A DNA stretch of 64,000 bases. Origin: Candidatus Hydrogenedentota bacterium (GTDB lineage: Bacteria > Hydrogenedentota > Hydrogenedentia > Hydrogenedentales > CAITNO01). Shown here in pieces: positions 1 to 64,000 of this stretch. The notes under the pieces were generated by a model that saw nothing but the letters and a program-made list of their open reading frames with translations, did no database searches and was not told where the DNA came from. The DNA lies in contig JAAYJI010000005.1 of NCBI GenBank assembly GCA_012523015.1, forward strand, positions 871 to 64,870. Reading direction: 5' to 3'. The position numbers and the translations under genes were made by a program. Numbering within the stretch: position 1 is the first letter of the stretch; every line of letters starts with the position of its first letter.

Positions 1-1
1 T

Positions 2-682
2 TTACCTGTCGTCGATGAGGCGGGCAAGCTTCAGGGTGTTGTCCGTCAAGTGGATGTGGTGGAGGAGTGGGGCGAGGAGCAAGGACGTACGCTGCTGCGC
101 ATGGGCGGTATCGCCTTTGGAGAAGAGTTCCGCAACATGCCGCTGTGGGAACGGAGCACGCGCCGTTTATCGTGGCTTTTTTTAAATATGATCTTGAGCA
201 TGGTCGCCGCCAGTGTGGTTCTCGGCCATCAAGAAACGGTCGATCGTCTCTTTATTCTCGTGTTCTTTATGCCCATCATCTGCAATATGAGCGGCTGCAC
301 CGGCAATCAATCGGTAGCGGTCAGTATTCGCGAACTCGCCCTAGGCTTAATTAAACCAGAAGACTTCAAACATGTCTGGTTCAAAGAAATACAGATCGGT
401 TTGATCAATGGTCTTCTTTTGGGCAGCGCCTTGGGATTGATTGCCGCCCTCTTTTCTCAAGATGGCGCAATCATGGGCGCAGTCATCGGCACAGCCTTCG
501 CCGTCAACACACTCGTTGCCGTATCGCTGGGTGGACTCATACCGCTGCTCCTGCGCAGAATGCGTATTGATCCCGCCTTGGGCGCGCCGCCCATGCTGAC
601 GACCCTCACCGATATGTGCGGATTTTTTGTGGTGTTGACCCTTGCACGGGCAGCCATTGAAGCGGGGCTTATCGGCGGCTAA
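2..682 (+). CDS. mgtE: Magnesium transporter MgtE, C-terminal part (5' end lies outside the window). The frame is open from position 2 and starts inside a CBS-domain motif (VVDEAGKLQGVV). It is followed by the MgtE transmembrane domain.
   Basis: Translation from nt 2 gives LPVVDEAGKLQGVVRQVDVV, followed by a five-TM-like hydrophobic region with the conserved MgtE acidic/Gly-rich segments; stop at 680-682. Confidence 0.85.
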   Translation, partial: LPVVDEAGKLQGVVRQVDVVEEWGEEQGRTLLRMGGIAFGEEFRNMPLWERSTRRLSWLFLNMILSMVAASVVLGHQETVDRLFILVFFMPIICNMSGCTGNQSVAVSIRELALGLIKPEDFKHVWFKEIQIGLINGLLLGSALGLIAALFSQDGAIMGAVIGTAFAVNTLVAVSLGGLIPLLLRRMRIDPALGAPPMLTTLTDMCGFFVVLTLARAAIEAGLIGG

Positions 683-709
683 GGGGAGAGCATAGACCAT
701 AAAATGGAA

Positions 710-738
710 GGGCTAAACGCAACACGGCGCTTTAGCCC
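710..738. terminator. Candidate bidirectional stem-loop terminator between convergent mgtE (+) and the glycosidase/MBL gene (-).
   Basis: Perfect 8-bp inverted repeat GGGCTAAA...TTTAGCCC with a 13-nt loop; on the minus strand it is followed by a T-rich tract (TTCCATTTT). Confidence 0.35.
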
Positions 739-908
739 TGTCCCCGTGCTCGAAACAGATTAAATAGTGTCTCCGCTTCCTTGTTCGATGTGGAGTGTGT
801 CTTTGATGTATTGGGTGATATCTCCGGGAATCTCATCGTATTCTGATCGGTGGACACGTCTTGCCCCGAAGTCAATCTTTACGCAATCCCGTTCATTCTA
901 TCACCTTA

Positions 909-2654
909 TCATTTAATCTTTTGCAGTCCTTTAAACATGAGGTAGTGTTGTTTTATGGGGCGCTTGTCCATCCAGCTGCGCACGCTTTTGGTTTGCCAGG
1001 GTCCTGAATCTTCCCCGGCGCCGGAATTATTATCCCAGAGCCATTTGGGCGTAGGCCACAGGCAATAGCTCGGATCAATGGCTTCGTAAACGGCTTCGCT
1101 CACGCCTTGTTGTCCATGATGTGCCATTTGCACGTAGTCGGAAGGCAGATAGGCGGCTTCAGGGCTTGCCATTAATTTATTGCCTCCTTCGACGCCGAGA
1201 TCAGCCAAGAACAAAACAGATTTGATGCCGTCATCAAAACGCAGCACCATGGACGAGTTGTTCAACGTATTCACGAGAATTTCAGGATTGCATACGCCGA
1301 GGACGCGAATGGAAATGCCGTCAATGGAAATGACTTGTCCCGGTGCGGGCATGAGCACTTCTTTCCCGCTCTTATCTACGGCATCGGTCAGTTCTTCATA
1401 GACTTTGAAGGAACCTTCGTCACAGTTCTTTTCAAACCATTCGCGGTCGGGGTAGGAGGCGTAGAGCGCGTTGATTTCCAAGCCCTCCGGATTGTTCAGC
1501 ACATCGGTCAGTGCTTGGCAATGATCAAGGTGAACGTGGGTCAGGAACCACGCTTCGACCTTGCCGCCCCGCGATTCTATAAAGCGCCGCAAATAGGGAG
1601 CGTTTTGGTAGTAGCCGCCGTCGATGACGATGAGTTTATTGTAGACGGTTTGGATGACATAAGACATCATCTGAGGCATGTCTCCATTGGGCAGCTGCCA
1701 CACCGTGAAAGATTGGTTCCGTTGGCGCAGGGCTTCTTTACTTTCTCCTTGCTCATAGGCGAAGACTTCGGAGTGCATCGTATAAAAACGATAGCCCGTG
1801 TCATGCTGCACCAAGATCGGACTGGACTTATCATTGTCCACAATGGGGTTGCCGCTGTACTTTTCCCAATGGATCAGGTCTGTTGAAGCCGCCACATTGG
1901 AGGTCCATTCTTGCGGCCAATTGCCGGGGATGAGCCCGTGGAAATAGGCGTAGTAAATGCCCTCATATTTGACAATCTGATCCATGGCGATCATGGCCTG
2001 ATCGTAATCGTCGGGTCCCCGTTCCAATACGGGTTCATCTTGCACATGAACCCATTTTTTGAGATCGGTGGAAGTGGCGAGCCAAATGGCTTCATCATCG
2101 CGCTCATAAAAGAGATACCAGACCTCATCTTCATACCAAACTGTTGGCGTGCCGAAGGGCCCCGGGTCAATGGCTTCACCATTGGTTTTTAAAATCGTTA
2201 ACTCCCCCTCTTCCTGCCAGTGAATGCGGTCTTTAGAAATCAAGAGATGGGTTTCATCATTATGATTCTCAGCGAACATATAATAGCTGCCGTCCACTTT
2301 TACGACGATCATATCTTCCACCCACATTTCCACGTCCAAGGGATTGTTCGCGTAGCGTTCCCAATGGAGTCCGTCGGCTGAAGTAGCGTAGCCCAGTTGT
2401 TTGCGGACACGCTTATCTGACGGATAGCCCGTATACCAAAGGTGATACATGCCCTCTTCGTAGAGGATCCATCCCCGCTCGCGCAGGTTTTCATCCCAAG
2501 CGCCTTCTCCGCCGCCTTCAAAGACCGGGTTTTCAAGGAGAGGCGTAAAGGCGACCAGTTCCGTTGGAAAAGGCAGCGAATCGGCGGCTGCCGCAGATGC
2601 GAAAGTAAGCGCGAGGCTGAGCATCAGCAGGGTGAGGATAAAGCGCGTAGGCAT
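909..2654 (-). CDS. Secreted two-domain protein: N-terminal beta-propeller glycosidase-like domain (GH43/GH32/GH130-like) fused to a C-terminal metallo-beta-lactamase-fold domain.
   Basis: Signal peptide MPTRFILTLLMLSLALTFASAAAA with AAGGAG RBS 8 nt upstream of this ATG (the longer ORF start at 2720 is probably an extension). N-terminal half rich in W/Y/D/E propeller-type motifs; C-terminal half has the MBL signature THVHLDHCQ ... MAHHG. Confidence 0.6.
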   Translation of the reverse strand: MPTRFILTLLMLSLALTFASAAAADSLPFPTELVAFTPLLENPVFEGGGEGAWDENLRERGWILYEEGMYHLWYTGYPSDKRVRKQLGYATSADGLHWERYANNPLDVEMWVEDMIVVKVDGSYYMFAENHNDETHLLISKDRIHWQEEGELTILKTNGEAIDPGPFGTPTVWYEDEVWYLFYERDDEAIWLATSTDLKKWVHVQDEPVLERGPDDYDQAMIAMDQIVKYEGIYYAYFHGLIPGNWPQEWTSNVAASTDLIHWEKYSGNPIVDNDKSSPILVQHDTGYRFYTMHSEVFAYEQGESKEALRQRNQSFTVWQLPNGDMPQMMSYVIQTVYNKLIVIDGGYYQNAPYLRRFIESRGGKVEAWFLTHVHLDHCQALTDVLNNPEGLEINALYASYPDREWFEKNCDEGSFKVYEELTDAVDKSGKEVLMPAPGQVISIDGISIRVLGVCNPEILVNTLNNSSMVLRFDDGIKSVLFLADLGVEGGNKLMASPEAAYLPSDYVQMAHHGQQGVSEAVYEAIDPSYCLWPTPKWLWDNNSGAGEDSGPWQTKSVRSWMDKRPIKQHYLMFKGLQKIK

Positions 2655-2760
2655 AGGGCGTAACTCCTTCATAATTGTGTATGCCCGGGATGGCCGCTCC
2701 GTAGAGGCGCGACACATCACCGGGCAATTATTAGATGCAGTATTCTTTAACTATCATAGA

Positions 2761-4065
2761 TCAGGGAAGGGTGAAAGCGTCCACTTCCTCGCCGTCTTCG
2801 TTGATAGCTTTGAAGCTCAAGCCGTCGGGACGTACATCGGTAACCCAGAAATGGGCAATTTGGCCTTCTTTCTCATTGTACCAGCGCGGTTCGGAATCAA
2901 CCTCTCGGGGATCAACGCCAAAGGTACCGTCGCCGAGATAAATGGTGCCTTCGCCCCTTTCGACAACTTTATTGTCTTTGAGGGGTCTCGAACGTTTGAA
3001 CACGTGGTCGTGATGTTCGTAGCCGATGGTGAGTCCATATTTGTCGAAGAGCGGGCCCCAGTGGGTACGTGCCATTTTCGAGGGAAGCCCTTCGAAATCA
3101 CGGTGCGCAGGGTAGAGGGGCACGTGATAGTTGGCAAATTTATATTTCACGTCTTTGTGTTTTTCAAGCTCTTTGCCAAGCCAGTCGGTCTGCCAGCCGT
3201 CAATGGAAATCAGATGGCCCGTATCTAAGAAGAAGATAACCACGTCATCGCTGAATTTCTTGGTGTGGAACACATATTTGCCTTGACGCCCGAAAAAGCC
3301 GAGATAGAAGGGCGAACGCATGTTGATATCATCGGAGATATAGGAGTTTGTTTCGTGGTTGCCGATGGCGGCTACCATGGGGATCATGCGGCCGTCGCTG
3401 GTGTGCATGAAGTCATCCCAGTTCTTGAACCACTGAATCCAGTCTACATATTCGGAGAAAAGGCCGTTGGCATAGGGAATGTCGCCGCCGATGGTCACAA
3501 AGTCCGGATCTTGCTCGCCTGCCCATTTCAGGAGCTTGCGCGCACGTTCACCGATATTCATGTCGCCGCCGTCCACAAAACGGAAAGGCTTATCGCCGCC
3601 GGGAAGGGTGCAGAAAGAACGTTCCGTCGTGTAGCCGTATTCGGGATCGCCGCCGACGAAATAATAGGTCTGACCCGGTTTCTGATCTTTCAACGTTGCC
3701 ATATAAATGGCGCGGCGGTCATACAATTCGATGAGCGTCTGGTAATAGGTTGCTTCAATCTTGTTCGCATAGGATTTCGGATTGCCGTCACGAGGAACGG
3801 TGTCATAGTAGACGGTTACACGACCGGTACGACGTTTGACACAGAGGTTCACGTCGATGGTCGTGGTCGGATCATCGGAATAAGTCAAGTAGGTGTGTAA
3901 GGGGCCGTCTTTGGGTTTGTCCGAAGCTGCCGCTGCCGGTGTGGCGGCCATAATGCTCGCCGCGCCGCCTGCGCCGCCTGCCATGGCTATGGAGGCGCCC
4001 ACCGCGCCGGTGCTCTTCAGAAAAGAGCGGCGTGAAGCGGTCAATTTCTCATCAGGATGTGTCAT
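2761..4065 (-). CDS. TAT-exported purple-acid-phosphatase-like metallophosphoesterase (calcineurin-like).
   Basis: Twin-arginine motif SRRSFLKS; metallophosphatase motifs GDMN, GNHE and HHDH in the canonical order; AGGAG RBS upstream of the ATG at 4065. Confidence 0.8.
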   Translation of the reverse strand: MTHPDEKLTASRRSFLKSTGAVGASIAMAGGAGGAASIMAATPAAAASDKPKDGPLHTYLTYSDDPTTTIDVNLCVKRRTGRVTVYYDTVPRDGNPKSYANKIEATYYQTLIELYDRRAIYMATLKDQKPGQTYYFVGGDPEYGYTTERSFCTLPGGDKPFRFVDGGDMNIGERARKLLKWAGEQDPDFVTIGGDIPYANGLFSEYVDWIQWFKNWDDFMHTSDGRMIPMVAAIGNHETNSYISDDINMRSPFYLGFFGRQGKYVFHTKKFSDDVVIFFLDTGHLISIDGWQTDWLGKELEKHKDVKYKFANYHVPLYPAHRDFEGLPSKMARTHWGPLFDKYGLTIGYEHHDHVFKRSRPLKDNKVVERGEGTIYLGDGTFGVDPREVDSEPRWYNEKEGQIAHFWVTDVRPDGLSFKAINEDGEEVDAFTLP

Positions 4066-4201
4066 TTTTTCTTGTCTCCTTTACTAGGTTCCGGAAGACG
4101 CCTTCGCCTTCCAATTTACATAAAAAAACAGTGAACTCTTTTTCGAGTCTAACAAAGCGATGTATATAAAAATAGTTTAAATAAGGACTTTCTATTTCCG
4201 T

Positions 4202-6076
4202 CTACGGTGTCGCCGTCGTGTTGGGATAATACTGCATGCGGAATTTTACGGCGAAGTCAGGCGACGCAGTACCCGTCAAAGTGATGCGGGATAATATCCC
4301 TTTTTTCTTGTTTGCTTTACAGATATCTTCCAGACTTTCCACCGCAAAGCTGCCCCCGTCACTTTGGATTTCGAGGGTGCCCGTGTCGGTCATAATCCGT
4401 ACCGTATCACCCTCGGCTTCTACGCGCTGCCAGGTCATGAGCGCTTCTTCCACGTCAAAGCTTCCTTCTTGGAAGTGAAAACGATCTTGCAGCGTCAAGC
4501 CTTGGGCCTGCAGTTGGATGATTCGTTCGGCCTCTTCTAATTCGGCCATAGCATAGGCGGCTTCAAAACGGATGCGTGTTCCTTTGTCGCCAAGCTGTTC
4601 AATGCTTCCGCTGCTGCGGGGACCCGTAGCCTGCAGCTTCCCTTGAATCCGTGGAACGCTGTGACCGTAGGAATTTGCAAAAATACTTTCATAGCGTTTG
4701 CCGCTGAAATAATCCCGGTTATACAGGCCCGCGCCGGGATCACAGAGATAAACCACTCCGTCTACGGCAACAATGAAACTGCCCACATCGTTATTATTAT
4801 GAGGTTCCGCGTTGTGACCCGCTTTCGCGATGACAGTCAGCGTGCCGCCTGAGACAGGGGTGGAGAGTTTGATGATTCCCGATTCGGGAAGGAACAGATC
4901 GGTGATGGGCAAATCTTTTTCAACGGTTTCTATTTCCCATAAGATATTGCGCAAGGCAAAATGGAATTGCCCTTGGGGCTGCGGCGAAGCCAACGCGGCA
5001 AGGGCTTTATTGCCCGTTCGTTTCGACAGATGACCGGCAAGGTAGGCGTCGATGGTGTTGCGTTCTTGGGAGTCGGCGAAGCTGGCGTAGGTGTTATTGC
5101 CTAAATAGACGGATAGGGGATAGGCGGCAATGGACGGCATTTTCTCATGGGCAAGCAAGTCAATTGCGCCTGCCGTGCGCACGCGCAGCATCTCCGCAAA
5201 GACCACATATTCACTGAGACCGTAACTCCAATAGCCTATGCCTTCCAAACAGGAGCCGTCTGTATGAAAACCCTTGTCAATAAAGCGTTCCAATTGTTGC
5301 ACAATCAGTGCCAGCGCTTGGGCAAGACGATCCTCGTCCTTTTCATAGAGGAGAAAGGCTTGTCCTACCGACCCGGCGCATACGCCCGTCCAATTGTTGA
5401 GTCCTCGGCTCCAGCCGTATTTTTCGCCATAGGTGAGGAAGGGGTCGAAAATACGGCGCGTTAATTCCTGATGAACACGTTCATGAATTTCTTTGGGTAA
5501 GGTATCGCCCAAGGTCGCGGCAATTTGCGCGAGCCAAGCGCCTGTTTCAGCGGCGGCAAGATCAATATAGGATGCATCTTTTTCGTGTGCAGGGAGAACC
5601 CAAGATGTTTCCTCGCAAATAGACCAGATCAGATCATTCACCCGATCCAAGCGCGTCAGATCATTGCTGAGCAATAGGACGAGGGCTTCACGGGCGAGCA
5701 AACTCCTTTTTTCGAAATAAGGCGTTTGAAAAGCGCTTCGGTCACCGGTCTTTTTAAATAGACGATACAAAGAGTAGGTGAGTTGGGGGAGTTCTGTCGT
5801 TGCTGCCGCCCCTTTGCCCCAGTCCACGAGCACAGCACTTACTGGCAGCGCGGCAAGCTCGCTTGGAGATAAGGCCTCCAATTCAGGGAAAAGCAGGGGG
5901 GAAGCGGGCGTGTTTTGCAGCAGCTGTTTCATCTGTTCTGCAGTCGGCCCCGCTGTTTCTTGCGGAGGACGCGCCTCTTCTCCATAGGCGGGAGCGAAGG
6001 CTGCGATGGAAAAATAAACCAGTGTCACAAGAGTGGCGCACACAAAATACGGTGGAGTTCGGTCGTTTTTAATCAT
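4202..6076 (-). CDS. Secreted heparinase II/III-like polysaccharide lyase family protein.
   Basis: N-terminal signal peptide; C-terminal region GHNAEPHNNNDVGSFIVAVDGVVYLCDPG matches the heparinase II/III C-terminal signature (GHxHxDxxSF). Confidence 0.6.
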   Translation of the reverse strand: MIKNDRTPPYFVCATLVTLVYFSIAAFAPAYGEEARPPQETAGPTAEQMKQLLQNTPASPLLFPELEALSPSELAALPVSAVLVDWGKGAAATTELPQLTYSLYRLFKKTGDRSAFQTPYFEKRSLLAREALVLLLSNDLTRLDRVNDLIWSICEETSWVLPAHEKDASYIDLAAAETGAWLAQIAATLGDTLPKEIHERVHQELTRRIFDPFLTYGEKYGWSRGLNNWTGVCAGSVGQAFLLYEKDEDRLAQALALIVQQLERFIDKGFHTDGSCLEGIGYWSYGLSEYVVFAEMLRVRTAGAIDLLAHEKMPSIAAYPLSVYLGNNTYASFADSQERNTIDAYLAGHLSKRTGNKALAALASPQPQGQFHFALRNILWEIETVEKDLPITDLFLPESGIIKLSTPVSGGTLTVIAKAGHNAEPHNNNDVGSFIVAVDGVVYLCDPGAGLYNRDYFSGKRYESIFANSYGHSVPRIQGKLQATGPRSSGSIEQLGDKGTRIRFEAAYAMAELEEAERIIQLQAQGLTLQDRFHFQEGSFDVEEALMTWQRVEAEGDTVRIMTDTGTLEIQSDGGSFAVESLEDICKANKKKGILSRITLTGTASPDFAVKFRMQYYPNTTATP

Positions 6077-6207
6077 GCTCGTGAGTATAACATAAAAAAA
6101 AACAAAATAAACACCTTTAAAATTTCGGTTCTAAAGTGCGAAAATAGATCAGAACGAAGCGGTATAAGAGCAACACCATGCACAAAGAGAGGACTACCCT
6201 TTCCTTT

Positions 6208-6238
6208 TTGTCAAGAACACAGCACTGTGGTATATAAT
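6208..6238 (+). promoter_or_regulatory. Sigma70-like promoter candidate for the 6295 gene, within the divergent intergenic region shared with the heparinase-like gene.
   Basis: TTGTCA (6208-6213), 17-nt spacer, TATATAAT (6231-6238), about 55 nt upstream of the start codon, in an AT-rich divergent region. Confidence 0.4.
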
Positions 6239-6294
6239 CATTTCTGCACAAATATCAGGTCAAATGCCCTAACGTTTGCCGGGAACAAGGAGGA

Positions 6295-7821
6295 TTGAGA
6301 ATGTGTACCTGTTGCATGAACCGCAGATCTTTTCTGGGGGTATCCTCAGCCTTGACGGCTGCCACAGCCGTAGGCGCTTTCTCGAAAGGAGCCGCGGCAG
6401 CGACGCCCGATTGGCCCGCTGATTATTGGGATGGGAACCGAAAGCCCCATACCTTGGGCAGACCCTTGCGCGTGCAGCCTATCCTGATGTACCGTACTCC
6501 TGAACCGCGGGTCCAAGACTCATGGAAATCGTGGGGCGGCATACAAACGGAGGAGGCGGCGGCCGAAGAAAAGCTGCGCATTACAGAAGAGTTGGAAAGC
6601 CTGAGCCGCCGAGCTGATTTTCCTCTCGAGCTGCTTCCCGTGGCGGCTATAAAAACCGAGGAAGAAGCGCAGCAGGCGCACGCGTCCAATCCCGACGTGG
6701 TGATTGTGTATCCCGCCACGGGCTCGGGGCAGCTGTTGCAAAGCGCGTTGTTGCCGGACGGTGGATTGATCTTTGTACGGCATCGTTCAGGCCCAGTCTA
6801 TTATTGGTATGAAGCCTTGAGTGTGCGTCAATTGACCAAAAGCGGAGAAGCAGCCGATCCGCGGCGCCGTGCTTCCGTGGAGGATGTGGTGGTAGATGAT
6901 ACGGATGAATTGCTTTGGCGGCTCCGCGCCCGATTTGCCGCACACAATTTCATGGGCGCTCGGGTTCTTGCCATCGGCGGCGCTCAGGGTAAATACGATG
7001 ACACTGCGCCGCAGTTCGCCCAAGACCGCTTTAAGATGGATATAGTCGACGCCTCCTACACGGATCTCGAAAAACGTATCGTGTCGGTGTTAGCTGACCC
7101 TAAGAAGATGGCGCTTTGTGAGACGTGGACCGATCAGTATCTCGCGCTGCCCCGTACGACGCTGAACACGGAACGGGATTTCGTCGTACGAAGTTTTATG
7201 CTCTACGGCATCTTCAAGGATCTTATGGAGGAAGCAGGCACAGACTTGATGACCATTAACCAGTGTATGAGCACCATTATCCCCATGTCCCAGACAACGG
7301 CTTGTCTGACCTTGGGCTTGTTGAACGATGAGGGACAGGTCGCTTTTTGTGAAGCGGATTTTGTAATTGTTCCTGCCGGCATCTTTTTGCGCTATCTGTC
7401 GGGCAAGCCCGTGTTCATGCACAACTCCACCTTTCCCCATAACGGTGTGGTCACCTGTGCTCATTGTACGGGGCCGCGGCGTATGGACGGCGTACACTAT
7501 GATCCGGCAGAGATCCTCACCCACTATGAATCGGAATATGGCGCGGCGCCGAAAGTGGAAATCCCCGTCGGCCAAGAGCTGACCTTTATCAGCCCTGAAT
7601 TCGCCACAGGCCGCTGGGTGGGGATACGCGGCGTTGTGGAAGATAATCCCTTCCTCGAGATTTGCCGATCCCAACAGGATGTGCGTATCCATGGCGATTG
7701 GCGGCGGCTCATCAACGAAGTGCGTGATTCCCACTGGATGATGGTTTACGGCGATTATCTCAAAGAGATTGCCTATGCCGCGCCTCAGATTGGCGTGACC
7801 GTGGACGCCATCACCGCCTAA
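6295..7821 (+). CDS. TAT-exported hypothetical protein (508 aa), function unknown.
   Basis: Twin-arginine motif NRRSFLGVSSALTAATAVGA; GGA-rich RBS (AAGGAGGA); long open frame with codon usage consistent with neighbours. No family recognised with confidence. Confidence 0.55.
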   Translation: MRMCTCCMNRRSFLGVSSALTAATAVGAFSKGAAAATPDWPADYWDGNRKPHTLGRPLRVQPILMYRTPEPRVQDSWKSWGGIQTEEAAAEEKLRITEELESLSRRADFPLELLPVAAIKTEEEAQQAHASNPDVVIVYPATGSGQLLQSALLPDGGLIFVRHRSGPVYYWYEALSVRQLTKSGEAADPRRRASVEDVVVDDTDELLWRLRARFAAHNFMGARVLAIGGAQGKYDDTAPQFAQDRFKMDIVDASYTDLEKRIVSVLADPKKMALCETWTDQYLALPRTTLNTERDFVVRSFMLYGIFKDLMEEAGTDLMTINQCMSTIIPMSQTTACLTLGLLNDEGQVAFCEADFVIVPAGIFLRYLSGKPVFMHNSTFPHNGVVTCAHCTGPRRMDGVHYDPAEILTHYESEYGAAPKVEIPVGQELTFISPEFATGRWVGIRGVVEDNPFLEICRSQQDVRIHGDWRRLINEVRDSHWMMVYGDYLKEIAYAAPQIGVTVDAITA

Positions 7822-7882
7822 TATAAAGAAGACGCCGTCCTCTCGCAAGAGCGACGGCGTCGAAGATAAAACAGTCTTGTCT

Positions 7883-9316
7883 TTAGCAGGGCAGTTCCCA
7901 GCCTTTGCGGTATTCTTTGCTGACGATTTCCGCGGGGTTAGACACGTTACGTGCCACGCCGTTCTGGTTGTCCCAGTGCAGTTTTTGACCGGATTTCACC
8001 ACCAGATTACCAAAGTTCACCATTTCCGTGAAGGGACCTGCGTAATCGAAATTCGAACAAGGCACTTTGCCCGTCTTAATGCCGCGGATCCAATCCAGAT
8101 AGGGGTTTTCATCGGGAATACGTTCTAAGGTCTCGTCGGGGAAGGTGTATTCTTTCATGGCGGCGTCGGGCAGCAGACGCGGATTGCCCGCATATTCGCC
8201 CGCCGTGATAATGCCTTTATCGCCGATGAAGAAGGAGCCGTTGAGATCCTCATCGCCGAGGACATCCCCTTCCGGGACTCCTGCCGGACGATCCGGGCGG
8301 TTATACACTTTTTCGCCTGTCTTTTCGTCTTGGTAATGACCGTCATACCAATACACATCGACGGGGGGCATGTCGCCGCGGGCGGGGAAGGAATATTTAA
8401 TGGTGGTGAGCAAGGGGAAGGTCTGATCGTTGCGCCCTTCCTGATGAACCACTTCCACCGTGTAATCGGAAGTTTCTACCAGCTTCAGCGCCATATAGGC
8501 ACCGTCCATAATGTGGCACGCCATGTCGCCGAGGGAACCGCCGCCAAAATCCTGCCATGCACGCCAGTCATGGGGCGCTAATTTGTGGTGGTAGGGACGC
8601 CAGGGCGCAGGGCCGATCCAACGATCCCAATCCAAGTTTTCCGGAGCCACTTCAGGCGGCAGCGGTTCGGCTAAGCCTTGGTTGTCCCACACAGGGCGAT
8701 GGGTCCAAACGTGGGCTTCACGGACATCGCCGATGGCGCCGCTCCAGATCATTTCGCAAAGGCTTCGTACGCCGTTGCCGCAGTGACCTTGGTTACCCAT
8801 TTGCGTCATGACGCCCGTCTCGGCGGCGATGTTTTTCAGCAGCCGCGCTTCAGCGACGGTATGGGTTAAGGGCTTTTGGACATAGACGTGTTTGCCCATT
8901 TTCATGGCCATATAGGCGGCAGGCGCGTGAATGTGGTCGGGCGTGGAAATGGTGACGGCATCAATTTCCGGCATCTTTTCAAGCATAATCCGAAAATCTT
9001 TAAACTGTTTGGCGTCGCGGAGCCGATAGAAACCTTCCTGGCAGCGATCCCAATCAACGTCGCACAGGGCAATCACGTTTTCGCCCAGGCGTTTACAGTT
9101 CATAATATCGCTGTAGCCTTTGCCGCCGGCGCCGATAGCAGCAACATTGACCTTTTCGTTAGGGGAGAGTTTTCTCGGTATAACGTTGGCCGTATTCGGG
9201 GTTACCGGCGGCGCGTCAATGATTTCTTTTCCGTTTTCCATGCGCACCGCGCCAAAGGCCATGCTGGTCGTAGTGGCGGCGAGAAATGCGCGGCGACTTA
9301 AACTGATACTGTCCAT
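7883..9316 (-). CDS. TAT-exported Gfo/Idh/MocA family NAD(P)-dependent oxidoreductase.
   Basis: Twin-arginine signal SRRAFLAATT; Rossmann motif VNVAAIGAGGKG; conserved EKP motif (VYVQKPLTH) typical of Gfo/Idh/MocA; AAGGAAAAG RBS. Confidence 0.85.
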   Translation of the reverse strand: MDSISLSRRAFLAATTTSMAFGAVRMENGKEIIDAPPVTPNTANVIPRKLSPNEKVNVAAIGAGGKGYSDIMNCKRLGENVIALCDVDWDRCQEGFYRLRDAKQFKDFRIMLEKMPEIDAVTISTPDHIHAPAAYMAMKMGKHVYVQKPLTHTVAEARLLKNIAAETGVMTQMGNQGHCGNGVRSLCEMIWSGAIGDVREAHVWTHRPVWDNQGLAEPLPPEVAPENLDWDRWIGPAPWRPYHHKLAPHDWRAWQDFGGGSLGDMACHIMDGAYMALKLVETSDYTVEVVHQEGRNDQTFPLLTTIKYSFPARGDMPPVDVYWYDGHYQDEKTGEKVYNRPDRPAGVPEGDVLGDEDLNGSFFIGDKGIITAGEYAGNPRLLPDAAMKEYTFPDETLERIPDENPYLDWIRGIKTGKVPCSNFDYAGPFTEMVNFGNLVVKSGQKLHWDNQNGVARNVSNPAEIVSKEYRKGWELPC

Positions 9317-9699
9317 ACTGACTTTTCCTTATGGTTGGTGAAATCTAAACAATTGCTTGCAACGTAAAAAGAGGATAACACGCATCCTAATCTTCAATCA
9401 AAAAGACTGTAAATCCCGACGATAAGTTTCCTCTAAGGTATAACCAGTACCTGCCTACTCCTTAATCAACGAATAAAAGCGATATCGTTGAAGTTTTGTA
9501 CATAGGTTCCATTGGTCGGGGAGGGTGTTTCTGCCGTAGGCGGCGCCCGGTGGCGATAGCTTCTTTTTTTCTCTGCCCATCTATGGCAACAAAAACGACT
9601 TGAGCTGTCAATCTTTTTTGCCCAAAGCTTCGGCTATTCATTTGATTTATACCTTTCTTCTCCACCACAATAGACGGCTGAAGTATTTCTTTTTTCCCG

Positions 9700-12600
9700 T
9701 TGTTCTTCACATACAGGGACCCCCAATTGCAGGATAGAACCTCACCTATTCGGCTCAGGCGCTTGATACCAATCCTCCTGTTACTCGCCGTCGCCATAAT
9801 CATCCGCGCTTATGTTTTTCAGGAATATCGCGATGAACCTGATTATGGCTATCCAATGCATGATGCCGCCTTTAAGGACTACTGGGCGCGTGCTATTGTC
9901 ACAGGAGATTGGACACCACCACCGGGTAAAGACTCACCTTTTTGCGACTGGATGCCTTATTGCCATCCGCCTGCTTACCCGTGGTTTTTAGCCGGCGTGT
10001 ACAAAGTCTTCGGCTTGAATGCTGCCGCGCCCCGTTTAATACAGCTGCTGCTCGGATTATTTTCCATCCTGCTGCTCTACGATTTCACGCGTCGCTGTTT
10101 TCATCACGGGATCGCCTTCTTTGCTGCGCTGCTCATGTCGCTGTATTTTATTTTCCCCTTATATGACATGGATATTGGACAGACGAGCCTTGGTATCTTT
10201 TTGTTGTTGGCGACAGTGGATTTACTCGCCCTTTCTTTTTCCTCGCGATCCTATCGCCCCGTCTTTTGGGCGGGACTCGTTCTCGGCTGTCTTTTTCTCA
10301 CCCGTGGTGAGTTTATCGTTTTTCTACCCCTTTTCTTGTTGGTAGTCCTCTTTCGCCGGCCCCAAGGCAGCCGCCGACGTACAGCGCTCTTCAGTCCCCT
10401 TGTTTTGCTCCTTGCCCTTGCTATTCCTCTCGCGCCGGTAACGCTACGCAATTACCGCCATGCCGGCGTGTTCCCCGTGCTTTCCGGTGACGGCCCTATC
10501 CTTTTTTATTATTCTAACAATCCCTGGGCAACGGGATTTAATCCTGACTCACCCGATCTGCGCGCCTATAGCGATAACAACGAATGGTCCCTCTTTGCTT
10601 TTCCTAAAATGTATGAACGCTACGCGGAGGCTTCTGGCTTGCCGCCCCACGACTATACCGCATTGGTCGGGCATCTCACGCAAAAGGCGTGGCACTATAT
10701 TCGCAGTCATCCTCATGACTGGGCGCGCCTCGTTTTCAAGAAGGTCGTGTTGTTCTGGGGTCCGCAGGAGATTGATGAAAATAAAATCATTGCTTATGAC
10801 AAAAAGCATTCCGCTATACTACGCTATTTGCCGGGCTTCCCCTTTATAATGGGTATTTTCCTTTTGGGCGTGATCTTGCTCATTTTTGGAAAAGGGACGG
10901 GAACTTCCGAAAATATTTCTGAAAACGCTGTCCCCGTAAAACAACAACGGCTTCTAGGGGCATTATTTTTATTCTCTATCATACTGTACACGGGCATTTA
11001 CGCCATCTTTTATGTGACCGCACGGTATCGCGTTCCCATGATCCCCTTCATGATGATTTTCGGGGGAATCGCGCTGCATCAACTCTTTCTTCTAATCAGG
11101 GGCCGCCGATATCGTTATGGTATCGGATGGGCACTGCTTTTCGCCTGTTTTTATCTGCTGTCAAGCATTCAATGGATTCCTTTCACGCCCGACCGGGCAC
11201 GGTGGCACGATGAAAGACGGCAGGCATGGACAGCAACCAACCGACTTCGGGAGGGCGTGGACGATTTGCAGCGCTGGATCGCTTACCAGCCTGATGATGC
11301 TGACGCCTACTACAATCGGGGCGTGATGCTCTTTGATCTGAAAGAACAGGAAGCTTCCTTAACTTGTTTTCGAAAGGCGCTGGAAATTGATCCGGCTTAT
11401 CTGCAGGCTTATTATAATTTAGGTCTTGCCTACAGTGAGATGGGACACTATGAAGAGGCGGTTCAGGCTTTTCAATCGCGATTGCACGGAGCGCCGGAGG
11501 ATGCCGATAGTTGGTATGGACTCAGCCGTGTCTATGCCTATATGGGACAGGGCGCTGAACAAGGCGACACCTTGGAGAAGGCGGTTGCCGTAAATCCGCG
11601 GCATGCCCGCGCCTTGGTTGATCTTGCTGTTCTGCGCAAGGGACAGGGCGACGTACAGGCAGCGGAATCCTTGCTGCGACAGGCGCTGCGCTACAATCCC
11701 AATTACAGTATGGCGGCCTTTAATTTGGGACTTTTATTGAATGATCTCGGTCATTATAAAGCGGGCTTAGCGCAGCTGGAACAGGCGCTGATGGAAGACG
11801 AGGACAATCCGGAATTCCACTACAACACGGGCTTGGCGCTCATGCACCTGGGGCGGTACGAAGCGGCCGTGATGCAATTTAACGAGACGTTAAGGGTATC
11901 GCCCGATTACGGGGAGGTTTATTCGAACTTGGGTTTGTGTTTGGGGCGGCTGGGCCGTGAAATGGAAGCACGAGCAGCTTTCGACAAGGCCTTTGCACTG
12001 CTGCCCGAAGCGGTCGATACCCTCTACAATTATGGCTGTGCTTTGAAGGCGCTTGGCGACCTGCAAGAGGCAGAAAAGCATCTCCTTCAGGTTCTTGCTC
12101 TGAACCCTGACCATGGCAAAGCGCAATTCGAGCTGGGCGTCCTCTACATTAACAGCGGCGATTTCGAAAAGGCGCTGTCCCACTTGGAAGGAGCAGTGAA
12201 AACGCTGCACGGCGATCCGGAGATCCATTATAACCTTGGGCTCATCCGCCAGCGACAAGGCATGATACCGGAGGCTATGACTCATTTCTACGACGCCTTG
12301 AAGCGTGATCCCAAGCACTATGCGGCAAATTGCAGCGTGGCGACGGTGCTGCGGTCTCGGGGTGACGGGGCGGGCGCGCTGCCTTACCTGGAAATCGCTT
12401 TAGAGCAGACGCCCGAAGATGCCTCGTTGTTGTATGAACAAGGACTCGCTTTCTACGGGCTGCAGCGTTTTGAAGAAGCCTCTGCGTCGCTCGACAAATC
12501 AAAGGCAGCCGCCCCTGACCGTCCGCAGACGTGGAAGAATCTCGCGCTCAGCTTGCACGCAGCAGGAAAGAATGAGGAAGCGATCGATAATTTCACCCAA

Positions 12601-13998
12601 TATTTGGAGGAGGTTCCGGAGGACGACGGGGCGCGTACCGACCTGGGCATCACGTTCATCGATGCACAGCGTTTTGAGGAGGCGGAATCGCTGTTCAAGA
12701 TGCTCTTGCAAGACCACGATCAGGACGCCCGCCTGTATTACGATTATGGGCGTGCCTTGGCAGGATTGAAGCACTATGAAGCCGCTGTGGACGCCTTCAG
12801 AAATGCCTTGCATTGGGATGCCGGCTATATTGACGCCATGAACAGCCTCGCCTTCACCCTTTCTCTGATCGATAGGAACGAGGAAGCGGAGCAATGGTTG
12901 AAGCACGCCCTGTGTTTGGACGCGGTGAACGGGGACAGCTTCTTTAATTTAGGCTATGTGTACAGCGTCACGGGCCGCAGTGAGGAAGCGATGAACCGCT
13001 TTCGGGACCGCTTACGTATGGATCCCCACCATGGGCCGTCACTGCTCAATGTGGGGCTGCTTCTAGAGGAGCGCGGCGATAAAGAGGGGGCATTACAGGC
13101 CTTTCACGATGCGCTCGCCGCTGATGAATCCCTTGCCCTTGCTCATCACCATATGGCGGGGCTCCTTCGCGATGCCGGTGATGGGGAAGCTGCACTCACC
13201 CATTACAGACGTGCTTTGGAACTGGATCCTGATAATGTCAACACGCCGAAGAATCTGGGCTTCCTCTTGATACAGCTGAATCGAGAAGGTGAGGCAAAAG
13301 AATTGTTTGAACGTGCCCTGCAGGCGACGCCCGACGATGCAGATGCCCATGTCGGACTGGGCGATGTCTTGGCCGCGGAAAATAATCCAGACGCCGCACA
13401 ACAGCATTATGAACGTGCTCTTGCCTTGCAGCCGCAACATGCCTTGGCTTTGCGCCAGTATGGCTTTTTGCTCATGCGAAAAGGATTGGCTGCTGAAGCC
13501 TTGCAGTATTTTGAAAGGGCACTGCCTTTGTTGTCGGAGGATGCCGGACTTCATGTAGGCCTTGCCGATGCCTTAGCAGCGCGGGGCAGTACGGACGAGG
13601 CAGAACGCTATTACCGCGAAGCGATTGAACGCTATCCTGATTTTGATCTGGCATGGAATAATCTCGGAGATCTCCTTTCCCGCGACGGGCGCACTGTCGA
13701 AGCCATCGACGCTTTTGAACGGGCGCGTGTGCTTATGCCCGGAAACGCCAATGTTCTGTTGAACCTCGGACGCCTGTATATGCGTGAGAAAAAAAAGGAG
13801 CAAGCCCTTCAGGTACTTGAAGAGGCGCGCCGCATTGAGCCCGATAATTTGCGTGTCCGTGTGTTGCTCGGCGATATACAGCTTGAGTTGGGCAATGCCG
13901 CCGCTGCCATCAAAGAATATCAACAGGTCCTTCTCGAGCGGCCCGACTGGCAGGATGTACGGGAGAAACTGACCGCTGCCGGCGCCATAAAGGAATAA
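9700..13998 (+). CDS. Giant membrane protein: N-terminal GT-C-fold glycosyltransferase-like polytopic domain (PMT_2/GT39/ArnT-like, DE motif in the first loop) fused to a very long TPR array (TMTC-like architecture).
   Basis: First hydrophobic helix followed by YRDEPDYGY (the DE motif position of GT-C mannosyl/arabinosyltransferases), then about 11 TM segments and about 20 tandem 34-aa TPR units (recurring AYYNLG / A..L..A patterns). The start at 9700 is a TTG; the true start is uncertain (an alternative in-frame TTG lies near 9757). Confidence 0.75.
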   Translation: MFFTYRDPQLQDRTSPIRLRRLIPILLLLAVAIIIRAYVFQEYRDEPDYGYPMHDAAFKDYWARAIVTGDWTPPPGKDSPFCDWMPYCHPPAYPWFLAGVYKVFGLNAAAPRLIQLLLGLFSILLLYDFTRRCFHHGIAFFAALLMSLYFIFPLYDMDIGQTSLGIFLLLATVDLLALSFSSRSYRPVFWAGLVLGCLFLTRGEFIVFLPLFLLVVLFRRPQGSRRRTALFSPLVLLLALAIPLAPVTLRNYRHAGVFPVLSGDGPILFYYSNNPWATGFNPDSPDLRAYSDNNEWSLFAFPKMYERYAEASGLPPHDYTALVGHLTQKAWHYIRSHPHDWARLVFKKVVLFWGPQEIDENKIIAYDKKHSAILRYLPGFPFIMGIFLLGVILLIFGKGTGTSENISENAVPVKQQRLLGALFLFSIILYTGIYAIFYVTARYRVPMIPFMMIFGGIALHQLFLLIRGRRYRYGIGWALLFACFYLLSSIQWIPFTPDRARWHDERRQAWTATNRLREGVDDLQRWIAYQPDDADAYYNRGVMLFDLKEQEASLTCFRKALEIDPAYLQAYYNLGLAYSEMGHYEEAVQAFQSRLHGAPEDADSWYGLSRVYAYMGQGAEQGDTLEKAVAVNPRHARALVDLAVLRKGQGDVQAAESLLRQALRYNPNYSMAAFNLGLLLNDLGHYKAGLAQLEQALMEDEDNPEFHYNTGLALMHLGRYEAAVMQFNETLRVSPDYGEVYSNLGLCLGRLGREMEARAAFDKAFALLPEAVDTLYNYGCALKALGDLQEAEKHLLQVLALNPDHGKAQFELGVLYINSGDFEKALSHLEGAVKTLHGDPEIHYNLGLIRQRQGMIPEAMTHFYDALKRDPKHYAANCSVATVLRSRGDGAGALPYLEIALEQTPEDASLLYEQGLAFYGLQRFEEASASLDKSKAAAPDRPQTWKNLALSLHAAGKNEEAIDNFTQYLEEVPEDDGARTDLGITFIDAQRFEEAESLFKMLLQDHDQDARLYYDYGRALAGLKHYEAAVDAFRNALHWDAGYIDAMNSLAFTLSLIDRNEEAEQWLKHALCLDAVNGDSFFNLGYVYSVTGRSEEAMNRFRDRLRMDPHHGPSLLNVGLLLEERGDKEGALQAFHDALAADESLALAHHHMAGLLRDAGDGEAALTHYRRALELDPDNVNTPKNLGFLLIQLNREGEAKELFERALQATPDDADAHVGLGDVLAAENNPDAAQQHYERALALQPQHALALRQYGFLLMRKGLAAEALQYFERALPLLSEDAGLHVGLADALAARGSTDEAERYYREAIERYPDFDLAWNNLGDLLSRDGRTVEAIDAFERARVLMPGNANVLLNLGRLYMREKKKEQALQVLEEARRIEPDNLRVRVLLGDIQLELGNAAAAIKEYQQVLLERPDWQDVREKLTAAGAIKE

Positions 13999-14106
13999 AA
14001 GGAAACCCTTCCCTAATGCCGTGGGGCGGAGAACAAGAATTCCGATAGGTTGTTTTCTCGGTATGGCTGTTGGACTGTTACCACCCCCTTGGGCTATGAT
14101 TTGTCC

Positions 14107-17100
14107 ATGAATACAAAAGAAAAACAACATACGATTGCCGGTCTTTTTGTGCTCCTGTTAATCATGGGAATCGCTGTCATCCTTCGGTTGGTCGGGATTA
14201 CCAAGGAGTCTTTGTGGTGGGATGAATACGCCAGCCATGTGTATTTGAATACGCCTACCCTTTCCGACTTCCTCGCGTGGAATCTAAGCCTTGATCCGCT
14301 CAGCCTGCCCAGTTATTACAGTCTGGAATATTGGTGGACACACTATGTGCATGATTCCGTATTGAGTCTTCGGCTTCTGAGTGTTCTTATCGGTGTTGCC
14401 GTCATTCCCCTCGTCTACGGATTGGGCAGACGCATGGTGAGCCGACGTGCAGGTTTGTTGGCGGCCGCGCTGGTCGCCCTGTCGCCCAACCATATACACC
14501 ACGCCCAAGGTATACGCGCTTACGTTCTGTTTATATTCCTTACCGCCCTGGTCGTGTGGACCTTTATCCGCCTTCTCGAGGAGCGGCGCTTGTCATGGTG
14601 GGCAGCCCATGCTATTGCCTGCCTGCTCTTGTATTGGACCCATGCCTTTTCGGTCTTACTGCCTCTTTCCTTAGGTATTTTTTTGCTATTTCGTTTGAAG
14701 GTGTGGCGCGGCTTTCTCTTTCAGTGGGGCATCGTGCAAGTGATTTTATTGGCGCCCACAGCCTTTTATCTTTCCACGCTTCGGTTCTGGCCGCAAGATA
14801 CCACAGCACGCTGGATTGCACTGCCGGGCGTCTTATCCCTTGGCGCTGATCTCTTCTTCGACGATATTTCCGCCTTTCATTGGCAGTTTCGATTGGGCGC
14901 GATAGCAGCTTCCTTGGGATCGCTGCGCGTGGTTGTTGACCTTGTCTTTGCCGTACTGATCCTAGTCGGTCTTTTACAAGTTGCGGCGAGTGGGGCGCGA
15001 AAGAAGACACAAGATTCCGCCTCCAAAAATAACTATGGACTCCTTTTTTATCTCTGGCTTCTTATCTCGCCCATAAGTTTATTTATACTGTCTTGGACAA
15101 TGCGCCCTTGTATGTTTCCGCGCTATACGATTCATAGTACCCTTGCCTTATACCTGCTTTTGGGCGCAGCATTTGGAGCGTCCAAAATTCCCGGTCGCCG
15201 TCTCGTATTGCCCTTGCTCCTTTGCGGACTCATGTTTCTCCAATGGTTTTGGCTGCAGCCGGGTCCGCAGCGCAGCGATTGGCGTTCCGCCGCACTCTTC
15301 CTTCAAGAACAGGCTGCGCCTCACGATGTATTGCTGGTTAAGAACAGGCTTAGCCGAAATATTTTTCTACACAATATGGAAGTATTGACACCGCAAAACC
15401 TAGAGATTCCTGTGGCTTCAGCGAGTACTTATTCCCTTTTAGCCGCGCAGACTGCTCTGTGTCTAGGCATACTTCCTTCGGAGACGGAAGACACACGAGT
15501 CTGGGTGCTCGTGGCTATGGACTATTTTGAGCCGGGCCCGCCCCAAGATTTTGAGCGTTATCTTGAAGAATGGTCTATTCCTTTTGAACGCTGGTCTTTT
15601 CCTGCCATTCGCGAAATCTATATCTATCGCATGGACAGGGGAACGGCAGCCCTGCCCGATTCTATAGAAGCTTTATATACGGACTCGGACATCAAAAAAG
15701 ACAGCTTAGCGGGAGACCTGGAGCATCACAGCATGCAAGCTTTCGGAGAGCTTGCAACGGCTCTGGCTTTGCAAGGAGAACGAGAGGCGGCAAAAGAAAT
15801 CTTTGACGGTATTTTTAAGATCAATACCTTCGCCAAAGAAATCTATGGGAATTTTCGTAAAGCCTTGGATGCGGCTGAAGAACTCGATACCAAGGCAGCA
15901 GCCATCGAAACGCTTTGGCAAGCCTATGGTTTGCGCAAGAATGTTCAGCCGCGCCTCATGCTGCAGGCGTTTCAAAAGGCGGCGGCTTTGGATCCCATGC
16001 TTGCCCTCGCTCATGTCGAAATAGGGCTGGAGCTGGCACAACAAGGAACCTATACCGAAGCGAGAGAAGCGTTACTGCTTGCAATGAATGCCGATGATCG
16101 GTATCGTGATATGCTCTCCAGTCTCGTTGATGCATTGGCAAATGGTCAGGACATTCCCGCAAAATTAAGCGCTGTTATGGACTATCGTGAGGCGCTTTTA
16201 GCACTCAGCACCGGCGACACGGAAAAAGCGCAACGTATGCTGCAACATGCCCGCGCGACTGATCCCCAACTGGTTGCTGCTCAGCTTATGCTTGCCTATG
16301 TCTGGGTCGACGGGGACAGCGATGAAGACGTAGAAGCACTGCTGCAGCAGTATCTAAGCGCCACCGACCGTCCTCTTATTGATAGTTTTGCTTATCTTGC
16401 AATGATTCTAACTGAACATAACAACCTGGACCGCGCCGCCAACACCATGAAGATGCTTTTTGACACAGATACTCAGACCCGCAAGAGCTACGACAGTTTA
16501 GCGAAAGCCCTTGCATCGGGCGAAGGTGTGTCCGAAGCAGCGTTATCAATCCGCAGCATGTGGGAAGGCTTTGATGCAGCGGCGAATGCAAAGGAAGAAC
16601 AAGCGCTGAGCGCCTTTGCCAAAGCAGTGGAAATAAATCCCGACAATAACCCGGCGGCCCTTGAATTAGCGCTTCATCTGGTTGCTGCGAAGCGACAGGA
16701 AGAGGCGCTTCCCTTGCTTCTGCGTGTTGCTGAAAAAGACCCCGATTATAGGACGATGACCGAGTTTCTCATTCACGATATACGCAGCGGGGCTGATACG
16801 ACGGCGAGCCTCAACGGGATCAACGCCTATCGGCGCGGAATCCTTGCACAGAGCCGCGGCGAGTATGAAGAGGCGGTGACAGCGTTGGAGGAGGCGGTGC
16901 AGGCGGATCCGCGACTCGAAGCCGCCCATACGTCGCGGGTATTTAACTTAATTATTCTGCGTAGATTTGAAGAGGCGATGGCAGGGCTTAACCGCTATCT
17001 TGATGGAACAGAGCATCCGTCGCCCGGAGCCTTTGGGCTTCTTACCGTGCTTTACATTGCCAACAAGGATACGGAACAAGCCGTCGAGTCGTACCGGACT

Positions 17101-17925
17101 GCCATGAGTATGGATGACAGCTACGCGCAGCAATTCGGACCGATCTTTTTCGCGGCCTTGGAGATGCGCGACTACGACAAGCTCCGACAGGAGATGGATC
17201 AACTGAAAAAGGCAGGTGTCGACCTCTATCCGCTCATGGATGAAATCACCCGCGATTATTTGGCAAATACTGAGCCTCGTTCCGAAGCTGAGATTGCCCT
17301 TCAAAAAATGAAAGAAGAGAACCGATACTGGGCAGATATGCAGCGTTTTGCCGAGGAAGATGAGGCAGAAACACCCGTTCCCGGCGATATCCTCTTTACC
17401 GGCAGCTCCACGGCTCGCATGTGGGATGTGAAGAAGTTTTTCCCCGATTTACCTGTTGTGAATCGCGGCTTTGGCGGCTCTGTGTATAAAGAAGTGACTC
17501 TCTTCCACAAGGAGATCGTGCGCAGCCACCAGCCCTCCATCCTTGTTTTGTATTCCGGTGATAACGACGTTTTCAGAAATGAGACCGCTGAAGAGACAGC
17601 ACAAGATGGATTGGATGCTGTAGATGCGCTGCGCACAGTGGCACCGAAGGCGCAGATTATTGTGATCAGCACCAAACCCAGTGCTTCCCGCTGGCAGTAT
17701 GCGCCGGTCATGCTCGCCGCCAATGGGATTATCGCTGAACAGCTTGCCACGCGGGAAAACATGATCTTCGTCGATCTTGTTCCTTTGCTTCTGGATGAGA
17801 AGGGCTTGCCCGATCCCGTATGTTTCCGTGACGACGAATTACATTTAAGCGATGAAGGATACCGTCGCTGGAGCGAAGCGCTGCGACCCTACCTCATCAA
17901 AGCCGGAGAAACAACAGAAAACTGA
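14107..17925 (+). CDS. Giant three-module membrane protein: GT-C-like polytopic domain (PMT_2/GT39-like, WWDEY motif), TPR-like helical repeats, and a C-terminal SGNH/GDSL hydrolase domain.
   Basis: ATG at 14107 (MNTKEKQHTIAGLF) precedes the first TM; LWWDEYASH DE motif; multi-TM region to about aa 400; helical repeat region. The C-terminus has the SGNH blocks in canonical order: FTGSS (block I Ser), GFGGS (block II Gly), YSGDNDV (block III GxND), DELHLSDEGY (block V DxxH). Confidence 0.75.
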   Translation: MNTKEKQHTIAGLFVLLLIMGIAVILRLVGITKESLWWDEYASHVYLNTPTLSDFLAWNLSLDPLSLPSYYSLEYWWTHYVHDSVLSLRLLSVLIGVAVIPLVYGLGRRMVSRRAGLLAAALVALSPNHIHHAQGIRAYVLFIFLTALVVWTFIRLLEERRLSWWAAHAIACLLLYWTHAFSVLLPLSLGIFLLFRLKVWRGFLFQWGIVQVILLAPTAFYLSTLRFWPQDTTARWIALPGVLSLGADLFFDDISAFHWQFRLGAIAASLGSLRVVVDLVFAVLILVGLLQVAASGARKKTQDSASKNNYGLLFYLWLLISPISLFILSWTMRPCMFPRYTIHSTLALYLLLGAAFGASKIPGRRLVLPLLLCGLMFLQWFWLQPGPQRSDWRSAALFLQEQAAPHDVLLVKNRLSRNIFLHNMEVLTPQNLEIPVASASTYSLLAAQTALCLGILPSETEDTRVWVLVAMDYFEPGPPQDFERYLEEWSIPFERWSFPAIREIYIYRMDRGTAALPDSIEALYTDSDIKKDSLAGDLEHHSMQAFGELATALALQGEREAAKEIFDGIFKINTFAKEIYGNFRKALDAAEELDTKAAAIETLWQAYGLRKNVQPRLMLQAFQKAAALDPMLALAHVEIGLELAQQGTYTEAREALLLAMNADDRYRDMLSSLVDALANGQDIPAKLSAVMDYREALLALSTGDTEKAQRMLQHARATDPQLVAAQLMLAYVWVDGDSDEDVEALLQQYLSATDRPLIDSFAYLAMILTEHNNLDRAANTMKMLFDTDTQTRKSYDSLAKALASGEGVSEAALSIRSMWEGFDAAANAKEEQALSAFAKAVEINPDNNPAALELALHLVAAKRQEEALPLLLRVAEKDPDYRTMTEFLIHDIRSGADTTASLNGINAYRRGILAQSRGEYEEAVTALEEAVQADPRLEAAHTSRVFNLIILRRFEEAMAGLNRYLDGTEHPSPGAFGLLTVLYIANKDTEQAVESYRTAMSMDDSYAQQFGPIFFAALEMRDYDKLRQEMDQLKKAGVDLYPLMDEITRDYLANTEPRSEAEIALQKMKEENRYWADMQRFAEEDEAETPVPGDILFTGSSTARMWDVKKFFPDLPVVNRGFGGSVYKEVTLFHKEIVRSHQPSILVLYSGDNDVFRNETAEETAQDGLDAVDALRTVAPKAQIIVISTKPSASRWQYAPVMLAANGIIAEQLATRENMIFVDLVPLLLDEKGLPDPVCFRDDELHLSDEGYRRWSEALRPYLIKAGETTEN

Positions 17926-17983
17926 AGCTATCGGTTGTAGTCCTGTGTCCGCCACAGGGGGGCTGTACCGACTCAACGGCTTA

Positions 17984-20782
17984 TTATTGATTCATGATAA
18001 ACACACCACTATATCCCAAGGGAATATAGGCGGTATGGTCGACAAAAGAAATCTTCCACGGATAAGACATGGTCGATTCCAGCGCTTTCAATTCAGGATT
18101 CGAGCCGCTGAAATCGTATTGAGCAATGACGGTTCCCGAAACGGTCAAATACAGATGATTTGCGTGTGCGCCCAAGAGTGTACACCATTCCGTGCTTACG
18201 GGTTTTTGTGCCGTCAATTCGATCATACCTTCTTGGGTCAAAATATACTTGCCGATGTGATACGACAGGTTACTGTCTCTATCGGTGTCATTTGTCGTGG
18301 AAGTAGACACGTCCCCGTCAAGCGTTTCATCAACCGTATAGGGCATACCGACGAAATATAGCTTCTCTTCATCAGGCATAAAACTCTGGTAGTCAGATTC
18401 CAAGACGACCGTGTCAACCAACGCAGCCCGGCTGTCTGAAAGGATGACCGAATGGAGCACTGTGGCAAGGGTATTGTCCTTGTTGTATTGGTGATCTTTA
18501 AAGTATGCGTAATTCGTACCCGTCACCCTGTGAATGATAAGTCCGGGCACATTGATGCGTTGCCCCAGCGTGCGGTCAAAGGGATTGAGCGATTGCAGAA
18601 AATAGGCGCACCGGGGCTGCATGCTGTTGGCACTATAAAGCGTGTCGTAGGAGCTGATATAAATCAAATGACCTTCCGCCGTAACTTGCTCTATATTCTG
18701 TGTGCCTAAGCTTAGATAATGGGGAGCTGCGGGATCGGCAAGATCCAAGACTGCAAAAATATGTTCAAAGCGCGTCCTCCACCAATCTGACTGAGAACGG
18801 CCTCCGTGAAGGACAAGGAAATCACCGGCTAAGAAAGCGGTGTTTCCTGAGTAATAACCGTTAGTATAGGGTCGGTAAAACATGCCTTCTGCGGGATATA
18901 TACCGCCCCAATACCCCCACCCCCAAAGGGGCTCAATATCTGCGACCCAATTCCCGATTTCGACGGGGTGAAAAACGTCACTGAAATCGACCAAACTGAT
19001 TTCATAGCGGGCGCTGTATTCGGGTTCATAGCCGTAGGCCTTCGTGACCAAAACAATACTGTTATGCCAAGGGAAAGCCTGAGACAGTTCTGTATTTTTC
19101 AAGACGAATGTGCCCGCCTCTTCTCCGCCCGGATGAGACAGGGCACGCAATACCGTTTCTTGACGTCCGTGGGGCGCCAAAAGTTCGACGATCGCGCCAT
19201 TTTCCAGAAGCAGCACATCAATGATATTTTCCGCAAGGACAAGATTGTTTTTTACAACAGGCAGAGATAAGTCCGATCCGTCAATGATGGCAAGTTCTTC
19301 TTGAGTCACGCCATAAAACAAATTATCATAGGCAAAGGAACGCACAATTTCAGATTGCACATCAACGCGGCCGCGCACCGTCAAGCGGTCACGCTGCCAC
19401 GAAACAAATTGCAGACGGTTATAAGGTTTGTCCTCTTCTTTGTTAAAACCGCTTACGGGGATCAGCAAGATATCATCGAAAATGGAGAGGGATTTGACGT
19501 CATTATAGGCGGATGACCAAGACCACTCGTCGCCGAAACTGACATAGTCAAGCCGTTTAGGGGCCGCCGGATCGTGTACATCAAAGAGGCTTACCATAAC
19601 ACGGCGCCCTTCAGAATCATCCACGCCAAGCGCAATTAACCGATCGCCCCGTGTTTCAATATGCGTAGACCATCCGGGCACTTCCAATTCACCTGCCACG
19701 TATGGATTTCGCGGGTCTGTTAAGTCGACGATAAAAAGGGGATCCACGTTGAAATAAGTGACGATATAGGCCCGAGGACCATCGAAACGGGTGGCGAAAA
19801 GACTGTCGCCTTCAGCACTTTCGAGGGCAGTCTGCCCCAATTGTATCAGGCTGTCGGGATTGGTAATATCAAAAACGGTCACAATCGTTTGACGGTTTTG
19901 TCCCCATGTATTAGTCACGGTTCGCAAACTACCCTGCCAAGCATCCATTTTGAAACGATCTGCCATATACCCGGGCACTATAGTGGAGCCGCGCAGCATG
20001 ATTTTCCCTTTTGGATCACTAATATCCACGTAGTCAATGCGGCTGTTTCCGCTGCCATAATCGTGGCTTACGGTGAAAATGGCGTTCTCCGTAGCGTAAA
20101 TAAGGTTTCCGTATCCTTCAAAGAGAAGTTGGTCAGCCACGTAGATATTTTCCGGGGTAGTAATGTTAATGGCTGTCGCGCCGGTGGTGCCGTAGGATAC
20201 GGTTTCGGAGTCGGCACTTGTCCCGTCTTGGCTGTATTCGTACCAACTGTAATCGCTTGTGACCACATAGAGGGTATTCCCCACCATGCGGCTGTCGACA
20301 AGATCGCCATCAAACCCGAAAGTGCCGCGGGTCGTGATCTTCGTCGGGTCGTTGATATCCAGCACATAGAGCATGGAGCCATACGTGACACGGATGAGTT
20401 CATTCTCTACAGAGACATTACGTGCGTAACTGACCAACACGTAAGCCTGATCATTGACCAAATATAAATCACGGGGATAACCGTTTACAGGCGTCTGTGA
20501 TAACAGCTCTTCCCGTGCCATATCCACAATGGTCAATCCTCTGTATTGATTCAAAATGAATAAAAGATCTCCGGAACGGCGGATGACATCCGGTTCCACT
20601 AATTCCCGGTCGGAATGCTCTTCCTCATTTGCCTCAGGGGAACCGTCTAATGCACCCCAAACAAACTCACGCATAGTCGTGTTGAGATTTGCACTGGTAA
20701 ATTGAAGGTCTTTGTCCGAGCACCCGGCCAAGACACCCATCACTACAGACGCTACGACTGAGAAAGAAAAGATGAATCGCAT
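17984..20782 (-). CDS. Large lipoprotein (about 930 aa), probably a beta-propeller repeat cell-surface protein; function unknown.
   Basis: Signal peptide with lipobox LAGC (MRFIFSFSVVASVVMGVLAGC); long Y/G/D/T-rich beta-strand-like repeats. Start placed at the ATG of MRFIF, which has an AAGGGA RBS, rather than the upstream MEIRDLST start. Confidence 0.55.
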   Translation of the reverse strand: MRFIFSFSVVASVVMGVLAGCSDKDLQFTSANLNTTMREFVWGALDGSPEANEEEHSDRELVEPDVIRRSGDLLFILNQYRGLTIVDMAREELLSQTPVNGYPRDLYLVNDQAYVLVSYARNVSVENELIRVTYGSMLYVLDINDPTKITTRGTFGFDGDLVDSRMVGNTLYVVTSDYSWYEYSQDGTSADSETVSYGTTGATAINITTPENIYVADQLLFEGYGNLIYATENAIFTVSHDYGSGNSRIDYVDISDPKGKIMLRGSTIVPGYMADRFKMDAWQGSLRTVTNTWGQNRQTIVTVFDITNPDSLIQLGQTALESAEGDSLFATRFDGPRAYIVTYFNVDPLFIVDLTDPRNPYVAGELEVPGWSTHIETRGDRLIALGVDDSEGRRVMVSLFDVHDPAAPKRLDYVSFGDEWSWSSAYNDVKSLSIFDDILLIPVSGFNKEEDKPYNRLQFVSWQRDRLTVRGRVDVQSEIVRSFAYDNLFYGVTQEELAIIDGSDLSLPVVKNNLVLAENIIDVLLLENGAIVELLAPHGRQETVLRALSHPGGEEAGTFVLKNTELSQAFPWHNSIVLVTKAYGYEPEYSARYEISLVDFSDVFHPVEIGNWVADIEPLWGWGYWGGIYPAEGMFYRPYTNGYYSGNTAFLAGDFLVLHGGRSQSDWWRTRFEHIFAVLDLADPAAPHYLSLGTQNIEQVTAEGHLIYISSYDTLYSANSMQPRCAYFLQSLNPFDRTLGQRINVPGLIIHRVTGTNYAYFKDHQYNKDNTLATVLHSVILSDSRAALVDTVVLESDYQSFMPDEEKLYFVGMPYTVDETLDGDVSTSTTNDTDRDSNLSYHIGKYILTQEGMIELTAQKPVSTEWCTLLGAHANHLYLTVSGTVIAQYDFSGSNPELKALESTMSYPWKISFVDHTAYIPLGYSGVFIMNQ

Positions 20783-20948
20783 TGTACTCAAGTCCCTTAT
20801 TTCCATCGTTGTGGAGAATCATCACTTCAGTATGTAAATCCCAAAGGGATTATTATCCATCTGTATTGCGTGGAAAGACAAACACAGGAGCACGTATAAC
20901 CTACTCCCATATTCATTATACAATCGAGTACAAACTATGTGTCAGATT

Positions 20949-22403
20949 TTAACGGAATTGGATGGCATATAGATCGGCGTCTTTCAAGACAAGGTGCAGG
21001 CGTATGGGCGTGCCCGCCAAGGCACGGATATCCTCCTTGTCTTGCCAGGCTATGGGTTGATCCACCATATTGCCAATAATTTCCGGGCAATCGTCTAAGC
21101 CGTAGCCGTCAATGGCTGAACCGTCCTCATGGAGCAATGCCACGCGGATGGATCCGGCGGCGGATGTGCTGAAATTCATATAGAGTGCCGTTCCCGTAAA
21201 AAGTAGGGGTTTCGTGGTCATACTTCCGCCGTCATAGCCGGCGCGTAGGCTCACAAAACCATCGGGCCGCATGCTGTAACGATCAAGCCTCGCCGTCGGC
21301 TGCCCGTAATTGTGCTGGATATAAAAGGACATTTCAGTCTCACCCGTAGGAACAATACCCCAAGCGGGATAGTTGGTTCGTGAGGTCCAATTTTCCAAAC
21401 CGATGCCGGGCCGTATGAAGCCTTCCATAAAAGTGCGTGTGTAGTGATTGCCGCCGCGGCTCGTGATTAGCACATTATCGGAACAGTCCTTGTAGTACCC
21501 CTCCTCAATGCCCAGCTTGCGTGCTGCCTCTTCCGATACCACGCGCCGTCCCGGCATGAAGCGTGCCGCCAAGGAAACATAAATATGGGGAGCACGATAG
21601 TAAGCGAGGGTCTGGTTCGTATAGAGTTCTTCGGGAGGACGGTCACCTGCATCCATCACGACAGGTGCGCTCCAATGCCTGAAATCGGGAGAGGTGCAGC
21701 GGCTGACCCAACGATAGCCCTTGTAATCGCCTTCCGACCAGCTCCGGAAATAACAGACATAACAGGATTCTGATTCCGACCAAAACGCCACGTTCTGAGA
21801 ATCAAAAGCGCCTTCCGTGATCATAGCTTCTTCCGTTTTATGCCACCGGAAGCCGTCTTCCGAAGCGAAACCACTGAGTCCTGTTGAAGAAGTGCCTGCC
21901 AGCGCGAGATAGCGTTCCTCCGCCGGTGCTCCGGGGCGTATATTAAGAAAGGGACTGAAGTTGTGGGAGTAGGGTGCATGCCCCGCCAAAACCACATTAT
22001 TTTCGCTGCTGTTCCGCACGGTAAAGAGTTTCAGCTTCGGTTTATTCCAAAGGATGCCGTCGCTGCTTTCCGCGTAACAGGTGACCTCATTTTGAGAGCC
22101 GTCCTTGCCCGCTTCCGGTAAGCCTCGATAATACATGCGGTAAAGGCGCTGCCCATCATCCCAAAATACCGTAACGTAGCCGCAATAGCGTCCTTCCCAA
22201 GCTTCATCAAAGAGCAGTGCAGTGCCTTTATGTTCCGGCACCCCCATAACGAGCTGTGTCCCTTCCATGGCGTCGATTAGAAAATCGTCGACGAAGAGTT
22301 CCCGTTTGGAAGCAATGTCAAGAGGAGAAGCGAAAGCCTGCGTCCCCAATGCGATACACAGCAACAGTCCCACTATCTCCCAAAAAGCTGAAAATAAGCG
22401 CAT
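20949..22403 (-). CDS. Secreted glycoside-hydrolase-like protein (five-bladed beta-propeller type, GH43/GH32/GH117-like); exact family uncertain.
   Basis: N-terminal signal peptide (LLLCIALGTQAFA); aromatic/acidic-rich repeated blades (W..D.G..Y.Y.. patterns) typical of propeller glycosidases. Confidence 0.45.
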   Translation of the reverse strand: MRLFSAFWEIVGLLLCIALGTQAFASPLDIASKRELFVDDFLIDAMEGTQLVMGVPEHKGTALLFDEAWEGRYCGYVTVFWDDGQRLYRMYYRGLPEAGKDGSQNEVTCYAESSDGILWNKPKLKLFTVRNSSENNVVLAGHAPYSHNFSPFLNIRPGAPAEERYLALAGTSSTGLSGFASEDGFRWHKTEEAMITEGAFDSQNVAFWSESESCYVCYFRSWSEGDYKGYRWVSRCTSPDFRHWSAPVVMDAGDRPPEELYTNQTLAYYRAPHIYVSLAARFMPGRRVVSEEAARKLGIEEGYYKDCSDNVLITSRGGNHYTRTFMEGFIRPGIGLENWTSRTNYPAWGIVPTGETEMSFYIQHNYGQPTARLDRYSMRPDGFVSLRAGYDGGSMTTKPLLFTGTALYMNFSTSAAGSIRVALLHEDGSAIDGYGLDDCPEIIGNMVDQPIAWQDKEDIRALAGTPIRLHLVLKDADLYAIQFR

Positions 22404-22521
22404 GCCGTGTCTCCTGATCTAGGTGATATCTTCGATCTGTTATTACTGTACTTTGATCATAGCACAGCGGCGGGGTAAATCGCGTATTTCACGAAGGTTT
22501 TTATGCTATAGGCGCTTCGTT

Positions 22522-23310
22522 TCAGCCTTCGAAATGATGATCCATTTCGAGGGAGGGCTGCGCAAAGGATTCTTTGCCGATGGGATGGGCGGGTATGCCT
22601 GCCACCGTGGTGTGGGGCGGCACATCTTCTAATACGACGGCGCCGGCAGCGATCTTAGCGCCCTCGCCAATTTCGATATTGCCCAGTACTTTTGCACCTG
22701 TGGAAATCAAGACACCTCGGCGCACTTTCGGATGGCGGTCGCCTTGTTCTTTGCCTGTTCCGCCTAAGGTCACCCCATGGAGCATGGACACGTTTTCACC
22801 CACTACGGCGGTCTCGCCGATGACAACGCCTGTGGCATGATCGATAAAGCAGCCTTTGCCCAATTGCGCCGCAGGGTGGGCGTCAACACCAAACATTTCA
22901 GAGATACGGCTTTGCAGAAACAACGCTAAATGAATGCGTTCTTTATGCCAATAATAATGGGCGATACGCTGGGCTTGAATCGATAAAAACCCCTTAAAGT
23001 ATAAGAGCGGCTGTGAATATTTGCGGCACGCCGGGTCACGGCCGTAGACTGCCAATAAATCTGCTCGGGCGAATTGACCCAATTGTTGTTCTGCGTCATA
23101 GGCCTCTTCGATTAGGTCGCGAAGAGACAGTGCAGGCAAAGTGGCGCTTTCCAATTTGCTTGCCAATTGAAAGCCTAAAGCGTCTTCAAAGGTTTTATGA
23201 TTGAGGATGGTAGTGTGCAAAAAGCTCGCCAATAATGGTTCACGCCAAGCGCCTTCTGTTGCTTCAGCACGAATTTGTTCCCACAAACTATCGGGGGTAA
23301 CCGTTTCCAT
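22522..23310 (-). CDS. cysE: Serine O-acetyltransferase.
   Basis: N-terminal SATase helical domain plus a left-handed beta-helix with hexapeptide repeats (GVDAHPAAQLGKGCFIDHATGVVIGETAVVGENVSMLHGVTLGG...), characteristic of CysE. Confidence 0.9.
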   Translation of the reverse strand: METVTPDSLWEQIRAEATEGAWREPLLASFLHTTILNHKTFEDALGFQLASKLESATLPALSLRDLIEEAYDAEQQLGQFARADLLAVYGRDPACRKYSQPLLYFKGFLSIQAQRIAHYYWHKERIHLALFLQSRISEMFGVDAHPAAQLGKGCFIDHATGVVIGETAVVGENVSMLHGVTLGGTGKEQGDRHPKVRRGVLISTGAKVLGNIEIGEGAKIAAGAVVLEDVPPHTTVAGIPAHPIGKESFAQPSLEMDHHFEG

Positions 23311-23521
23311 AAAATGTATAATAATCCTTTATAAGCTAGTCTGCTTCAATTCAATCAGAGGGGATCGGGAGGGCTCCGAGCACAAGCCTGTTTTAGACAA
23401 GGCGAAACGCTCCGGTCATGAACCGCTTTTTGTGCCGCTATGGATCAGGCGGCAACAGTGCGGACGCCGCCGCTGCCCGGCAGCGGTCGCAAGGAGCCTT
23501 TGCAATGAGCCCCTTGGGTAC

Positions 23522-23836
23522 TCAAGCACCTTTCTCTGAGTCGGGAGCCTTAGCAACTGTACTTTTCGCCTTGGCTTTTGGCTTCGCTTTTGCCTTTGGT
23601 TTTGCCTTGGCTTTGGCAGGCGCTTTCACACGTTTGGGCAAAGAAACATAAAAGGTTTTGAGCAGTTCCAGAAGTTCCCCCAGACACAGACGCAATTCTT
23701 CGTCGTCGTTAATGCCCAGCGCAGCAGCGGCATCACAAAATTGTTGCCATTTCTCGTGATCCCACATCCCTTTGTTTTTTACGACAAAATTACTTGCGAG
23801 TTTTGCCAGTTGTTCAATCGTGTACGGTTCGGCCAT
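23522..23836 (-). CDS. Small basic protein with a histone-H1-like Lys/Ala/Pro-rich C-terminal tail; hypothetical nucleoid-associated or DNA-binding protein.
   Basis: 104 aa: an N-terminal 65-aa helical acidic domain followed by KRVKAPAKAKAKPKAKAKPKAKAKSTVAKAP. The DNA shows the matching GCC/TTT/GGC periodicity. Co-directional with and 211 nt upstream of cysE. Confidence 0.5.
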   Translation of the reverse strand: MAEPYTIEQLAKLASNFVVKNKGMWDHEKWQQFCDAAAALGINDDEELRLCLGELLELLKTFYVSLPKRVKAPAKAKAKPKAKAKPKAKAKSTVAKAPDSEKGA

Positions 23837-24493
23837 GTATAGGGCTCCTTTTATTTTGGGCAGGCGAAGCGATTACCTCATAGCGGTAAAAGACCTGTCC
23901 ACATACAATTCTTAAACACATTTAAATGTATTCATAGTCACTATTATACACTATGCAGAATTTCCAAGTTTGGGCAAGGGTCAGTCTCTCCAGGTCGGGA
24001 TAACATTAGGGCGAGGAATACTGTGTTTTCCTCGGTGTAACCTTTTGATTCGAAACAATAGCCTATGCGTGTTATAGCAGCAAATATTCCTATATAAGAA
24101 ACACACGGAGGAATTCTTATTATTCCGTATATATACAGCGTCCTTCCGTCGGAATGCAACGACCGCTACCGTACTGCAAATTTTTTCAAATAATCTTTTC
24201 ATAAAATGTCTATCATTCTAATTATCTTGATATGATCATAAAAAGGCTTTTACCGGCAGCGGAGGACACAAAAATACCCGGATGATCTATCCTAACGATA
24301 GAAATACTTATGTGGATTGGGATTTTGAAGATACTTAGGTGCACGACACGGAGGTTGCTGTTAATGGTGGTTATCCCTATTTGAAAACACTCCCGCCCAT
24401 ACCGGAAAATAAGACGAAATAGAAAATACAGTCCCCTGCAGCCGATGCTGCAGGACTCATGCTAAGAGCGTATCCGCTCCAAGGGAAAATAAA

Positions 24494-26569
24494 ATGAATA
24501 CGACCAAGTCCGTCGCCCATCTTTTTATAGTGCTTTTGTTGCTGCTGAGTTCATCAACGCTCTTTGCCGACTTCTTTGTTGCGCCTGATGGTGCCGATGA
24601 TAATCCGGGAACAGAACAGGCTCCTTTTCGAAGTCTTGAAAAGGCACGGGATGCCATCCGCGCATTAAAAAAAGAAGCAGGGCTTCCCGACGGCGGTGTT
24701 ACCGTTCATATTGCCGGCGGCACCTATGAACAGCGCCGTACGTTTGTTTTGACTGCTGAGGATTCCGGAACTGCTGCCGCCCCCATTCGTTATTGTGCCT
24801 TCGGAGCTGAAGCGCCTTGTTTTACGGGAGCCTTGCCGCTGCGCAACTTTAGGGCTGTTGACGATCCGGAGATTTTGGCAAGGCTGCCGGAATCAGCTCG
24901 GGAACATATACGTTGCGCCGATCTTGCTGAAGCGGGATTGGATGAGGTGCCTGCACTGCTGCTGGGTGGTTTTTCAAGTGGCAGGGGATTCGTAACCCAC
25001 CCGATCATGGAACTCTTCGTTGAGGATGTGCCCATGATACCGGCGCGTTGGCCCAACGAAGGCTTTATCTTTACCGGCGAAATCCAAGGGGACACAGTTC
25101 AAGCTGCGAAGGACGAGGCGGACACGCCTAAGGACGGTATTTTCAAATTTCTTGAAGAGCGTCCCTTGTCGTGGGTCAACGAGCCGGACCCTTGGCTTTA
25201 CGGCTATTGGTATTGGGACTGGGCTGATTCCTACGAAAAGATTGCGTCAATCGATGCTGAAAACCGTATCATTCGATTGGAGAAGCCGTGGCATGGTTAT
25301 GGTTACCGCGCCAAGCAGCGCTACTATGCGCTGAACCTGCTCTGTGAACTGGACATGCCCGGTGAATGGTATTTGGACAGGGCAGAGAAAAAGCTGTACC
25401 TCTATCCGAAACAGGATTTGGAGGGCGCAAGAGTGTCGCTTTCTGCCGCGCTCTTTTCGATGGTGCATGCAACAGACCTTGCCTACCTTTCCTTTGAAGG
25501 TATTCAATGGGAATGCGGCGCGGCAGACGGCATTCTTTTGGAAGGCGGTACTGCCTGCCGACTAGAAGGCTGTGTCATTCGTAAAATGGCGGGTAATGGT
25601 CTGGAGATCAACGGCGGCTTCGAACATCATGTTCAATCCTGCGACATTTATTCTATGGGCCGCGGCGGCATAGTGCTTAGCGGCGGCGATCGCAAAAGCT
25701 TGCGCCCGGGAAAACATCGAGTTGAAAACTGCCATATCCACCACCTGTCACGGATTGACCATTGTTATACGCCCGGAGTCTTGTTATCAGGTGTCGGCAA
25801 TGAGATCCGCCACTGTTTCATTCATGATGTGGCAAGCAGTGCTTTCCGCGTGGGCGGCAACGATCATCTGTTGGAATTTAACGAAATCTACAGAGCTGTA
25901 TTGGAATCCGATGATCAGGGCGGCGCTGATATGTGGGGCGATCCGACGTATTACGGAAACGTGTATCGCTACAATTATTGGCATCATTTGGGCAATCCGA
26001 AGAAAGATAAAGAAGATGCCCATTCTATGCAGGCAGGTATCCGTCTGGACGATGCCATTTGCGGCGTGGTTATAGAAGGCAATATCTTTCAACGTTGTTC
26101 CATGGCGCCTACCGTATTTGGCGGTGTACAGATTCACGGAGGAAAAGATAATTTAATTACGGGCAATCTCTTTGTAGACAATGCGGCTGCCGTCAGTTTT
26201 TCACCTTGGGGCGAGAAACGTTGGCATGCCTTTGTCGCAGATGCCCTTGACGCGGAAGAGATAGACCGCGCCCTCTATCTGGAGCGCTATCCCGCCTTGG
26301 CAAAACTCTTAGACGATCATGATTTTAATAGGGTTGAGAACAATGTGGTGTTGCGTTGTGATCAGCTTTTCCTTCGTGCTCCCGATGTTATCCAATCACG
26401 GGGCAACCGAGAGCTGCCCGACAGCGGCTTCATGAGAGAATCGGCGGAGGAACGACTCCACTGGTCGGAAAGCGAAGCGGCCGAACTCGGTCTGCAACAC
26501 ATCCCCTTTGAAAAGATCGGCTTATACAAGGATCGGTGGCGGAGCGAAGTGGTCAGAGCGGGAAATTAA
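24494..26569 (+). CDS. Secreted right-handed parallel beta-helix repeat protein (pectin-lyase fold), probable polysaccharide-active enzyme.
   Basis: Signal peptide (LLLLLSSSTLFA); the hallmark FVAPDGADDNPGTEQAPFRSLEKA N-terminus of beta-helix proteins; repeated G.N..I.-type coil motifs (NGLEINGG, GNEIRHCFIHD, IEGNIFQRC, ITGNLFVDN). Confidence 0.7.
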   Translation: MNTTKSVAHLFIVLLLLLSSSTLFADFFVAPDGADDNPGTEQAPFRSLEKARDAIRALKKEAGLPDGGVTVHIAGGTYEQRRTFVLTAEDSGTAAAPIRYCAFGAEAPCFTGALPLRNFRAVDDPEILARLPESAREHIRCADLAEAGLDEVPALLLGGFSSGRGFVTHPIMELFVEDVPMIPARWPNEGFIFTGEIQGDTVQAAKDEADTPKDGIFKFLEERPLSWVNEPDPWLYGYWYWDWADSYEKIASIDAENRIIRLEKPWHGYGYRAKQRYYALNLLCELDMPGEWYLDRAEKKLYLYPKQDLEGARVSLSAALFSMVHATDLAYLSFEGIQWECGAADGILLEGGTACRLEGCVIRKMAGNGLEINGGFEHHVQSCDIYSMGRGGIVLSGGDRKSLRPGKHRVENCHIHHLSRIDHCYTPGVLLSGVGNEIRHCFIHDVASSAFRVGGNDHLLEFNEIYRAVLESDDQGGADMWGDPTYYGNVYRYNYWHHLGNPKKDKEDAHSMQAGIRLDDAICGVVIEGNIFQRCSMAPTVFGGVQIHGGKDNLITGNLFVDNAAAVSFSPWGEKRWHAFVADALDAEEIDRALYLERYPALAKLLDDHDFNRVENNVVLRCDQLFLRAPDVIQSRGNRELPDSGFMRESAEERLHWSESEAAELGLQHIPFEKIGLYKDRWRSEVVRAGN

Positions 26570-26612
26570 CAAGGACTTGATCACAAAGCGCTTGCCGTCG
26601 GCAGGGATAAGG

Positions 26613-27821
26613 TTAGTCTTCGTCCGGCTTTTTTTCGGTCGCTATTTTCTTCTCAGTAAGGTTTAATCCGCGGCCCAGACCCATGGCATCAAAACCCAGT
26701 TTATCCCGTACTGCATCCACGCTTTGCATGACCCGTTCCCATTTCTTTTGTTGTTCGTGGTGGAACAAATCTAACTGATGCTGGTGGGCGCTTAGGGCGG
26801 AAAGATTCACCCCAATGAGGCGCACGCTGGCACGTCTGCTTTTCGCTTTAGGCACCAATGCAGCGATGGCGTCAAGCAAGGTCGTATCCAGGGAGGTGGA
26901 TTCGCTGAGCGACTTGGAGAAGGTTTTGGTCAAGAAATCACGATACCGTACTTTCAAGGTTACGCGCCGCGTCTCCAATCCTTCGCTGCGCATCGTATAG
27001 GCACAGTCCTCGACCAAGCGGAAGAGAACCGATTGGATGACTTCCCAATCCGTCAGATCTGATGAAAAGGTAGTTTCTCGGCTAATGGATTTGGGTTGGA
27101 CATTCAGCACGATCCGGTCGTCCCCTTCTCCCATGGCGGAGACGCGCAGGTGCCGCGCCAAATTCTCGCCCATACAGCGTTCGAGGAGTCCCGGCGGTAT
27201 TTCACGGAGCTGCTGCACGGTCATGATGCCCAATTGTTCGAGGGAGTCGCCCGTATGTTTGCCGACGCCCGGCAATACGCGCACAGATAGAGGCGCTAAA
27301 AATGCTTGTTCATCTCCCGGGTCAATGGTCAGACAGCAGTTAGGCTTCGCTTCGTTGGCAGCTATCTTGGCAACAGCTTTGTTGGAGGCGATCCCTATGG
27401 TTGCGGTGATTTGCTCCTGTTCCCAGATCATCTTTTTGATATGTGCGGCCAAAGCCTCTTCGCTGCCAAATAAATGAATGGAACCCGTAATATCCAAGTT
27501 TGCTTCATCAATGGATGCCATCTGCACTTGGGGCGTGACGCTTTCTAAGATGGCGTGAATGCGCCGTGATACCTTGCCGTACAATCCATGGCTACAGGGG
27601 ATAAAGACGGCTTGGGGGCACAGGCGTCGCGCTTGGGCGATGGGCATGGCGGAGCGCACGCCGAAATGGCGCGCTTCATAGGAGGCGCTGGTAACAACGC
27701 CACGGCTGTCACCGGCGCCTCCGCCCACAATAACAGGTTGACCGCGTAAGCTGGGGTTACGCGCGATTTCCACAGACGCGAAAAAGGCGTCCATATCAAT
27801 ATGAAGTAAACGGCGTTGCAT
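26613..27821 (-). CDS. dinB: DNA polymerase IV (Y-family translesion polymerase).
   Basis: Starts RLLHIDMDAFFASVE with catalytic DMDAFFAS; SIDEA motif; overall Y-family domain order including the little-finger region. Confidence 0.9.
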   Translation of the reverse strand: MQRRLLHIDMDAFFASVEIARNPSLRGQPVIVGGGAGDSRGVVTSASYEARHFGVRSAMPIAQARRLCPQAVFIPCSHGLYGKVSRRIHAILESVTPQVQMASIDEANLDITGSIHLFGSEEALAAHIKKMIWEQEQITATIGIASNKAVAKIAANEAKPNCCLTIDPGDEQAFLAPLSVRVLPGVGKHTGDSLEQLGIMTVQQLREIPPGLLERCMGENLARHLRVSAMGEGDDRIVLNVQPKSISRETTFSSDLTDWEVIQSVLFRLVEDCAYTMRSEGLETRRVTLKVRYRDFLTKTFSKSLSESTSLDTTLLDAIAALVPKAKSRRASVRLIGVNLSALSAHQHQLDLFHHEQQKKWERVMQSVDAVRDKLGFDAMGLGRGLNLTEKKIATEKKPDED

Positions 27822-27873
27822 GATTCAACATCAAGGGCGGTGTACGAAGAAAGGTTTAATACCTAGCTTCGGT

Positions 27874-29034
27874 TCACAGCGCAGCAAGGGGGATGAACCA
27901 GTATCGAACCCGTTCCCGTTTCCACGTATAGGATACGGCAATACCTTCCTTGGTGGAGATGATGGCGGGATACGAGAATTCAAATTTCGTGGTGGGCGGA
28001 TCATCTTCAAAATGGGCGAACAAGTTCCAGCTTTCACCATTATCCGAGGAGATCGCCAGCGACAGCGGCGTCCGTGCGCCCCAATTCCTATCCACGGGAT
28101 TCAAGACCAAGAGCACCCGGCCATCTTCAAGATTGATGGCGTCGAGACCGCTGTTGTTATTGGGCAGCCCTGCATCCCGTATGGGGGTCCAAGTTTTACC
28201 GTAATCCTCTGAATCGGCGCGCCATGCACGGCCCGCACAGGCACGCATTAAAGCATGTACTTTACCGGGTGCAGATTCCCAGAAGGTGGGCTGGATACAT
28301 CCTTTGCCTTTGAAAATGGATCGGTCGATTTGGAAATCTTCAGAACGTTCCCATGTCAGCCCGCGGTCGGTGGAGCGATCGGCGAAACTCTCCCACAGTT
28401 TATGTTCGGTCGAAGCGGGGGCAAGCCAAGCGCCGTCGGACAGGATGATCGCTTTGTTTTTTACAGGTCCACGGCCGCCCACATCGCCGGGAACCATTTC
28501 CTTGGCTTCGGACCACGTGACGCCGTTATCTTTGGAACTCATCCACCATGTTTTCCAAATGGGCACATCAGTAGCCACTTTAAAAAACAGGTGTACTTCG
28601 CCTTCTGCATCGGTGAAAAGAACAGGGTTCCAGTGTGCCGTCTCTTCCACTTTGACGGCTAGATAGGGCGGCAGCCACTGCCCATCAATGAGCCGTGACA
28701 TCCAGATGCCCACATCAGGATCTTTTTCTTTGGTTCCGCCGAACCACGCGGCAATCATGGTTCCGTCAGGCGCTTGGGCAACGGTGCTGGCGTGACATTC
28801 GGGGAAAGGCCGATCATCACCAAAAACAAAATCGACCCTGCCGCCTGCTTCCAGCACGCGAGCTTCAAAATCTTTCGCAGATAATACGGCGCTTTCGTCT
28901 AATGCGTTGACCCACTCCGCCCCTTTGTTTTCGACAAGAGGTTTGATTTCCGCTTTCCCATCTTGGGCACAGGCGACAAGGGTAAATACACCTAAAGAAA
29001 GAACCGACAAAACAAGTAATAATCGTAGTTGCAC
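27874..29034 (-). CDS. Exo-alpha-sialidase / BNR-repeat glycosidase (GH33-like), lipoprotein.
   Basis: Lipobox LVAC; four Asp-box (BNR) motifs SKDNGVTW, STDRGLTW, SEDYGKTW and SSDNGESW spaced as in sialidase six-bladed propellers. Confidence 0.85.
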   Translation of the reverse strand: MQLRLLLVLSVLSLGVFTLVACAQDGKAEIKPLVENKGAEWVNALDESAVLSAKDFEARVLEAGGRVDFVFGDDRPFPECHASTVAQAPDGTMIAAWFGGTKEKDPDVGIWMSRLIDGQWLPPYLAVKVEETAHWNPVLFTDAEGEVHLFFKVATDVPIWKTWWMSSKDNGVTWSEAKEMVPGDVGGRGPVKNKAIILSDGAWLAPASTEHKLWESFADRSTDRGLTWERSEDFQIDRSIFKGKGCIQPTFWESAPGKVHALMRACAGRAWRADSEDYGKTWTPIRDAGLPNNNSGLDAINLEDGRVLLVLNPVDRNWGARTPLSLAISSDNGESWNLFAHFEDDPPTTKFEFSYPAIISTKEGIAVSYTWKRERVRYWFIPLAAL

Positions 29035-29132
29035 TGTATTTTCTCCTTTTCCGTTAAGATCATGTGCGTTGTTGGCACGGAATCGTCTGATTCAAGTATT
29101 CATGACGATACAGGTCATGAACACAGCTTCTA

Positions 29133-32504
<3,372 letters not shown>

Positions 32505-32758
32505 CTATTCGAAATTAAGGATATCACCGCGCGATTTCGAGGCTGCGCCGTCCGTGACTCACGGAACCATTTTACTTGCCTTTGCCCTGCCGATTCCACC
32601 TTTGGAAAAGGAAGGCTTTAAGGGGCGTGAAACGGTAACTCCGCAGAGATGCAAGAGGCGGGGAAGATTTGTTATACTATGCGTTCATCCTTAGGTCATA
32701 TCTATAGCTGTCTCTAACGCTGACTCCCGGCACATTTTCCAAGAAAGGTAGAAAAGAA

Positions 32759-33229
32759 GTGATTGTATTTGCAAAACGGCTGACTGTTGAACAGATTGAA
32801 GAAGGAAATGAGCTGGCGCCTAAATTTGATGCCCATGGATTGATTCCGGTAGTGACCACAGATTTTGAAACGGGCGAATTGCTGATGCACGCCTATATGA
32901 ATGAAGAAGCCTTGAAAAAAACCATTGAATTGGGAGAGGCTGTTTATTGGAGCCGCAGCCGTCAGGTACTGTGGCATAAAGGCGCTACCAGCGGTCTGGT
33001 TCAAAAAGTGATCGAAATGCGGATTGACGATGATCAGGATACGGTTTGGCTCCGTGTGGATGTTCAAGGCGGCGCAAGCTGCCACGTGGGCTACCGCTCC
33101 TGTTTCTACCGCTCCGTTCCCGTGGGCGAGGCAGCTAAAAAAGCCTTAGACTTGACCTTTACGGAGACGGAAAAGGTTTTTGACCCCAAAGAAGTGTATG
33201 GGGATGCGCCTAATCCGACACGCATATAA
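32759..33229 (+). CDS. hisI: Phosphoribosyl-AMP cyclohydrolase.
   Basis: Conserved HisI core: [34 protein letters not shown]. The annotated start is a GTG at 32759. Confidence 0.85.
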
Positions 33230-33386
33230 AAACAGCTTTATTACCGTGTTGGAACAAAGGATTAACATGCGTTTTATGTGAGGTTCATTCGACAGCGATC
33301 AACGGAATTCGAATGGACTGCAATTCATTACGATAGAACTGGTTTGCGCTTATCCATAAGCGCTGTTGAGAGAAGGAAAAGATATT

Positions 33387-33560
33387 ATGGCATCCAAAGC
33401 AAAAGGCAATCGCGAGACCATCATTTTGGAATGTACGGAAGCGCCGGGTACCTCTCGTTATAATACGGAGAAAAACAAGCGCTCCCATCCCGAACGGCTC
33501 GAACTGAAAAAATACAATTCGACCCTGCGCAAGCACACGCTCCACCGCGAGAAGAAATAA
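33387..33560 (+). CDS. rpmG: 50S ribosomal protein L33 (non-zinc-ribbon type).
   Basis: [18 protein letters not shown]...[34 protein letters not shown] matches the L33 family pattern (NKR..PE.LELKK); a GAAGGAAAAG RBS precedes the ATG at 33387. The track ORF begins earlier at 33366. Confidence 0.85.
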
Positions 33561-33573
33561 GGCGTGCCGGCAT

Positions 33574-33604
33574 TGCGGCGATGATACTTCGCCGCCTATT
33601 CTTG
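33574..33604 (+). terminator. Rho-independent terminator candidate downstream of rpmG.
   Basis: GGCGGCGA tgatact TCGCCGCC, a perfect 8-bp GC-rich stem, followed by TATTCTTG. Confidence 0.45.
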
Positions 33605-33835
33605 CTGCATGCCTGCGTCCCTATGCTGCGCTTTGAACGGTGTTCGTATTGACCCATTTCCGAGCGTCGATCTCAATTCTCGACATAGAAGTTCTGCAGT
33701 GGTTTCTGCAATTGAATGATCTGTGGAAAAGAGCATTGTTTTTCTTGTACACTCAGTACTAACATGATACGCGTATGTATCTATGAATAATGCTTTGCTT
33801 TCATGTGTGTATCTGAGCAATAAGGAGCCTTAATT

Positions 33836-34279
33836 ATGCGTGTTTGGATGATTCACTTTTTTGGAGCGCTGGGGTTGGTCTGTTTCCTCTCGTTGCTGCC
33901 TGAGTGCACACCTGCGGAAGCATACCAAGCGAAGGTTATCAACGCCAGTATCTATCCCCTGATTTCGATCAAAATTGCGCCCTTCTGTGAGGATGAAGAG
34001 ATTCAACGGCAATTCCTTAAGAATGCACGCAATTTGTTGCCCGCCGATCGTAGCGGACACACCGTCGCCCTCCAGCCCGGACTCACCCAAAGCTTTAATT
34101 TTAAAAGTGAGAGCGCGGTGCTCGCAGCTGCCGTCACCTTTTTTATAGATGGTGATTATGTGGAATACGTGCACCGACTGCCTGCAGATATGTCCGTTGC
34201 CCACGATAGCACCGTGCTTGTGGTGCGTGTCATTTACGACACGGTCAACGCGCCCCATATTTTATTCAGCTACGAATAA
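33836..34279 (+). CDS. Small secreted hypothetical protein (147 aa).
   Basis: N-terminal signal peptide (FFGALGLVCFLSLLPECTPAEA); AAGGAG RBS (aataAGGAGccttaattATG). Confidence 0.45.
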   Translation: MRVWMIHFFGALGLVCFLSLLPECTPAEAYQAKVINASIYPLISIKIAPFCEDEEIQRQFLKNARNLLPADRSGHTVALQPGLTQSFNFKSESAVLAAAVTFFIDGDYVEYVHRLPADMSVAHDSTVLVVRVIYDTVNAPHILFSYE

Positions 34280-34361
34280 ATCACAAGTCCTTGTCATGGA
34301 AGTGCGCGGGACACTGCGGAACAACCCTTATAAAAGGAATGCGTTTTTAGTGCATTATTGC

Positions 34362-35192
34362 ATGTTCAGCTCCTATGCTTTCCTCTTTCTGATCCTCTTC
34401 AGCACGGCCTTCATTGCGGGCTGTTGTGTGAATTGTCCCCGTTCTGTGCCGCCGACGGACGGAGAACCGCCTGAAACCCTTGTCTTTTATACGGTACAAG
34501 TGGTCAATACCTTTCCCCACGATCCCCAAGCCTTCACACAGGGATTGGCTTTTGCCGATGGTTTCCTCTATGAAGGGACGGGTATGCACGGCGCTTCCTG
34601 CCTGAAAAAAGTCGCCTTGGAGACGGGCGAGACTTTGCAGCGTGTTGATCTGGGGCGCAGCTATTTTGGGGAAGGTATTGCGTTGCAGGGGGATCGAATT
34701 ATCCAGCTCACATGGAAAAATCAGACTGCTTTTATCTATGACCGAAATACCTTTGAAAGCAAAGGTAAGTATAGCTATCTCGGGGAAGGGTGGGGATTAA
34801 CTTTTGACGGCAGCCGTTTTATTCTCAGTGACGGCACGGCGCAATTGCGCTTTCTCGATAAAGACAGCTTCCAACCGCTGAGCAGTCTTTATGTGCGTGA
34901 CGGTCAAAAGCTCATTAAAAACCTCAATGAGCTTGAGTTTATAGACGGCAAGGTTTTCGCCAATATTTGGAGAGAAGAACGTATCGCCGTCATCGACCCT
35001 CAGACCGGCTATGTCACCGCTTGGATTGATTTGACAGGACTCCTCACCAAAGAAGAGCGCAAACACGTTGATGTCTTAAATGGCATTGCTTGGGATGCCT
35101 CGGGGGAGCGCCTCTTCGTGACCGGAAAGTATTGGCCAAAGCTCTTTGAAATTCGATTGGTAGAACAGCGCAGCATTCCCTATCCGCAATAA
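34362..35192 (+). CDS. Glutamine cyclotransferase (glutaminyl-peptide cyclase, beta-propeller type), lipoprotein.
   Basis: Matches plant/bacterial-type QC: YTVQVVNTFPHDPQAFTQGL...EGTG...S.L..VDL..G, plus repeated propeller blades (FGEGIAL, GEGWGLT, NGIAWD). Lipobox IAGC after MFSSYAFLFLILF. Confidence 0.8.
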   Translation: MFSSYAFLFLILFSTAFIAGCCVNCPRSVPPTDGEPPETLVFYTVQVVNTFPHDPQAFTQGLAFADGFLYEGTGMHGASCLKKVALETGETLQRVDLGRSYFGEGIALQGDRIIQLTWKNQTAFIYDRNTFESKGKYSYLGEGWGLTFDGSRFILSDGTAQLRFLDKDSFQPLSSLYVRDGQKLIKNLNELEFIDGKVFANIWREERIAVIDPQTGYVTAWIDLTGLLTKEERKHVDVLNGIAWDASGERLFVTGKYWPKLFEIRLVEQRSIPYPQ

Positions 35193-35265
35193 ACTATCCT
35201 TCTTCATAATCCCGCCCTTGTAAAATTGTCTTATAGTGGCGGCCGCTTCCCCCAGAGCTTGATAA

Positions 35266-35294
35266 TTGGGATAGACAATACAGATTGGTATAAT
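35266..35294 (+). promoter_or_regulatory. Sigma70-like promoter candidate for the pnt operon.
   Basis: TTGGGA, 17-nt spacer, TGgTATAAT (extended -10) ending 65 nt upstream of the pntAA ATG. Confidence 0.4.
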
Positions 35295-35358
35295 AAGATT
35301 CGTTGCGATTTCGATATCGACGTCATACCGTGTTTTATCACACTCAAGGAGATGAGCC

Positions 35359-36543
35359 ATGACATCGTTAAAGGGATTGACGATTGGGGTGCCCCGTGAA
35401 ATCATTTCGGGCGAAAGGCGCGTGGCAGTCACGCCGGAAACGACGGCCCGCTACGTGGCAGCAGGGGCGCAAGTTTTAATTGAAGCGGGGGCAGGTTTGG
35501 GCGCTTTTTTTGACGACGACAGCTACCGTGCCGCCGGCGCGGAAATCCTTGCAGATGTCAAAAACGTGTATGCCCGATCTACGCTGGTTCTCAAAGTAAA
35601 AGAACCACAATTCAATCCGGATCTGGGCGTACATGAGGGCGAGCTCATTCCCGAGAAAACGGTCTTGGTTTGTTTTTTGCATCCAGCTAATCCTTTGAAC
35701 CATGACACAGTCCGCCTGTTAGCGGCGCGCAATATTACCAGTTTTTCCCTCGACAGCATCCCCCGTGTTTCCAGAGCACAGCATATGGATGCACTCACTT
35801 CCATGAGCACAGTGGCGGGGTATAAAGCCGTCATTACAGCTGCCCATCATCTGGCACGTTTTGTACCGATGATCCCCACAGATGCAGGCATTATAGAGCC
35901 TGCCCGAGTACTGGTGGTAGGTACAGGAGTTGCCGGTTTGCAATCCATTGCCACTGCCAAGCGCTTGGGGGCGCGGGTAAGCACCTTAGACATTCGGCCT
36001 GAAGCGAACGAGCAGGCGCGCAGTCTCGGCGCGCTCTTGGTGCCATTTGCGCTTGAAGAGGGGGAGGGCGTAGGGGAAGGCGGATACGCCAAGCGCCTGT
36101 CAGAAGACCTCTATGAACGGGAGCGGACGAGTCTCACGCCCGTCGTTGCGCAAAGTGATATCATCATTCTCACCGCCTTGGTGCCCAGAGAACGAGCGCC
36201 TATACTTATCACAAAAGCCATGGTGGAAGGTATGAAAAAAGGCGCGGTCATAGTGGATGTGGCGATTGATCAGGGCGGCAATTGCGAATTGACCCGGCCC
36301 GGCGAAAGCTATGTACACAAGGATGTGCTGCTCGTGGGACTGCTCAATATACCTGCTTCATTAGCCATAGACTCCACGCGCATGTTTGCCCATAATCTCT
36401 ATGAATATATTGGTCATATTGCCGTTGATGGGAATATTGATGAACACGCTGCCGATGATTTGATTCAAGACGCCTGCGTGACCCGTGACGGTAGGATCGT
36501 TCATCAAGGTACCTTAAGAGCTATGGGATTGGCAGGAGACTAA
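35359..36543 (+). CDS. pntAA: NAD(P) transhydrogenase alpha subunit part 1 (dI, alanine-dehydrogenase-like NAD(H)-binding domain).
   Basis: GVPREI..GE.RVA.TPE start; Rossmann motif VLVVGTGVAGLQSI; AAGGAG RBS. Confidence 0.9.
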   Translation: MTSLKGLTIGVPREIISGERRVAVTPETTARYVAAGAQVLIEAGAGLGAFFDDDSYRAAGAEILADVKNVYARSTLVLKVKEPQFNPDLGVHEGELIPEKTVLVCFLHPANPLNHDTVRLLAARNITSFSLDSIPRVSRAQHMDALTSMSTVAGYKAVITAAHHLARFVPMIPTDAGIIEPARVLVVGTGVAGLQSIATAKRLGARVSTLDIRPEANEQARSLGALLVPFALEEGEGVGEGGYAKRLSEDLYERERTSLTPVVAQSDIIILTALVPRERAPILITKAMVEGMKKGAVIVDVAIDQGGNCELTRPGESYVHKDVLLVGLLNIPASLAIDSTRMFAHNLYEYIGHIAVDGNIDEHAADDLIQDACVTRDGRIVHQGTLRAMGLAGD

Positions 36544-36617
36544 AGACCTCAGGGAGCTCCGTCCTTTTTTCGAACACTGCAATCTCATCGCTCTCGGCAC
36601 AAGTAAGGAGAAAAGAT

Positions 36618-36926
36618 ATGACTGTCGTGTTGCCCTTGCTGTTGCTCTTCGCTGCCCTATGTGCTTTCTTGGGATATATCATCATTATGGCGGTGCCGCC
36701 GCTCTTGCATACACCGCTCATGTCCGGCATGAATGCCTTATCGGGAATTTCGCTTTTGGCGGCGATGGCGGCTTTCCATGATCGAATACCCTATAGCCCG
36801 GGCTGGTACATTGCCCTTATCGCGATTGGCTTGGCCATGATCAATGTGGCGGGGGGCTATTGGGTGACAGAACGCATGTTGCGCATGTTTAAGTCTGATC
36901 AAAGTGGAGAGGGGAGCAAGCAATGA
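36618..36926 (+). CDS. pntAB: NAD(P) transhydrogenase alpha subunit part 2 (membrane dII-alpha).
   Basis: 102-aa protein with three TM helices containing GMNALSGISLLAAMAA and NVAGGYWVTERML, immediately before pntB. Confidence 0.85.
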   Translation: MTVVLPLLLLFAALCAFLGYIIIMAVPPLLHTPLMSGMNALSGISLLAAMAAFHDRIPYSPGWYIALIAIGLAMINVAGGYWVTERMLRMFKSDQSGEGSKQ

Positions 36927-38314
36927 GTATTGTTTACAGCTATTTTCCGCCTGCAGCACTTGTCGCCGTTTTTCTCTATAGTATCTACCTCATGCAATCG
37001 CCGAGAACAGCCTTGCGTGGGAACCGCCTGGGCGCGCTGACCATGGCTGTTGCTGTCATACTCACCTTCCACCAATACGCGCTTTTCATGAACGCTGCGG
37101 CATGGACCGCACTCGGCGTGGGCGGTATCCTGGGCTTGTTGTTGGCGCAGCGGGCGGGTACCCTACGGATGCCCCAGCTGGTAGCCTTGTTTAACGGCGT
37201 TGGCGGTGCCGCTTCCGCCTTGGTGATTCTCGCGTGTTTGTCCGCGGAGATGACGTGGGCCAACCGGCTTATTGCGTCGCTCGCCCTTGCTATAGGCAGC
37301 GTCACCTTTAGCGGCAGTATGGCGGCGGCGCTGAAGCTTGAAGGAAAGCTGTCGTCACGCCCCGTGTCCTTTCTCGGCTATTCCCAAGCGCTTCGGATCC
37401 TTTTCGTGGTGATACTCGTGTTGATTGTGATTCCCGTGGATAGAGTTGGTCACGTGTCTCTATATATCTTGACGGTGCTTGCCTTGGTCTATGGCTGGTT
37501 CATGGCGCTCCGTGTAGGCGGCGCGGATATGCCTGTCATCATCTCGCTTTTAAACTCCCTTTCCGGGGTTGCGGCGTGCGTGAGCGGTATTGCCATGGAC
37601 AATATACTGACTGCAGGTGTCGGCGCCCTTGTGGGCGTGGCGGGGATGATTCTAACGCAAATTATGTGCCGCGCTATGAATCGGGATTTATGGGCGGTCT
37701 TGAGCGGCTTCACGGTCTATAGTACTCAGAAAAAAGACGCGGCAACGGATGAGGCTGTGGCTGACGATAGGGGAGAGGAATCAGCGCAAGGTCTGACCCA
37801 ATCGGATATTCCTGCCTTGTTGGAAAAGGCGGAGACCGTGATTATTGTGCCCGGTTACGGCATGGCATTATCGCAGGCGCAGCAGGTGGTAAAAGATCTG
37901 ATGGACGCCTTGGAGGCACGGGGAAAAGACGTGAGGGTGGCGGTACATCCGGTGGCGGGCCGTATGCCCGGCCATATGCACGTGTTATTAGCGGAAGTGG
38001 GCGTTGATTATGAAATGCTTTATGATATGGTTAAAATCAATGACCGTTTCGCTGCAACAGATTTGGTCGTTGCCGTGGGCGCTTGTGATGTGATGAATCC
38101 TGCCGCAGCGACGGCGGAAGGGACGCCTATTTTCGGTATGCCTATTTTAAAGGTATCCGAAGCGAAGGCGGTGATTGTGTGTAATCTTGATGCGAAACCG
38201 GGCTATTCAGGTGTTGAAAATACACTGTATACGCAAGCCCATGTGGTAACGCTTTGGGGAGACGCTTCGGTCACCGTAGCCGACCTAAAAGATCAATTGG
38301 AAGCCCTGCAATAA
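36923..38314 (+). CDS. pntB: NAD(P) transhydrogenase beta subunit (dII-beta membrane plus dIII NADP(H)-binding domain).
   Basis: Overlaps pntAB via ATGA; multi-TM N-terminus; C-terminal dIII motifs IVPGYGMA..QAQ, VHPVAGRMPGHM and NDRF. Confidence 0.9.
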   Translation: MSIVYSYFPPAALVAVFLYSIYLMQSPRTALRGNRLGALTMAVAVILTFHQYALFMNAAAWTALGVGGILGLLLAQRAGTLRMPQLVALFNGVGGAASALVILACLSAEMTWANRLIASLALAIGSVTFSGSMAAALKLEGKLSSRPVSFLGYSQALRILFVVILVLIVIPVDRVGHVSLYILTVLALVYGWFMALRVGGADMPVIISLLNSLSGVAACVSGIAMDNILTAGVGALVGVAGMILTQIMCRAMNRDLWAVLSGFTVYSTQKKDAATDEAVADDRGEESAQGLTQSDIPALLEKAETVIIVPGYGMALSQAQQVVKDLMDALEARGKDVRVAVHPVAGRMPGHMHVLLAEVGVDYEMLYDMVKINDRFAATDLVVAVGACDVMNPAAATAEGTPIFGMPILKVSEAKAVIVCNLDAKPGYSGVENTLYTQAHVVTLWGDASVTVADLKDQLEALQ

Positions 38315-38468
38315 GTTTCGAACAGGGGCTGCACCGGGCGCGTCGCTGCTCACTGTATTCGGTGGTTCAGGAAGTGATTTGCTCTTTCTTCTGTTTTATT
38401 TGTGAGGGAACATGGTGTATAGTGTGCTCTTGTTCAAAAATCGAAAACGATAGGACGTTAAATATAGT

Positions 38469-39635
38469 ATGAAAATAGGTATTACGTGTCAGGCGACCGT
38501 CGGCGGCAGTGGTGTATTAGCGGCTGAATTGGGCTTTGCCCTCGCGCAACGTGGTCATGAAGTTCATTTTGTGACTTTGGAAGAACCCTTTCGGCTAGGA
38601 CGCTTTATTCCCAATCTCTACACCCATCATGTGGAAACCATTAGTTATCCCTTGTTCAAAATACCGCCTTATTCCATTGCGCTCTCCAGTAAAATCGCCG
38701 AAGTGGCGGAAGAATATGATATCCAAGTGTGGCACAGTCATTATGCCATGCCCAATTCGGTGGCTGCTCTCGTGGGCAGGGATATGCTGCCCCGTGAAAA
38801 ACAGTTTTGCTTAATCACGACGCTGCACGGGACCGACATCACCTTGGTGGGAACACACCCCAGTTTTTACCGTGCCACCCGGTATGTGATGGAAAACAGT
38901 TGTGCCGTTACTGCTGTTTCTAAGTGGCTCAGCCAACAAACAGAAAACGAATTTCAGCTGACCCAGCCGGTGCAGACCATTTATAATTTCGTGGATATGG
39001 ATCGCTTTTGTGATCAGCCTGCCGACCGTATCGCCTTGGCAGCGCCCAACGAAAAGATTCTCATGCACATCTCTAATTTCCGGCCCGTCAAACGGGTCAC
39101 CGACGTGGTTCGTGTCTTTGGCAAAGTCTTGGAAAAGATGCCCGCCCGATTAATCATGATCGGCGACGGCCCCGAACGGCTCTCTGCAACGGGGGTTGCG
39201 AAACAGTTGGGTATCCAAGATAAAATTCAATATCTCGGCAATTGTGACAATATCGAGTGTTTATTGGCGACTGCTGACCTGCTGTTGCAGCCCAGTGAAC
39301 ACGAGAGTTTCGGACTGGTGCCCCTTGAGGCGATGGCGAGTGAAGTGCCGGTCATTGTGACGCGCAGCGGCGGCGTGACCGAGGTCGTGCGCCACGGCGA
39401 ATCAGGCTTTTTGTGTGAGGTAGGCGATATTGAGAGTATGGCACTGCACGCCATAAAAATTTTGAGTGACCCCGTATTGGCGAAGCAGATGGGCCAGCGG
39501 GGCCGCAAGGTCGCCGCCACAGAATTTGGCCGCGAGAAGATTGTAGACCAATATGAGGCGTTGTACGAGGAGATATTAGCGCGGCGCGCAAATATGCCCC
39601 ACCCAGAAGGACATCTTCCGGGTATGCCTAAATAA
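38469..39635 (+). CDS. bshA: GT4 family glycosyltransferase of the BshA / N-acetyl-alpha-D-glucosaminyl L-malate synthase type.
   Basis: N-terminus MKIGITCQATVGGSGVLAAELGFALAQRGHEVHF closely resembles the BshA signature MKIGITCYP.GGSGVV.TELG; C-terminal GT4 E..G...EAMA motif (ESFGLVPLEAMASEVPVI). Assigning specific bacillithiol function is inference. Confidence 0.6.
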   Translation: MKIGITCQATVGGSGVLAAELGFALAQRGHEVHFVTLEEPFRLGRFIPNLYTHHVETISYPLFKIPPYSIALSSKIAEVAEEYDIQVWHSHYAMPNSVAALVGRDMLPREKQFCLITTLHGTDITLVGTHPSFYRATRYVMENSCAVTAVSKWLSQQTENEFQLTQPVQTIYNFVDMDRFCDQPADRIALAAPNEKILMHISNFRPVKRVTDVVRVFGKVLEKMPARLIMIGDGPERLSATGVAKQLGIQDKIQYLGNCDNIECLLATADLLLQPSEHESFGLVPLEAMASEVPVIVTRSGGVTEVVRHGESGFLCEVGDIESMALHAIKILSDPVLAKQMGQRGRKVAATEFGREKIVDQYEALYEEILARRANMPHPEGHLPGMPK

Positions 39636-39675
39636 TGCGCCTCTAGTGCCCTTGTTTTTTGCTGAAAGGAATACG

Positions 39676-42600
39676 CGTGAAATCGAGGTGGACACAGCGC
39701 CTATTTTCGCATAGCCCTATCATAGACATTCTTTTAGCCTTCTTGATCTTTTGTATAGGCGGCGCTGTCGGCTATGGACATTTACGTTCGCTGCGCACCG
39801 ATCGTTCCTCTGTGACCGGCATTGAACTGCTCTATGGTCCTGCTGCTATGCTCGTTCAAGGCAAAGGCTTTATTTCACCCAACGTCCTAGAGTACCCGGA
39901 GCTGCGCGCCTTCTTAAATGGCGAAATTGAATCCCTTCCCGAAGACGCCGTTCCGGAAATCGTCGTGGAAAGTCCCTCACAAGTAGCCACGTATCATCGC
40001 TATTTAAATTATAGTGTGGCACTCTTTTGGCGGCTCTTTGGTATTTCGTGGACCAGTACGGAACCTTTGCTTGCGCTGCTCTTTGCGTGGTCAAGCCTTG
40101 CTATTTATGGGTTGATGCGGCTTGGGATGCGCCGCTCCATCGCTTTCGTTCTCGTGTTTTTGGTAATACTTTCTCCGGCAATGTTGGGGCGTATCACAGA
40201 ATTACGGGATTTCAGCAAGGCTCCTTTTATCCTGAGTGTATTGTGGGGCTTAGGTTGGGCTATCCGACACAAGATCTCCTCGCGCCAATTATTATTTCTC
40301 TCCATTGTCTTGGGCGTGACCATCGGTATTGGCTGCGGGTTCAGGATGGATCTCGTTGTTTTCATGCCTTTGGCTTGGGCGGTCTTGAGTGTTGTCGCCT
40401 TACGTGTGGACGGGACAGGTAGGTCGCGCTTGCGCCCTTTAATGTCAGTGCTTCTTTTACCTCTTTGTTTTTTGATCACAATCCTACCATTGTTTACAGA
40501 AATAGAGGGACCAACCCACCCTAATCACCACTTAGTACAAGGTCTCTCCACGAAACGACAATACAATCTAGGACTGCTTCCTGCATCTTACAGACCCTTG
40601 TCCTCAGGCTCAGACTGCTATGTGTTTTCTGCTATCCAATCGCATATGCGCAGAACAAGCGGCGAAAACAAAAGTAATTTTTCCTTAGATACCTCAGGTG
40701 CCGATGTGGCAGGAACGAATTGGCTTAAATCGGCTATTGGCTATTTTCCCGCTGATTTTCTTGCCAGAGCTTATGGCGCCGTCTTGAGGAATCTGCGCTA
40801 TGCCGATGCCTATCCGCACACCTTTGCTATGCCCACGAAAGGGCACGCGTATATGTATTCTTTTCATCATAAGCTGGCGGCTCATTTGAATCGCTTCGGG
40901 CTGGTTTACGCAGTGGCTGTTCTCCTCATCTTGGCGGTTCATCAGCCCTTGTGGGCATTGGGCATCTTTTTCTTCGTCCTATACGTATTGGGATATATTG
41001 GGCTCCAGTGTGAATACCGACATGCTTTTCCCCTTGCTTTTTTCCCTTTTTGGATCCTTGGTTTTTTGCTCAATTGGACACTGATTTTTACCGTTCATCT
41101 CTACAAACGCGGTGTGCCCCCCAAAGGGTGGTGGATTGTTTCCGGTATCCGCGCCGCCGTATTTTTATCTCTATGTTTTATTTTGCTGATCGCGCCGCTC
41201 ATGGTATCGCGCATCTACCAAGAACACAAGATCAGACCTTTATTGAATCTGTATAGAAAGGCGGAAACGACACCTGTGCCGGTCCGTATGGAAAGTAAAC
41301 ACGGTTGGACTCTATTTGCCCCTGAGAACACTTCGGCAAGAGGTCCCGCGGATTCGGATCTTCAAACCCTTTATAAAATCCTTGCCGGATTTTTCAATCC
41401 CGAATTTCGTCTCTGGCATGTGCGGACGCGGCTGATGATGGTCGAATTAAAGGCCGATGCCTGCGTAGAATGGCTCATACAAAAATATGATTCCGTGATA
41501 AACCTCAACGACTTTTCGCAACTCTTGCCTTTGCCCTATGTCTCCGAAAAGAGCCATAACATCCGCTACTACTTTCCCGTTTATGAGCTGCTTATGCCGC
41601 TCGTTGATAAGGAGTTCTTGCTAGGTAGAAATCGCTTTCAAGGGATCGCATTGCCCGATGATCAAGCAGACGCTTTTCTCGGGTTCTACGAAGTGTCACC
41701 GCCTGATGAACTGGATTTTTTGATGCAGGTGGCGCTTACGGACGATGCCGGTTCTGAAAAATGCTATCAACGAATTAACGGATTGCCTGATCCGCTCCTG
41801 TATTATCAAGAAGAAATGAACGCCGTGGACAATCCTAATTTGTTTTTTGCAGCACAAAGTTTCGGACGTAAAGAAGAAGCCTGTTTTCTCGCCCGCGCAC
41901 AATTGGTCTTGAGCCGAAAACCTGAAACACGCATACTCATTAGCGATTTGCTATTTAGAGAGGGGCAGACGGAGGAGGCTTTGGATGCTGCATTCGCTAT
42001 TAATCCCCGTACCGAGGACGAAAAGAGCCGCCAGTTGAGACTGTTGGAAGTGATTGGCCATCAGTATCTGATTGAAGACAAAATAAGTGAAGCAGAATAT
42101 ATTTATCGCTTTATATGGGATCAGAAATCCGAGAAACGCAGTCCTTTACGCATACAGCTGGCAGGGGCGATGTGCGCGAAAGACCCTGATAAAGCTTTCG
42201 AACAATACCGTTTCGTCTTGGAAGAAGAACCGGATAATGAAGTCGCTGTTAACGGTATGATCTCTTTGCTCCAAAGCAGCGCCACGACGGAAGAGCAATT
42301 GTCGTTTTGGAAAGATTTGACTGAACAGCACCCCCAATCCCTTTATCCTTGGTTACAGCTTGGGATCACTTTGGAAAGGGCCGGTTTAGATGCCGCCGCC
42401 GCTGATGCCTATGGGAAGGCCTATCCCACACACAAAGATCATCCGGAACTGATGCTTCGTTATAAGATTGCCCAAAAAGGAATTGCTTATTTCCTATCGG
42501 ATAGAAAAGAACTGCTCCGCATCTTGGGCGAGCATCCTCTGCTGGAAGACGTCGTGATATTTTATATTGATCGGGAAGGGCGCCGTTTACTCGCCGCTAA

Positions 42601-44479
42601 TGAGGTGAGCAAAGCCATGGATACGTACCAGCGTGCACTGGATTATTTCCCCGACAGTGAAAGGCTGGCGCTGGGACGGGCGAAGGCTTTTTCTTTGGGA
42701 AACGAATTTGAACCGGCTATGGAGCTTTTAAAAAGCTTGATCAATGGCTCTATGGCAGAGGAAACCGTTGCGTGGATGGATCAGATGCTGAGCCGCCCCG
42801 ATAAAGACGCTCTCTCTTATTGGCAAGAGCTGGGAAAAGAATTTCCTGAGAATAAAGCCATTCACGATTTGATTCTTCGCAAACAAGAGGTCCAAGGGCG
42901 GGCTGCTTTTGAATCGGGAGAGTATTCGGCTGCTCTCGACATTCTGAAAACAATGGATTCCACTGAGGACATCGGTGCGAGTCTTCCCATCTTGATAGCT
43001 CTATCAGAGATCGCAACGGGAGCAGAAGCCAACGACGCACAAAAGATTTTGACTCAAATTGAGGCACGGCCCGAACTGAAGGATGATGCGATTGGGTGGA
43101 TCCTCATGGTCTTGGATCAGCTTCACGACGAAGGACGGACGAATGCCATGGAGCGGCTGGGACAAGTGACCGTCGCCCTAGCTCCCGAAAAAGAGCGAGG
43201 CTGGCGCCTTCGGATTCTTGCCCATCTTGAACAGCGCGAGACCGAGCGCGCTTTGGCCTTGTGTGAAGAGGCGCTGTCCAACGTGGAAGACTTGAGCGAA
43301 ATTCTTCCGCTCGTGCAGCGCAGTTGTGATAAACCGGAACGGCTGTTGCAGATATGGCAGGACTTGGATCGTAAACGTCCCGCACATCCGCTCATACGAC
43401 GTTATCTTGCCCGTGCCTATGAAGCCAATAACCGCTATGTAGAGGCGGCCGAACTATATAAAAACTTGAGCGAATCCGAAAACTTTCCCCGTGATCTTGT
43501 TTTTAATCAAGGCTGCGCATTGATCGGAGCGGGGAACTGGGGGCATGGCGTGGCGCTGGTACGGAAGTCTTTGGACGCAAGTTCTCCTTACGCGCCTGTC
43601 ATGGTTGAACAATTAATGGCGCTGGGTGAAGGCTTTCTCAAAGAAGAAAAACCGTCCAGAGCGGAGTTGATGTATTCCTTTGCCTCTGCGATGGCGCCCG
43701 ACTCAAGCTTCGTCTTATTGCGTTTAGGTCAGACGCAATTGGCTTGGGGAAAGACGGAACGTGCTGTTAAAAGCTGGGTTCAGGCGATCCGGGTCGAAGC
43801 CGATAGTGGCGCCGCCGCACAAGCCGCGCATTTCTTGTTCCACCATCTTCCCGAGGAGATGCAATTGGAGACATGGTTATCTTTAACCGAAGACGGGGAA
43901 GAGGAATCACCCTTGCCTTATGCCTATAGCGTATTGGCATGGGTAAAAGCAGGCGATATAAGCGAAGCACAGCGCTTAGCCGACAAGCTGTCCGCAATGC
44001 ATCCGCAATCGTCGGAAGCCCTTTGGATTACGGGTGTATTGGCTTGCCTTGCGGGAAATGAGGACTTGGGTATTGACCAAATTCGTACGGCGGCAAAAGA
44101 ACGCCCGGAACTTGTCGACGACAGCGCTCGCTTCCTAGCAGATGTGGCACTTCAAAATAAGGATAACGAAGGGCTCGTACAGGCGGAGCGTTTATTGAGG
44201 ACAGCGCAAAAGCTGGAACCGGAAAACTTGTCTCATTTCATGCATTTGGGAGAGGTCTTGCTCCGCGCAGGTGTTATTGATGAAGCGATCGAGCAATTCA
44301 CCCGTCTGCTAATGCGTGAACCGGAATCTCTTAAAACAGCGGAGCTTTTAGATGCCGCCTATACGGCAAAAAATGATCCGGAAGCACGTTTGCAAGGATG
44401 GCAGGCAATTAGTAACGTCCATCCCACTGCGCATTTGCCACGACAACGCCTCGAAAAACTCGAGAAAGGGCCGCGGTGA
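39676..44479 (+). CDS. Giant membrane protein (about 1600 aa): N-terminal polytopic (about 12 TM) domain of unknown family, possibly GT-C-like, plus a C-terminal TPR-like helical repeat array; third paralog of the 9700 and 14107 proteins.
   Basis: Long hydrophobic N-terminal region (aa 20 to about 520) with multiple predicted TM helices, then about 1000 aa of A/L/E-rich repeats with TPR-like periodicity. Start placed at the GTG at 39676, which has an AAAGGAA RBS; the track ORF starts at a TTG at 39659. Confidence 0.6.
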
Positions 44480-44523
44480 TTCGAAGACATTATCCTTCAA
44501 GGATGGTCTGTAAGTCTCTGTTG

Positions 44524-46371
44524 TTATTCTAAGGCGTCATGGATTATTTGCGCCAAGTTTCTGCTAATCGAAGGAACAGCGGCGAGTTGTTCCACAGAGG
44601 CTTTTTTGATTTCAGCGACCGAGCCGAAGGCACTCAACAATTGTCTTGCTCGTTTTGAGCCTATCCCGGGGATGGTAGTCAAAACACTGGTGAGTCTTGT
44701 TTTCGAACGTTTCTTTCGGTGATAAGTAATGGCGAAACGATGCGCCTCGTTTCTGACGATACTCAAAAGCCGAACGACCGAGCTATTCTGTTTCGGTATG
44801 ATCGGATTGCTTCGACCCGGTATGAAAAAGCGTTCAAAGGATGCGCTGTTATTTTTCCCGCTGCGCGCCTCGGCAATAGAGACGCACGCGAGCCTATCAA
44901 AACCAAGATCCTTAAGAATGGTATGGGCAACATTTAGCTGTCCCTTCCCGCCGTCAATGAGCACAAGGTCAGGCAGATCTTCCTGTCGTGAAATTTTACT
45001 ATAGCGTCTAAAGATTACTTCTCGCATCGATGCGTAATCATCTTGCCCTTCAATGGAGCGAATCATATAATGCCGGTAACAACTCTTTACCGGAACACCG
45101 CGCTCAAAAACGACCATGGCCGCCACGGTTGTATCGCCTTGGATGGTTGAGATATCGAAACATTCAATCCGATTGGGCAATACGGGTAAATGGAGCGTCT
45201 GTTGAATTTCTTCGAGGGTATTTTGAATCGCTTTTTCATGCCCCTTCCGTTCAATAAAGGCCTGACGGGCATTATCCGACGCTAATTCCACCAATCCGAT
45301 AAGGACGCCTTGTTTCGGTACACGCAAGGTGGTTGGAGCACCGCGCTGTTCACTGATGATTTCTGCGAGGATACTGCGTTCTTCCAAGTCGATGGGCACG
45401 AGAATTTCAGATGGGATAAAGGGCGTAGATTCATAATATTGCAATAAAAAAGAACTCAGCAGCTCCGGTAAAGGCGCTTCAATGCGATCAAAAGCGAAAC
45501 TTTTGCCGCCAACCATGGCGTTGTTACGATAATAAAGAACGTGGAGCTGCAAATAGTTTCCTTCTGCGTGATAGCCAAAGACATCTCTGTCTCGGGCACG
45601 CCGACCGTGTACGACACTGCGTTGCGGTTCCATGGTAGTATGCAGATCACGGAGCCGATCCCGTACCACTGCCGCCTCTTCGAAACGGAGCGCATCAGAG
45701 AGGGTGTTCATCTCTTTTAATAATTGTTCTTGGAGATCGCCGCTGCGGCCTTCTAATATGAGTAGTGCTTGCTGCACCAATGCCGCGTAATCCTCCTTGC
45801 TAATCAATCCTACGCAGGGAGCGTGACATTGTTTTATCTGATAATAGATGCACGGTCGTGTTCGGTTTGCCAGCACGTGGTTGGAACACACACGGAGCGG
45901 CACCAGTTTTTGGAGGCGTTTTATCGTTTCTCTTGCCGCTCGTGTATCATGATAAGGACCAAAATAACGCGCTTTATCTTTTTTTCTGCGGCGCACTACG
46001 GTCAGGCGAGGAAAGTTTTCTGTAGGATCCAGACGCAGGCTCACATAGGTTTTATCATCTCGTAGGCGAACATTATACCGTGGTTTATGCGCTTTGATGA
46101 GGGTGTTTTCGAGGAGCAGCGCCTCTTTTTCGGAAGAGACTCGTATATACTCTATAGAGGCGACGCGGCGCATGAGAAATTTCACACTGTATCTGCTATC
46201 GCTCTCATTGATATAATTGCGGATACGCGCGCGCAGGTTTTTTGCCTTGCCGATGTACATGATTTTGGCTGCCTCATCACGCATGATGTAGCAGCCGGGA
46301 GTTGTGGGCGCTGCATCGGCATCTTTCTTCAGCGCGGAAGAAATAATGTTGTTGTCTTGTTTGTCTTTCAT
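44524..46371 (-). CDS. uvrC: Excinuclease ABC subunit C.
   Basis: GIY-YIG domain (GCYIMRDEAAKIMYIGKAKNLRARIRNY), Cys-rich region, UvrBC-interaction domain, RNase H-like endonuclease domain and C-terminal HhH2 (GIGSKRARQLL). Confidence 0.95.
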   Translation of the reverse strand: MKDKQDNNIISSALKKDADAAPTTPGCYIMRDEAAKIMYIGKAKNLRARIRNYINESDSRYSVKFLMRRVASIEYIRVSSEKEALLLENTLIKAHKPRYNVRLRDDKTYVSLRLDPTENFPRLTVVRRRKKDKARYFGPYHDTRAARETIKRLQKLVPLRVCSNHVLANRTRPCIYYQIKQCHAPCVGLISKEDYAALVQQALLILEGRSGDLQEQLLKEMNTLSDALRFEEAAVVRDRLRDLHTTMEPQRSVVHGRRARDRDVFGYHAEGNYLQLHVLYYRNNAMVGGKSFAFDRIEAPLPELLSSFLLQYYESTPFIPSEILVPIDLEERSILAEIISEQRGAPTTLRVPKQGVLIGLVELASDNARQAFIERKGHEKAIQNTLEEIQQTLHLPVLPNRIECFDISTIQGDTTVAAMVVFERGVPVKSCYRHYMIRSIEGQDDYASMREVIFRRYSKISRQEDLPDLVLIDGGKGQLNVAHTILKDLGFDRLACVSIAEARSGKNNSASFERFFIPGRSNPIIPKQNSSVVRLLSIVRNEAHRFAITYHRKKRSKTRLTSVLTTIPGIGSKRARQLLSAFGSVAEIKKASVEQLAAVPSISRNLAQIIHDALE

Positions 46372-46437
46372 TTTGTATACAATACGGTAATTACCATTGT
46401 GTCTAGTAATAATTTCAGCGGTGTGGAATCACTATAC

Positions 46438-47142
46438 ATGAAACAATCCCAGTCCATTCAACAAAAGGGCGAACCCTCGTCATTATTCTTGTCCACTTTG
46501 ATAGCACTCGGATTCTTCCTGCTCTTAGTCAGTTTATCTGTGTGGCTTGGCGCATGGTTTTTTTGGGGGGCGCCTTATGGTAAAACGTGGCAAATCATTT
46601 TTTACGCAAGCTTTCTGGGCAGAGCAGCCACCGTCGGTGTTGGACGTGAATTCGGTTTCTCGCCCACGTTTTTATTTCTTTTGACGTCGGTGTCTGAATT
46701 TACAGTCGTTTGCCTGGTGTTTCCTGTTTTTGTAAAAGGCTATAAACATTTAACGCGTATTCCATACATTGGCACTACGTTGGACAACTTACATACCGTT
46801 GCCTTAAATTATAAACCCGTTATAGCCCCCTATGGATTCCTGGGATTGATGATTTTTGTCTTATTTCCTTTTTGGAGTACCGGTCCATTAGTAGGTTCTA
46901 TTCTCGGATATATTATAGGCATGTCAGTAGGACTTACGCTCGTCGCAGTAAATTCGGGAAATATTATCGCCATCGCCGCTTGGGTCTGGTTTTATGAATA
47001 CGTGAATAAATGGAATTCTGATGTGGCGACCATGATCCTTGTCGCTGTATTGCTTGTGGCGTTGCTCGGCGTCTTTTGGGGAACTAAGCGTAAGCAAAGT
47101 GTTTCCACCCCCCAAGGCGGCACGCCTTTAGATAAACCCTAG
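46438..47142 (+). CDS. Integral membrane protein (about 235 aa, 6-7 TM), function unknown.
   Basis: Strongly hydrophobic ORF beginning MKQSQSIQQKGEPSSLF.... The longer track ORF (from 46087) overlaps the uvrC 5' end antisense, so the internal ATG is the more likely start. Confidence 0.5.
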   Translation: MKQSQSIQQKGEPSSLFLSTLIALGFFLLLVSLSVWLGAWFFWGAPYGKTWQIIFYASFLGRAATVGVGREFGFSPTFLFLLTSVSEFTVVCLVFPVFVKGYKHLTRIPYIGTTLDNLHTVALNYKPVIAPYGFLGLMIFVLFPFWSTGPLVGSILGYIIGMSVGLTLVAVNSGNIIAIAAWVWFYEYVNKWNSDVATMILVAVLLVALLGVFWGTKRKQSVSTPQGGTPLDKP

Positions 47143-47409
47143 GATGCTGCCGGCAAGGAATGGAAAAGACTCGTTAAAAAAAACGGAATGATTTTATCCG
47201 CAATGATTTGCGCAGGTAAGATCATTTCGTTATCATAGCAAGCGGGCGTGCTGTAGATATAAACGCTCTTCAATTTTGCTTTAATAGGGCATAATGATAA
47301 GAATTTTATGATGTTTTCTATTAGACAACGCAAGATAGTAAACAACGGTACCATCATCCCCCGTGTTGGGTGATTGAAATATTATAGCGATACGAGGAAA
47401 ACTATTTTC

Positions 47410-49125
47410 ATGAAAATTGAACTCCTGTTTTTATATCTGTGCGTTATTATCAGCGCCGTTGTTGCCCTATCTGAGCTCGTGCGCCCGGAAGCAGATTTCA
47501 GCGTGCAGCCTGCTTCAGGCGAAGCTCCCCTGCAAGTCGAATTCCAGAACAATTCTTATGGACGGATGCTGCCTATTACCCGATATTCCTGGGACTTTGG
47601 AGATGGTACACCAACCGAATCCGCAAAAGAACCCCGGCACACCTATACAAAAGCGGGTAAATATACGGTTAGCCTAACCGCATACAGCCTGTGGTTTAAA
47701 AAGGAAGTGAAAAAAGCTGAGGCCGTCACAGTTACCGCAAGAGATTCAGATGTCAGCCCTGACTTTATTGCCTTAACAAGAACCGGGGCTGCGCCGCTGA
47801 CGGTTCAGTTTGTTGACGTGTCTCGGAGTGGTCAACATCGTGTCCGGGGGGTTCTATGGGAATTTGGGGATGGCACAACTTCAGAAGTGCAAAATCCCAT
47901 TCATAGCTATGATGAACCGGGCTTATATTCCGTTTCTTTTGAACTCATATTGGACATAGGCCGATTTCGTGAAGTAAAGCGTGCCTATATTAAAGTTGAA
48001 GGAAATCAGACGGAAGGCGAAGGGGAAGCCGAAGCTGAGGGTGAAGGCGAAGAAATTATTGAGGGTGAGGGCGAAGAGATCGTTGAAGGCGAAGGGGAAG
48101 CCGAAGCTGAAGGTGAGGGCGAAGAGATCGTTGAAGGCGAAGGCGAAGAGATCACTGAAGGTGAAGGCGAAGAAATCGTTGAAGGTGAAGGCGAAGAAAT
48201 TATTGAGGGCGAAGGCGAAGAGATAACTGAAGGTGAAGGAGAAGAAATTGCTGAGGGCGAAGGCGAAGAGATAACTGAAGGTGAAGGCGAAGAGATCGTT
48301 GAGGGCGAGGGCGAAGAAATTATTGAAGGCGAGGGCGAAGATGTGCCTGTGGAACCGCAGTCTCCAACACTTCGTATGAAACACACCGTAGACACAGACT
48401 ATCAATATGAGGCCGGCGCAGAAATAGTCTTTACTGTTACCTTGGAATTTGAAGGCGAAATAGAGCTTAGTTCTTTGGTCGTGCAAGAGCAATTGCCGGG
48501 GTCATGGGTTTTTCAAGGGATCGTTGATGACGGCGGCTTAGCTGCGTCATCCGACATCGGATCAGAAGACTTGTTAGAATTTTCTTGGTCGTCACCCTTC
48601 ACCTTTCCTTTGACATTCAGCTATCGCCTTAAAGCTCCCGATGAGGAAGCAATTGTTTTATTCCCTCCCATAGCCGTGTACGAAGCGGAGGGGGAGCTTT
48701 TGAGTTCCAATGAGGTAGAAACACAACTGCGCAGCTATCAGACCATATTTGTACTTGATCGCGAGGTTGGTGCGTATACTCCCGGCGAAATAATAGAGAT
48801 CACCGTATTTTTTGAGGCGTTTGGAATTGAATCGCCGCTGGTCTTTGGATTAGTTGAGACGCTTCCCGAGGGCTGGTCTTTTGTTGAATGTGTCAATGGT
48901 CTGGGGACACTGCCCGATGTCTTACCCGATGAAGGTACTGAGGGAGACTTAGAATTCTCTTGGTTTACGCCGCCCGCCATACCGGGTTCAATGAAATATA
49001 AAGTATTGGTTCCGGAAAGCTTTGAGGGACCGGGAAAACTTTATGGATACGGCTTGTATCGTTTCACCGATTCTATGTTTCAAACTGCCGGTTTAGAAAG
49101 CCTGATCCCAAGAACAATACACTAA
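47410..49125 (+). CDS. Secreted repeat protein: signal peptide, two PKD domains, an acidic (EGEGEEIx)n tandem-repeat linker, and two copies of a roughly 100-aa C-terminal repeat domain.
   Basis: Start at [22 protein letters not shown] (GAGGAAAA RBS); two PKD motifs WDFGDGT...Y.V.L and WEFGDGTTS...Y..PG.Y.V; about 14 copies of EGEGEEI[IVTA]; C-terminal duplication (LPGSWVFQG...LEFSWSSP // LPEGWSFVE...LEFSWFTP). Confidence 0.7.
48013..48342 (+). repeat. Near-perfect 24-bp tandem repeat array (about 13.7 copies) inside the 47410 CDS, encoding (E-G-E-G-E-E-I-x)n.
   Basis: Unit gaaggYgaRggcgaagaRatYRYt repeated head-to-tail with only wobble/third-position variation and occasional GCC GAA GCT (AEA) variants; ends at GAA GAT GTG CCT. 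Confidence 0.9.
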
Positions 49126-49305
49126 AATCTTGAGAGATCATTTGTTTTTGGCGCAAAGGTCGTAGCATTGGCAGCGATAAGTTGCACACAACTCCGTGTG
49201 TTCGGATAATTTAGATAGGATAATCATAGAGATTATGGTATCCTTTGCTCGATCCGGTGTGGACAAGATCGAAGCATAAAAACATACATTAAAAGGATAA
49301 AGAGG

Positions 49306-50622
49306 ATGAATAGTTTTAGACCGTTAGTTTTTATTCCGCTGATTATTCTTATTGCCGGAATACACGGATACACTGAGGAAGCTGTGCGTATTACCTCCGA
49401 TATCGGCATGGACAGCCGTGTGTTGGTAGCTGTGCCCAACTTCGCCGTATCTGATGCGCAATTTGTCAGTATTGCCGCGGAAATGACCCAAGCCGTCTCC
49501 GATGACCTTGAATTTTCCGGACTTTTTGTAGCCCTGCCGCCGGCACGATATCCCGCAGGATTCACCGGAATTGAAGCCAACGTCAGTGCCATCGATTTGC
49601 CCGCATGGCGCGCGACCCGTGCGGAAAATTTGGTACATGGCTACATTTATCAGGATGGCGATTCATTGGTAGCGCAATTTCGGCTCTTTGACCTCTATAG
49701 CAATACACAACTTTATGGTCAAGAAATCCGCGTCGACAGAAGCCATTATCGTTTGGCTTCCCACCGTTTCACAGAAGAGGTCATCCGTGTGGTCGACGGG
49801 GTGCCCGGTATCGGTACTTCAGAAATCGTTTTTGCAGGCATTTCCGGGCCCGGCGTCAAAGAAATTTATGTTGCAGATTATGATGGCGCAAATGTGCGGC
49901 GCCTAACCAATCACAATTCCCTGTCTATCATGCCGGAAATATCGCCGAACGGCTCAGATATCGTTTATCTCTCGTACAAAGACCGTTACAGTTTTCTTTA
50001 CGTGTTGAATCGCGCCACAGGCGCTACCCATCCCTTATCAAAAGAAGTGGGGCTCAACAGCGCCGCCATGTGGGCGCCGGATAATGAACGTTTAGCCATG
50101 ACCCTGAGTAAAGACGGGAACGCAGAAATATATTTGCGCAACAAAAACGGGTCCAATACGCTACGTCTAACCAACAATCGGGATGGCGACACGTCGCCTT
50201 GTTTTTCGCCTGATGGCGGCCGGATCGCATTCGTGAGTGACCGTGCCGGGCGGCCGCAAATTTATGTCATGAATGCTGACGGCTCGAACCAAAACCGCTT
50301 GTCCTTCCATGGCGGCTCCGCCTATGATCCGGTTTGGTCGCCTGATGGAAAGATGATTGCTTTTGTATCGTCTATTTCAGGCGAAGGTCTAGAAATTTAT
50401 GTGATGGGCGCCGATGGTTCGAATCCGCAGCGGCTTACAAACTCGCCCGGTATCAATGAAGCGCCTTGTTGGTCGCCCGATTCACGGCATATTGCCTTTA
50501 CTTCAAGCCGTCGGGGCCGTCCCGAATTGTGGGCTATTACCTTGAGCACCATGACGGAAAAAGCGGTCTCCCGCGTTGAGATGCCCGCAGAAGGACCCAG
50601 TTGGGGACCGCGCCGTAAATAA
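49306..50622 (+). CDS. tolB: Tol-Pal system beta-propeller protein TolB.
   Basis: Signal peptide, TolB N-terminal domain, and six-bladed propeller with recurring P.FSPDG..IAF.S.R.G...IYVM..DGSN..RLT motifs. Confidence 0.85.
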   Translation: MNSFRPLVFIPLIILIAGIHGYTEEAVRITSDIGMDSRVLVAVPNFAVSDAQFVSIAAEMTQAVSDDLEFSGLFVALPPARYPAGFTGIEANVSAIDLPAWRATRAENLVHGYIYQDGDSLVAQFRLFDLYSNTQLYGQEIRVDRSHYRLASHRFTEEVIRVVDGVPGIGTSEIVFAGISGPGVKEIYVADYDGANVRRLTNHNSLSIMPEISPNGSDIVYLSYKDRYSFLYVLNRATGATHPLSKEVGLNSAAMWAPDNERLAMTLSKDGNAEIYLRNKNGSNTLRLTNNRDGDTSPCFSPDGGRIAFVSDRAGRPQIYVMNADGSNQNRLSFHGGSAYDPVWSPDGKMIAFVSSISGEGLEIYVMGADGSNPQRLTNSPGINEAPCWSPDSRHIAFTSSRRGRPELWAITLSTMTEKAVSRVEMPAEGPSWGPRRK

Positions 50623-50682
50623 TAGAATAAATTGCGGTTCCTTCCGAATCCGTGTGTATTATCACTGTCACTAATTGTTGCC

Positions 50683-51600
50683 ATGAAAAAAAGTTCTTTC
50701 AAATGGATGTGCTGCCTGCTGTGCTTGGTTGCGAAACACTGTTTGTTCGCGACACAGGCCTATGGTGATCTCATTGTTTTGGAGAATAAGGAGACCTTGT
50801 CGGGAAGTTTTTCGCGGATTAAAAATAATACCCTCGTTTTTCGAACCTCCTTGGCTGGTCAGATGATGACGCCCTTGGAAAACGTGAAACAAATCTCGTC
50901 CACGGCGCCGTTATACGTAGAGATGGAGAACGGTCAGGTTTATTTCGGTCGATTAGCGGTTCGGCAGGACAGGCAAGTTATTGAGCCTCTAGATGGCGGC
51001 TCCGCTCACAACATTCAGATAACCGATATTAAAGAGACTTTACCTATACCCACCGTACCGGAGGGGATAAAGGAGGAAGACAAAGAAGCGTGGCTTACAG
51101 ATGCTCTTCCTGATATTCAAAAAAGTGACGGCTATCCTTCTCTCAGCGATAAAAACTTGCAATTTGATGCGTCGGGAAAATCAGGCCCGTGGGATGCTGA
51201 AGAACCTTATCCTGATAAAGGGGAAGGAGGGCACCGTCTCGTTTCGCCCACCAATCTGGGAGAGCCCATCGATAAATCCGAAACCCATCCCGGATTAAGC
51301 TTAAATTTTGAAGCGGGGCAAGACACGACCTCGCCTGCCACGAAAAAAATAGAAGCGCCTCTCATTGAAGGAGCCGAGCAGCAACGTCTGAAAACAGCCC
51401 ATAGAGAAGAGGTAACGACAGGAGCGCAAGAGCAACGGGAAGACAGCACCGCTCCGTTGACTTCACCCTTTGGGTATCAACTCCGTGTGCGTGCCTTTCC
51501 GCAACCTCAAAGCAGCGATGAAAAAAGTGGTGAATCCGCCAAGCCCAAGGCGTATCGGATGCCGCCTGCGCCGCCGCTGCGCCTGCGTTACAGGATGTGA
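50683..51600 (+). CDS. Secreted hypothetical protein with a Pro-rich, low-complexity C-terminus.
   Basis: Start at MKKSSFKWMCCLLCLVAKHCLFATQAYG (signal peptide); the C-terminal half is polar/Pro/Glu-rich without a recognisable domain (not an OmpA/Pal domain). Confidence 0.4.
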   Translation: MKKSSFKWMCCLLCLVAKHCLFATQAYGDLIVLENKETLSGSFSRIKNNTLVFRTSLAGQMMTPLENVKQISSTAPLYVEMENGQVYFGRLAVRQDRQVIEPLDGGSAHNIQITDIKETLPIPTVPEGIKEEDKEAWLTDALPDIQKSDGYPSLSDKNLQFDASGKSGPWDAEEPYPDKGEGGHRLVSPTNLGEPIDKSETHPGLSLNFEAGQDTTSPATKKIEAPLIEGAEQQRLKTAHREEVTTGAQEQREDSTAPLTSPFGYQLRVRAFPQPQSSDEKSGESAKPKAYRMPPAPPLRLRYRM

Positions 51601-52028
51601 GACTTCAGTAAAAAGAGGCTCCTTTTGATAAAATAGAAACGCACCGGTCCCAATACGGTATAATTTCGACAAAACCCGAATCCATGAAAATTTATCGGAT
51701 AAGTTTGGGTTCCTTCTTTTTTTAGAATTGTTCAGGAGTTGCAGGGGTTTTTTCGCCGGGATGCTATACCATAGCGTTCGGAAGGATGATGCCGGACTGA
51801 CTACAAAGCGGTCACGCCGGTTTTTTGTACCATGCGGGAACCGGGAAAGTGCCGCATTAATATAGACATAATAGACATTCATTTATAAAAAATTATCAAG
51901 GTTGTTCATTTAGGTATAATACAGTCTTTTATTGGAGCGACGGTTTGCCCACAATCGAAATCTGAAAGCAAAAGGGGGAGAGATAAGATTTTTGTGCGGT
52001 CCTTACCCGTCTTTATGGAGTTTGATAC

Positions 52029-52865
52029 ATGAAAAAAATGCTTGAAAAAACAGTGTCCCTGGCTTTGTCTGAAGACATCGGTCAGGAAGATTTAACGACC
52101 AACACCACCGTTTCCCCCGATCTGCGGTGCCGCGCCCGATTGATTTCAAAAGATACGGGCGTCCTCAGTGGGATGCGTCCTTTTCGTTGTGCCTTTGATC
52201 TCTTGGAAGCTGACGTTCAAGACTGGAGCGGCTTACAAGACGGCACTCCTTTCGGCAATGGTGATTTGCTCGCAGAGTTCACCGGAAATGCGCAGGCCGT
52301 GCTCACAGCCGAGCGGACAGCGTTGAATTTTGTGCAGCGCCTCTCCGGTGTTGCGTCGCTCACCGCCCAGTTTGTGAAGGAAGTTAAAGGACTTCCCTGT
52401 AAGATATGCGGAACGCGAAAAACGAGTCCCATGATCCGCCAGTTGGAAAAAGAAGCGATCGTTCACGGGGGCGGATCCAACCATCGCCATACGCTGTTTA
52501 ACGGCATTTTGATTAAAGAAAATCATGTGATGATGGCAGGCGGCATAACGGAAGCGGTGCGCCGCGCAACAGAAAGAACACACCATCTCATGCGTATTGC
52601 TGTTGAAGTGCGTACCTTGGATGAGTTTGACGAAGCACTGAAGGCCGCCGCCGGTGTTATTATGTTGGACAATATGAGTTTGGACGATATGAAAGAAGCG
52701 GTAAGCCGCGTTAAGGATCATCAGGTACTTCTTGAAGCCAGTGGCAATGCCACCCTTGATCGGGTCCGTGCCATGGCTGAAACAGGCGTCCAATTCGTAT
52801 CGGTCGGCGTTTTAACCCATTCTGCCCGGTCTATTGATATGACCTTGCTCATTGAGCACGCCTGA
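52029..52865 (+). CDS. nadC: Nicotinate-nucleotide pyrophosphorylase (quinolinate phosphoribosyltransferase).
   Basis: Conserved QPRTase blocks: LSEDIG..DLTT, TAERTALNF.QRLSGVA, GTRKT.P..R, KENH, IMLDNM, LEASGN. Confidence 0.9.
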   Translation: MKKMLEKTVSLALSEDIGQEDLTTNTTVSPDLRCRARLISKDTGVLSGMRPFRCAFDLLEADVQDWSGLQDGTPFGNGDLLAEFTGNAQAVLTAERTALNFVQRLSGVASLTAQFVKEVKGLPCKICGTRKTSPMIRQLEKEAIVHGGGSNHRHTLFNGILIKENHVMMAGGITEAVRRATERTHHLMRIAVEVRTLDEFDEALKAAAGVIMLDNMSLDDMKEAVSRVKDHQVLLEASGNATLDRVRAMAETGVQFVSVGVLTHSARSIDMTLLIEHA

Positions 52866-53598
52866 GTTCGTTTTGGGCAGCCCCTATCCGAAAAGTCTGG
52901 ATGGCACCCGGCTCCTTGCCAAACAAATTATCTGGTATCCGCAGACCGAATCGACCAATCTGCTCGCCATGGCGTGTGAGACAGACGGAACGGTCTTCAT
53001 AGCGGATCAACAAACGCAAGGCCGCGGCCGGCACGGGACGAAGTGGCACAGCCCTGCCGGTAAAGGCTTGTATTTCAGTGTGAGTCTCAACGGGCCGTTG
53101 CGCGGGATTGCCTTTGCCGCTGCCATTGCCTTATATAATGCCCTTTCCTTGATGATTCCTATACGGCTGAAATGGCCGAACGATTTGTTGTGTAACACGA
53201 GGAAAGTAGGCGGCATTTTGATCGAACAACGGGAGAACCGAATCGCCCTTGGCATTGGTGTGAACGTAAACCATGACTTAGAAGATTTCCCGCCGTCCTT
53301 GCGCCATAAGGCAGGGTCGTTGCGGATAGCAAGCGGCGAAACCAAGGATTTGCAAGCACTGTTCTATACGGTGATCATGCACCTTGACGCCGCTGTGCAG
53401 CGGCTAAAGAGCGGACAATTGCTTGCTGTTCATGAAGAATGGGTCAAAGCCTGTGATTTGATCGGCAAAGAGATTTCTCGTGGCAACATCAGCGGCAGAG
53501 TGACCGCCATTGATATGGAAGGCACGCTCTTCGTCGAGACTATAGCAGGCATACAACGGATTGAATACGGCGACATAACGATCCCCAACAGCCCCTAG
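52852..53598 (+). CDS. birA: Biotin-[acetyl-CoA-carboxylase] ligase (catalytic-domain-only, group I BirA).
   Basis: QTESTN...QQTQGRGRHGTKWHSPAGKGLYFS matches the BPL signature GRGRRGR.W.S..G.GLY.S; KWPNDL motif; C-terminal SH3-like domain. The start is a TTG overlapping the nadC stop by 14 nt and its coordinate is uncertain. Confidence 0.8.
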   Translation: MSTPEFVLGSPYPKSLDGTRLLAKQIIWYPQTESTNLLAMACETDGTVFIADQQTQGRGRHGTKWHSPAGKGLYFSVSLNGPLRGIAFAAAIALYNALSLMIPIRLKWPNDLLCNTRKVGGILIEQRENRIALGIGVNVNHDLEDFPPSLRHKAGSLRIASGETKDLQALFYTVIMHLDAAVQRLKSGQLLAVHEEWVKACDLIGKEISRGNISGRVTAIDMEGTLFVETIAGIQRIEYGDITIPNSP

Positions 53599-53819
53599 CC
53601 GGTGTTGAGGCGCCGCCAATCAAAGATACAGGAGCGCAACATTTTTCTAATCGAATAAAATTGTGATCAAGAGAGCTTGCCCTTTGTTTGCGTTTAGAGC
53701 GACGAAAGACATACAGTAATTTATTCCGTATCCTCTCACGATCATCTCGGCGCGAGAGGGGCAACGCAAAATAAGGCTGAAAATAGTGTTGAACTTTTTG
53801 AAAAAAGGATACTGCAATC

Positions 53820-54596
53820 ATGTTGTTTGTAGTTGATATCGGAAATTCCCATACGGTTTTGGGCTTATACAAAGAAAAGGAACTCTTGGGTCAATGGCGC
53901 GTCTTTACTTCGAATTACCGTACCGGCGATGAATTGTCGATCTTGTTGACCATGCTGTTGCAAAGTATTCAGGTGAATCAACAGGAAATCACCGGTTGCT
54001 GCGTGTCCAGTGTGGTGCCGCCCTTAAACGGCGCCATTCAATATGTGTGCAACCGCGCTTTTGGCATTGATGCGCTGATGGTTGAGCCCGGCGTAAAAAC
54101 GGGTGTTATGCTCCAATGTGAAAATCCGAGGGAAGTGGGCGCAGACCGCATCGCCAATGCCGTTGGCGCCCTCGAAGAATATCCCGGCCCCCTCATCGTC
54201 ATTGATTTTGGAACGGCCATTACCTTCGACGTGATTACAGAGCGTATGGAGTGGCTGGGCGGCGTCATTGCCCCCGGCATACAATTATCGGCAGATTCCC
54301 TTTTTGAACGCTGTGCCCGACTGCCTCGCGTCGATATTGTAGCGCCCAAAGAAGTGATCGGACGCAATACGGTAACCAACATTCAAGCGGGCCTGACCTA
54401 TGGCTATGCGGATATGGTCGATGGCATTGTGGGTCGAATTTGCAATGAACTGGGCCGTGATGCGAAGGTCATTGCGACCGGTGGTTATGCCCGTCGGATA
54501 AGCAGTGTTTCCAAACGTATCGATCTTGTGGATCCGCTCTTGACCCTGAAAGGGCTGCGCGCCATTTACGAACGGAACTTGGGGAAAGGATCATGA
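53820..54596 (+). CDS. coaX: Type III pantothenate kinase.
   Basis: MLFVVDIGNSHTVLGLY (the Bvg-accessory-factor/CoaX N-terminal DIGNT motif), ADR, IVIDFGTAITFD, ATGG. Confidence 0.9.
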   Translation: MLFVVDIGNSHTVLGLYKEKELLGQWRVFTSNYRTGDELSILLTMLLQSIQVNQQEITGCCVSSVVPPLNGAIQYVCNRAFGIDALMVEPGVKTGVMLQCENPREVGADRIANAVGALEEYPGPLIVIDFGTAITFDVITERMEWLGGVIAPGIQLSADSLFERCARLPRVDIVAPKEVIGRNTVTNIQAGLTYGYADMVDGIVGRICNELGRDAKVIATGGYARRISSVSKRIDLVDPLLTLKGLRAIYERNLGKGS

Positions 54597-55186
54597 GAAA
54601 AGTTATCCTAGGTGTTCTGGTATCTCTTTTGCTGGTCAGCGCTTGCAGCAAGCCTGTTCAGGAAGAAAGAGCTGCGCCGATTCTTGAAGATAATACGGGC
54701 GCATTGGTTTCACGAGCGGCGCCCATTGTGGAGCCCATGCAAATGAAGGGGATTAATTTGTACATGCACCGCCCCGCCAGCGCCGATACGGCAACGGGCA
54801 AACCCGAACTGTGGATCAGTGCCGACTCTTTTTCCGTTCAAGAGGAACAGATTTATTCTTTTGAAAAGGCCCATGCCGTCATCTATTCTAAAGATGATCA
54901 GGAAATTACCTTGGATGCTGCACAAGGTATTTTTGAGCAGGACAAAAGTGCGCGCTTGGAAGGAGAAGTGCGGATGGTGGCAGGAAGCTTAAAAATAATG
55001 CTGCATGATATTGAATGGTCTCGGGAAGAAGGTACCCAAGGAACCGCAAAAACAGATCGATCTGTTATTATTGATGATCCGGATTTACAGTTAAACGCTG
55101 CCGGTATGCGCCTCTACCCCGATGAACGTGTTTTTGAACTTACGGACGTGTCCGGCGTGGTGCGTTTTGGAAAGGAACTAACGTGA
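54593..55186 (+). CDS. lptC: LptC-like periplasmic LPS-export protein, lipoprotein-anchored variant.
   Basis: Lipobox LVSAC; about 190 aa, predicted all-beta; overlaps the coaX stop (ATGA) and lptA (ATGA), directly upstream of the lptA-like and lptB genes. Assigned by size and context; sequence similarity is weak. Confidence 0.5.
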   Translation: MRKVILGVLVSLLLVSACSKPVQEERAAPILEDNTGALVSRAAPIVEPMQMKGINLYMHRPASADTATGKPELWISADSFSVQEEQIYSFEKAHAVIYSKDDQEITLDAAQGIFEQDKSARLEGEVRMVAGSLKIMLHDIEWSREEGTQGTAKTDRSVIIDDPDLQLNAAGMRLYPDERVFELTDVSGVVRFGKELT

Positions 55187-56064
55187 TTCCTAAAAAGATT
55201 TTCATAATCGCCTTATGTTTTTTGAGTCTGCCGCTAATGGCGCAAACAGACAGCGGCATGGGCGGCTATTCCTCAATGGAAATAGAAGCCGGTACGATGA
55301 AAGGTAATTTCGCGACCGGCGCCATCGAAGAGATGACCGGCGGTGTACGTATACGGCTTCTCTCCGATGAACCCGGCTTGGCTGACTTGCCCATCGAAGC
55401 CGGTACCATGAAATTTACCTGGGAAAAAGGGCGTGCCACACCGGCGACGGTGGTCATGGAAAGTAATGTCAAGGTTAAGCACCCCGATGCCGAGATCAGC
55501 GCGGGCCGTGCAGAATGGAATTTTAATTCGGGGGAACTCGTCTTTTCCGGCAATCCCGTCGTGAATAGCGAGCGGCTGCAGGGTTTGCGCGGTGAAAAGA
55601 TGATTCTAAATCTGAAAACCAATACTTTTGAGGTTACCCGCGTACGAGCCGATCAGGTGCCTTTGCATGGCGCTGCAAATGGTGCCGCTGCGCCCGCCTC
55701 CAAAGCCTATGAATTGCGCAAGGATGATATTAAAGACTGGCCCGGTCTCATGAACGCCATTAAGGCGGAAGCCGCTTCAGCCGATCCTTCTCCCGGTCGT
55801 CAGATCCTCAAGCAGATGTCAACGCAAAACCAGCAACTGCTGCTTCAGATGGAAACGGCGCAGTTGGTCGAACGCAAAGAAGATATTTTACGACTCTTTA
55901 ACGGCATATTGCCGGCACAGGGATTCTATGCTGCCGATGCGTGGGCAGGTAAAACATTATCTGACGAAGCACGCCAATTGACGGCTGCCGACAATCTTGA
56001 ACAAAATGATTTGAGTAAGCTGAACCGGCTTCTATTGGAAGCCGCTTATCCTTTTGCATTCTAA
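55183..56064 (+). CDS. lptA: LptA/OstA-like periplasmic LPS transport protein.
   Basis: Signal peptide (IIALCFLSLPLMAQ); OstA-N-like beta-jellyroll segment with I.A..M.....G...F.GNV pattern (IEAGTMKGNFATG; IEAGTMKFTW); located between the lptC-like gene and lptB. Confidence 0.5.
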   Translation: MIPKKIFIIALCFLSLPLMAQTDSGMGGYSSMEIEAGTMKGNFATGAIEEMTGGVRIRLLSDEPGLADLPIEAGTMKFTWEKGRATPATVVMESNVKVKHPDAEISAGRAEWNFNSGELVFSGNPVVNSERLQGLRGEKMILNLKTNTFEVTRVRADQVPLHGAANGAAAPASKAYELRKDDIKDWPGLMNAIKAEAASADPSPGRQILKQMSTQNQQLLLQMETAQLVERKEDILRLFNGILPAQGFYAADAWAGKTLSDEARQLTAADNLEQNDLSKLNRLLLEAAYPFAF

Positions 56065-56085
56065 TCCAACTTAAAGGAGCGCACG

Positions 56086-56823
56086 GTGTCAACGGACCAA
56101 CAGGCATTACTTTATATGGAAGGCCTGACCAAGGCATTTAAAAAACGGGTCGTTGTCCGAGAAATTTCTCTTGCCTTGGAGGCAGGCGAGGTGGTGGGGC
56201 TCCTTGGTCCGAATGGTGCCGGTAAAACCACTACCTTTAGTATGATTGTCGGGCTTTTGAAACCCGATGCCGGCACCATACACTTCGACGGCATTAACAT
56301 TACCAAGACGCCCTTGTATCGCCGTGCCCGCGCCGGAATTGCCTATTTGCCCCAAGAGCCCTCTGTCTTCCAACAATTGACGGTGCGGCAAAACCTTCAA
56401 GCCGTGTTGGAATACCAATCGCTGAAACGCGCGGAACGTATCGCGCGCATCGACAGCGTCATGACCGAACTCAATATCACCCATCTCTCCGACAGTCCTG
56501 CCTATACCTTGTCCGGGGGAGAACGGCGCCGCACGGAAATTGCTCGCGCCCTTGTTATCGAACCGCGAATATTTCTGTTGGATGAGCCTTTCGCAGGTAT
56601 TGATCCCATTGCTGTAGCCGATTTACAGCTGATTGTCCGCGACCTGAGTAAGCGGGGAATCGGCGTTCTTATAACCGATCATAATGTACGTGATACACTG
56701 GCTATTACAGACTACGCCTACATCATCAATGAAGGCTCTCTATTGGCAGCGGGTAAGCCTCAAGATATTGCTGAGGATCCGCTCGTTCGAAAAATATATC
56801 TTGCCGAAAAATTCCGCCTATAA
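56086..56823 (+). CDS. lptB: LPS export ABC transporter ATP-binding protein LptB.
   Basis: Walker A GPNGAGKTT, Q-loop, signature LSGGERRR.EIARAL, Walker B FLLDEPFAGIDP, and the LptB-specific GIGVLITDHNVR.TL H-motif region. Confidence 0.9.
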   Translation: MSTDQQALLYMEGLTKAFKKRVVVREISLALEAGEVVGLLGPNGAGKTTTFSMIVGLLKPDAGTIHFDGINITKTPLYRRARAGIAYLPQEPSVFQQLTVRQNLQAVLEYQSLKRAERIARIDSVMTELNITHLSDSPAYTLSGGERRRTEIARALVIEPRIFLLDEPFAGIDPIAVADLQLIVRDLSKRGIGVLITDHNVRDTLAITDYAYIINEGSLLAAGKPQDIAEDPLVRKIYLAEKFRL

Positions 56824-56876
56824 CTAAATATATTTTAACGAGTTGTATTTCTTCAATCCCAGAGAGGAGATGCATT

Positions 56877-58055
56877 ATGAACCGACGCAATTTTTTAATG
56901 CACAGCGCCGCTGCTGCCGCTGTGCTGACCCACCAACAAGTCCGAGCACAGGACAGTAAGACCACAAAGAAATATCGTGCTTGCATTATCGGCGACTCCC
57001 TTCAAGGTAAATACGGACACGGGCTCCACATGGCTTGGGGACTGCGCGATGAGGTCGAAGTGGTCGCCTTGGCCGATCCCGATGAGGCGGGCCGTGAAAA
57101 ACACGCCAAAGAATCGGGGGCATTGCGTCAGTACAGTGACTACAGAGAGATGCTTGAAAAAGAGTCTCCCGACTTGGTCACCATTGGTCCGCGCTGGACG
57201 AATAAACACCGTGAGTATTTATTGGCTTGTGCCGCCATAGGAGCCCACGGCTTCATAGAAAAGCCGCTGACCCCCGATCTTGCCGAGGCAGATGAGGTGG
57301 TCGCAGGGATGACCGCCAAAAATCTGAAGTGGGCAATAGCCTTTAATTTTCGTACCGACCCCGTCATTGCCCACGCTAAGAAAATGCTTTTCGAAGAGAA
57401 ACTTATCGGCGATATTCTGGAGATTCGAGGTCGCGGAAAAGAAGATGTCCGCTCAGGTGGTGAAGATTTGATCGTCTTGGGAATTCATCTCTTCGACATG
57501 ATGATTTATTTTTTGGGAAAGCCCAGCTGGTGTGCAGCGCGTATTTTGACCGATGGACGCTTGTCCACGCGCCAAGACATTACACTTCCGCAAAAGGAGC
57601 TTCTCGGTCCTATCGTCGGCGATAGTCTTCATGCCGTTTATGGATTTAAAGGGGAGATTCCCGGATACTTTGCGTCCACTAAAGTCAACGAAAAAAATCC
57701 CGGTCGCTACGGCATGGACATTTATGGTAGTAAAGGGATGGCTACCATTCGCATTGATCCGCGCCCCACGGTGTATTACACCCTTTCGCCGTCATGGGTT
57801 TCCGGCGGCGGCGCAGCAGAATGGACGCCGCTCCCCGACGCGCCGACTGTGCCGCTCCGTCGCCCCGAAATCGTCAGTGATTATGCGCCCATTATCGACG
57901 ATTTGATGGCGGCCATAGCGGAAGACCGCCAGCCGCAGGTTTCCATTGAGGACGGGCGGCAAGCCACCGAAATGATTCAAGCTGTTTTTGACGCACATTT
58001 TAACGGCGGCTATGTGGATATGCCCCTAAAGCAACGTTCTCATCCCTTAATTTAA
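56877..58055 (+). CDS. TAT-exported Gfo/Idh/MocA family oxidoreductase (second copy).
   Basis: Twin-arginine motif NRRNFLMHSAAAAAV; the Rossmann-like N-terminus is atypical (RACIIGDSLQGKYGHG); EKP motif (GFIEKPLTP); AGAGGAG RBS. Confidence 0.8.
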   Translation: MNRRNFLMHSAAAAAVLTHQQVRAQDSKTTKKYRACIIGDSLQGKYGHGLHMAWGLRDEVEVVALADPDEAGREKHAKESGALRQYSDYREMLEKESPDLVTIGPRWTNKHREYLLACAAIGAHGFIEKPLTPDLAEADEVVAGMTAKNLKWAIAFNFRTDPVIAHAKKMLFEEKLIGDILEIRGRGKEDVRSGGEDLIVLGIHLFDMMIYFLGKPSWCAARILTDGRLSTRQDITLPQKELLGPIVGDSLHAVYGFKGEIPGYFASTKVNEKNPGRYGMDIYGSKGMATIRIDPRPTVYYTLSPSWVSGGGAAEWTPLPDAPTVPLRRPEIVSDYAPIIDDLMAAIAEDRQPQVSIEDGRQATEMIQAVFDAHFNGGYVDMPLKQRSHPLI

Positions 58056-58174
58056 CTAGCGATAATCAAGACTGCGCTGTCCATGGAATAGGCGACCCTT
58101 TAAAAGTGTTGTCCCAGTATTCACGTCAAATCAAATGGAAATGAACGCTTTAACCACGAATGGAGGAAACAACA

Positions 58175-58663
58175 ATGGCAAAGGTCACATTTCACGATAA
58201 CCCCGCAAACACCTGTGGTGATTTACCTGCAGTTGGCTCCAACGCCCCTGAATTCACATTGACCGGTAATGATTTAGCAGAATTTGCATTGCCCGCTACG
58301 GGGAAGGTTCTTCTGAATATCTTCCCAAGTATTGATACGCCTGTTTGCGCCGCTTCTGTGCGCCAATTCAATGCCAAAGCCGCTGATCAAGTTCAAGTAC
58401 TTTGTATTTCTGCTGATCTGCCCTTCGCACAAGCTCGGTTTTGCGGCGCTGAAGGTATCGAAAACCTGAAAATGCTTTCCGTATTCCGACACCCTGAATT
58501 TGGACGAGCCTACGGCGTATCCCTTGTTGACAGCCCCATAGCGGGACTCCTCGCTCGGGCCGTCGTCATTGTCGACAATAACAAAGTCGTCTATACGCAA
58601 CTCGTTCCGGAAATCACTACGGAACCCGATTATGAAGCTGCCTTAAAAGCATTGGGCGCGTGA
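58175..58663 (+). CDS. tpx: Thiol peroxidase (atypical 2-Cys peroxiredoxin).
   Basis: Start at MAKVTF with a GGAGGAAAC RBS; Tpx signature FPSIDTPVCA (peroxidatic Cys) and resolving Cys in ...ARFCGAEG.... Confidence 0.9.
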   Translation: MAKVTFHDNPANTCGDLPAVGSNAPEFTLTGNDLAEFALPATGKVLLNIFPSIDTPVCAASVRQFNAKAADQVQVLCISADLPFAQARFCGAEGIENLKMLSVFRHPEFGRAYGVSLVDSPIAGLLARAVVIVDNNKVVYTQLVPEITTEPDYEAALKALGA

Positions 58664-58840
58664 CCGCCCTCTTTGGTGTGTCTGTCCCCTATGTGCTAGT
58701 GCACGGCGTGTCCTTAGCTTTTGTCTCACAGGACAAGCCGTTGCCGTGGTATAAAAATTTTTGGGTTACTCGTGCTTCTGTTACACTTTCCTATAGAACA
58801 ATACGATTTAATAGGTCCCGGATGAAAGGAAAGTACAGAT

Positions 58841-61129
58841 ATGTTTTCGCTATCGTTACCAAAAAGACTAACACTCGGCCGCGTGCTTTGTCGGACATCA
58901 CTGCTGCTGTCGGGGTTCCTCATGCTTTTTGTGGCGCTCGGGTGTGATCTCTTTGAAGACAACAGCTTCACCGAATTAAGCAATCCTATGAAACGCATGT
59001 TCAAGGGCCGCCTCACCTATGGTGTTGGAGAATCGCCCTATGAGATTCTCAGCGGTGACTTCAACAAAGACGGCTTGAATGATCTGGTTACCTTAAATAT
59101 TGGCGATGAAAGCGCGACTGTGCTGCTGGCGCAAGGCAGTTCTTTTGCAGCGCCTGTCAGCTATGACGTCGGTCCCAGCCCGCGCACCGGCGCTGTGGCG
59201 GATTTGGATGGCAACGGCACCCTTGATTTGGTCATCGTCAATGAGAGCATCGATCAGCTGACCTTGCTTTACGGAAATGGTGATGGCACCTTTACTGATG
59301 GCGTCGTCTTAACCTTGCCCGCCGGCTCATCGCCGGGAAACGTTTTTGTCTACGACCTAAACCAGGATGGTTATGTCGATATCATTACGGCGAATGGCGG
59401 CAATGATTCCATCAGCATTTTCACCGGTGCCGAAGAAGGCGAATTTTTAGAAGCCCATTCTTTTTCTGTCGGACAGCGTCCTTTGGGCTTGTGGGCAGGC
59501 AACTTGAAAGGGGGGCCTTACGCGGACATACTCGTCGCCAACCAAGGTTCTAATGCTGTATCGTTACTTGAGTTTGATGGTACCCAATATCTTCCAACCA
59601 AGCTCATTCCCTGCGGCAAATCGCCCCGGTTTTTAAAAGTTGTCGATTTGAATTTGGACGGTCATCTAGACTTGATTGTCAACAATCTGGACCAAAATTA
59701 CCTGTCCATTTTGTTGGGGCTCGGTGACGGCGAATTTAGCCAAGAAATGCATTTTACTTTTCCCGGACCCATTGGGCGTTTTGTAGTGGAAGATTTCAAT
59801 CACGATAATTACCCTGATGTGGTTGCCTTGCGTTTTAATGGCGCCGGCGCAGCACGCCAACCTGCCGGTATGTTCTGCTTCGCCGCCGGAAATGGACTCG
59901 GCGGATTTGAACAAGTGCAGGTCTACGGCGCAGGATGGCGCGCCATTGGTTTGGTCGCCGCCGATATGAACGCGAATCAATCCTTGGATATCGTGACCTC
60001 TGATTTGGCGCGGAATACCGTGTCTGTAATCTATAGCCGCGGGGACGGCAGCTTTGAATCCGATCAGCGCTTTAATCTCGGCACACGACCGGGCCCCGCC
60101 GTTTTAGGTGATTTTAATGCAGATGGGATTAAAGATGTCGCTGTTGCCAATCGCGGTACGAACAATATCTCTATTTTGTTGGGTGAAGGCGACGGCAGCT
60201 TTACGCCTGCCAGACCATTGCTGCTCACCCAATCACCGGTTGTCATGGCTGTTGGGGATCTCAATAAGGACGGGAAAGACGATCTTGTCATTTATTTGAA
60301 CCAACAATATGTTGTTTGGGTGTACCTCGCCTCAGATGACGGCGCTTTCTCAGCGCCTAAAGCCTATAATTTGTTGAACAGCAATCAAGGCTTGCCGCCT
60401 CAGGTCATGTCTATTGCCTTGGGCGATATGGACAAGGACGGTAACCTTGACATTGTCGCCGGAAACACCAAACGGGATTCGGTTTCCGTTCTTCTCAATA
60501 ATGGTTCCGGACATTTTCCCAACCGCGTAATTACCGAAGTGGATAATTTCCCCTTGGCAGTAGAGGTTGTGGATGTCAACAATGACGGTATACTGGATCT
60601 CCTGCTCGTATCCAGCAACGATCCGGAAGTGCCTACTGATGCCGCTGAACCCCGCGTAGCCCGTTGGTTCGGTATTGGCGATGGTTCCTTCGACCCGGAA
60701 ACACAACTGCGATTTGCCACAGGACCGGGACCGAGGGCGTTGAGGGTAGGGGATATATCCGGAAATGGCCGTCCTGACGTGGTCACCGTTCATACGGGCA
60801 AGGATAGTCTCTATTTGTTGAAAGGTGTCAGCGACACGAATTTCGCGCCCGGCACCAAGATGATCGTTGGAGAAAAACCCACCATGGTAGCCCTTCACGA
60901 TCTAAATCGAGACGGAAAAAAAGATCTCATTTATTCTTTGAACGGCGGCAGCGTTGTGGTTTCTCTGAGCCGAGGCGACCTTGCCTTTGAAGGACCGAAT
61001 AATTTTATTATCACGCCCGGCGCAGTGAATCTGCTGGTGGCTGATTTAAATGGCGACCAATTCCCTGACCTTATAACGATTAATGCAGGCTCGGAAGATC
61101 TGTCGGTCGTTTTGGGCGGCGCAATTTAA
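58841..61129 (+). CDS. FG-GAP/VCBS repeat lipoprotein (integrin-alpha-like beta-propeller repeats).
   Basis: Lipobox LGC; more than 10 repeats of the D.N.DG..D.. / GDFNKDG..D calcium-binding FG-GAP pattern (GDFNKDGLNDLV, DLDGNGTLDLV, DLNQDGYVDII, DLNLDGHLDLI, GDLNKDGKDDLV, DMDKDGNLDIV, and others). Confidence 0.65.
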   Translation: MFSLSLPKRLTLGRVLCRTSLLLSGFLMLFVALGCDLFEDNSFTELSNPMKRMFKGRLTYGVGESPYEILSGDFNKDGLNDLVTLNIGDESATVLLAQGSSFAAPVSYDVGPSPRTGAVADLDGNGTLDLVIVNESIDQLTLLYGNGDGTFTDGVVLTLPAGSSPGNVFVYDLNQDGYVDIITANGGNDSISIFTGAEEGEFLEAHSFSVGQRPLGLWAGNLKGGPYADILVANQGSNAVSLLEFDGTQYLPTKLIPCGKSPRFLKVVDLNLDGHLDLIVNNLDQNYLSILLGLGDGEFSQEMHFTFPGPIGRFVVEDFNHDNYPDVVALRFNGAGAARQPAGMFCFAAGNGLGGFEQVQVYGAGWRAIGLVAADMNANQSLDIVTSDLARNTVSVIYSRGDGSFESDQRFNLGTRPGPAVLGDFNADGIKDVAVANRGTNNISILLGEGDGSFTPARPLLLTQSPVVMAVGDLNKDGKDDLVIYLNQQYVVWVYLASDDGAFSAPKAYNLLNSNQGLPPQVMSIALGDMDKDGNLDIVAGNTKRDSVSVLLNNGSGHFPNRVITEVDNFPLAVEVVDVNNDGILDLLLVSSNDPEVPTDAAEPRVARWFGIGDGSFDPETQLRFATGPGPRALRVGDISGNGRPDVVTVHTGKDSLYLLKGVSDTNFAPGTKMIVGEKPTMVALHDLNRDGKKDLIYSLNGGSVVVSLSRGDLAFEGPNNFIITPGAVNLLVADLNGDQFPDLITINAGSEDLSVVLGGAI

Positions 61130-61276
61130 ATCATTTTTTGCTATGATAAAAGAATATACTTATCGCCATCGTAAAAGCGTCCCGTAATTACATGATGTTT
61201 TATTGTGACTTATGGGCATCATTTGCTACTGCCATAGCAAGGTGTTAGATACTTTTACAGAAGGAAAAGTAAAATT

Positions 61277-63685
61277 ATGATAAACCATACAATTCCACTG
61301 GGAGGTATTGGTACAGGCTACCTGCTCCTAGATCAATGGGGGCGTTTTTTTTCCCACTTGCCCTATGAGGGCATGAAAAGCCTTCCCCTCAATAACACCT
61401 TCTCCTGCATCCGCGTCCAAAAGCAGGGCGCGCAGCCTTATCTGCGTCTGCTGTGTGGGAAATTGAACGGCTACACGCGCTTCTATCCCAACGCGCTGCC
61501 ACCCTTATTAAATGAAGATGAATACCAACGGGACTATGCTTATCCTTGGGCTAATTTCAAGTGTTCTTATCCGCAAACGCCTGTCTCTATTTCGTGGCGT
61601 TATTTCTCACCTTTTGTTCCCTATGATCCTGTTGCCGCTGCCATGCCCCTGGAGCTGATGCAGCTGCGCGTTGTAAATAAAAATCCTTTCCCCGTCCGTG
61701 TTAGCGTGTTGTTTTTGGTTGATAATCTGCTCTTGCTAGACAGTAACTCCCGAACATCCGGTAAAGGAAATGTCTATGCTGTTCAAAGCAGTTTGCAGCA
61801 AGCTATGGTGGATCAATTTAAAGCCAATGGCTTCCGGGGCACCATTACCGAACTGCCGCCGGAGATGGTCAAAAGCTACGAGTTTAACGGGCTTGTTTTT
61901 GGTGAACGACGCAAAGACGATTCCCATGTGTCGCCGTTCAATGCCTGCCTTATGCTGAAGAAGCATCCTTCAACCAAGATTTCCCTGGGCGCTTATGATC
62001 CCGAAGATATAGAAAAATCAGAACGGTTTTGGCGTTACTTTACGAAGTCGGGAACCGTCCCCGCTCCTCGCATCCCACAACCTATGAAAGGGGCCGCCCT
62101 AGTGGCGACGACGGATTTACCTGCGGGATCCGCCCACCAATTTAACAAAGTATTCGTATGGTATTTGCCGGAGAATCAACTAGACAAAATAAAAAGCGGC
62201 CGAGATGAAGCCTCAAACGTCAGCTCCAGTTCGCAAGGAGTCGCTCAATATGCCTTGCAGCATATTGATTATTACGCCACAGCCGTTGATAAATGGCAAC
62301 AAAAATTGTTAACGTCGAATTTGCCGCCTGAATTTGTGAGTGCCTTGCTGCATGCAAGCCGTTCCTTTACGACGCAAAGCAGTTATAATGGTGACGGTCA
62401 TTTGATGTTGTGGGCAGGTGTGGCGAACTGTGCTAAACGCGCTTGTTCGTGGAATTTTCTCACCGGTATGGCCTTTCTCATTTTCTCGCCCCATTATCAC
62501 ACCAAGGCGATAACCGAATGTTTCGCCCGCATCAATCATTTATTAACATCCAACGAATATCCCAACACACCGGAGTCGCTGTCCTGTACGGCGAGCTTAT
62601 TTCTTTCCGCCTATGCAGACGCCCTTTTCCTCGGACATCGTGCACGTTTGGCGGAATGGCTGAAGCCCATGGAAAATATCGTTGATACAGTGCTGCATGA
62701 TTTTAAGGATGGAAGCCCGTCCATGGGGGCACTGCGCAGCGCCTTTGATCTTCGTGGCATGGGCTTGTGGGCGGGCGCGCTCTCCGTGTTTTCCCTCATG
62801 CTCCACGAAGTCGGCGAGAGTCAAAAAGCGGACAAGTACCAACAAATGGCGACTGTGTTCAGTCTCAGTTATGGAGATGAAATTTATAAAAAATTGGTGC
62901 CGCCCGAGGCTTCCGGCAGCAACGGGACGGAAGCGAGCCCCGCCTCCGCGTCAGAAATTGACAGTATCCTATTGGAGGGTCCTTGCAGTCTCAGTTTGTT
63001 GGGTATAGAACCGAAAATCGCCTTCAAAAAGACCTTGAAATATCATTGGCAGTCTTCCAAAAATCAGGCTACAGCTGCGGGGCGCAGTACGCAAGATTTT
63101 TTGGGGAACGTCGTTGATACCATCGTCGGTCAATTTTATAAGAGGTCGTCGGATTCAGAAGCGGAAAATATCAAGGACAGCCTCAGCCACTTGGTCGAAG
63201 CCTATTATCTCCATGTTCAAGAGCAAGAGAGCAAAAGGGAAACTGCGTTTACGGAGTCCTTGTCCATGTGGGCTGTCCTGCAAATGATTAATGGATTCTA
63301 TTACGACGCGCTGCACCAATCGCTCTATCTGCGTCCTATTATGATCAATGATGAAGCGCTGCGACTACCCTTATTTACACCCCTGTCCATGGGGGATCTC
63401 GTGGTTCAAAAAAATGCGTCAGGCCGACCCGGCGTAACCTTTACCTTTTCCATCGAAATTCCTGTGTCGATCCAGTCGGTCAATATTCTGCTGCCCATGG
63501 TTATGGATAGTATTGTGGTGGAATGCAATAACGATGGTCATAGCGAGTCGGTTGAATCGACCGTAACGGCCAACGACGACAGCACCCACTTGTCCATAAC
63601 CTTTAAGAAGCCCCTCAAAGTATTGAACGATTTTGCCCTTCGTATTACCGACACCAGCCAAAACCAAACCCGTACGCAATCATGA
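61277..63685 (+). CDS. GH116-like (GBA2 / non-lysosomal glucosylceramidase-type) glycoside hydrolase family protein.
   Basis: N-terminal [19 protein letters not shown] matches the GH116 N-terminal beta-sandwich signature (PLGGIGTG.I); roughly 800-aa two-domain size fits an N-terminal beta-sandwich plus (alpha/alpha)6 barrel. Confidence 0.55.
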
Positions 63686-64000
63686 TTATCATTGGGTTGA
63701 CAGGTGGCATCGGCAGCGGTAAATCTTCCGTGGCACGCTACTTGGAAGAAGAAGGATTTCCGATCATTGATGCAGACCGGGTAGGTCATGAACTGTTGGA
63801 TAGTCCGTCGATCCAAGACGCGATTGTGGCGCTTTTTGGCAATGAAGTTCTTGAAGAGGGAACCATATCCCGTGAAAAATTAGGGATGCGGGTCTTTGCC
63901 GACACGAGTCTGAGAAATCAATTGAACGCCTTGCTGCATCCGCTCATCAAGGAAGAAATTGCCCGATGGTGCGCGCAACAATACGAACAAGGAAACACAA
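63682..64000 (+). CDS. coaE: Dephospho-CoA kinase (3' end lies outside the window).
   Basis: [39 protein letters not shown] has the P-loop and the CoaE DAD motif; the ATG overlaps the upstream stop as ATGA. Confidence 0.85.

Follow-up and report, generated by a model that had tools for sequence, protein, structure and literature searches.

The GT4 glycosyltransferase gene at 38469..39635 (+) is a bona fide, orthologous bshA as judged from its sequence, and it is followed within a few dozen nucleotides by the gene of a very large membrane protein (39659..44479, +) carrying a long TPR arm. It is likely that the two genes form a lineage-specific operon of functionally unrelated members which share no substrate. 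Operon neighbours, not pathway partners, are the most likely reading because the pairing is confined to one small branch of the Hydrogenedentota. The biochemistry points the same way: BshA yields an intermediate which is soluble and cytoplasmic (PMC5790435), whereas GT-C enzymes, to which we assign the large protein at the level of fold, use lipid-phosphate-linked donors at the non-cytoplasmic face of the membrane (PMC7801869). This argues against a GT4/GT-C pair. Both open reading frames are real, as the earlier note had it, and belong to a Candidatus Hydrogenedentota MAG. The features are collected in Table 1; the window is the whole 64-kb stretch of DNA analysed.

Table 1. Genes, spacers and protein domains around bshA in the window.
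Feature	Position	Strand	Description
pntAA	35359-36543	+	proton-translocating NAD(P) transhydrogenase; Pfam AlaDh_PNT_N/C, PNTB_4TM and PNTB for the pnt set on identical contigs
pntAB	36618-36926	+	proton-translocating NAD(P) transhydrogenase
pntB	36923-38314	+	proton-translocating NAD(P) transhydrogenase
pntB-bshA spacer	38315..38468	+	154 nt; one weak promoter-like match at 38441-38468
bshA	38469..39635	+	GT4, N-acetyl-alpha-D-glucosaminyl L-malate synthase; 388 aa, ATG start; by TIGR03999, PDB matches and invariant columns
bshA-large gene spacer	39636..39676	+	41 nt; Shine-Dalgarno GAAAGGA at 39664-39670
Large protein, membrane domain (aa 1-528)	39677..41260	+	modelled: 11 TM helices, N-terminus inside, GT-C fold
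Large protein, beta-sandwich domain (aa ~530-690)	41264..41746	+	predicted periplasmic; conserved across family; weakly CBM-like jelly roll
Large protein, TPR array (~aa 737-1592)	41885..44452	+	predicted periplasmic; Pfam TPR_16, TPR_19, TPR_14, TPR_2
uvrC	44524..46371	-	convergent; Pfam on identical contigs

BshA and the bacillithiol genes of the phylum

Against TIGR03999, the NCBIfam equivalog of BshA, the GT4 scores 494.6 bits (cutoff 273.7), and the match is full-length, residues 1-370 lying on model positions 1-374 of 375. The next-best NCBIfam family reaches 131.7 bits, which is below its own cutoff. A PDB search returned BshAs as the five best matches (E 3e-107 to 7e-99); beyond them the next GT4 follows at 4e-17, MshA at 2e-15 and a PimA-type enzyme at 1e-11, i.e., by E-value the BshA structures lead every other GT4 by some 80 orders of magnitude. 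The structures 2JJM, 3MBO, 5D00, 6D9T and 6N1X are homologous over the full length, and the identity with the BshAs of Bacillus and Paenibacillus is 43-47%, again full-length. The BshA-type N-terminus, MKIGITCQATVGGSGV..ELG, is present as cited earlier. Of 85 family-invariant columns, defined from 17 reference BshAs, 83 are kept, the same as in leave-one-out controls; the other two columns carry A for T and S for A. The GT4 motif E-x7-E is retained as E279-x7-E287.

In a neighbour-joining tree the protein is nested among the Hydrogenedentota BshAs without a long branch, and the sister group of its subclade comprises L008-L010, where bshA stands in a methyltransferase-bshC-bshB1-bshA order. The earlier note had left the choice between BshA, MshA and PimA to further comparison; the PDB matches decide it for BshA. 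The idea of a paralogue, whereby this genome would hold a further bshA next to a canonical operon, finds support neither in the tree nor in the conservation of residues. Since NCBI already calls an identical protein BshA (NLO31785.1), this half of the analysis is of little consequence. By orthology the enzyme is predicted to be a cytoplasmic, retaining GT-B glycosyltransferase, which would convert UDP-GlcNAc and L-malate to GlcNAc-alpha-L-malate. Formation of this compound by BshA is the first step of bacillithiol synthesis.

The usual context of orthologous bshA in Hydrogenedentota is an operon methyltransferase-bshC-bshB1-bshA. Directly upstream of bshA in L008 and L013 lie genes for BshC (389-397 bits, cutoff 265.8) and BshB1 (242-256 bits, cutoff 182.5), and the order bshC-bshB1-bshA recurs, by tblastn or Pfam gene calls, at L009, L012, L014, L085, L097, L098, L106, L107 and L109. 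Unlike this typical arrangement, the bshA of the window's subclade is split from bshC and bshB and placed between pntAB and the GT-C/TPR gene. Neither bshB nor bshC occurs within the window or at L001-L007. A BshC search seeded with L012 did not show the window lineage's copy among the best 120 of 780 matches, a metagenome scan with a BshC alignment yielded nothing from the window's own metagenomes among the matches listed, and 0 of 10 BshC candidates fit the accession series of the window's BshA (NLO31785, MFA7691582, MGI6138633). As this population's BshC the candidates P0173 and P0248 were rejected; they belong to other lineages with canonical operons. L104, which has bshC-bshB without bshA, was likewise discarded at a GC content of 64% versus 51%. 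The earlier note had reasoned that a GT4 firmly inside the BshA clade, with bshB and bshC elsewhere in the genome, would speak for a coincidental linkage. The former holds; the latter genes were seen elsewhere in the phylum, but those of this genome neither in the window or at L001-L007 nor among the matches listed. Bacillithiol synthesis in the window's own genome is thus a prediction, the pathway genes having been seen at the phylum level. At most, Hydrogenedentota would join the phyla for which bacillithiol, possibly N-methylated, is predicted.

The large protein and its GT-C membrane domain

The likeliest start of the large gene is GTG 39677, 6 nt past GAAAGGA, which gives a protein of 1600 aa; gene calls on identical public contigs use the same start, and an upstream TTG would give 1606 aa. 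From the bshA stop to this GTG there are 41 nt, and the ribosome-binding site begins 28 nt past the stop, not 23 nt as had been stated. The topology derives from a structural model and the positive-inside rule. We count 11 hydrophobic helices in the model, where 12 had been proposed, and the first 13 residues hold three K/R and no D/E. The odd number of helices places the C-terminus outside. Two long outside loops stand out in the model, EL1 (aa 39-125, 87 aa) and EL4 (aa 275-387, 113 aa). As modelled, the membrane domain is a GT-C fold at the superfamily level, and the earlier preference for a GT-C enzyme over a transporter was right in terms of fold.

The protein shows no match to PMT_2 (PF13231) even at E 0.1, none to DUF1736, and no significant sequence match to curated GT-C family profiles. 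A profile search against PDB sequences is dominated by TPR matches and is uninformative about the membrane domain. Ten of 40 relatives reach PMT_2 weakly (best 2e-6), and by hhalign TM2-TM6 align with the PMT_2 regions in the two other giants of the window (9700-13998 and 14050-17925) at E 2e-5 (probability 76%) and 1e-4 (probability 55%). Lacking a PF13231 match of its own and having weak links through relatives and paralogues, the protein is filed at the GT-C superfamily level only. Of the kinship with the TPR-GT-C giants at 9700-17925, suggested earlier, this weak profile link stands; a role of the GT4 as their novel partner is not supported. Compared with the PMT_2/ArnT-type GT-C proteins (PF13231), which include these two giants, the large protein represents a separate family. 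It is a big one, with at least 1,231 cluster representatives, a clear GT-C fold and the motifs RDFSKAPF, GxGxGFRxD and EYRH, and it is recognised by no curated profile. Several copies occur per genome, and they join a membrane transferase to a CBM-like module and to periplasmic TPR arms of great length.

Invariant or nearly so are R177-D178-x-x-K181 in EL2, R223-x-D225 in EL3, D313, D360 and R364 in EL4, and R448-H449 at the start of helix 447-478. R223-x-D225 is aligned by hhalign to an R-x-E of a PMT_2 paralogue. In seven orthologues these candidate catalytic or ligand-binding residues do not vary, whether or not bshA adjoins the gene; their likeness to the motifs M3, M4, M5 and M7 of PMC7801869 is positional only. 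An invariant Asp at the start of EL1 is absent from the family. E50 sits at the N-terminal end of the first juxtamembrane helix. It does not vary among the seven orthologues and the nine closest sequences, and D or E occupies this position in 24 of 40 family members. The canonical EL1 Asp (D55 of ArnT, D77 of Pmt1) would have only this Glu as its putative equivalent.

TPR-type Pfam matches span roughly aa 740-1595, about 850 aa and not the ~1000 aa of the earlier note, and NCBIfam adds sub-threshold TPR-protein matches only. This part diverges fast, identities being 33-40% in L005-L007 and 24-27% in L184-L186.

The eukaryotic O-mannosyltransferases TMTC1-4 (PMC7801869) share with the large protein 11 TMs, a cytoplasmic N-terminus, a long EL1, a long TM7-TM8 loop and, at the C-terminus, a TPR array exposed at the non-cytoplasmic face. 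Both also have motifs of the Arg/Asp type in EL2 and EL3, as well as an Arg ahead of TM10. Yet in contrast to TMTC1-4 the large protein matches neither PMT_2 nor DUF1736, has a single candidate Glu in place of the EL1 DD, inserts an extra beta-sandwich between membrane domain and TPRs and possesses a far longer TPR array (~850 aa). As the protein is bacterial, the donor would be undecaprenyl- and not dolichyl-linked. Thus, the large protein may work like a TMTC, yet without DD and DUF1736 it is not a member of that family. To Pmt1, Pmt2 and Pmt4 (GT39) the identity is ~10%; in contrast to these it lacks the MIR domain and the DE motif, and its soluble domains are C-terminal instead of inserted into a loop.

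We propose that the large protein is a divergent GT-C membrane glycosyltransferase whose active site would face the periplasm, followed by the beta-sandwich and a TPR solenoid of ~850 aa. By analogy to PMT, TMTC and ArnT, from which donor, acceptor and catalysis are all deduced, it would most likely take its sugar from a donor linked to polyprenyl phosphate and pass it to an acceptor in the periplasm or envelope, which the TPR arm and the beta-sandwich may recruit. Against this proposal count the lack of a significant match of the protein itself to any curated GT-C family and the Glu where the EL1 Asp would be expected. PIG-U/GAB1 of the GPI transamidase exemplifies a non-catalytic scaffold of GT-C fold. 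That the large protein is such a scaffold, its TPR arm holding periplasmic proteins, appears unlikely to us. If the members of its family glycosylate proteins or glycans, they would be the bacterial equivalents of the eukaryotic TMTCs and, in this uncultured phylum, make up a large share of envelope biogenesis that has so far gone unstudied.

A shallow linkage and its interpretation

The pair of bshA and large gene is present in the window and at L005, L006, L007 and L187, with gaps of 41 nt (window), 47 nt (L005), 3 nt (L006 and L007) and 0 nt (L187). The full block pntAA-pntAB-pntB-bshA-GT-C/TPR is found in the window and at L005-L007, the pnt order being kept at 63-77% identity. L093 has a BshA 74% identical to that of the window, yet no adjoining large gene. 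Beside bshA in L008-L014 a homologue of the membrane domain was not found, several of these loci having little downstream flank. Starting from the large gene, L184, L185 and L186 carry orthologues of 41-44% identity with no bshA nearby. At L184 the GT-C/TPR gene is followed by uvrC (59% identical), Sm_multidrug_ex and a TolB-like gene (72%), without pnt or bshA; uvrC and, further on, Sm_multidrug_ex and the TolB-like gene represent the more ancient conserved surroundings of the large gene. The paralogues L099, L101 and L102 have unrelated neighbours, neither bshA nor an adjacent GT4. Seen from either gene, the adjacency is limited to one small Hydrogenedentota subclade. Because the window holds three GT-C/TPR giants, one GT4 beside one of them is by itself not statistically remarkable. 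The shallowness of the linkage should stop the spread of a misleading 'BshA partner' annotation.

The scan of the 41-nt spacer revealed no terminator-like site, so bshA and the large gene are probably co-transcribed. Tight packing (0-47 nt) in five related lineages suggests the same for these. Rfam yielded no element in the pntB-bshA spacer and no match across the window, and a promoter/terminator scan gave nothing above shuffled expectation.

The earlier note had favoured a functional pair. In its fullest form, a recruited or moonlighting BshA-like GT4 makes a GlcNAc primer or donor in the cytoplasm, which, once flipped, the GT-C/TPR protein uses or extends. The model for such a route from GT4 to GT-C is PimA/PimB' feeding PimE. 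The genes do run in the same direction in five lineages, 0-47 nt apart and without a terminator between them, it is in exactly this subclade that bshA no longer belongs to a bshC-bshB operon, and the bshB and bshC of the window genome were not located in the window, at L001-L007 or among the matches listed by the searches. However, the GT4 bears no signs of an altered function (83-85 of 85 invariant columns, 494 bits, normal branch length), L093 of the same subclade has this type of bshA without the large gene, and the orthologues at L184-L186 have no bshA beside them yet retain every candidate active-site residue. A GT4 is not found again next to further members of the large-protein family (L099, L101, L102), and the window encodes neither a flippase nor a polyprenyl-phosphate GT2. 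A linkage test for a pathway of the PimA/PimB' to PimE type failed across L184-L186, L099, L101, L102 and L093. With a soluble product on the one side, polyprenyl-phosphate-linked donors on the other and no recurrent GT4, we regard a functional pair as very improbable. We are just as sceptical of the wider proposition that BshA, GlcNAc-malate or bacillithiol feeds or primes an envelope glycoconjugate built by the GT-C/TPR enzyme in this subclade, which is hardly to be expected; if true, it would be an unprecedented link between low-molecular-weight thiol synthesis and periplasmic glycosylation.

Co-regulation is a milder alternative: pntAB (NADPH supply), bshA (thiol buffer) and the GT-C/TPR gene (envelope modification) would respond to the same stress without a common metabolite. 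The conservation of the five-gene block in the window and at L005-L007 and the very short gaps between bshA and the large gene fit this, and there is a precedent, as Bacillus bshA is co-transcribed with loosely related genes such as mgsA, next to panBCD (PMC5790435). Against it stand the 154-nt gap between pntB and bshA, the interruption of the block in L093 and its absence from more distant relatives; moreover, it is not distinguishable from neutral operon inertia. We rate such a module as improbable.

The equivalog score, the PDB matches, the tree, the invariant columns and the shallow adjacency together favour the other possibility which the earlier note had raised, i.e., a true BshA in largely coincidental linkage. 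For this lineage-specific operon of unrelated genes, the comparison of syntenies suggests that in the ancestor of the small subclade bshA left the methyltransferase-bshC-bshB1-bshA operon and then landed between pntAB and the large gene, which would already have resided beside uvrC. Since then both genes would probably have been co-transcribed in the subclade while acting on separate substrates. Selection for co-expression may have contributed, considering the gaps of 0-3 nt in three lineages and an order pnt-bshA-large gene which outlasted the divergence of the TPR part to 33-40% identity. This conservation of order exceeds what random neighbours usually show.

Identity of the GT4 enzyme and the bacillithiol genes of the phylum

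Judged by its sequence, the GT4 glycosyltransferase is BshA, and it is already annotated as such. The identical protein carries the NCBI name 'BshA [Candidatus Hydrogenedentes bacterium]' (NLO31785.1, MFA7691582.1, MGI6138633.1) and lies on public contigs 154 kb (ENA ERZ27247376), 122 kb and 69 kb long (JGI 3300015214, 3300060803). The NCBIfam equivalog TIGR03999 matches end to end with 494.6 bits (cutoff 273.7); the second-ranked family stays under its cutoff at 131.7 bits. A search of all PDB sequences returned the five BshA entries 2JJM, 3MBO, 5D00, 6D9T and 6N1X as top matches (full length, E 1e-99 to 1e-107), the next-ranked GT4 following at 4e-17. Identity to BshA of Paenibacillus and Bacillus is 43-47% across 370-380 residues. 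A reference set of 17 BshAs, drawn from six or more phyla, has 85 invariant alignment columns; the window enzyme retains 83 of them (with one T-to-A and one A-to-S change), L005 and L093 retain all 85, and leave-one-out controls behave alike. Thus, there is no hint of relaxed constraint or an altered active site. In the neighbour-joining tree the enzyme is nested among Hydrogenedentota BshAs, in a subclade with the relatives' loci L005, L006, L007 and L093 that is sister to L008-L010, with unremarkable branch length. Equivalog score, PDB matches, tree position and invariant columns agree on what the earlier note had entertained as one branch, a true BshA.

By gene content, the bacillithiol pathway is present in the phylum Hydrogenedentota. 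In relatives L008 and L013, BshC ORFs (389.5 and 397.4 bits; cutoff 265.8) and BshB1 ORFs (241.6 and 256.2 bits; cutoff 182.5) lie directly 5' of the orthologous bshA, with a class I SAM methyltransferase gene ahead of them. This order recurs, by tblastn or Pfam gene calls, in L009, L012, L014, L085, L097, L098, L106, L107 and L109; in Zixibacteria it is bshC-bshA-bshB. Possibly the methyltransferase acts as an N-methyl-bacillithiol synthase similar to NmbA (cf. PMC6282198), in which case N-methyl-bacillithiol is predicted in Hydrogenedentota. Its best NCBIfam match is an unrelated methyltransferase, below cutoff, and this identity is confirmed by none of the curated models.

Neither bshB nor bshC was found in the window or in L001-L007, and those of the window's population were not among the matches listed from a BshC homologue search and metagenome scan, nor did accession-series matching or contig look-ups turn them up. 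Scattered bsh genes are nothing unusual: B. subtilis co-transcribes bshA with mgsA and bshB1 and has its bshC at another locus (PMC5790435). On a Hydrogenedentota-like contig (L104, 64% GC), bshC-bshB lacks both an upstream methyltransferase and, in the 5 kb that follow, a bshA. This independent split cluster shows that bshC-bshB can persist after loss of the adjacent bshA; at this GC content the contig is not from the window's organism.

Features in the window and in loci of relatives (own coordinates)
Feature	Position	Strand	Remark
ORF without Pfam match	4202-6076	-
ORF without Pfam match	6295-7821	+
Second giant	14050-17925	+	SGNH domain
ORF without Pfam match	20949-22403	-
cysE	22522-23310	-	15 kb from bshA
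pntAA-pntAB-pntB	35359-38314	+	directly 5' of bshA
bshA (GT4 ORF)	38469-39635	+	388 aa
Large ORF	39659-44479	+	mechanical start TTG 39659; starts downstream of the 388-aa ORF
ORF without Pfam match	50632-51600	+
lptC, 293-aa ORF (possibly lptA), ABC ATPase (lptB-like)	54593-56823	+	downstream of coaX
L006, orthologous large ORF	4895-9375
L008, methyltransferase-bshC-bshB1-bshA	6878-11149
L013, methyltransferase-bshC-bshB1-bshA	6975-11134
L099 / L100, tandem paralogues	10001-23507
L102, paralogue and lipase	8001-12681
L104, bshC-bshB	5974-8306

The large membrane protein

Both ORFs of the pair described in the earlier note are real; the large protein has 11 predicted TM helices, not 12, and its TPRs span about 850 aa, not 1000. 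A GAAAGGA Shine-Dalgarno sequence (39664-39670) is followed 6 nt later by GTG 39677, the start in gene calls of the identical public contigs, which yields 1600 aa. Residues 1-730 have zero Pfam or NCBIfam matches, and beyond them TPR families are the only ones. A word-index search with the N-terminal 690 aa returned 41 homologues, all named ones from Hydrogenedentes. With an exhaustive HMMER search the number of cluster representatives was 1,231 at E <=1e-3 (481 at E <=1e-30), among them the window protein's orthogroup, about a dozen proteins of 1,534-1,673 aa and 40-56% identity. The orthologous ORF in L006 ends at 1345 aa; from there until the contig stops, TPR similarity is in a different frame, probably a frameshift or assembly error in the MAG.

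Hydropathy and the positive-inside rule predict the N-terminus inside, the C-terminus outside and two long loops on the outer side, EL1 with 87 aa and EL4 with 113 aa. TMTC enzymes share this 11-TM plan with long EL1 and EL4 (PMC7801869). GT-C clan motifs are M1 (DD or DE, EL1), M3 (RxD, EL2), M4 (K-E, EL3), M5 (Asp in EL4) and M7 (Arg before TM10) (PMC7801869). Positional counterparts are R177-D178 (M3), R223-x-D225 (M4), D313 or D360 (M5) and R448-H449 (M7), invariant or nearly so across the family. Unlike in TMTC, an invariant M1 Asp was not found in EL1. By fold, the protein is accordingly assigned to the GT-C superfamily, though not to PMT_2 or TMTC, and its putative catalysis is likely. 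In place of the EL1 catalytic Asp, the likely counterpart would be E50, located where the first juxtamembrane helix begins. It is invariant in 7/7 orthologues; in an alignment of 40 members of the divergent family, 24 have an acidic residue in this column and 16 have none at or beside it. Such paralogues may be non-catalytic or use another base.

Linkage of bshA and the large gene

The window and the species representatives L005, L006 and L007 have the gene order pntAA-pntAB-pntB-bshA-large gene in common, and bshA-large gene also occurs in L187, the fifth lineage. Intergenic distances are 41 (window, bshA stop to GTG), 47, 3, 3 and 0 nt. Short gaps and kept order make co-transcription in the subclade very likely from sequence. 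No terminator-like hairpin was found between the two genes, promoter-like matches were at or below shuffled expectation, and an Rfam scan of the whole window gave zero matches.

The earlier note had proposed a functional pair, and conserved order with gaps of 0-47 nt would suit a true GT4-to-GT-C pathway. Yet the linkage is shallow. L093, of the same subclade (BshA 74% identical), has dctPQM-usp-bshA without the large gene; more distant Hydrogenedentota have bshA in its own operon, with no large-gene homologue in the flank examined (short downstream in several); and three orthologues at 41-44% identity (L184-L186) lack bshA. L184 keeps the downstream synteny of uvrC (59% identity), Sm_multidrug_ex and TolB-like (72%), but upstream it has a sulfatase. 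Such synteny points to the large gene as the older resident and to pnt-bshA as the newcomer beside it. Candidate active-site residues are identical with or without a bshA neighbour, and paralogues have unrelated neighbours (ABC transporter beside four tandem copies, CitMHS transporter, GDSL lipase). GT-C donor synthases are typically GT2, not GT4; the window has no GT2 donor synthase of that type and no flippase. Nor does the chemistry connect: the BshA product is a soluble cytoplasmic glycoside (PMC5790435), GT-C donors are polyprenyl-phosphate-linked and used on the outer face (PMC7801869). Such a pathway is very improbable.

Adaptive co-regulation without a common substrate would fit the short gaps, and is unlikely given the same loci without linkage. 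Equally unlikely is a non-catalytic GT-C-fold scaffold. These readings overlap in part and their likelihoods need not sum to one. Quite probably, the pair is a BshA already known by annotation plus a divergent GT-C/TPR glycosyltransferase outside curated families, the two simply sharing a lineage-specific operon. The value of the finding is the GT-C family itself, not its bshA neighbour.

Paralogues and genomic surroundings

The second giant of the window has a PMT_2-type GT-C domain, TPRs and, C-terminally (aa 1133-1273), a GDSL/SGNH hydrolase domain. In L102 a GDSL lipase of 510 aa is encoded by a gene of its own, after that of a divergent family member; fused and adjacent cases show that the association recurs. 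Four tandem paralogues of 1165-1169 aa each (L099 / L100) lie 3' of genes for an ABC transporter of the MacB/FtsX type and for a protein of 526 aa without family match.

In gene content the window is a stretch of housekeeping DNA (mgtE, cysE, dinB, hisI, pntAB, uvrC, nadC, birA, coaX, lptC/lptB). The lptC/lptB-like genes after coaX indicate an outer membrane with LPS transport, thus a diderm envelope with a periplasm. The transhydrogenase genes pntAA-pntAB-pntB (NADPH-generating) are co-conserved in L005-L007; a redox-themed pnt/bshA grouping is as plausible as any link of bshA to the large gene. The serine acetyltransferase gene cysE (cysteine supply) shares the thiol theme, with no linkage. 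Two of the four ORFs without Pfam match (E <=1e-5; 322-624 aa) flank the GT-C/TPR giants at 9700-17925.

What the first reader, a model, noticed from the sequence alone, without database searches (positions are those of the whole stretch)
47410..49125. PKD-domain surface protein with a hyper-acidic (EGEGEEIx)14 linker encoded by a near-perfect 24-bp tandem repeat
The 330-bp array (48013-48342) consists of about 14 head-to-tail 24-bp units with almost only synonymous variation. That pattern is a hallmark of recent expansion and of slipped-strand (VNTR-like) length variation, which could vary the spacer length of a surface protein between strains. The encoded stretch carries about 60 Glu residues and could act as a rigid polyanionic stalk or a Ca2+/metal-binding element. 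It separates two PKD domains from a duplicated roughly 100-aa C-terminal domain (LPGSWVFQG...LEFSWSSP / LPEGWSFVE...LEFSWFTP) of unknown family.
Basis: seen in the sequence. Interest (0 to 1): 0.55.

Follow-up and report, generated by a model that had tools for sequence, protein, structure and literature searches.

The report
Size-variable acidic linker in envelope protein
An exported protein of an uncultured Hydrogenedentota bacterium has a floppy, strongly negatively charged spacer encoded by a 24-base repeat, and public assemblies show 14, 20 or 25 repeat copies in otherwise identical DNA, a familiar kind of repeat-length variation seen here in a little-studied phylum.

Summary
ORF 47410-49125 (+) encodes 571 aa: a signal peptide, two PKD domains, fourteen in-frame 24-bp units (48013-48348, peptide EGEGEEIx, 55 Glu in 110 aa) and two related C-terminal beta-sandwich domains.

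"Near-perfect" is true only of the peptide. The DNA units are 78% identical and their third codon positions are close to randomised, so this is not the mark of a recent expansion.

The predicted length variation does appear. Assemblies found through exact copies of the flanking genes carry 14, 20 or 25 units in identical flanks. Each difference is a whole-unit deletion bounded by a 44- or 116-nt exact repeat. Short-read assembly collapse is not fully excluded.

AlphaFold predicts the linker as disordered coil, not a rigid stalk. Orthologues in other Hydrogenedentota keep an acidic Glu-Gly spacer at the same place, but its period and length differ.

Verdict: a real but ordinary size-variable coding repeat, analogous to the staphylococcal SD-repeat regions. 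Function untested; interest is modest.

The parts
47410..49125 (+). CDS, 571 aa. It is identical to NCBI NLO31789.1, 'MAG: PKD domain-containing protein [Candidatus Hydrogenedentes bacterium]'.
47410..47475 (+). N-terminal hydrophobic signal or anchor segment (aa 1-22, [21 protein letters not shown]). Distant orthologues have a lipobox L-x-G-C here; this lineage has Ser at the aligned position (VALS|ELVRP).
   Evidence: AlphaFold helix 3-24; orthologue N-termini. The cleavage site is inferred.
47479..47739 (+). PKD domain 1 (about aa 24-110)
   Evidence: Pfam PKD_4/PKD; AlphaFold pLDDT 85-95
47758..48000 (+). PKD domain 2 (about aa 117-197)
   Evidence: Pfam reports two stretches; AlphaFold strands 119-197
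48013..48348 (+). Array of 14 in-frame 24-bp units encoding (EGEGEEIx)n, a polyanionic spacer predicted to be disordered
48043..48158 (+). 116-nt stretch present twice, 264 nt apart, in the 25-unit allele. It marks the junction where the window allele lacks 11 units. The 44-nt junction relative to the 20-unit allele is 48043-48086.
48204..48287 (+). Longest exact direct repeat within the window allele: 36 nt at 48204 and again at 48252
48367..48732 (+). C-terminal beta-sandwich domain 1 (aa 320-441), CLIPPER/DUF11-like, with motifs LPGSW and LEFSW
48745..49107 (+). C-terminal beta-sandwich domain 2 (aa 446-566), with motifs LPEGW, LEFSW and GYGLYRFT
46438..47142 (+). Conserved upstream neighbour, a Sm_multidrug_ex-family membrane protein. 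UvrC lies beyond it on the minus strand at 44524-46371.
49306..50622 (+). Conserved downstream neighbour, a TolB-like protein (TolB_N plus PD40 propeller). It sits directly downstream in the window and in L002/L004, L005/L006, L007 and L020.

Best explanation
The gene encodes an exported cell-envelope protein of a diderm Hydrogenedentota bacterium. An N-terminal signal or anchor segment is followed by two PKD domains, a roughly 110-aa spacer and a tightly packed pair of CLIPPER/DUF11-like Ig domains. The spacer is disordered and polyanionic (50% Glu, 25% Gly, no basic residue). The Ig-domain pair is the family-specific, best-conserved module. In more distant orthologues the N-terminus is a lipoprotein signal. 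The spacer most likely acts as a charge-expanded flexible tether that keeps the two folded modules apart and sets how far the C-terminal pair can reach. What is selected is its composition (Glu and Gly plus an occasional hydrophobic residue or Pro), not a fixed fold. At the DNA level the array consists of old units scrambled at synonymous sites. It changes length in whole units by slippage or recombination between exact repeats of tens to about 100 nt, giving in-frame alleles of 14, 20 and 25 units on otherwise identical backgrounds. This is size variation, not on/off switching. Shown here: the domain architecture, the array anatomy, conservation of an acidic spacer across orthologues, and length differences among assemblies. 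Predicted: disorder of the spacer and the fold of the C-terminal domains. Inferred: export and localisation, the tether function, and the mutational mechanism.
For: Spacer: in the full-length model, residues 205-313 have pLDDT below 50 and are coil. Orthologues have acidic spacers of differing period and length: (EG)~45 in the syntenic Hydrogenedentota MAG L002, (EGEPx)~36 in P0008, (EGEPVEG)n in L003, (EGExV)n in P0012/L007, and 14-25-aa blocks in L005/L006. Acidic EGE-type runs occur in roughly 15 of the 124 proteins compared.
Selection: first and second codon positions of codons 1-5 are invariant while third positions are mixed. Codon usage in the array equals that of the genome: GAA:GAG is 40:15 in the array and 497:217 in 13 long ORFs. 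The synonymous-shuffle test gives 0.777 observed against 0.747 shuffled.
Length variation: contigs found through exact copies of the neighbouring proteins carry different unit counts.
- 14 units: the window, L001 and L015.
- 20 units: L009/L012.
- 25 units: L010/L013 and L014.
Their flanks are identical over about 5.5 kb upstream and 2.5-5.2 kb downstream. The unit strings are ABCADEFCFGABFCADEHGIJIKLM, ABCFGABFCADEHGIJIKLM and ABCADEHGIJIKLM. Each difference is a single in-frame deletion bounded by a 116- or 44-nt exact repeat.
A relative about 95% identical (L020) also has 25 units and shares the inner block DEFCFGABF, so the long allele is real and probably ancestral. In a sister species, L005 and L006 differ by block indels of 25 and 14 aa. 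As a control, the short non-repetitive linker of P0010 has the same length in 7 strain variants.
Diderm context: TolB-like and LptC genes lie nearby.
Against: All length alleles come from short-read metagenome assemblies. A 116-nt exact repeat could be collapsed by an assembler. Several assemblies break or carry N runs at such arrays (L003, L011, L016-L019). Some of the contigs may come from overlapping read sets. No experiment or read mapping supports export, localisation or tether function. The window protein lacks both the lipobox Cys and any recognised C-terminal anchor, so it may not be surface-tethered at all. A regularly spaced Ile plus a hydrophobic residue in every 8-mer leaves room for a cation-induced structure that AlphaFold would not see.
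Confidence: 0.6

Rival explanations
1. Assembly artefact. The true array in all these populations has one length, probably 25 units. The 14- and 20-unit versions, including the window, would then be collapses by short-read assemblers, and the array would not be polymorphic.
For: The 25-to-14 difference is exactly a loop between two 116-nt exact repeats, which is the typical signature of a collapse. The flanks of all contigs are identical, as expected if one sequence were being assembled in different ways. Logan contigs end at the array edges and L003 has Ns inside its repeat.
Against: The 20-unit allele needs a jump across only a 44-nt repeat, yet it lies in a contig named k141. The 14-unit allele lies in a k127 contig (L015), and 127 exceeds 116 nt. 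Each length was recovered in two or three separate assemblies. Comparable block indels separate L005 from L006 in another species.
Confidence: 0.2
2. Structured cation-binding repeat. The 8-residue units EGEGEEI[hydrophobic] would fold, with Ca2+ or another metal, into a regular solenoid or beta-roll-like rod.
For: Carboxylate density is very high (55 Glu in 110 aa). The hydrophobic pair at positions 7-8 is strictly periodic and under purifying selection.
Against: No Pfam or NCBIfam hit to RTX/HemolysinCabind or to any other repeat fold. AlphaFold gives pLDDT 34-41 and coil. Orthologues replace the 8-mer with periods of 2, 5, 7 or 14-25 residues, including pure (EG)n, which does not fit a conserved repeat fold. 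Alleles of 14, 20 and 25 units are all tolerated.
Confidence: 0.07
3. Neutral low-complexity insertion. The array would be a tolerated by-product of replication slippage with no role of its own, and its length would drift.
For: Length and unit type vary freely among orthologues, and one orthologue (P0009) has no acidic run at all. No function has been demonstrated.
Against: An acidic Glu-Gly spacer is kept at the same inter-module position in almost all orthologues. Within the array the amino acids are conserved while synonymous sites are close to randomised, which indicates purifying selection on the peptide.
Confidence: 0.13

Closest known systems
Ser-Asp (SD) repeat 'R regions' of staphylococcal Clf/Sdr MSCRAMM adhesins
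   Same: Both are long acidic low-complexity spacers between folded Ig-like modules and the anchor. Both are encoded by short in-frame tandem units. Length differs between strains by insertion or deletion of whole units and is used for typing (PMC3025037; PMC3794999). My own knowledge: the 18-bp SD units are degenerate at third codon positions, and a minimum length is needed for display through the wall.
   Different: Here the peptide is Glu/Gly-based with an 8-aa unit, the organism is a diderm Hydrogenedentota, and there is no LPXTG anchor. The folded domains are not homologous to the Clf/Sdr A domains, and no glycosylation system is evident. The resemblance is analogy, not family membership.
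CLIPPER / DUF11 domain (PF01345; PDB 9IFR), a CnaA-like Ig stalk domain of fibrillar adhesins
   Different: The score of 16-17 bits is below the Pfam cutoff of 24.6. The first-strand Lys is present in only 5 of 9 orthologues for domain 1 and is absent in domain 2, so an isopeptide bond is unproven and not general. Here the domains form a terminal packed pair, not a long stalk.
NPCBM-associated NEW3 domain (PF10633), E-set Ig-like clan
   Same: 23 of 35 relatives of the C-terminal domain match it, with a best E-value of 2.7e-10.
   Different: The window protein itself gives no NEW3 hit at E<=1. There is no glycoside-hydrolase context.
RTX nonapeptide Ca2+-binding repeats (GGxGxDxUx)
   Same: Both are Gly- and acid-rich short tandem peptide repeats with a periodic hydrophobic residue in exported proteins.
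   Different: Here the period is 8 rather than 9, the acid is Glu rather than Asp, no profile hit was found, the region is predicted disordered, and the period is not conserved in orthologues.
Fibrillar adhesins (signal peptide, stalk repeats, adhesive tip, anchor)
   Same: Both have a signal peptide and Ig-like PKD and CLIPPER-like modules, evolve fast, and contain repeats (PMC8286594 and PMC9210967, listed).
   Different: This protein is short (571 aa), has no recognised adhesive domain or anchor, and its 'stalk' is a disordered acidic linker rather than tandem folded domains.

Membership tests
PKD domain (PF18911 / PF00801) | Profile score above the Pfam gathering threshold | tested here: met
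   PKD_4 scores 92.5 bits against 27, and PKD scores 71.3 against 23.5; two stretches are reported. Both domains are modelled confidently.
CLIPPER / DUF11 (PF01345) | Profile score above the Pfam gathering threshold (24.6 bits) | tested here: not met
   15.9-17.1 bits, E=0.007-0.016. 10 of 35 relatives match at E<=0.01.
CLIPPER / DUF11 (PF01345) | CnaA-like Ig beta-sandwich fold | tested here: met
CLIPPER / DUF11 (PF01345) | Intramolecular Lys-Asn isopeptide bond with a catalytic Asp/Glu. This feature is optional even within the family. | tested here: inconclusive
   Domain 1 has a first-strand Lys (RMKHT) and an invariant Asn (SSNE). The Lys is kept in only 5 of 9 orthologues, and domain 2 has none.
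NPCBM_assoc / NEW3 (PF10633) | Profile score above the gathering threshold | tested here: not met
   The window protein gives no hit at E<=1. 23 of 35 relatives match, best E=2.7e-10. The relationship is therefore at superfamily level only.
Bacterial lipoprotein (SPase II substrate) | Lipobox [LVI][ASTVI][GAS]-Cys at the end of the signal peptide | tested here: not met
   The window has V-A-L-Ser where orthologues have L-[SHT]-G-Cys four residues before the conserved R/K-P. The 95% relative P0167 also has Ser. The only Cys, in LYLC, lacks a small residue at position -1.
Size-variable coding tandem repeat (VNTR in an ORF) | Unit length is a multiple of 3, and copy number differs between closely related genomes | tested here: met
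   The unit is 24 bp. Alleles of 14, 20 and 25 units occur in identical flanks, and all are in frame. Caveat: all evidence comes from short-read assemblies, so the variation has not been confirmed by reads or PCR.
Phase-variable contingency locus | A change in repeat number shifts the reading frame or the promoter spacing, switching the gene on or off | tested here: not met
   All observed changes are multiples of 24 nt and keep the frame. The array is internal to the ORF.
RTX Ca2+-binding repeats (HemolysinCabind) | Nonapeptide GGxGxDxUx repeats recognised by the profile | tested here: not met
   The period is 8 aa, there is no Asp, and Pfam at E<=1 and NCBIfam at E<=0.1 give no hit.
C-terminal sorting signals (T9SS CTD, PEP-CTERM, LPXTG/sortase) | A recognisable C-terminal signal domain or motif followed by a hydrophobic segment | tested here: not met
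   No NCBIfam or Pfam hit. The C-terminus ...[11 protein letters not shown] lies just past the last beta-strand of domain 2 and has no hydrophobic tail.
SD-repeat MSCRAMM (Clf/Sdr) | Ser-Asp dipeptide repeats, an N-terminal A domain of DEv-IgG folds, and an LPXTG anchor | tested here: not met
   None of the three features is present. Foldseek hits to ClfB and SdrG are generic tandem-Ig similarity with TM-scores of 0.3 or less.

The most novel reading that the evidence does not exclude
The array is a truly hypermutable spacer. Its indel rate would be far above the point-mutation rate, since three length alleles occur against zero SNPs in about 8-10 kb of flank. Populations of this digester bacterium would then always contain cells whose envelope protein has a different reach. 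That would tune the protein's interaction with a partner across the envelope, such as the TolB-like system encoded next door in the window and four other lineages, or let the cell evade a phage or predator that uses the protein as a receptor. This would be a size-variation bet-hedging device in a diderm candidate phylum, built on a lineage-typical Glu-Gly linker idiom.
Probability: 0.12. Interest if true: 0.55.

Novelty: new member of a known kind. Interest (0 to 1): 0.3.

Why it matters
The finding gives a concrete, checkable case of in-frame repeat-length variation in an envelope protein of Hydrogenedentota, a phylum whose cell-surface biology the literature searches here did not cover. It defines a small protein family conserved next to a TolB-like gene: PKD-PKD, an acidic Glu-Gly spacer, then a CLIPPER-like pair. 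It also flags a practical problem. Short-read assemblies of this locus disagree or break, so MAG-derived protein lengths here should not be trusted without long reads. The locus could serve as a strain marker for this widespread anaerobic-digester population. It does not reveal a new mechanism.

Tried and rejected
- Word-index homologue searches were nearly blind to this family. The C-terminal 260 aa alone returned nothing, not even the protein itself, and a 9-sequence profile returned 7 hits. The exhaustive representative search was what worked, with 621 hits.
- Exact look-ups of the window protein with either start codon found no contig. Going through the exact neighbouring proteins was what uncovered the other alleles.
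- The first alignment (A1) was too diverse for the genome scan.
- The metagenome scan found no same-species contigs, only orthologues.
- Rfam found nothing in the window.
- The promoter and terminator scan of 46300-51700 was at background level, so it says nothing about co-transcription with the TolB-like gene.
- PDB sequence search gave only a marginal CLIPPER hit.
- The afdb50 fold library was unavailable.
- Literature searches for Hydrogenedentes plus PKD, and for acidic-linker lipoproteins, found nothing specific.
- Rejected readings: RTX-like repeat, phase-variation switch, sortase/PEP-CTERM/T9SS cargo, and the antisense ORFs 47923..48492 and 48006..48395. The antisense ORFs are repeat-driven artefacts, since the homology and both flanking domains are in the + frame.

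Full report
**What is there**

The + strand ORF 47410-49125 encodes 571 aa from the ATG; an alternative TTG start lies at 47374. Tandem Repeats Finder reports one array at 48013-48341. At period 24 it has 13.7 copies, 77% matches and score 304. A 72-bp super-period has 82% matches and score 350. It is the only array of this kind in the 64-kb window.

Read in frame, the array is 14 units running 48013-48348:
- EGEGEAEA, twice
- EGEGEEI[I/V/T/A], eleven times
- a degenerate last unit, EGEGEDVP

The 110 aa contain 55 Glu, 28 Gly, 14 Ile and no basic residue. Pfam confirms two PKD domains upstream of the array (PKD_4 E=1.8e-26). The two C-terminal segments are related to each other (BLASTP E=2e-7). 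The exact protein is in NCBI as NLO31789.1, 'MAG: PKD domain-containing protein [Candidatus Hydrogenedentes bacterium]'.

**The DNA is not near-perfect and does not look recently expanded**

Mean pairwise identity between units is 78% (range 58-100%). Only two pairs of units are identical, and the longest exact direct repeat is 36 nt. First and second codon positions of codons 1-5 never vary, whereas most third positions are mixed.

Third-position identity between units is 0.53-0.64 at every offset and does not decay with distance. The GAA:GAG ratio in the array (40:15) matches that of 13 long ORFs in the window (497:217).

Shuffling synonymous codons among equal residues gives a mean unit identity of 0.747 +/- 0.005, against 0.777 observed. 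Shuffles reach the observed 36-nt repeat in 1.5% of trials and the two identical pairs in 0.2%. Most synonymous sites are thus close to saturation, and the peptide is held by purifying selection. Only a small residue of more recent block duplication remains.

**Length variation does appear**

Exact look-ups of the target protein found nothing. Exact look-ups of its two neighbours, the TolB-like and Sm_multidrug_ex proteins, returned a dozen contigs of the same population. In these the gene is 571, 619 or 659 aa long.

| Units | Protein length | Contigs |
|---|---|---|
| 14 | 571 aa | window; L001 (GCA_025563055.1); L015 (ERZ941570, a k127 contig, cut 188 nt after the array) |
| 20 | 619 aa | L009/L012 (ERZ27247376, a k141 contig) |
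| 25 | 659 aa | L010/L013 (JGI 3300015214); L014 (JGI 3300060803) |

Naming distinct 24-mers by letter, the three alleles read as follows:
- 25 units: ABCADEFCFGABFCADEHGIJIKLM
- 20 units: ABCFGABFCADEHGIJIKLM
- 14 units: ABCADEHGIJIKLM

Each shorter allele derives from a longer one by a single in-frame deletion:
- 25 to 14: 264 nt removed, bounded by a 116-nt exact repeat
- 25 to 20: 120 nt removed, bounded by a 44-nt exact repeat
- 20 to 14: 144 nt removed, bounded by a 44-nt exact repeat

The flanks of all non-window contigs but one are identical to each other over about 5.5 kb upstream and 2.5-5.2 kb downstream; L017 differs at 35 upstream positions. The cluster look-up shows the 659-aa and 619-aa forms on two contigs each.

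A relative with about 95% nucleotide identity (L020) also has 25 units and shares the inner block DEFCFGABF. The long form is therefore real and probably ancestral, and the window allele is a derived deletion.

In a sister species, two contigs that are 98-100% identical (L005, L006) differ by in-frame block indels of 25 and 14 aa in their linker. As a control, the short non-repetitive linker of P0010 has the same length in seven strain variants.

**Caveat on assembly**

All of this comes from short-read assemblies. A 116-nt repeat is collapsible. Logan contigs end at the array edges (L011, L016-L019), and L003 has a run of N inside its repeat.

Three points argue against simple collapse:
- The 20-unit allele needs a jump over only 44 nt, yet lies in a contig named k141.
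- The 14-unit allele lies in a k127 contig.
- Each length recurs in separate assemblies.

I put the probability that at least part of the variation is real at about 0.8.

**What the protein is**

A scan of species-representative genomes found a fully syntenic orthologue in a Candidatus Hydrogenedentota MAG (L002). The gene order there is UvrC(-), Sm_multidrug_ex, target, TolB-like, unknown, NadC. TolB-like also follows directly in L005/L006, L007 and L020. TolB-like and LptC genes nearby indicate a diderm envelope.

The exhaustive search with the C-terminal 261 aa found 621 representative proteins at E<=1e-3. Many are giant proteins with up to 18 matched stretches.

Close orthologues share the same plan: signal peptide, PKD-PKD, an acidic Glu-Gly spacer, and the C-terminal pair. 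They usually carry an extra module of about 190 aa that is absent here. The spacer differs in each:
- (EG)~45 in L002
- (EGEPx)~36 in P0008
- (EGEPVEG)n in L003
- (EGExV)n in P0012/L007
- 14-25-aa blocks in L005/L006
- (EG)8 in L008
- none in P0009

Roughly 15 of the 124 proteins compared contain acidic EGE-type runs. Composition and position are conserved; period and length are not. This argues for a compositionally selected flexible spacer and against a defined repeat fold.

The full-length AlphaFold model agrees. Residues 205-313 have pLDDT 34-41 and no secondary structure. The PKD domains and the C-terminal pair are confident. Residues 3-24 form a hydrophobic helix.

**The C-terminal domains**

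Among relatives, 23 of 35 match PF10633 (NEW3) and 10 of 35 match PF01345 (DUF11). The window sequence itself stays below the threshold at 16-17 bits against 24.6. DUF11/CLIPPER was recently characterised as a CnaA-like stalk domain of fibrillar adhesins. Some members carry a Lys-Asn isopeptide bond, and the domain is found with PKD_4 in surface proteins (10.1101/2025.04.25.650565).

Here the first-strand Lys of domain 1 is kept in only 5 of 9 orthologues, and domain 2 has none. An isopeptide bond is therefore unproven.

**Sorting**

No T9SS, PEP-CTERM or LPXTG signal is found, and the C-terminus lies just past the last beta-strand of domain 2, with no hydrophobic tail. All distant orthologues have a lipobox L-x-G-Cys. 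The window and its 95% relative have Ser at that position (VALS|ELVRP). This lineage is probably cleaved by signal peptidase I or retained by an uncleaved anchor; that is an inference.

**Mechanism proposed (confidence 0.6)**

The protein is an exported envelope protein in which a charge-expanded, disordered polyanionic tether separates a PKD pair from a CLIPPER-like pair. The tether's length changes in whole 24-bp units by slippage or recombination between exact repeats. This gives size variants, never frameshifts.

Rivals considered:
- assembly artefact (0.2)
- cation-induced structured repeat (0.07)
- neutral junk insertion (0.13)

**Comparison with known systems**

The closest functional analogue is the Ser-Asp repeat region of staphylococcal Clf/Sdr adhesins. 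Its length varies between strains by gain and loss of units (PMC3025037; PMC3794999). The present protein is not a member of that family. It is not an RTX protein, not a phase-variation locus and not a classical fibrillar adhesin (see the membership table).

**Verdict**

In kind it is a new member of a known class, size-variable acidic spacers in bacterial envelope proteins, so interest is modest (0.3).

Noticed in passing
window 48665-48668 (also 47724 and 50130): The window differs from every other assembly of this locus by a cluster of three substitutions within 4 nt (C,C,C against G,G,G). This turns LFRGIAVY into LFPPIAVY. Orthologues conserve the Gly. The cause may be a consensus or assembly error in the window's contig, or a private variant.
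   Followed up: partly
window 47464-47478 (aa 19-23): The lipobox Cys present in all distant orthologues (L-x-G-C) is Ser in the window and in the 95% relative L020/P0167. Tethering of the protein probably differs in this lineage.
   Followed up: partly
L020 array, units 5-13, compared with L013 array, units 5-13: A 216-nt inner block of the array (units DEFCFGABF) is identical in DNA between two lineages whose flanks differ by about 5%. The array ends differ. No explanation was established; conversion or exchange between lineages, or a DNA-level constraint, are possibilities.
   Followed up: no
L002 4483-6786; P0004, P0008, P0009, L005: Most orthologues carry an extra Cys-containing module of about 190 aa (motifs CPxxT, HWWGVE, FGWL, LAFCL) between the acidic linker and the C-terminal pair. 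It gives a weak DUF7901 hit (E=0.0011). The window protein lacks it.
   Followed up: partly
L003 about 5600-5700; ends of L011 and L016-L019: Short-read assemblies fail at these acidic repeats. L003 has a run of N inside its (EGEPVEG)n array, and five Logan contigs end exactly at the edges of the EGEGEEIx array.
   Followed up: yes
L003 1878-4313: The gene upstream of the L003 orthologue encodes an 811-aa protein with an EGE-rich run placed just before a C-terminal hydrophobic segment. This suggests that Glu-Gly runs are a recurrent linker idiom in these organisms.
   Followed up: no
window 49306-51600: A stand-alone TolB-like gene (TolB_N plus PD40) and a 322-aa protein with no Pfam match and a signal-like N-terminus follow the target. 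This pair recurs after the orthologue in L002/L004, L005/L006 and L020; in L007 only the TolB-like gene was detected. No other tol-pal genes are adjacent.
   Followed up: partly
window 47923-48492 (-) and 48006-48395 (-): Long antisense ORFs across the array (FAF.../SPSPS... peptides) are by-products of the repeat, not genes.
   Followed up: yes
window 23562-23614 and 15563-15603: Two other small tandem repeats were seen: 12 bp x 4.3 (CTTTTGCCTTGG) and 21 bp x 2.
   Followed up: no
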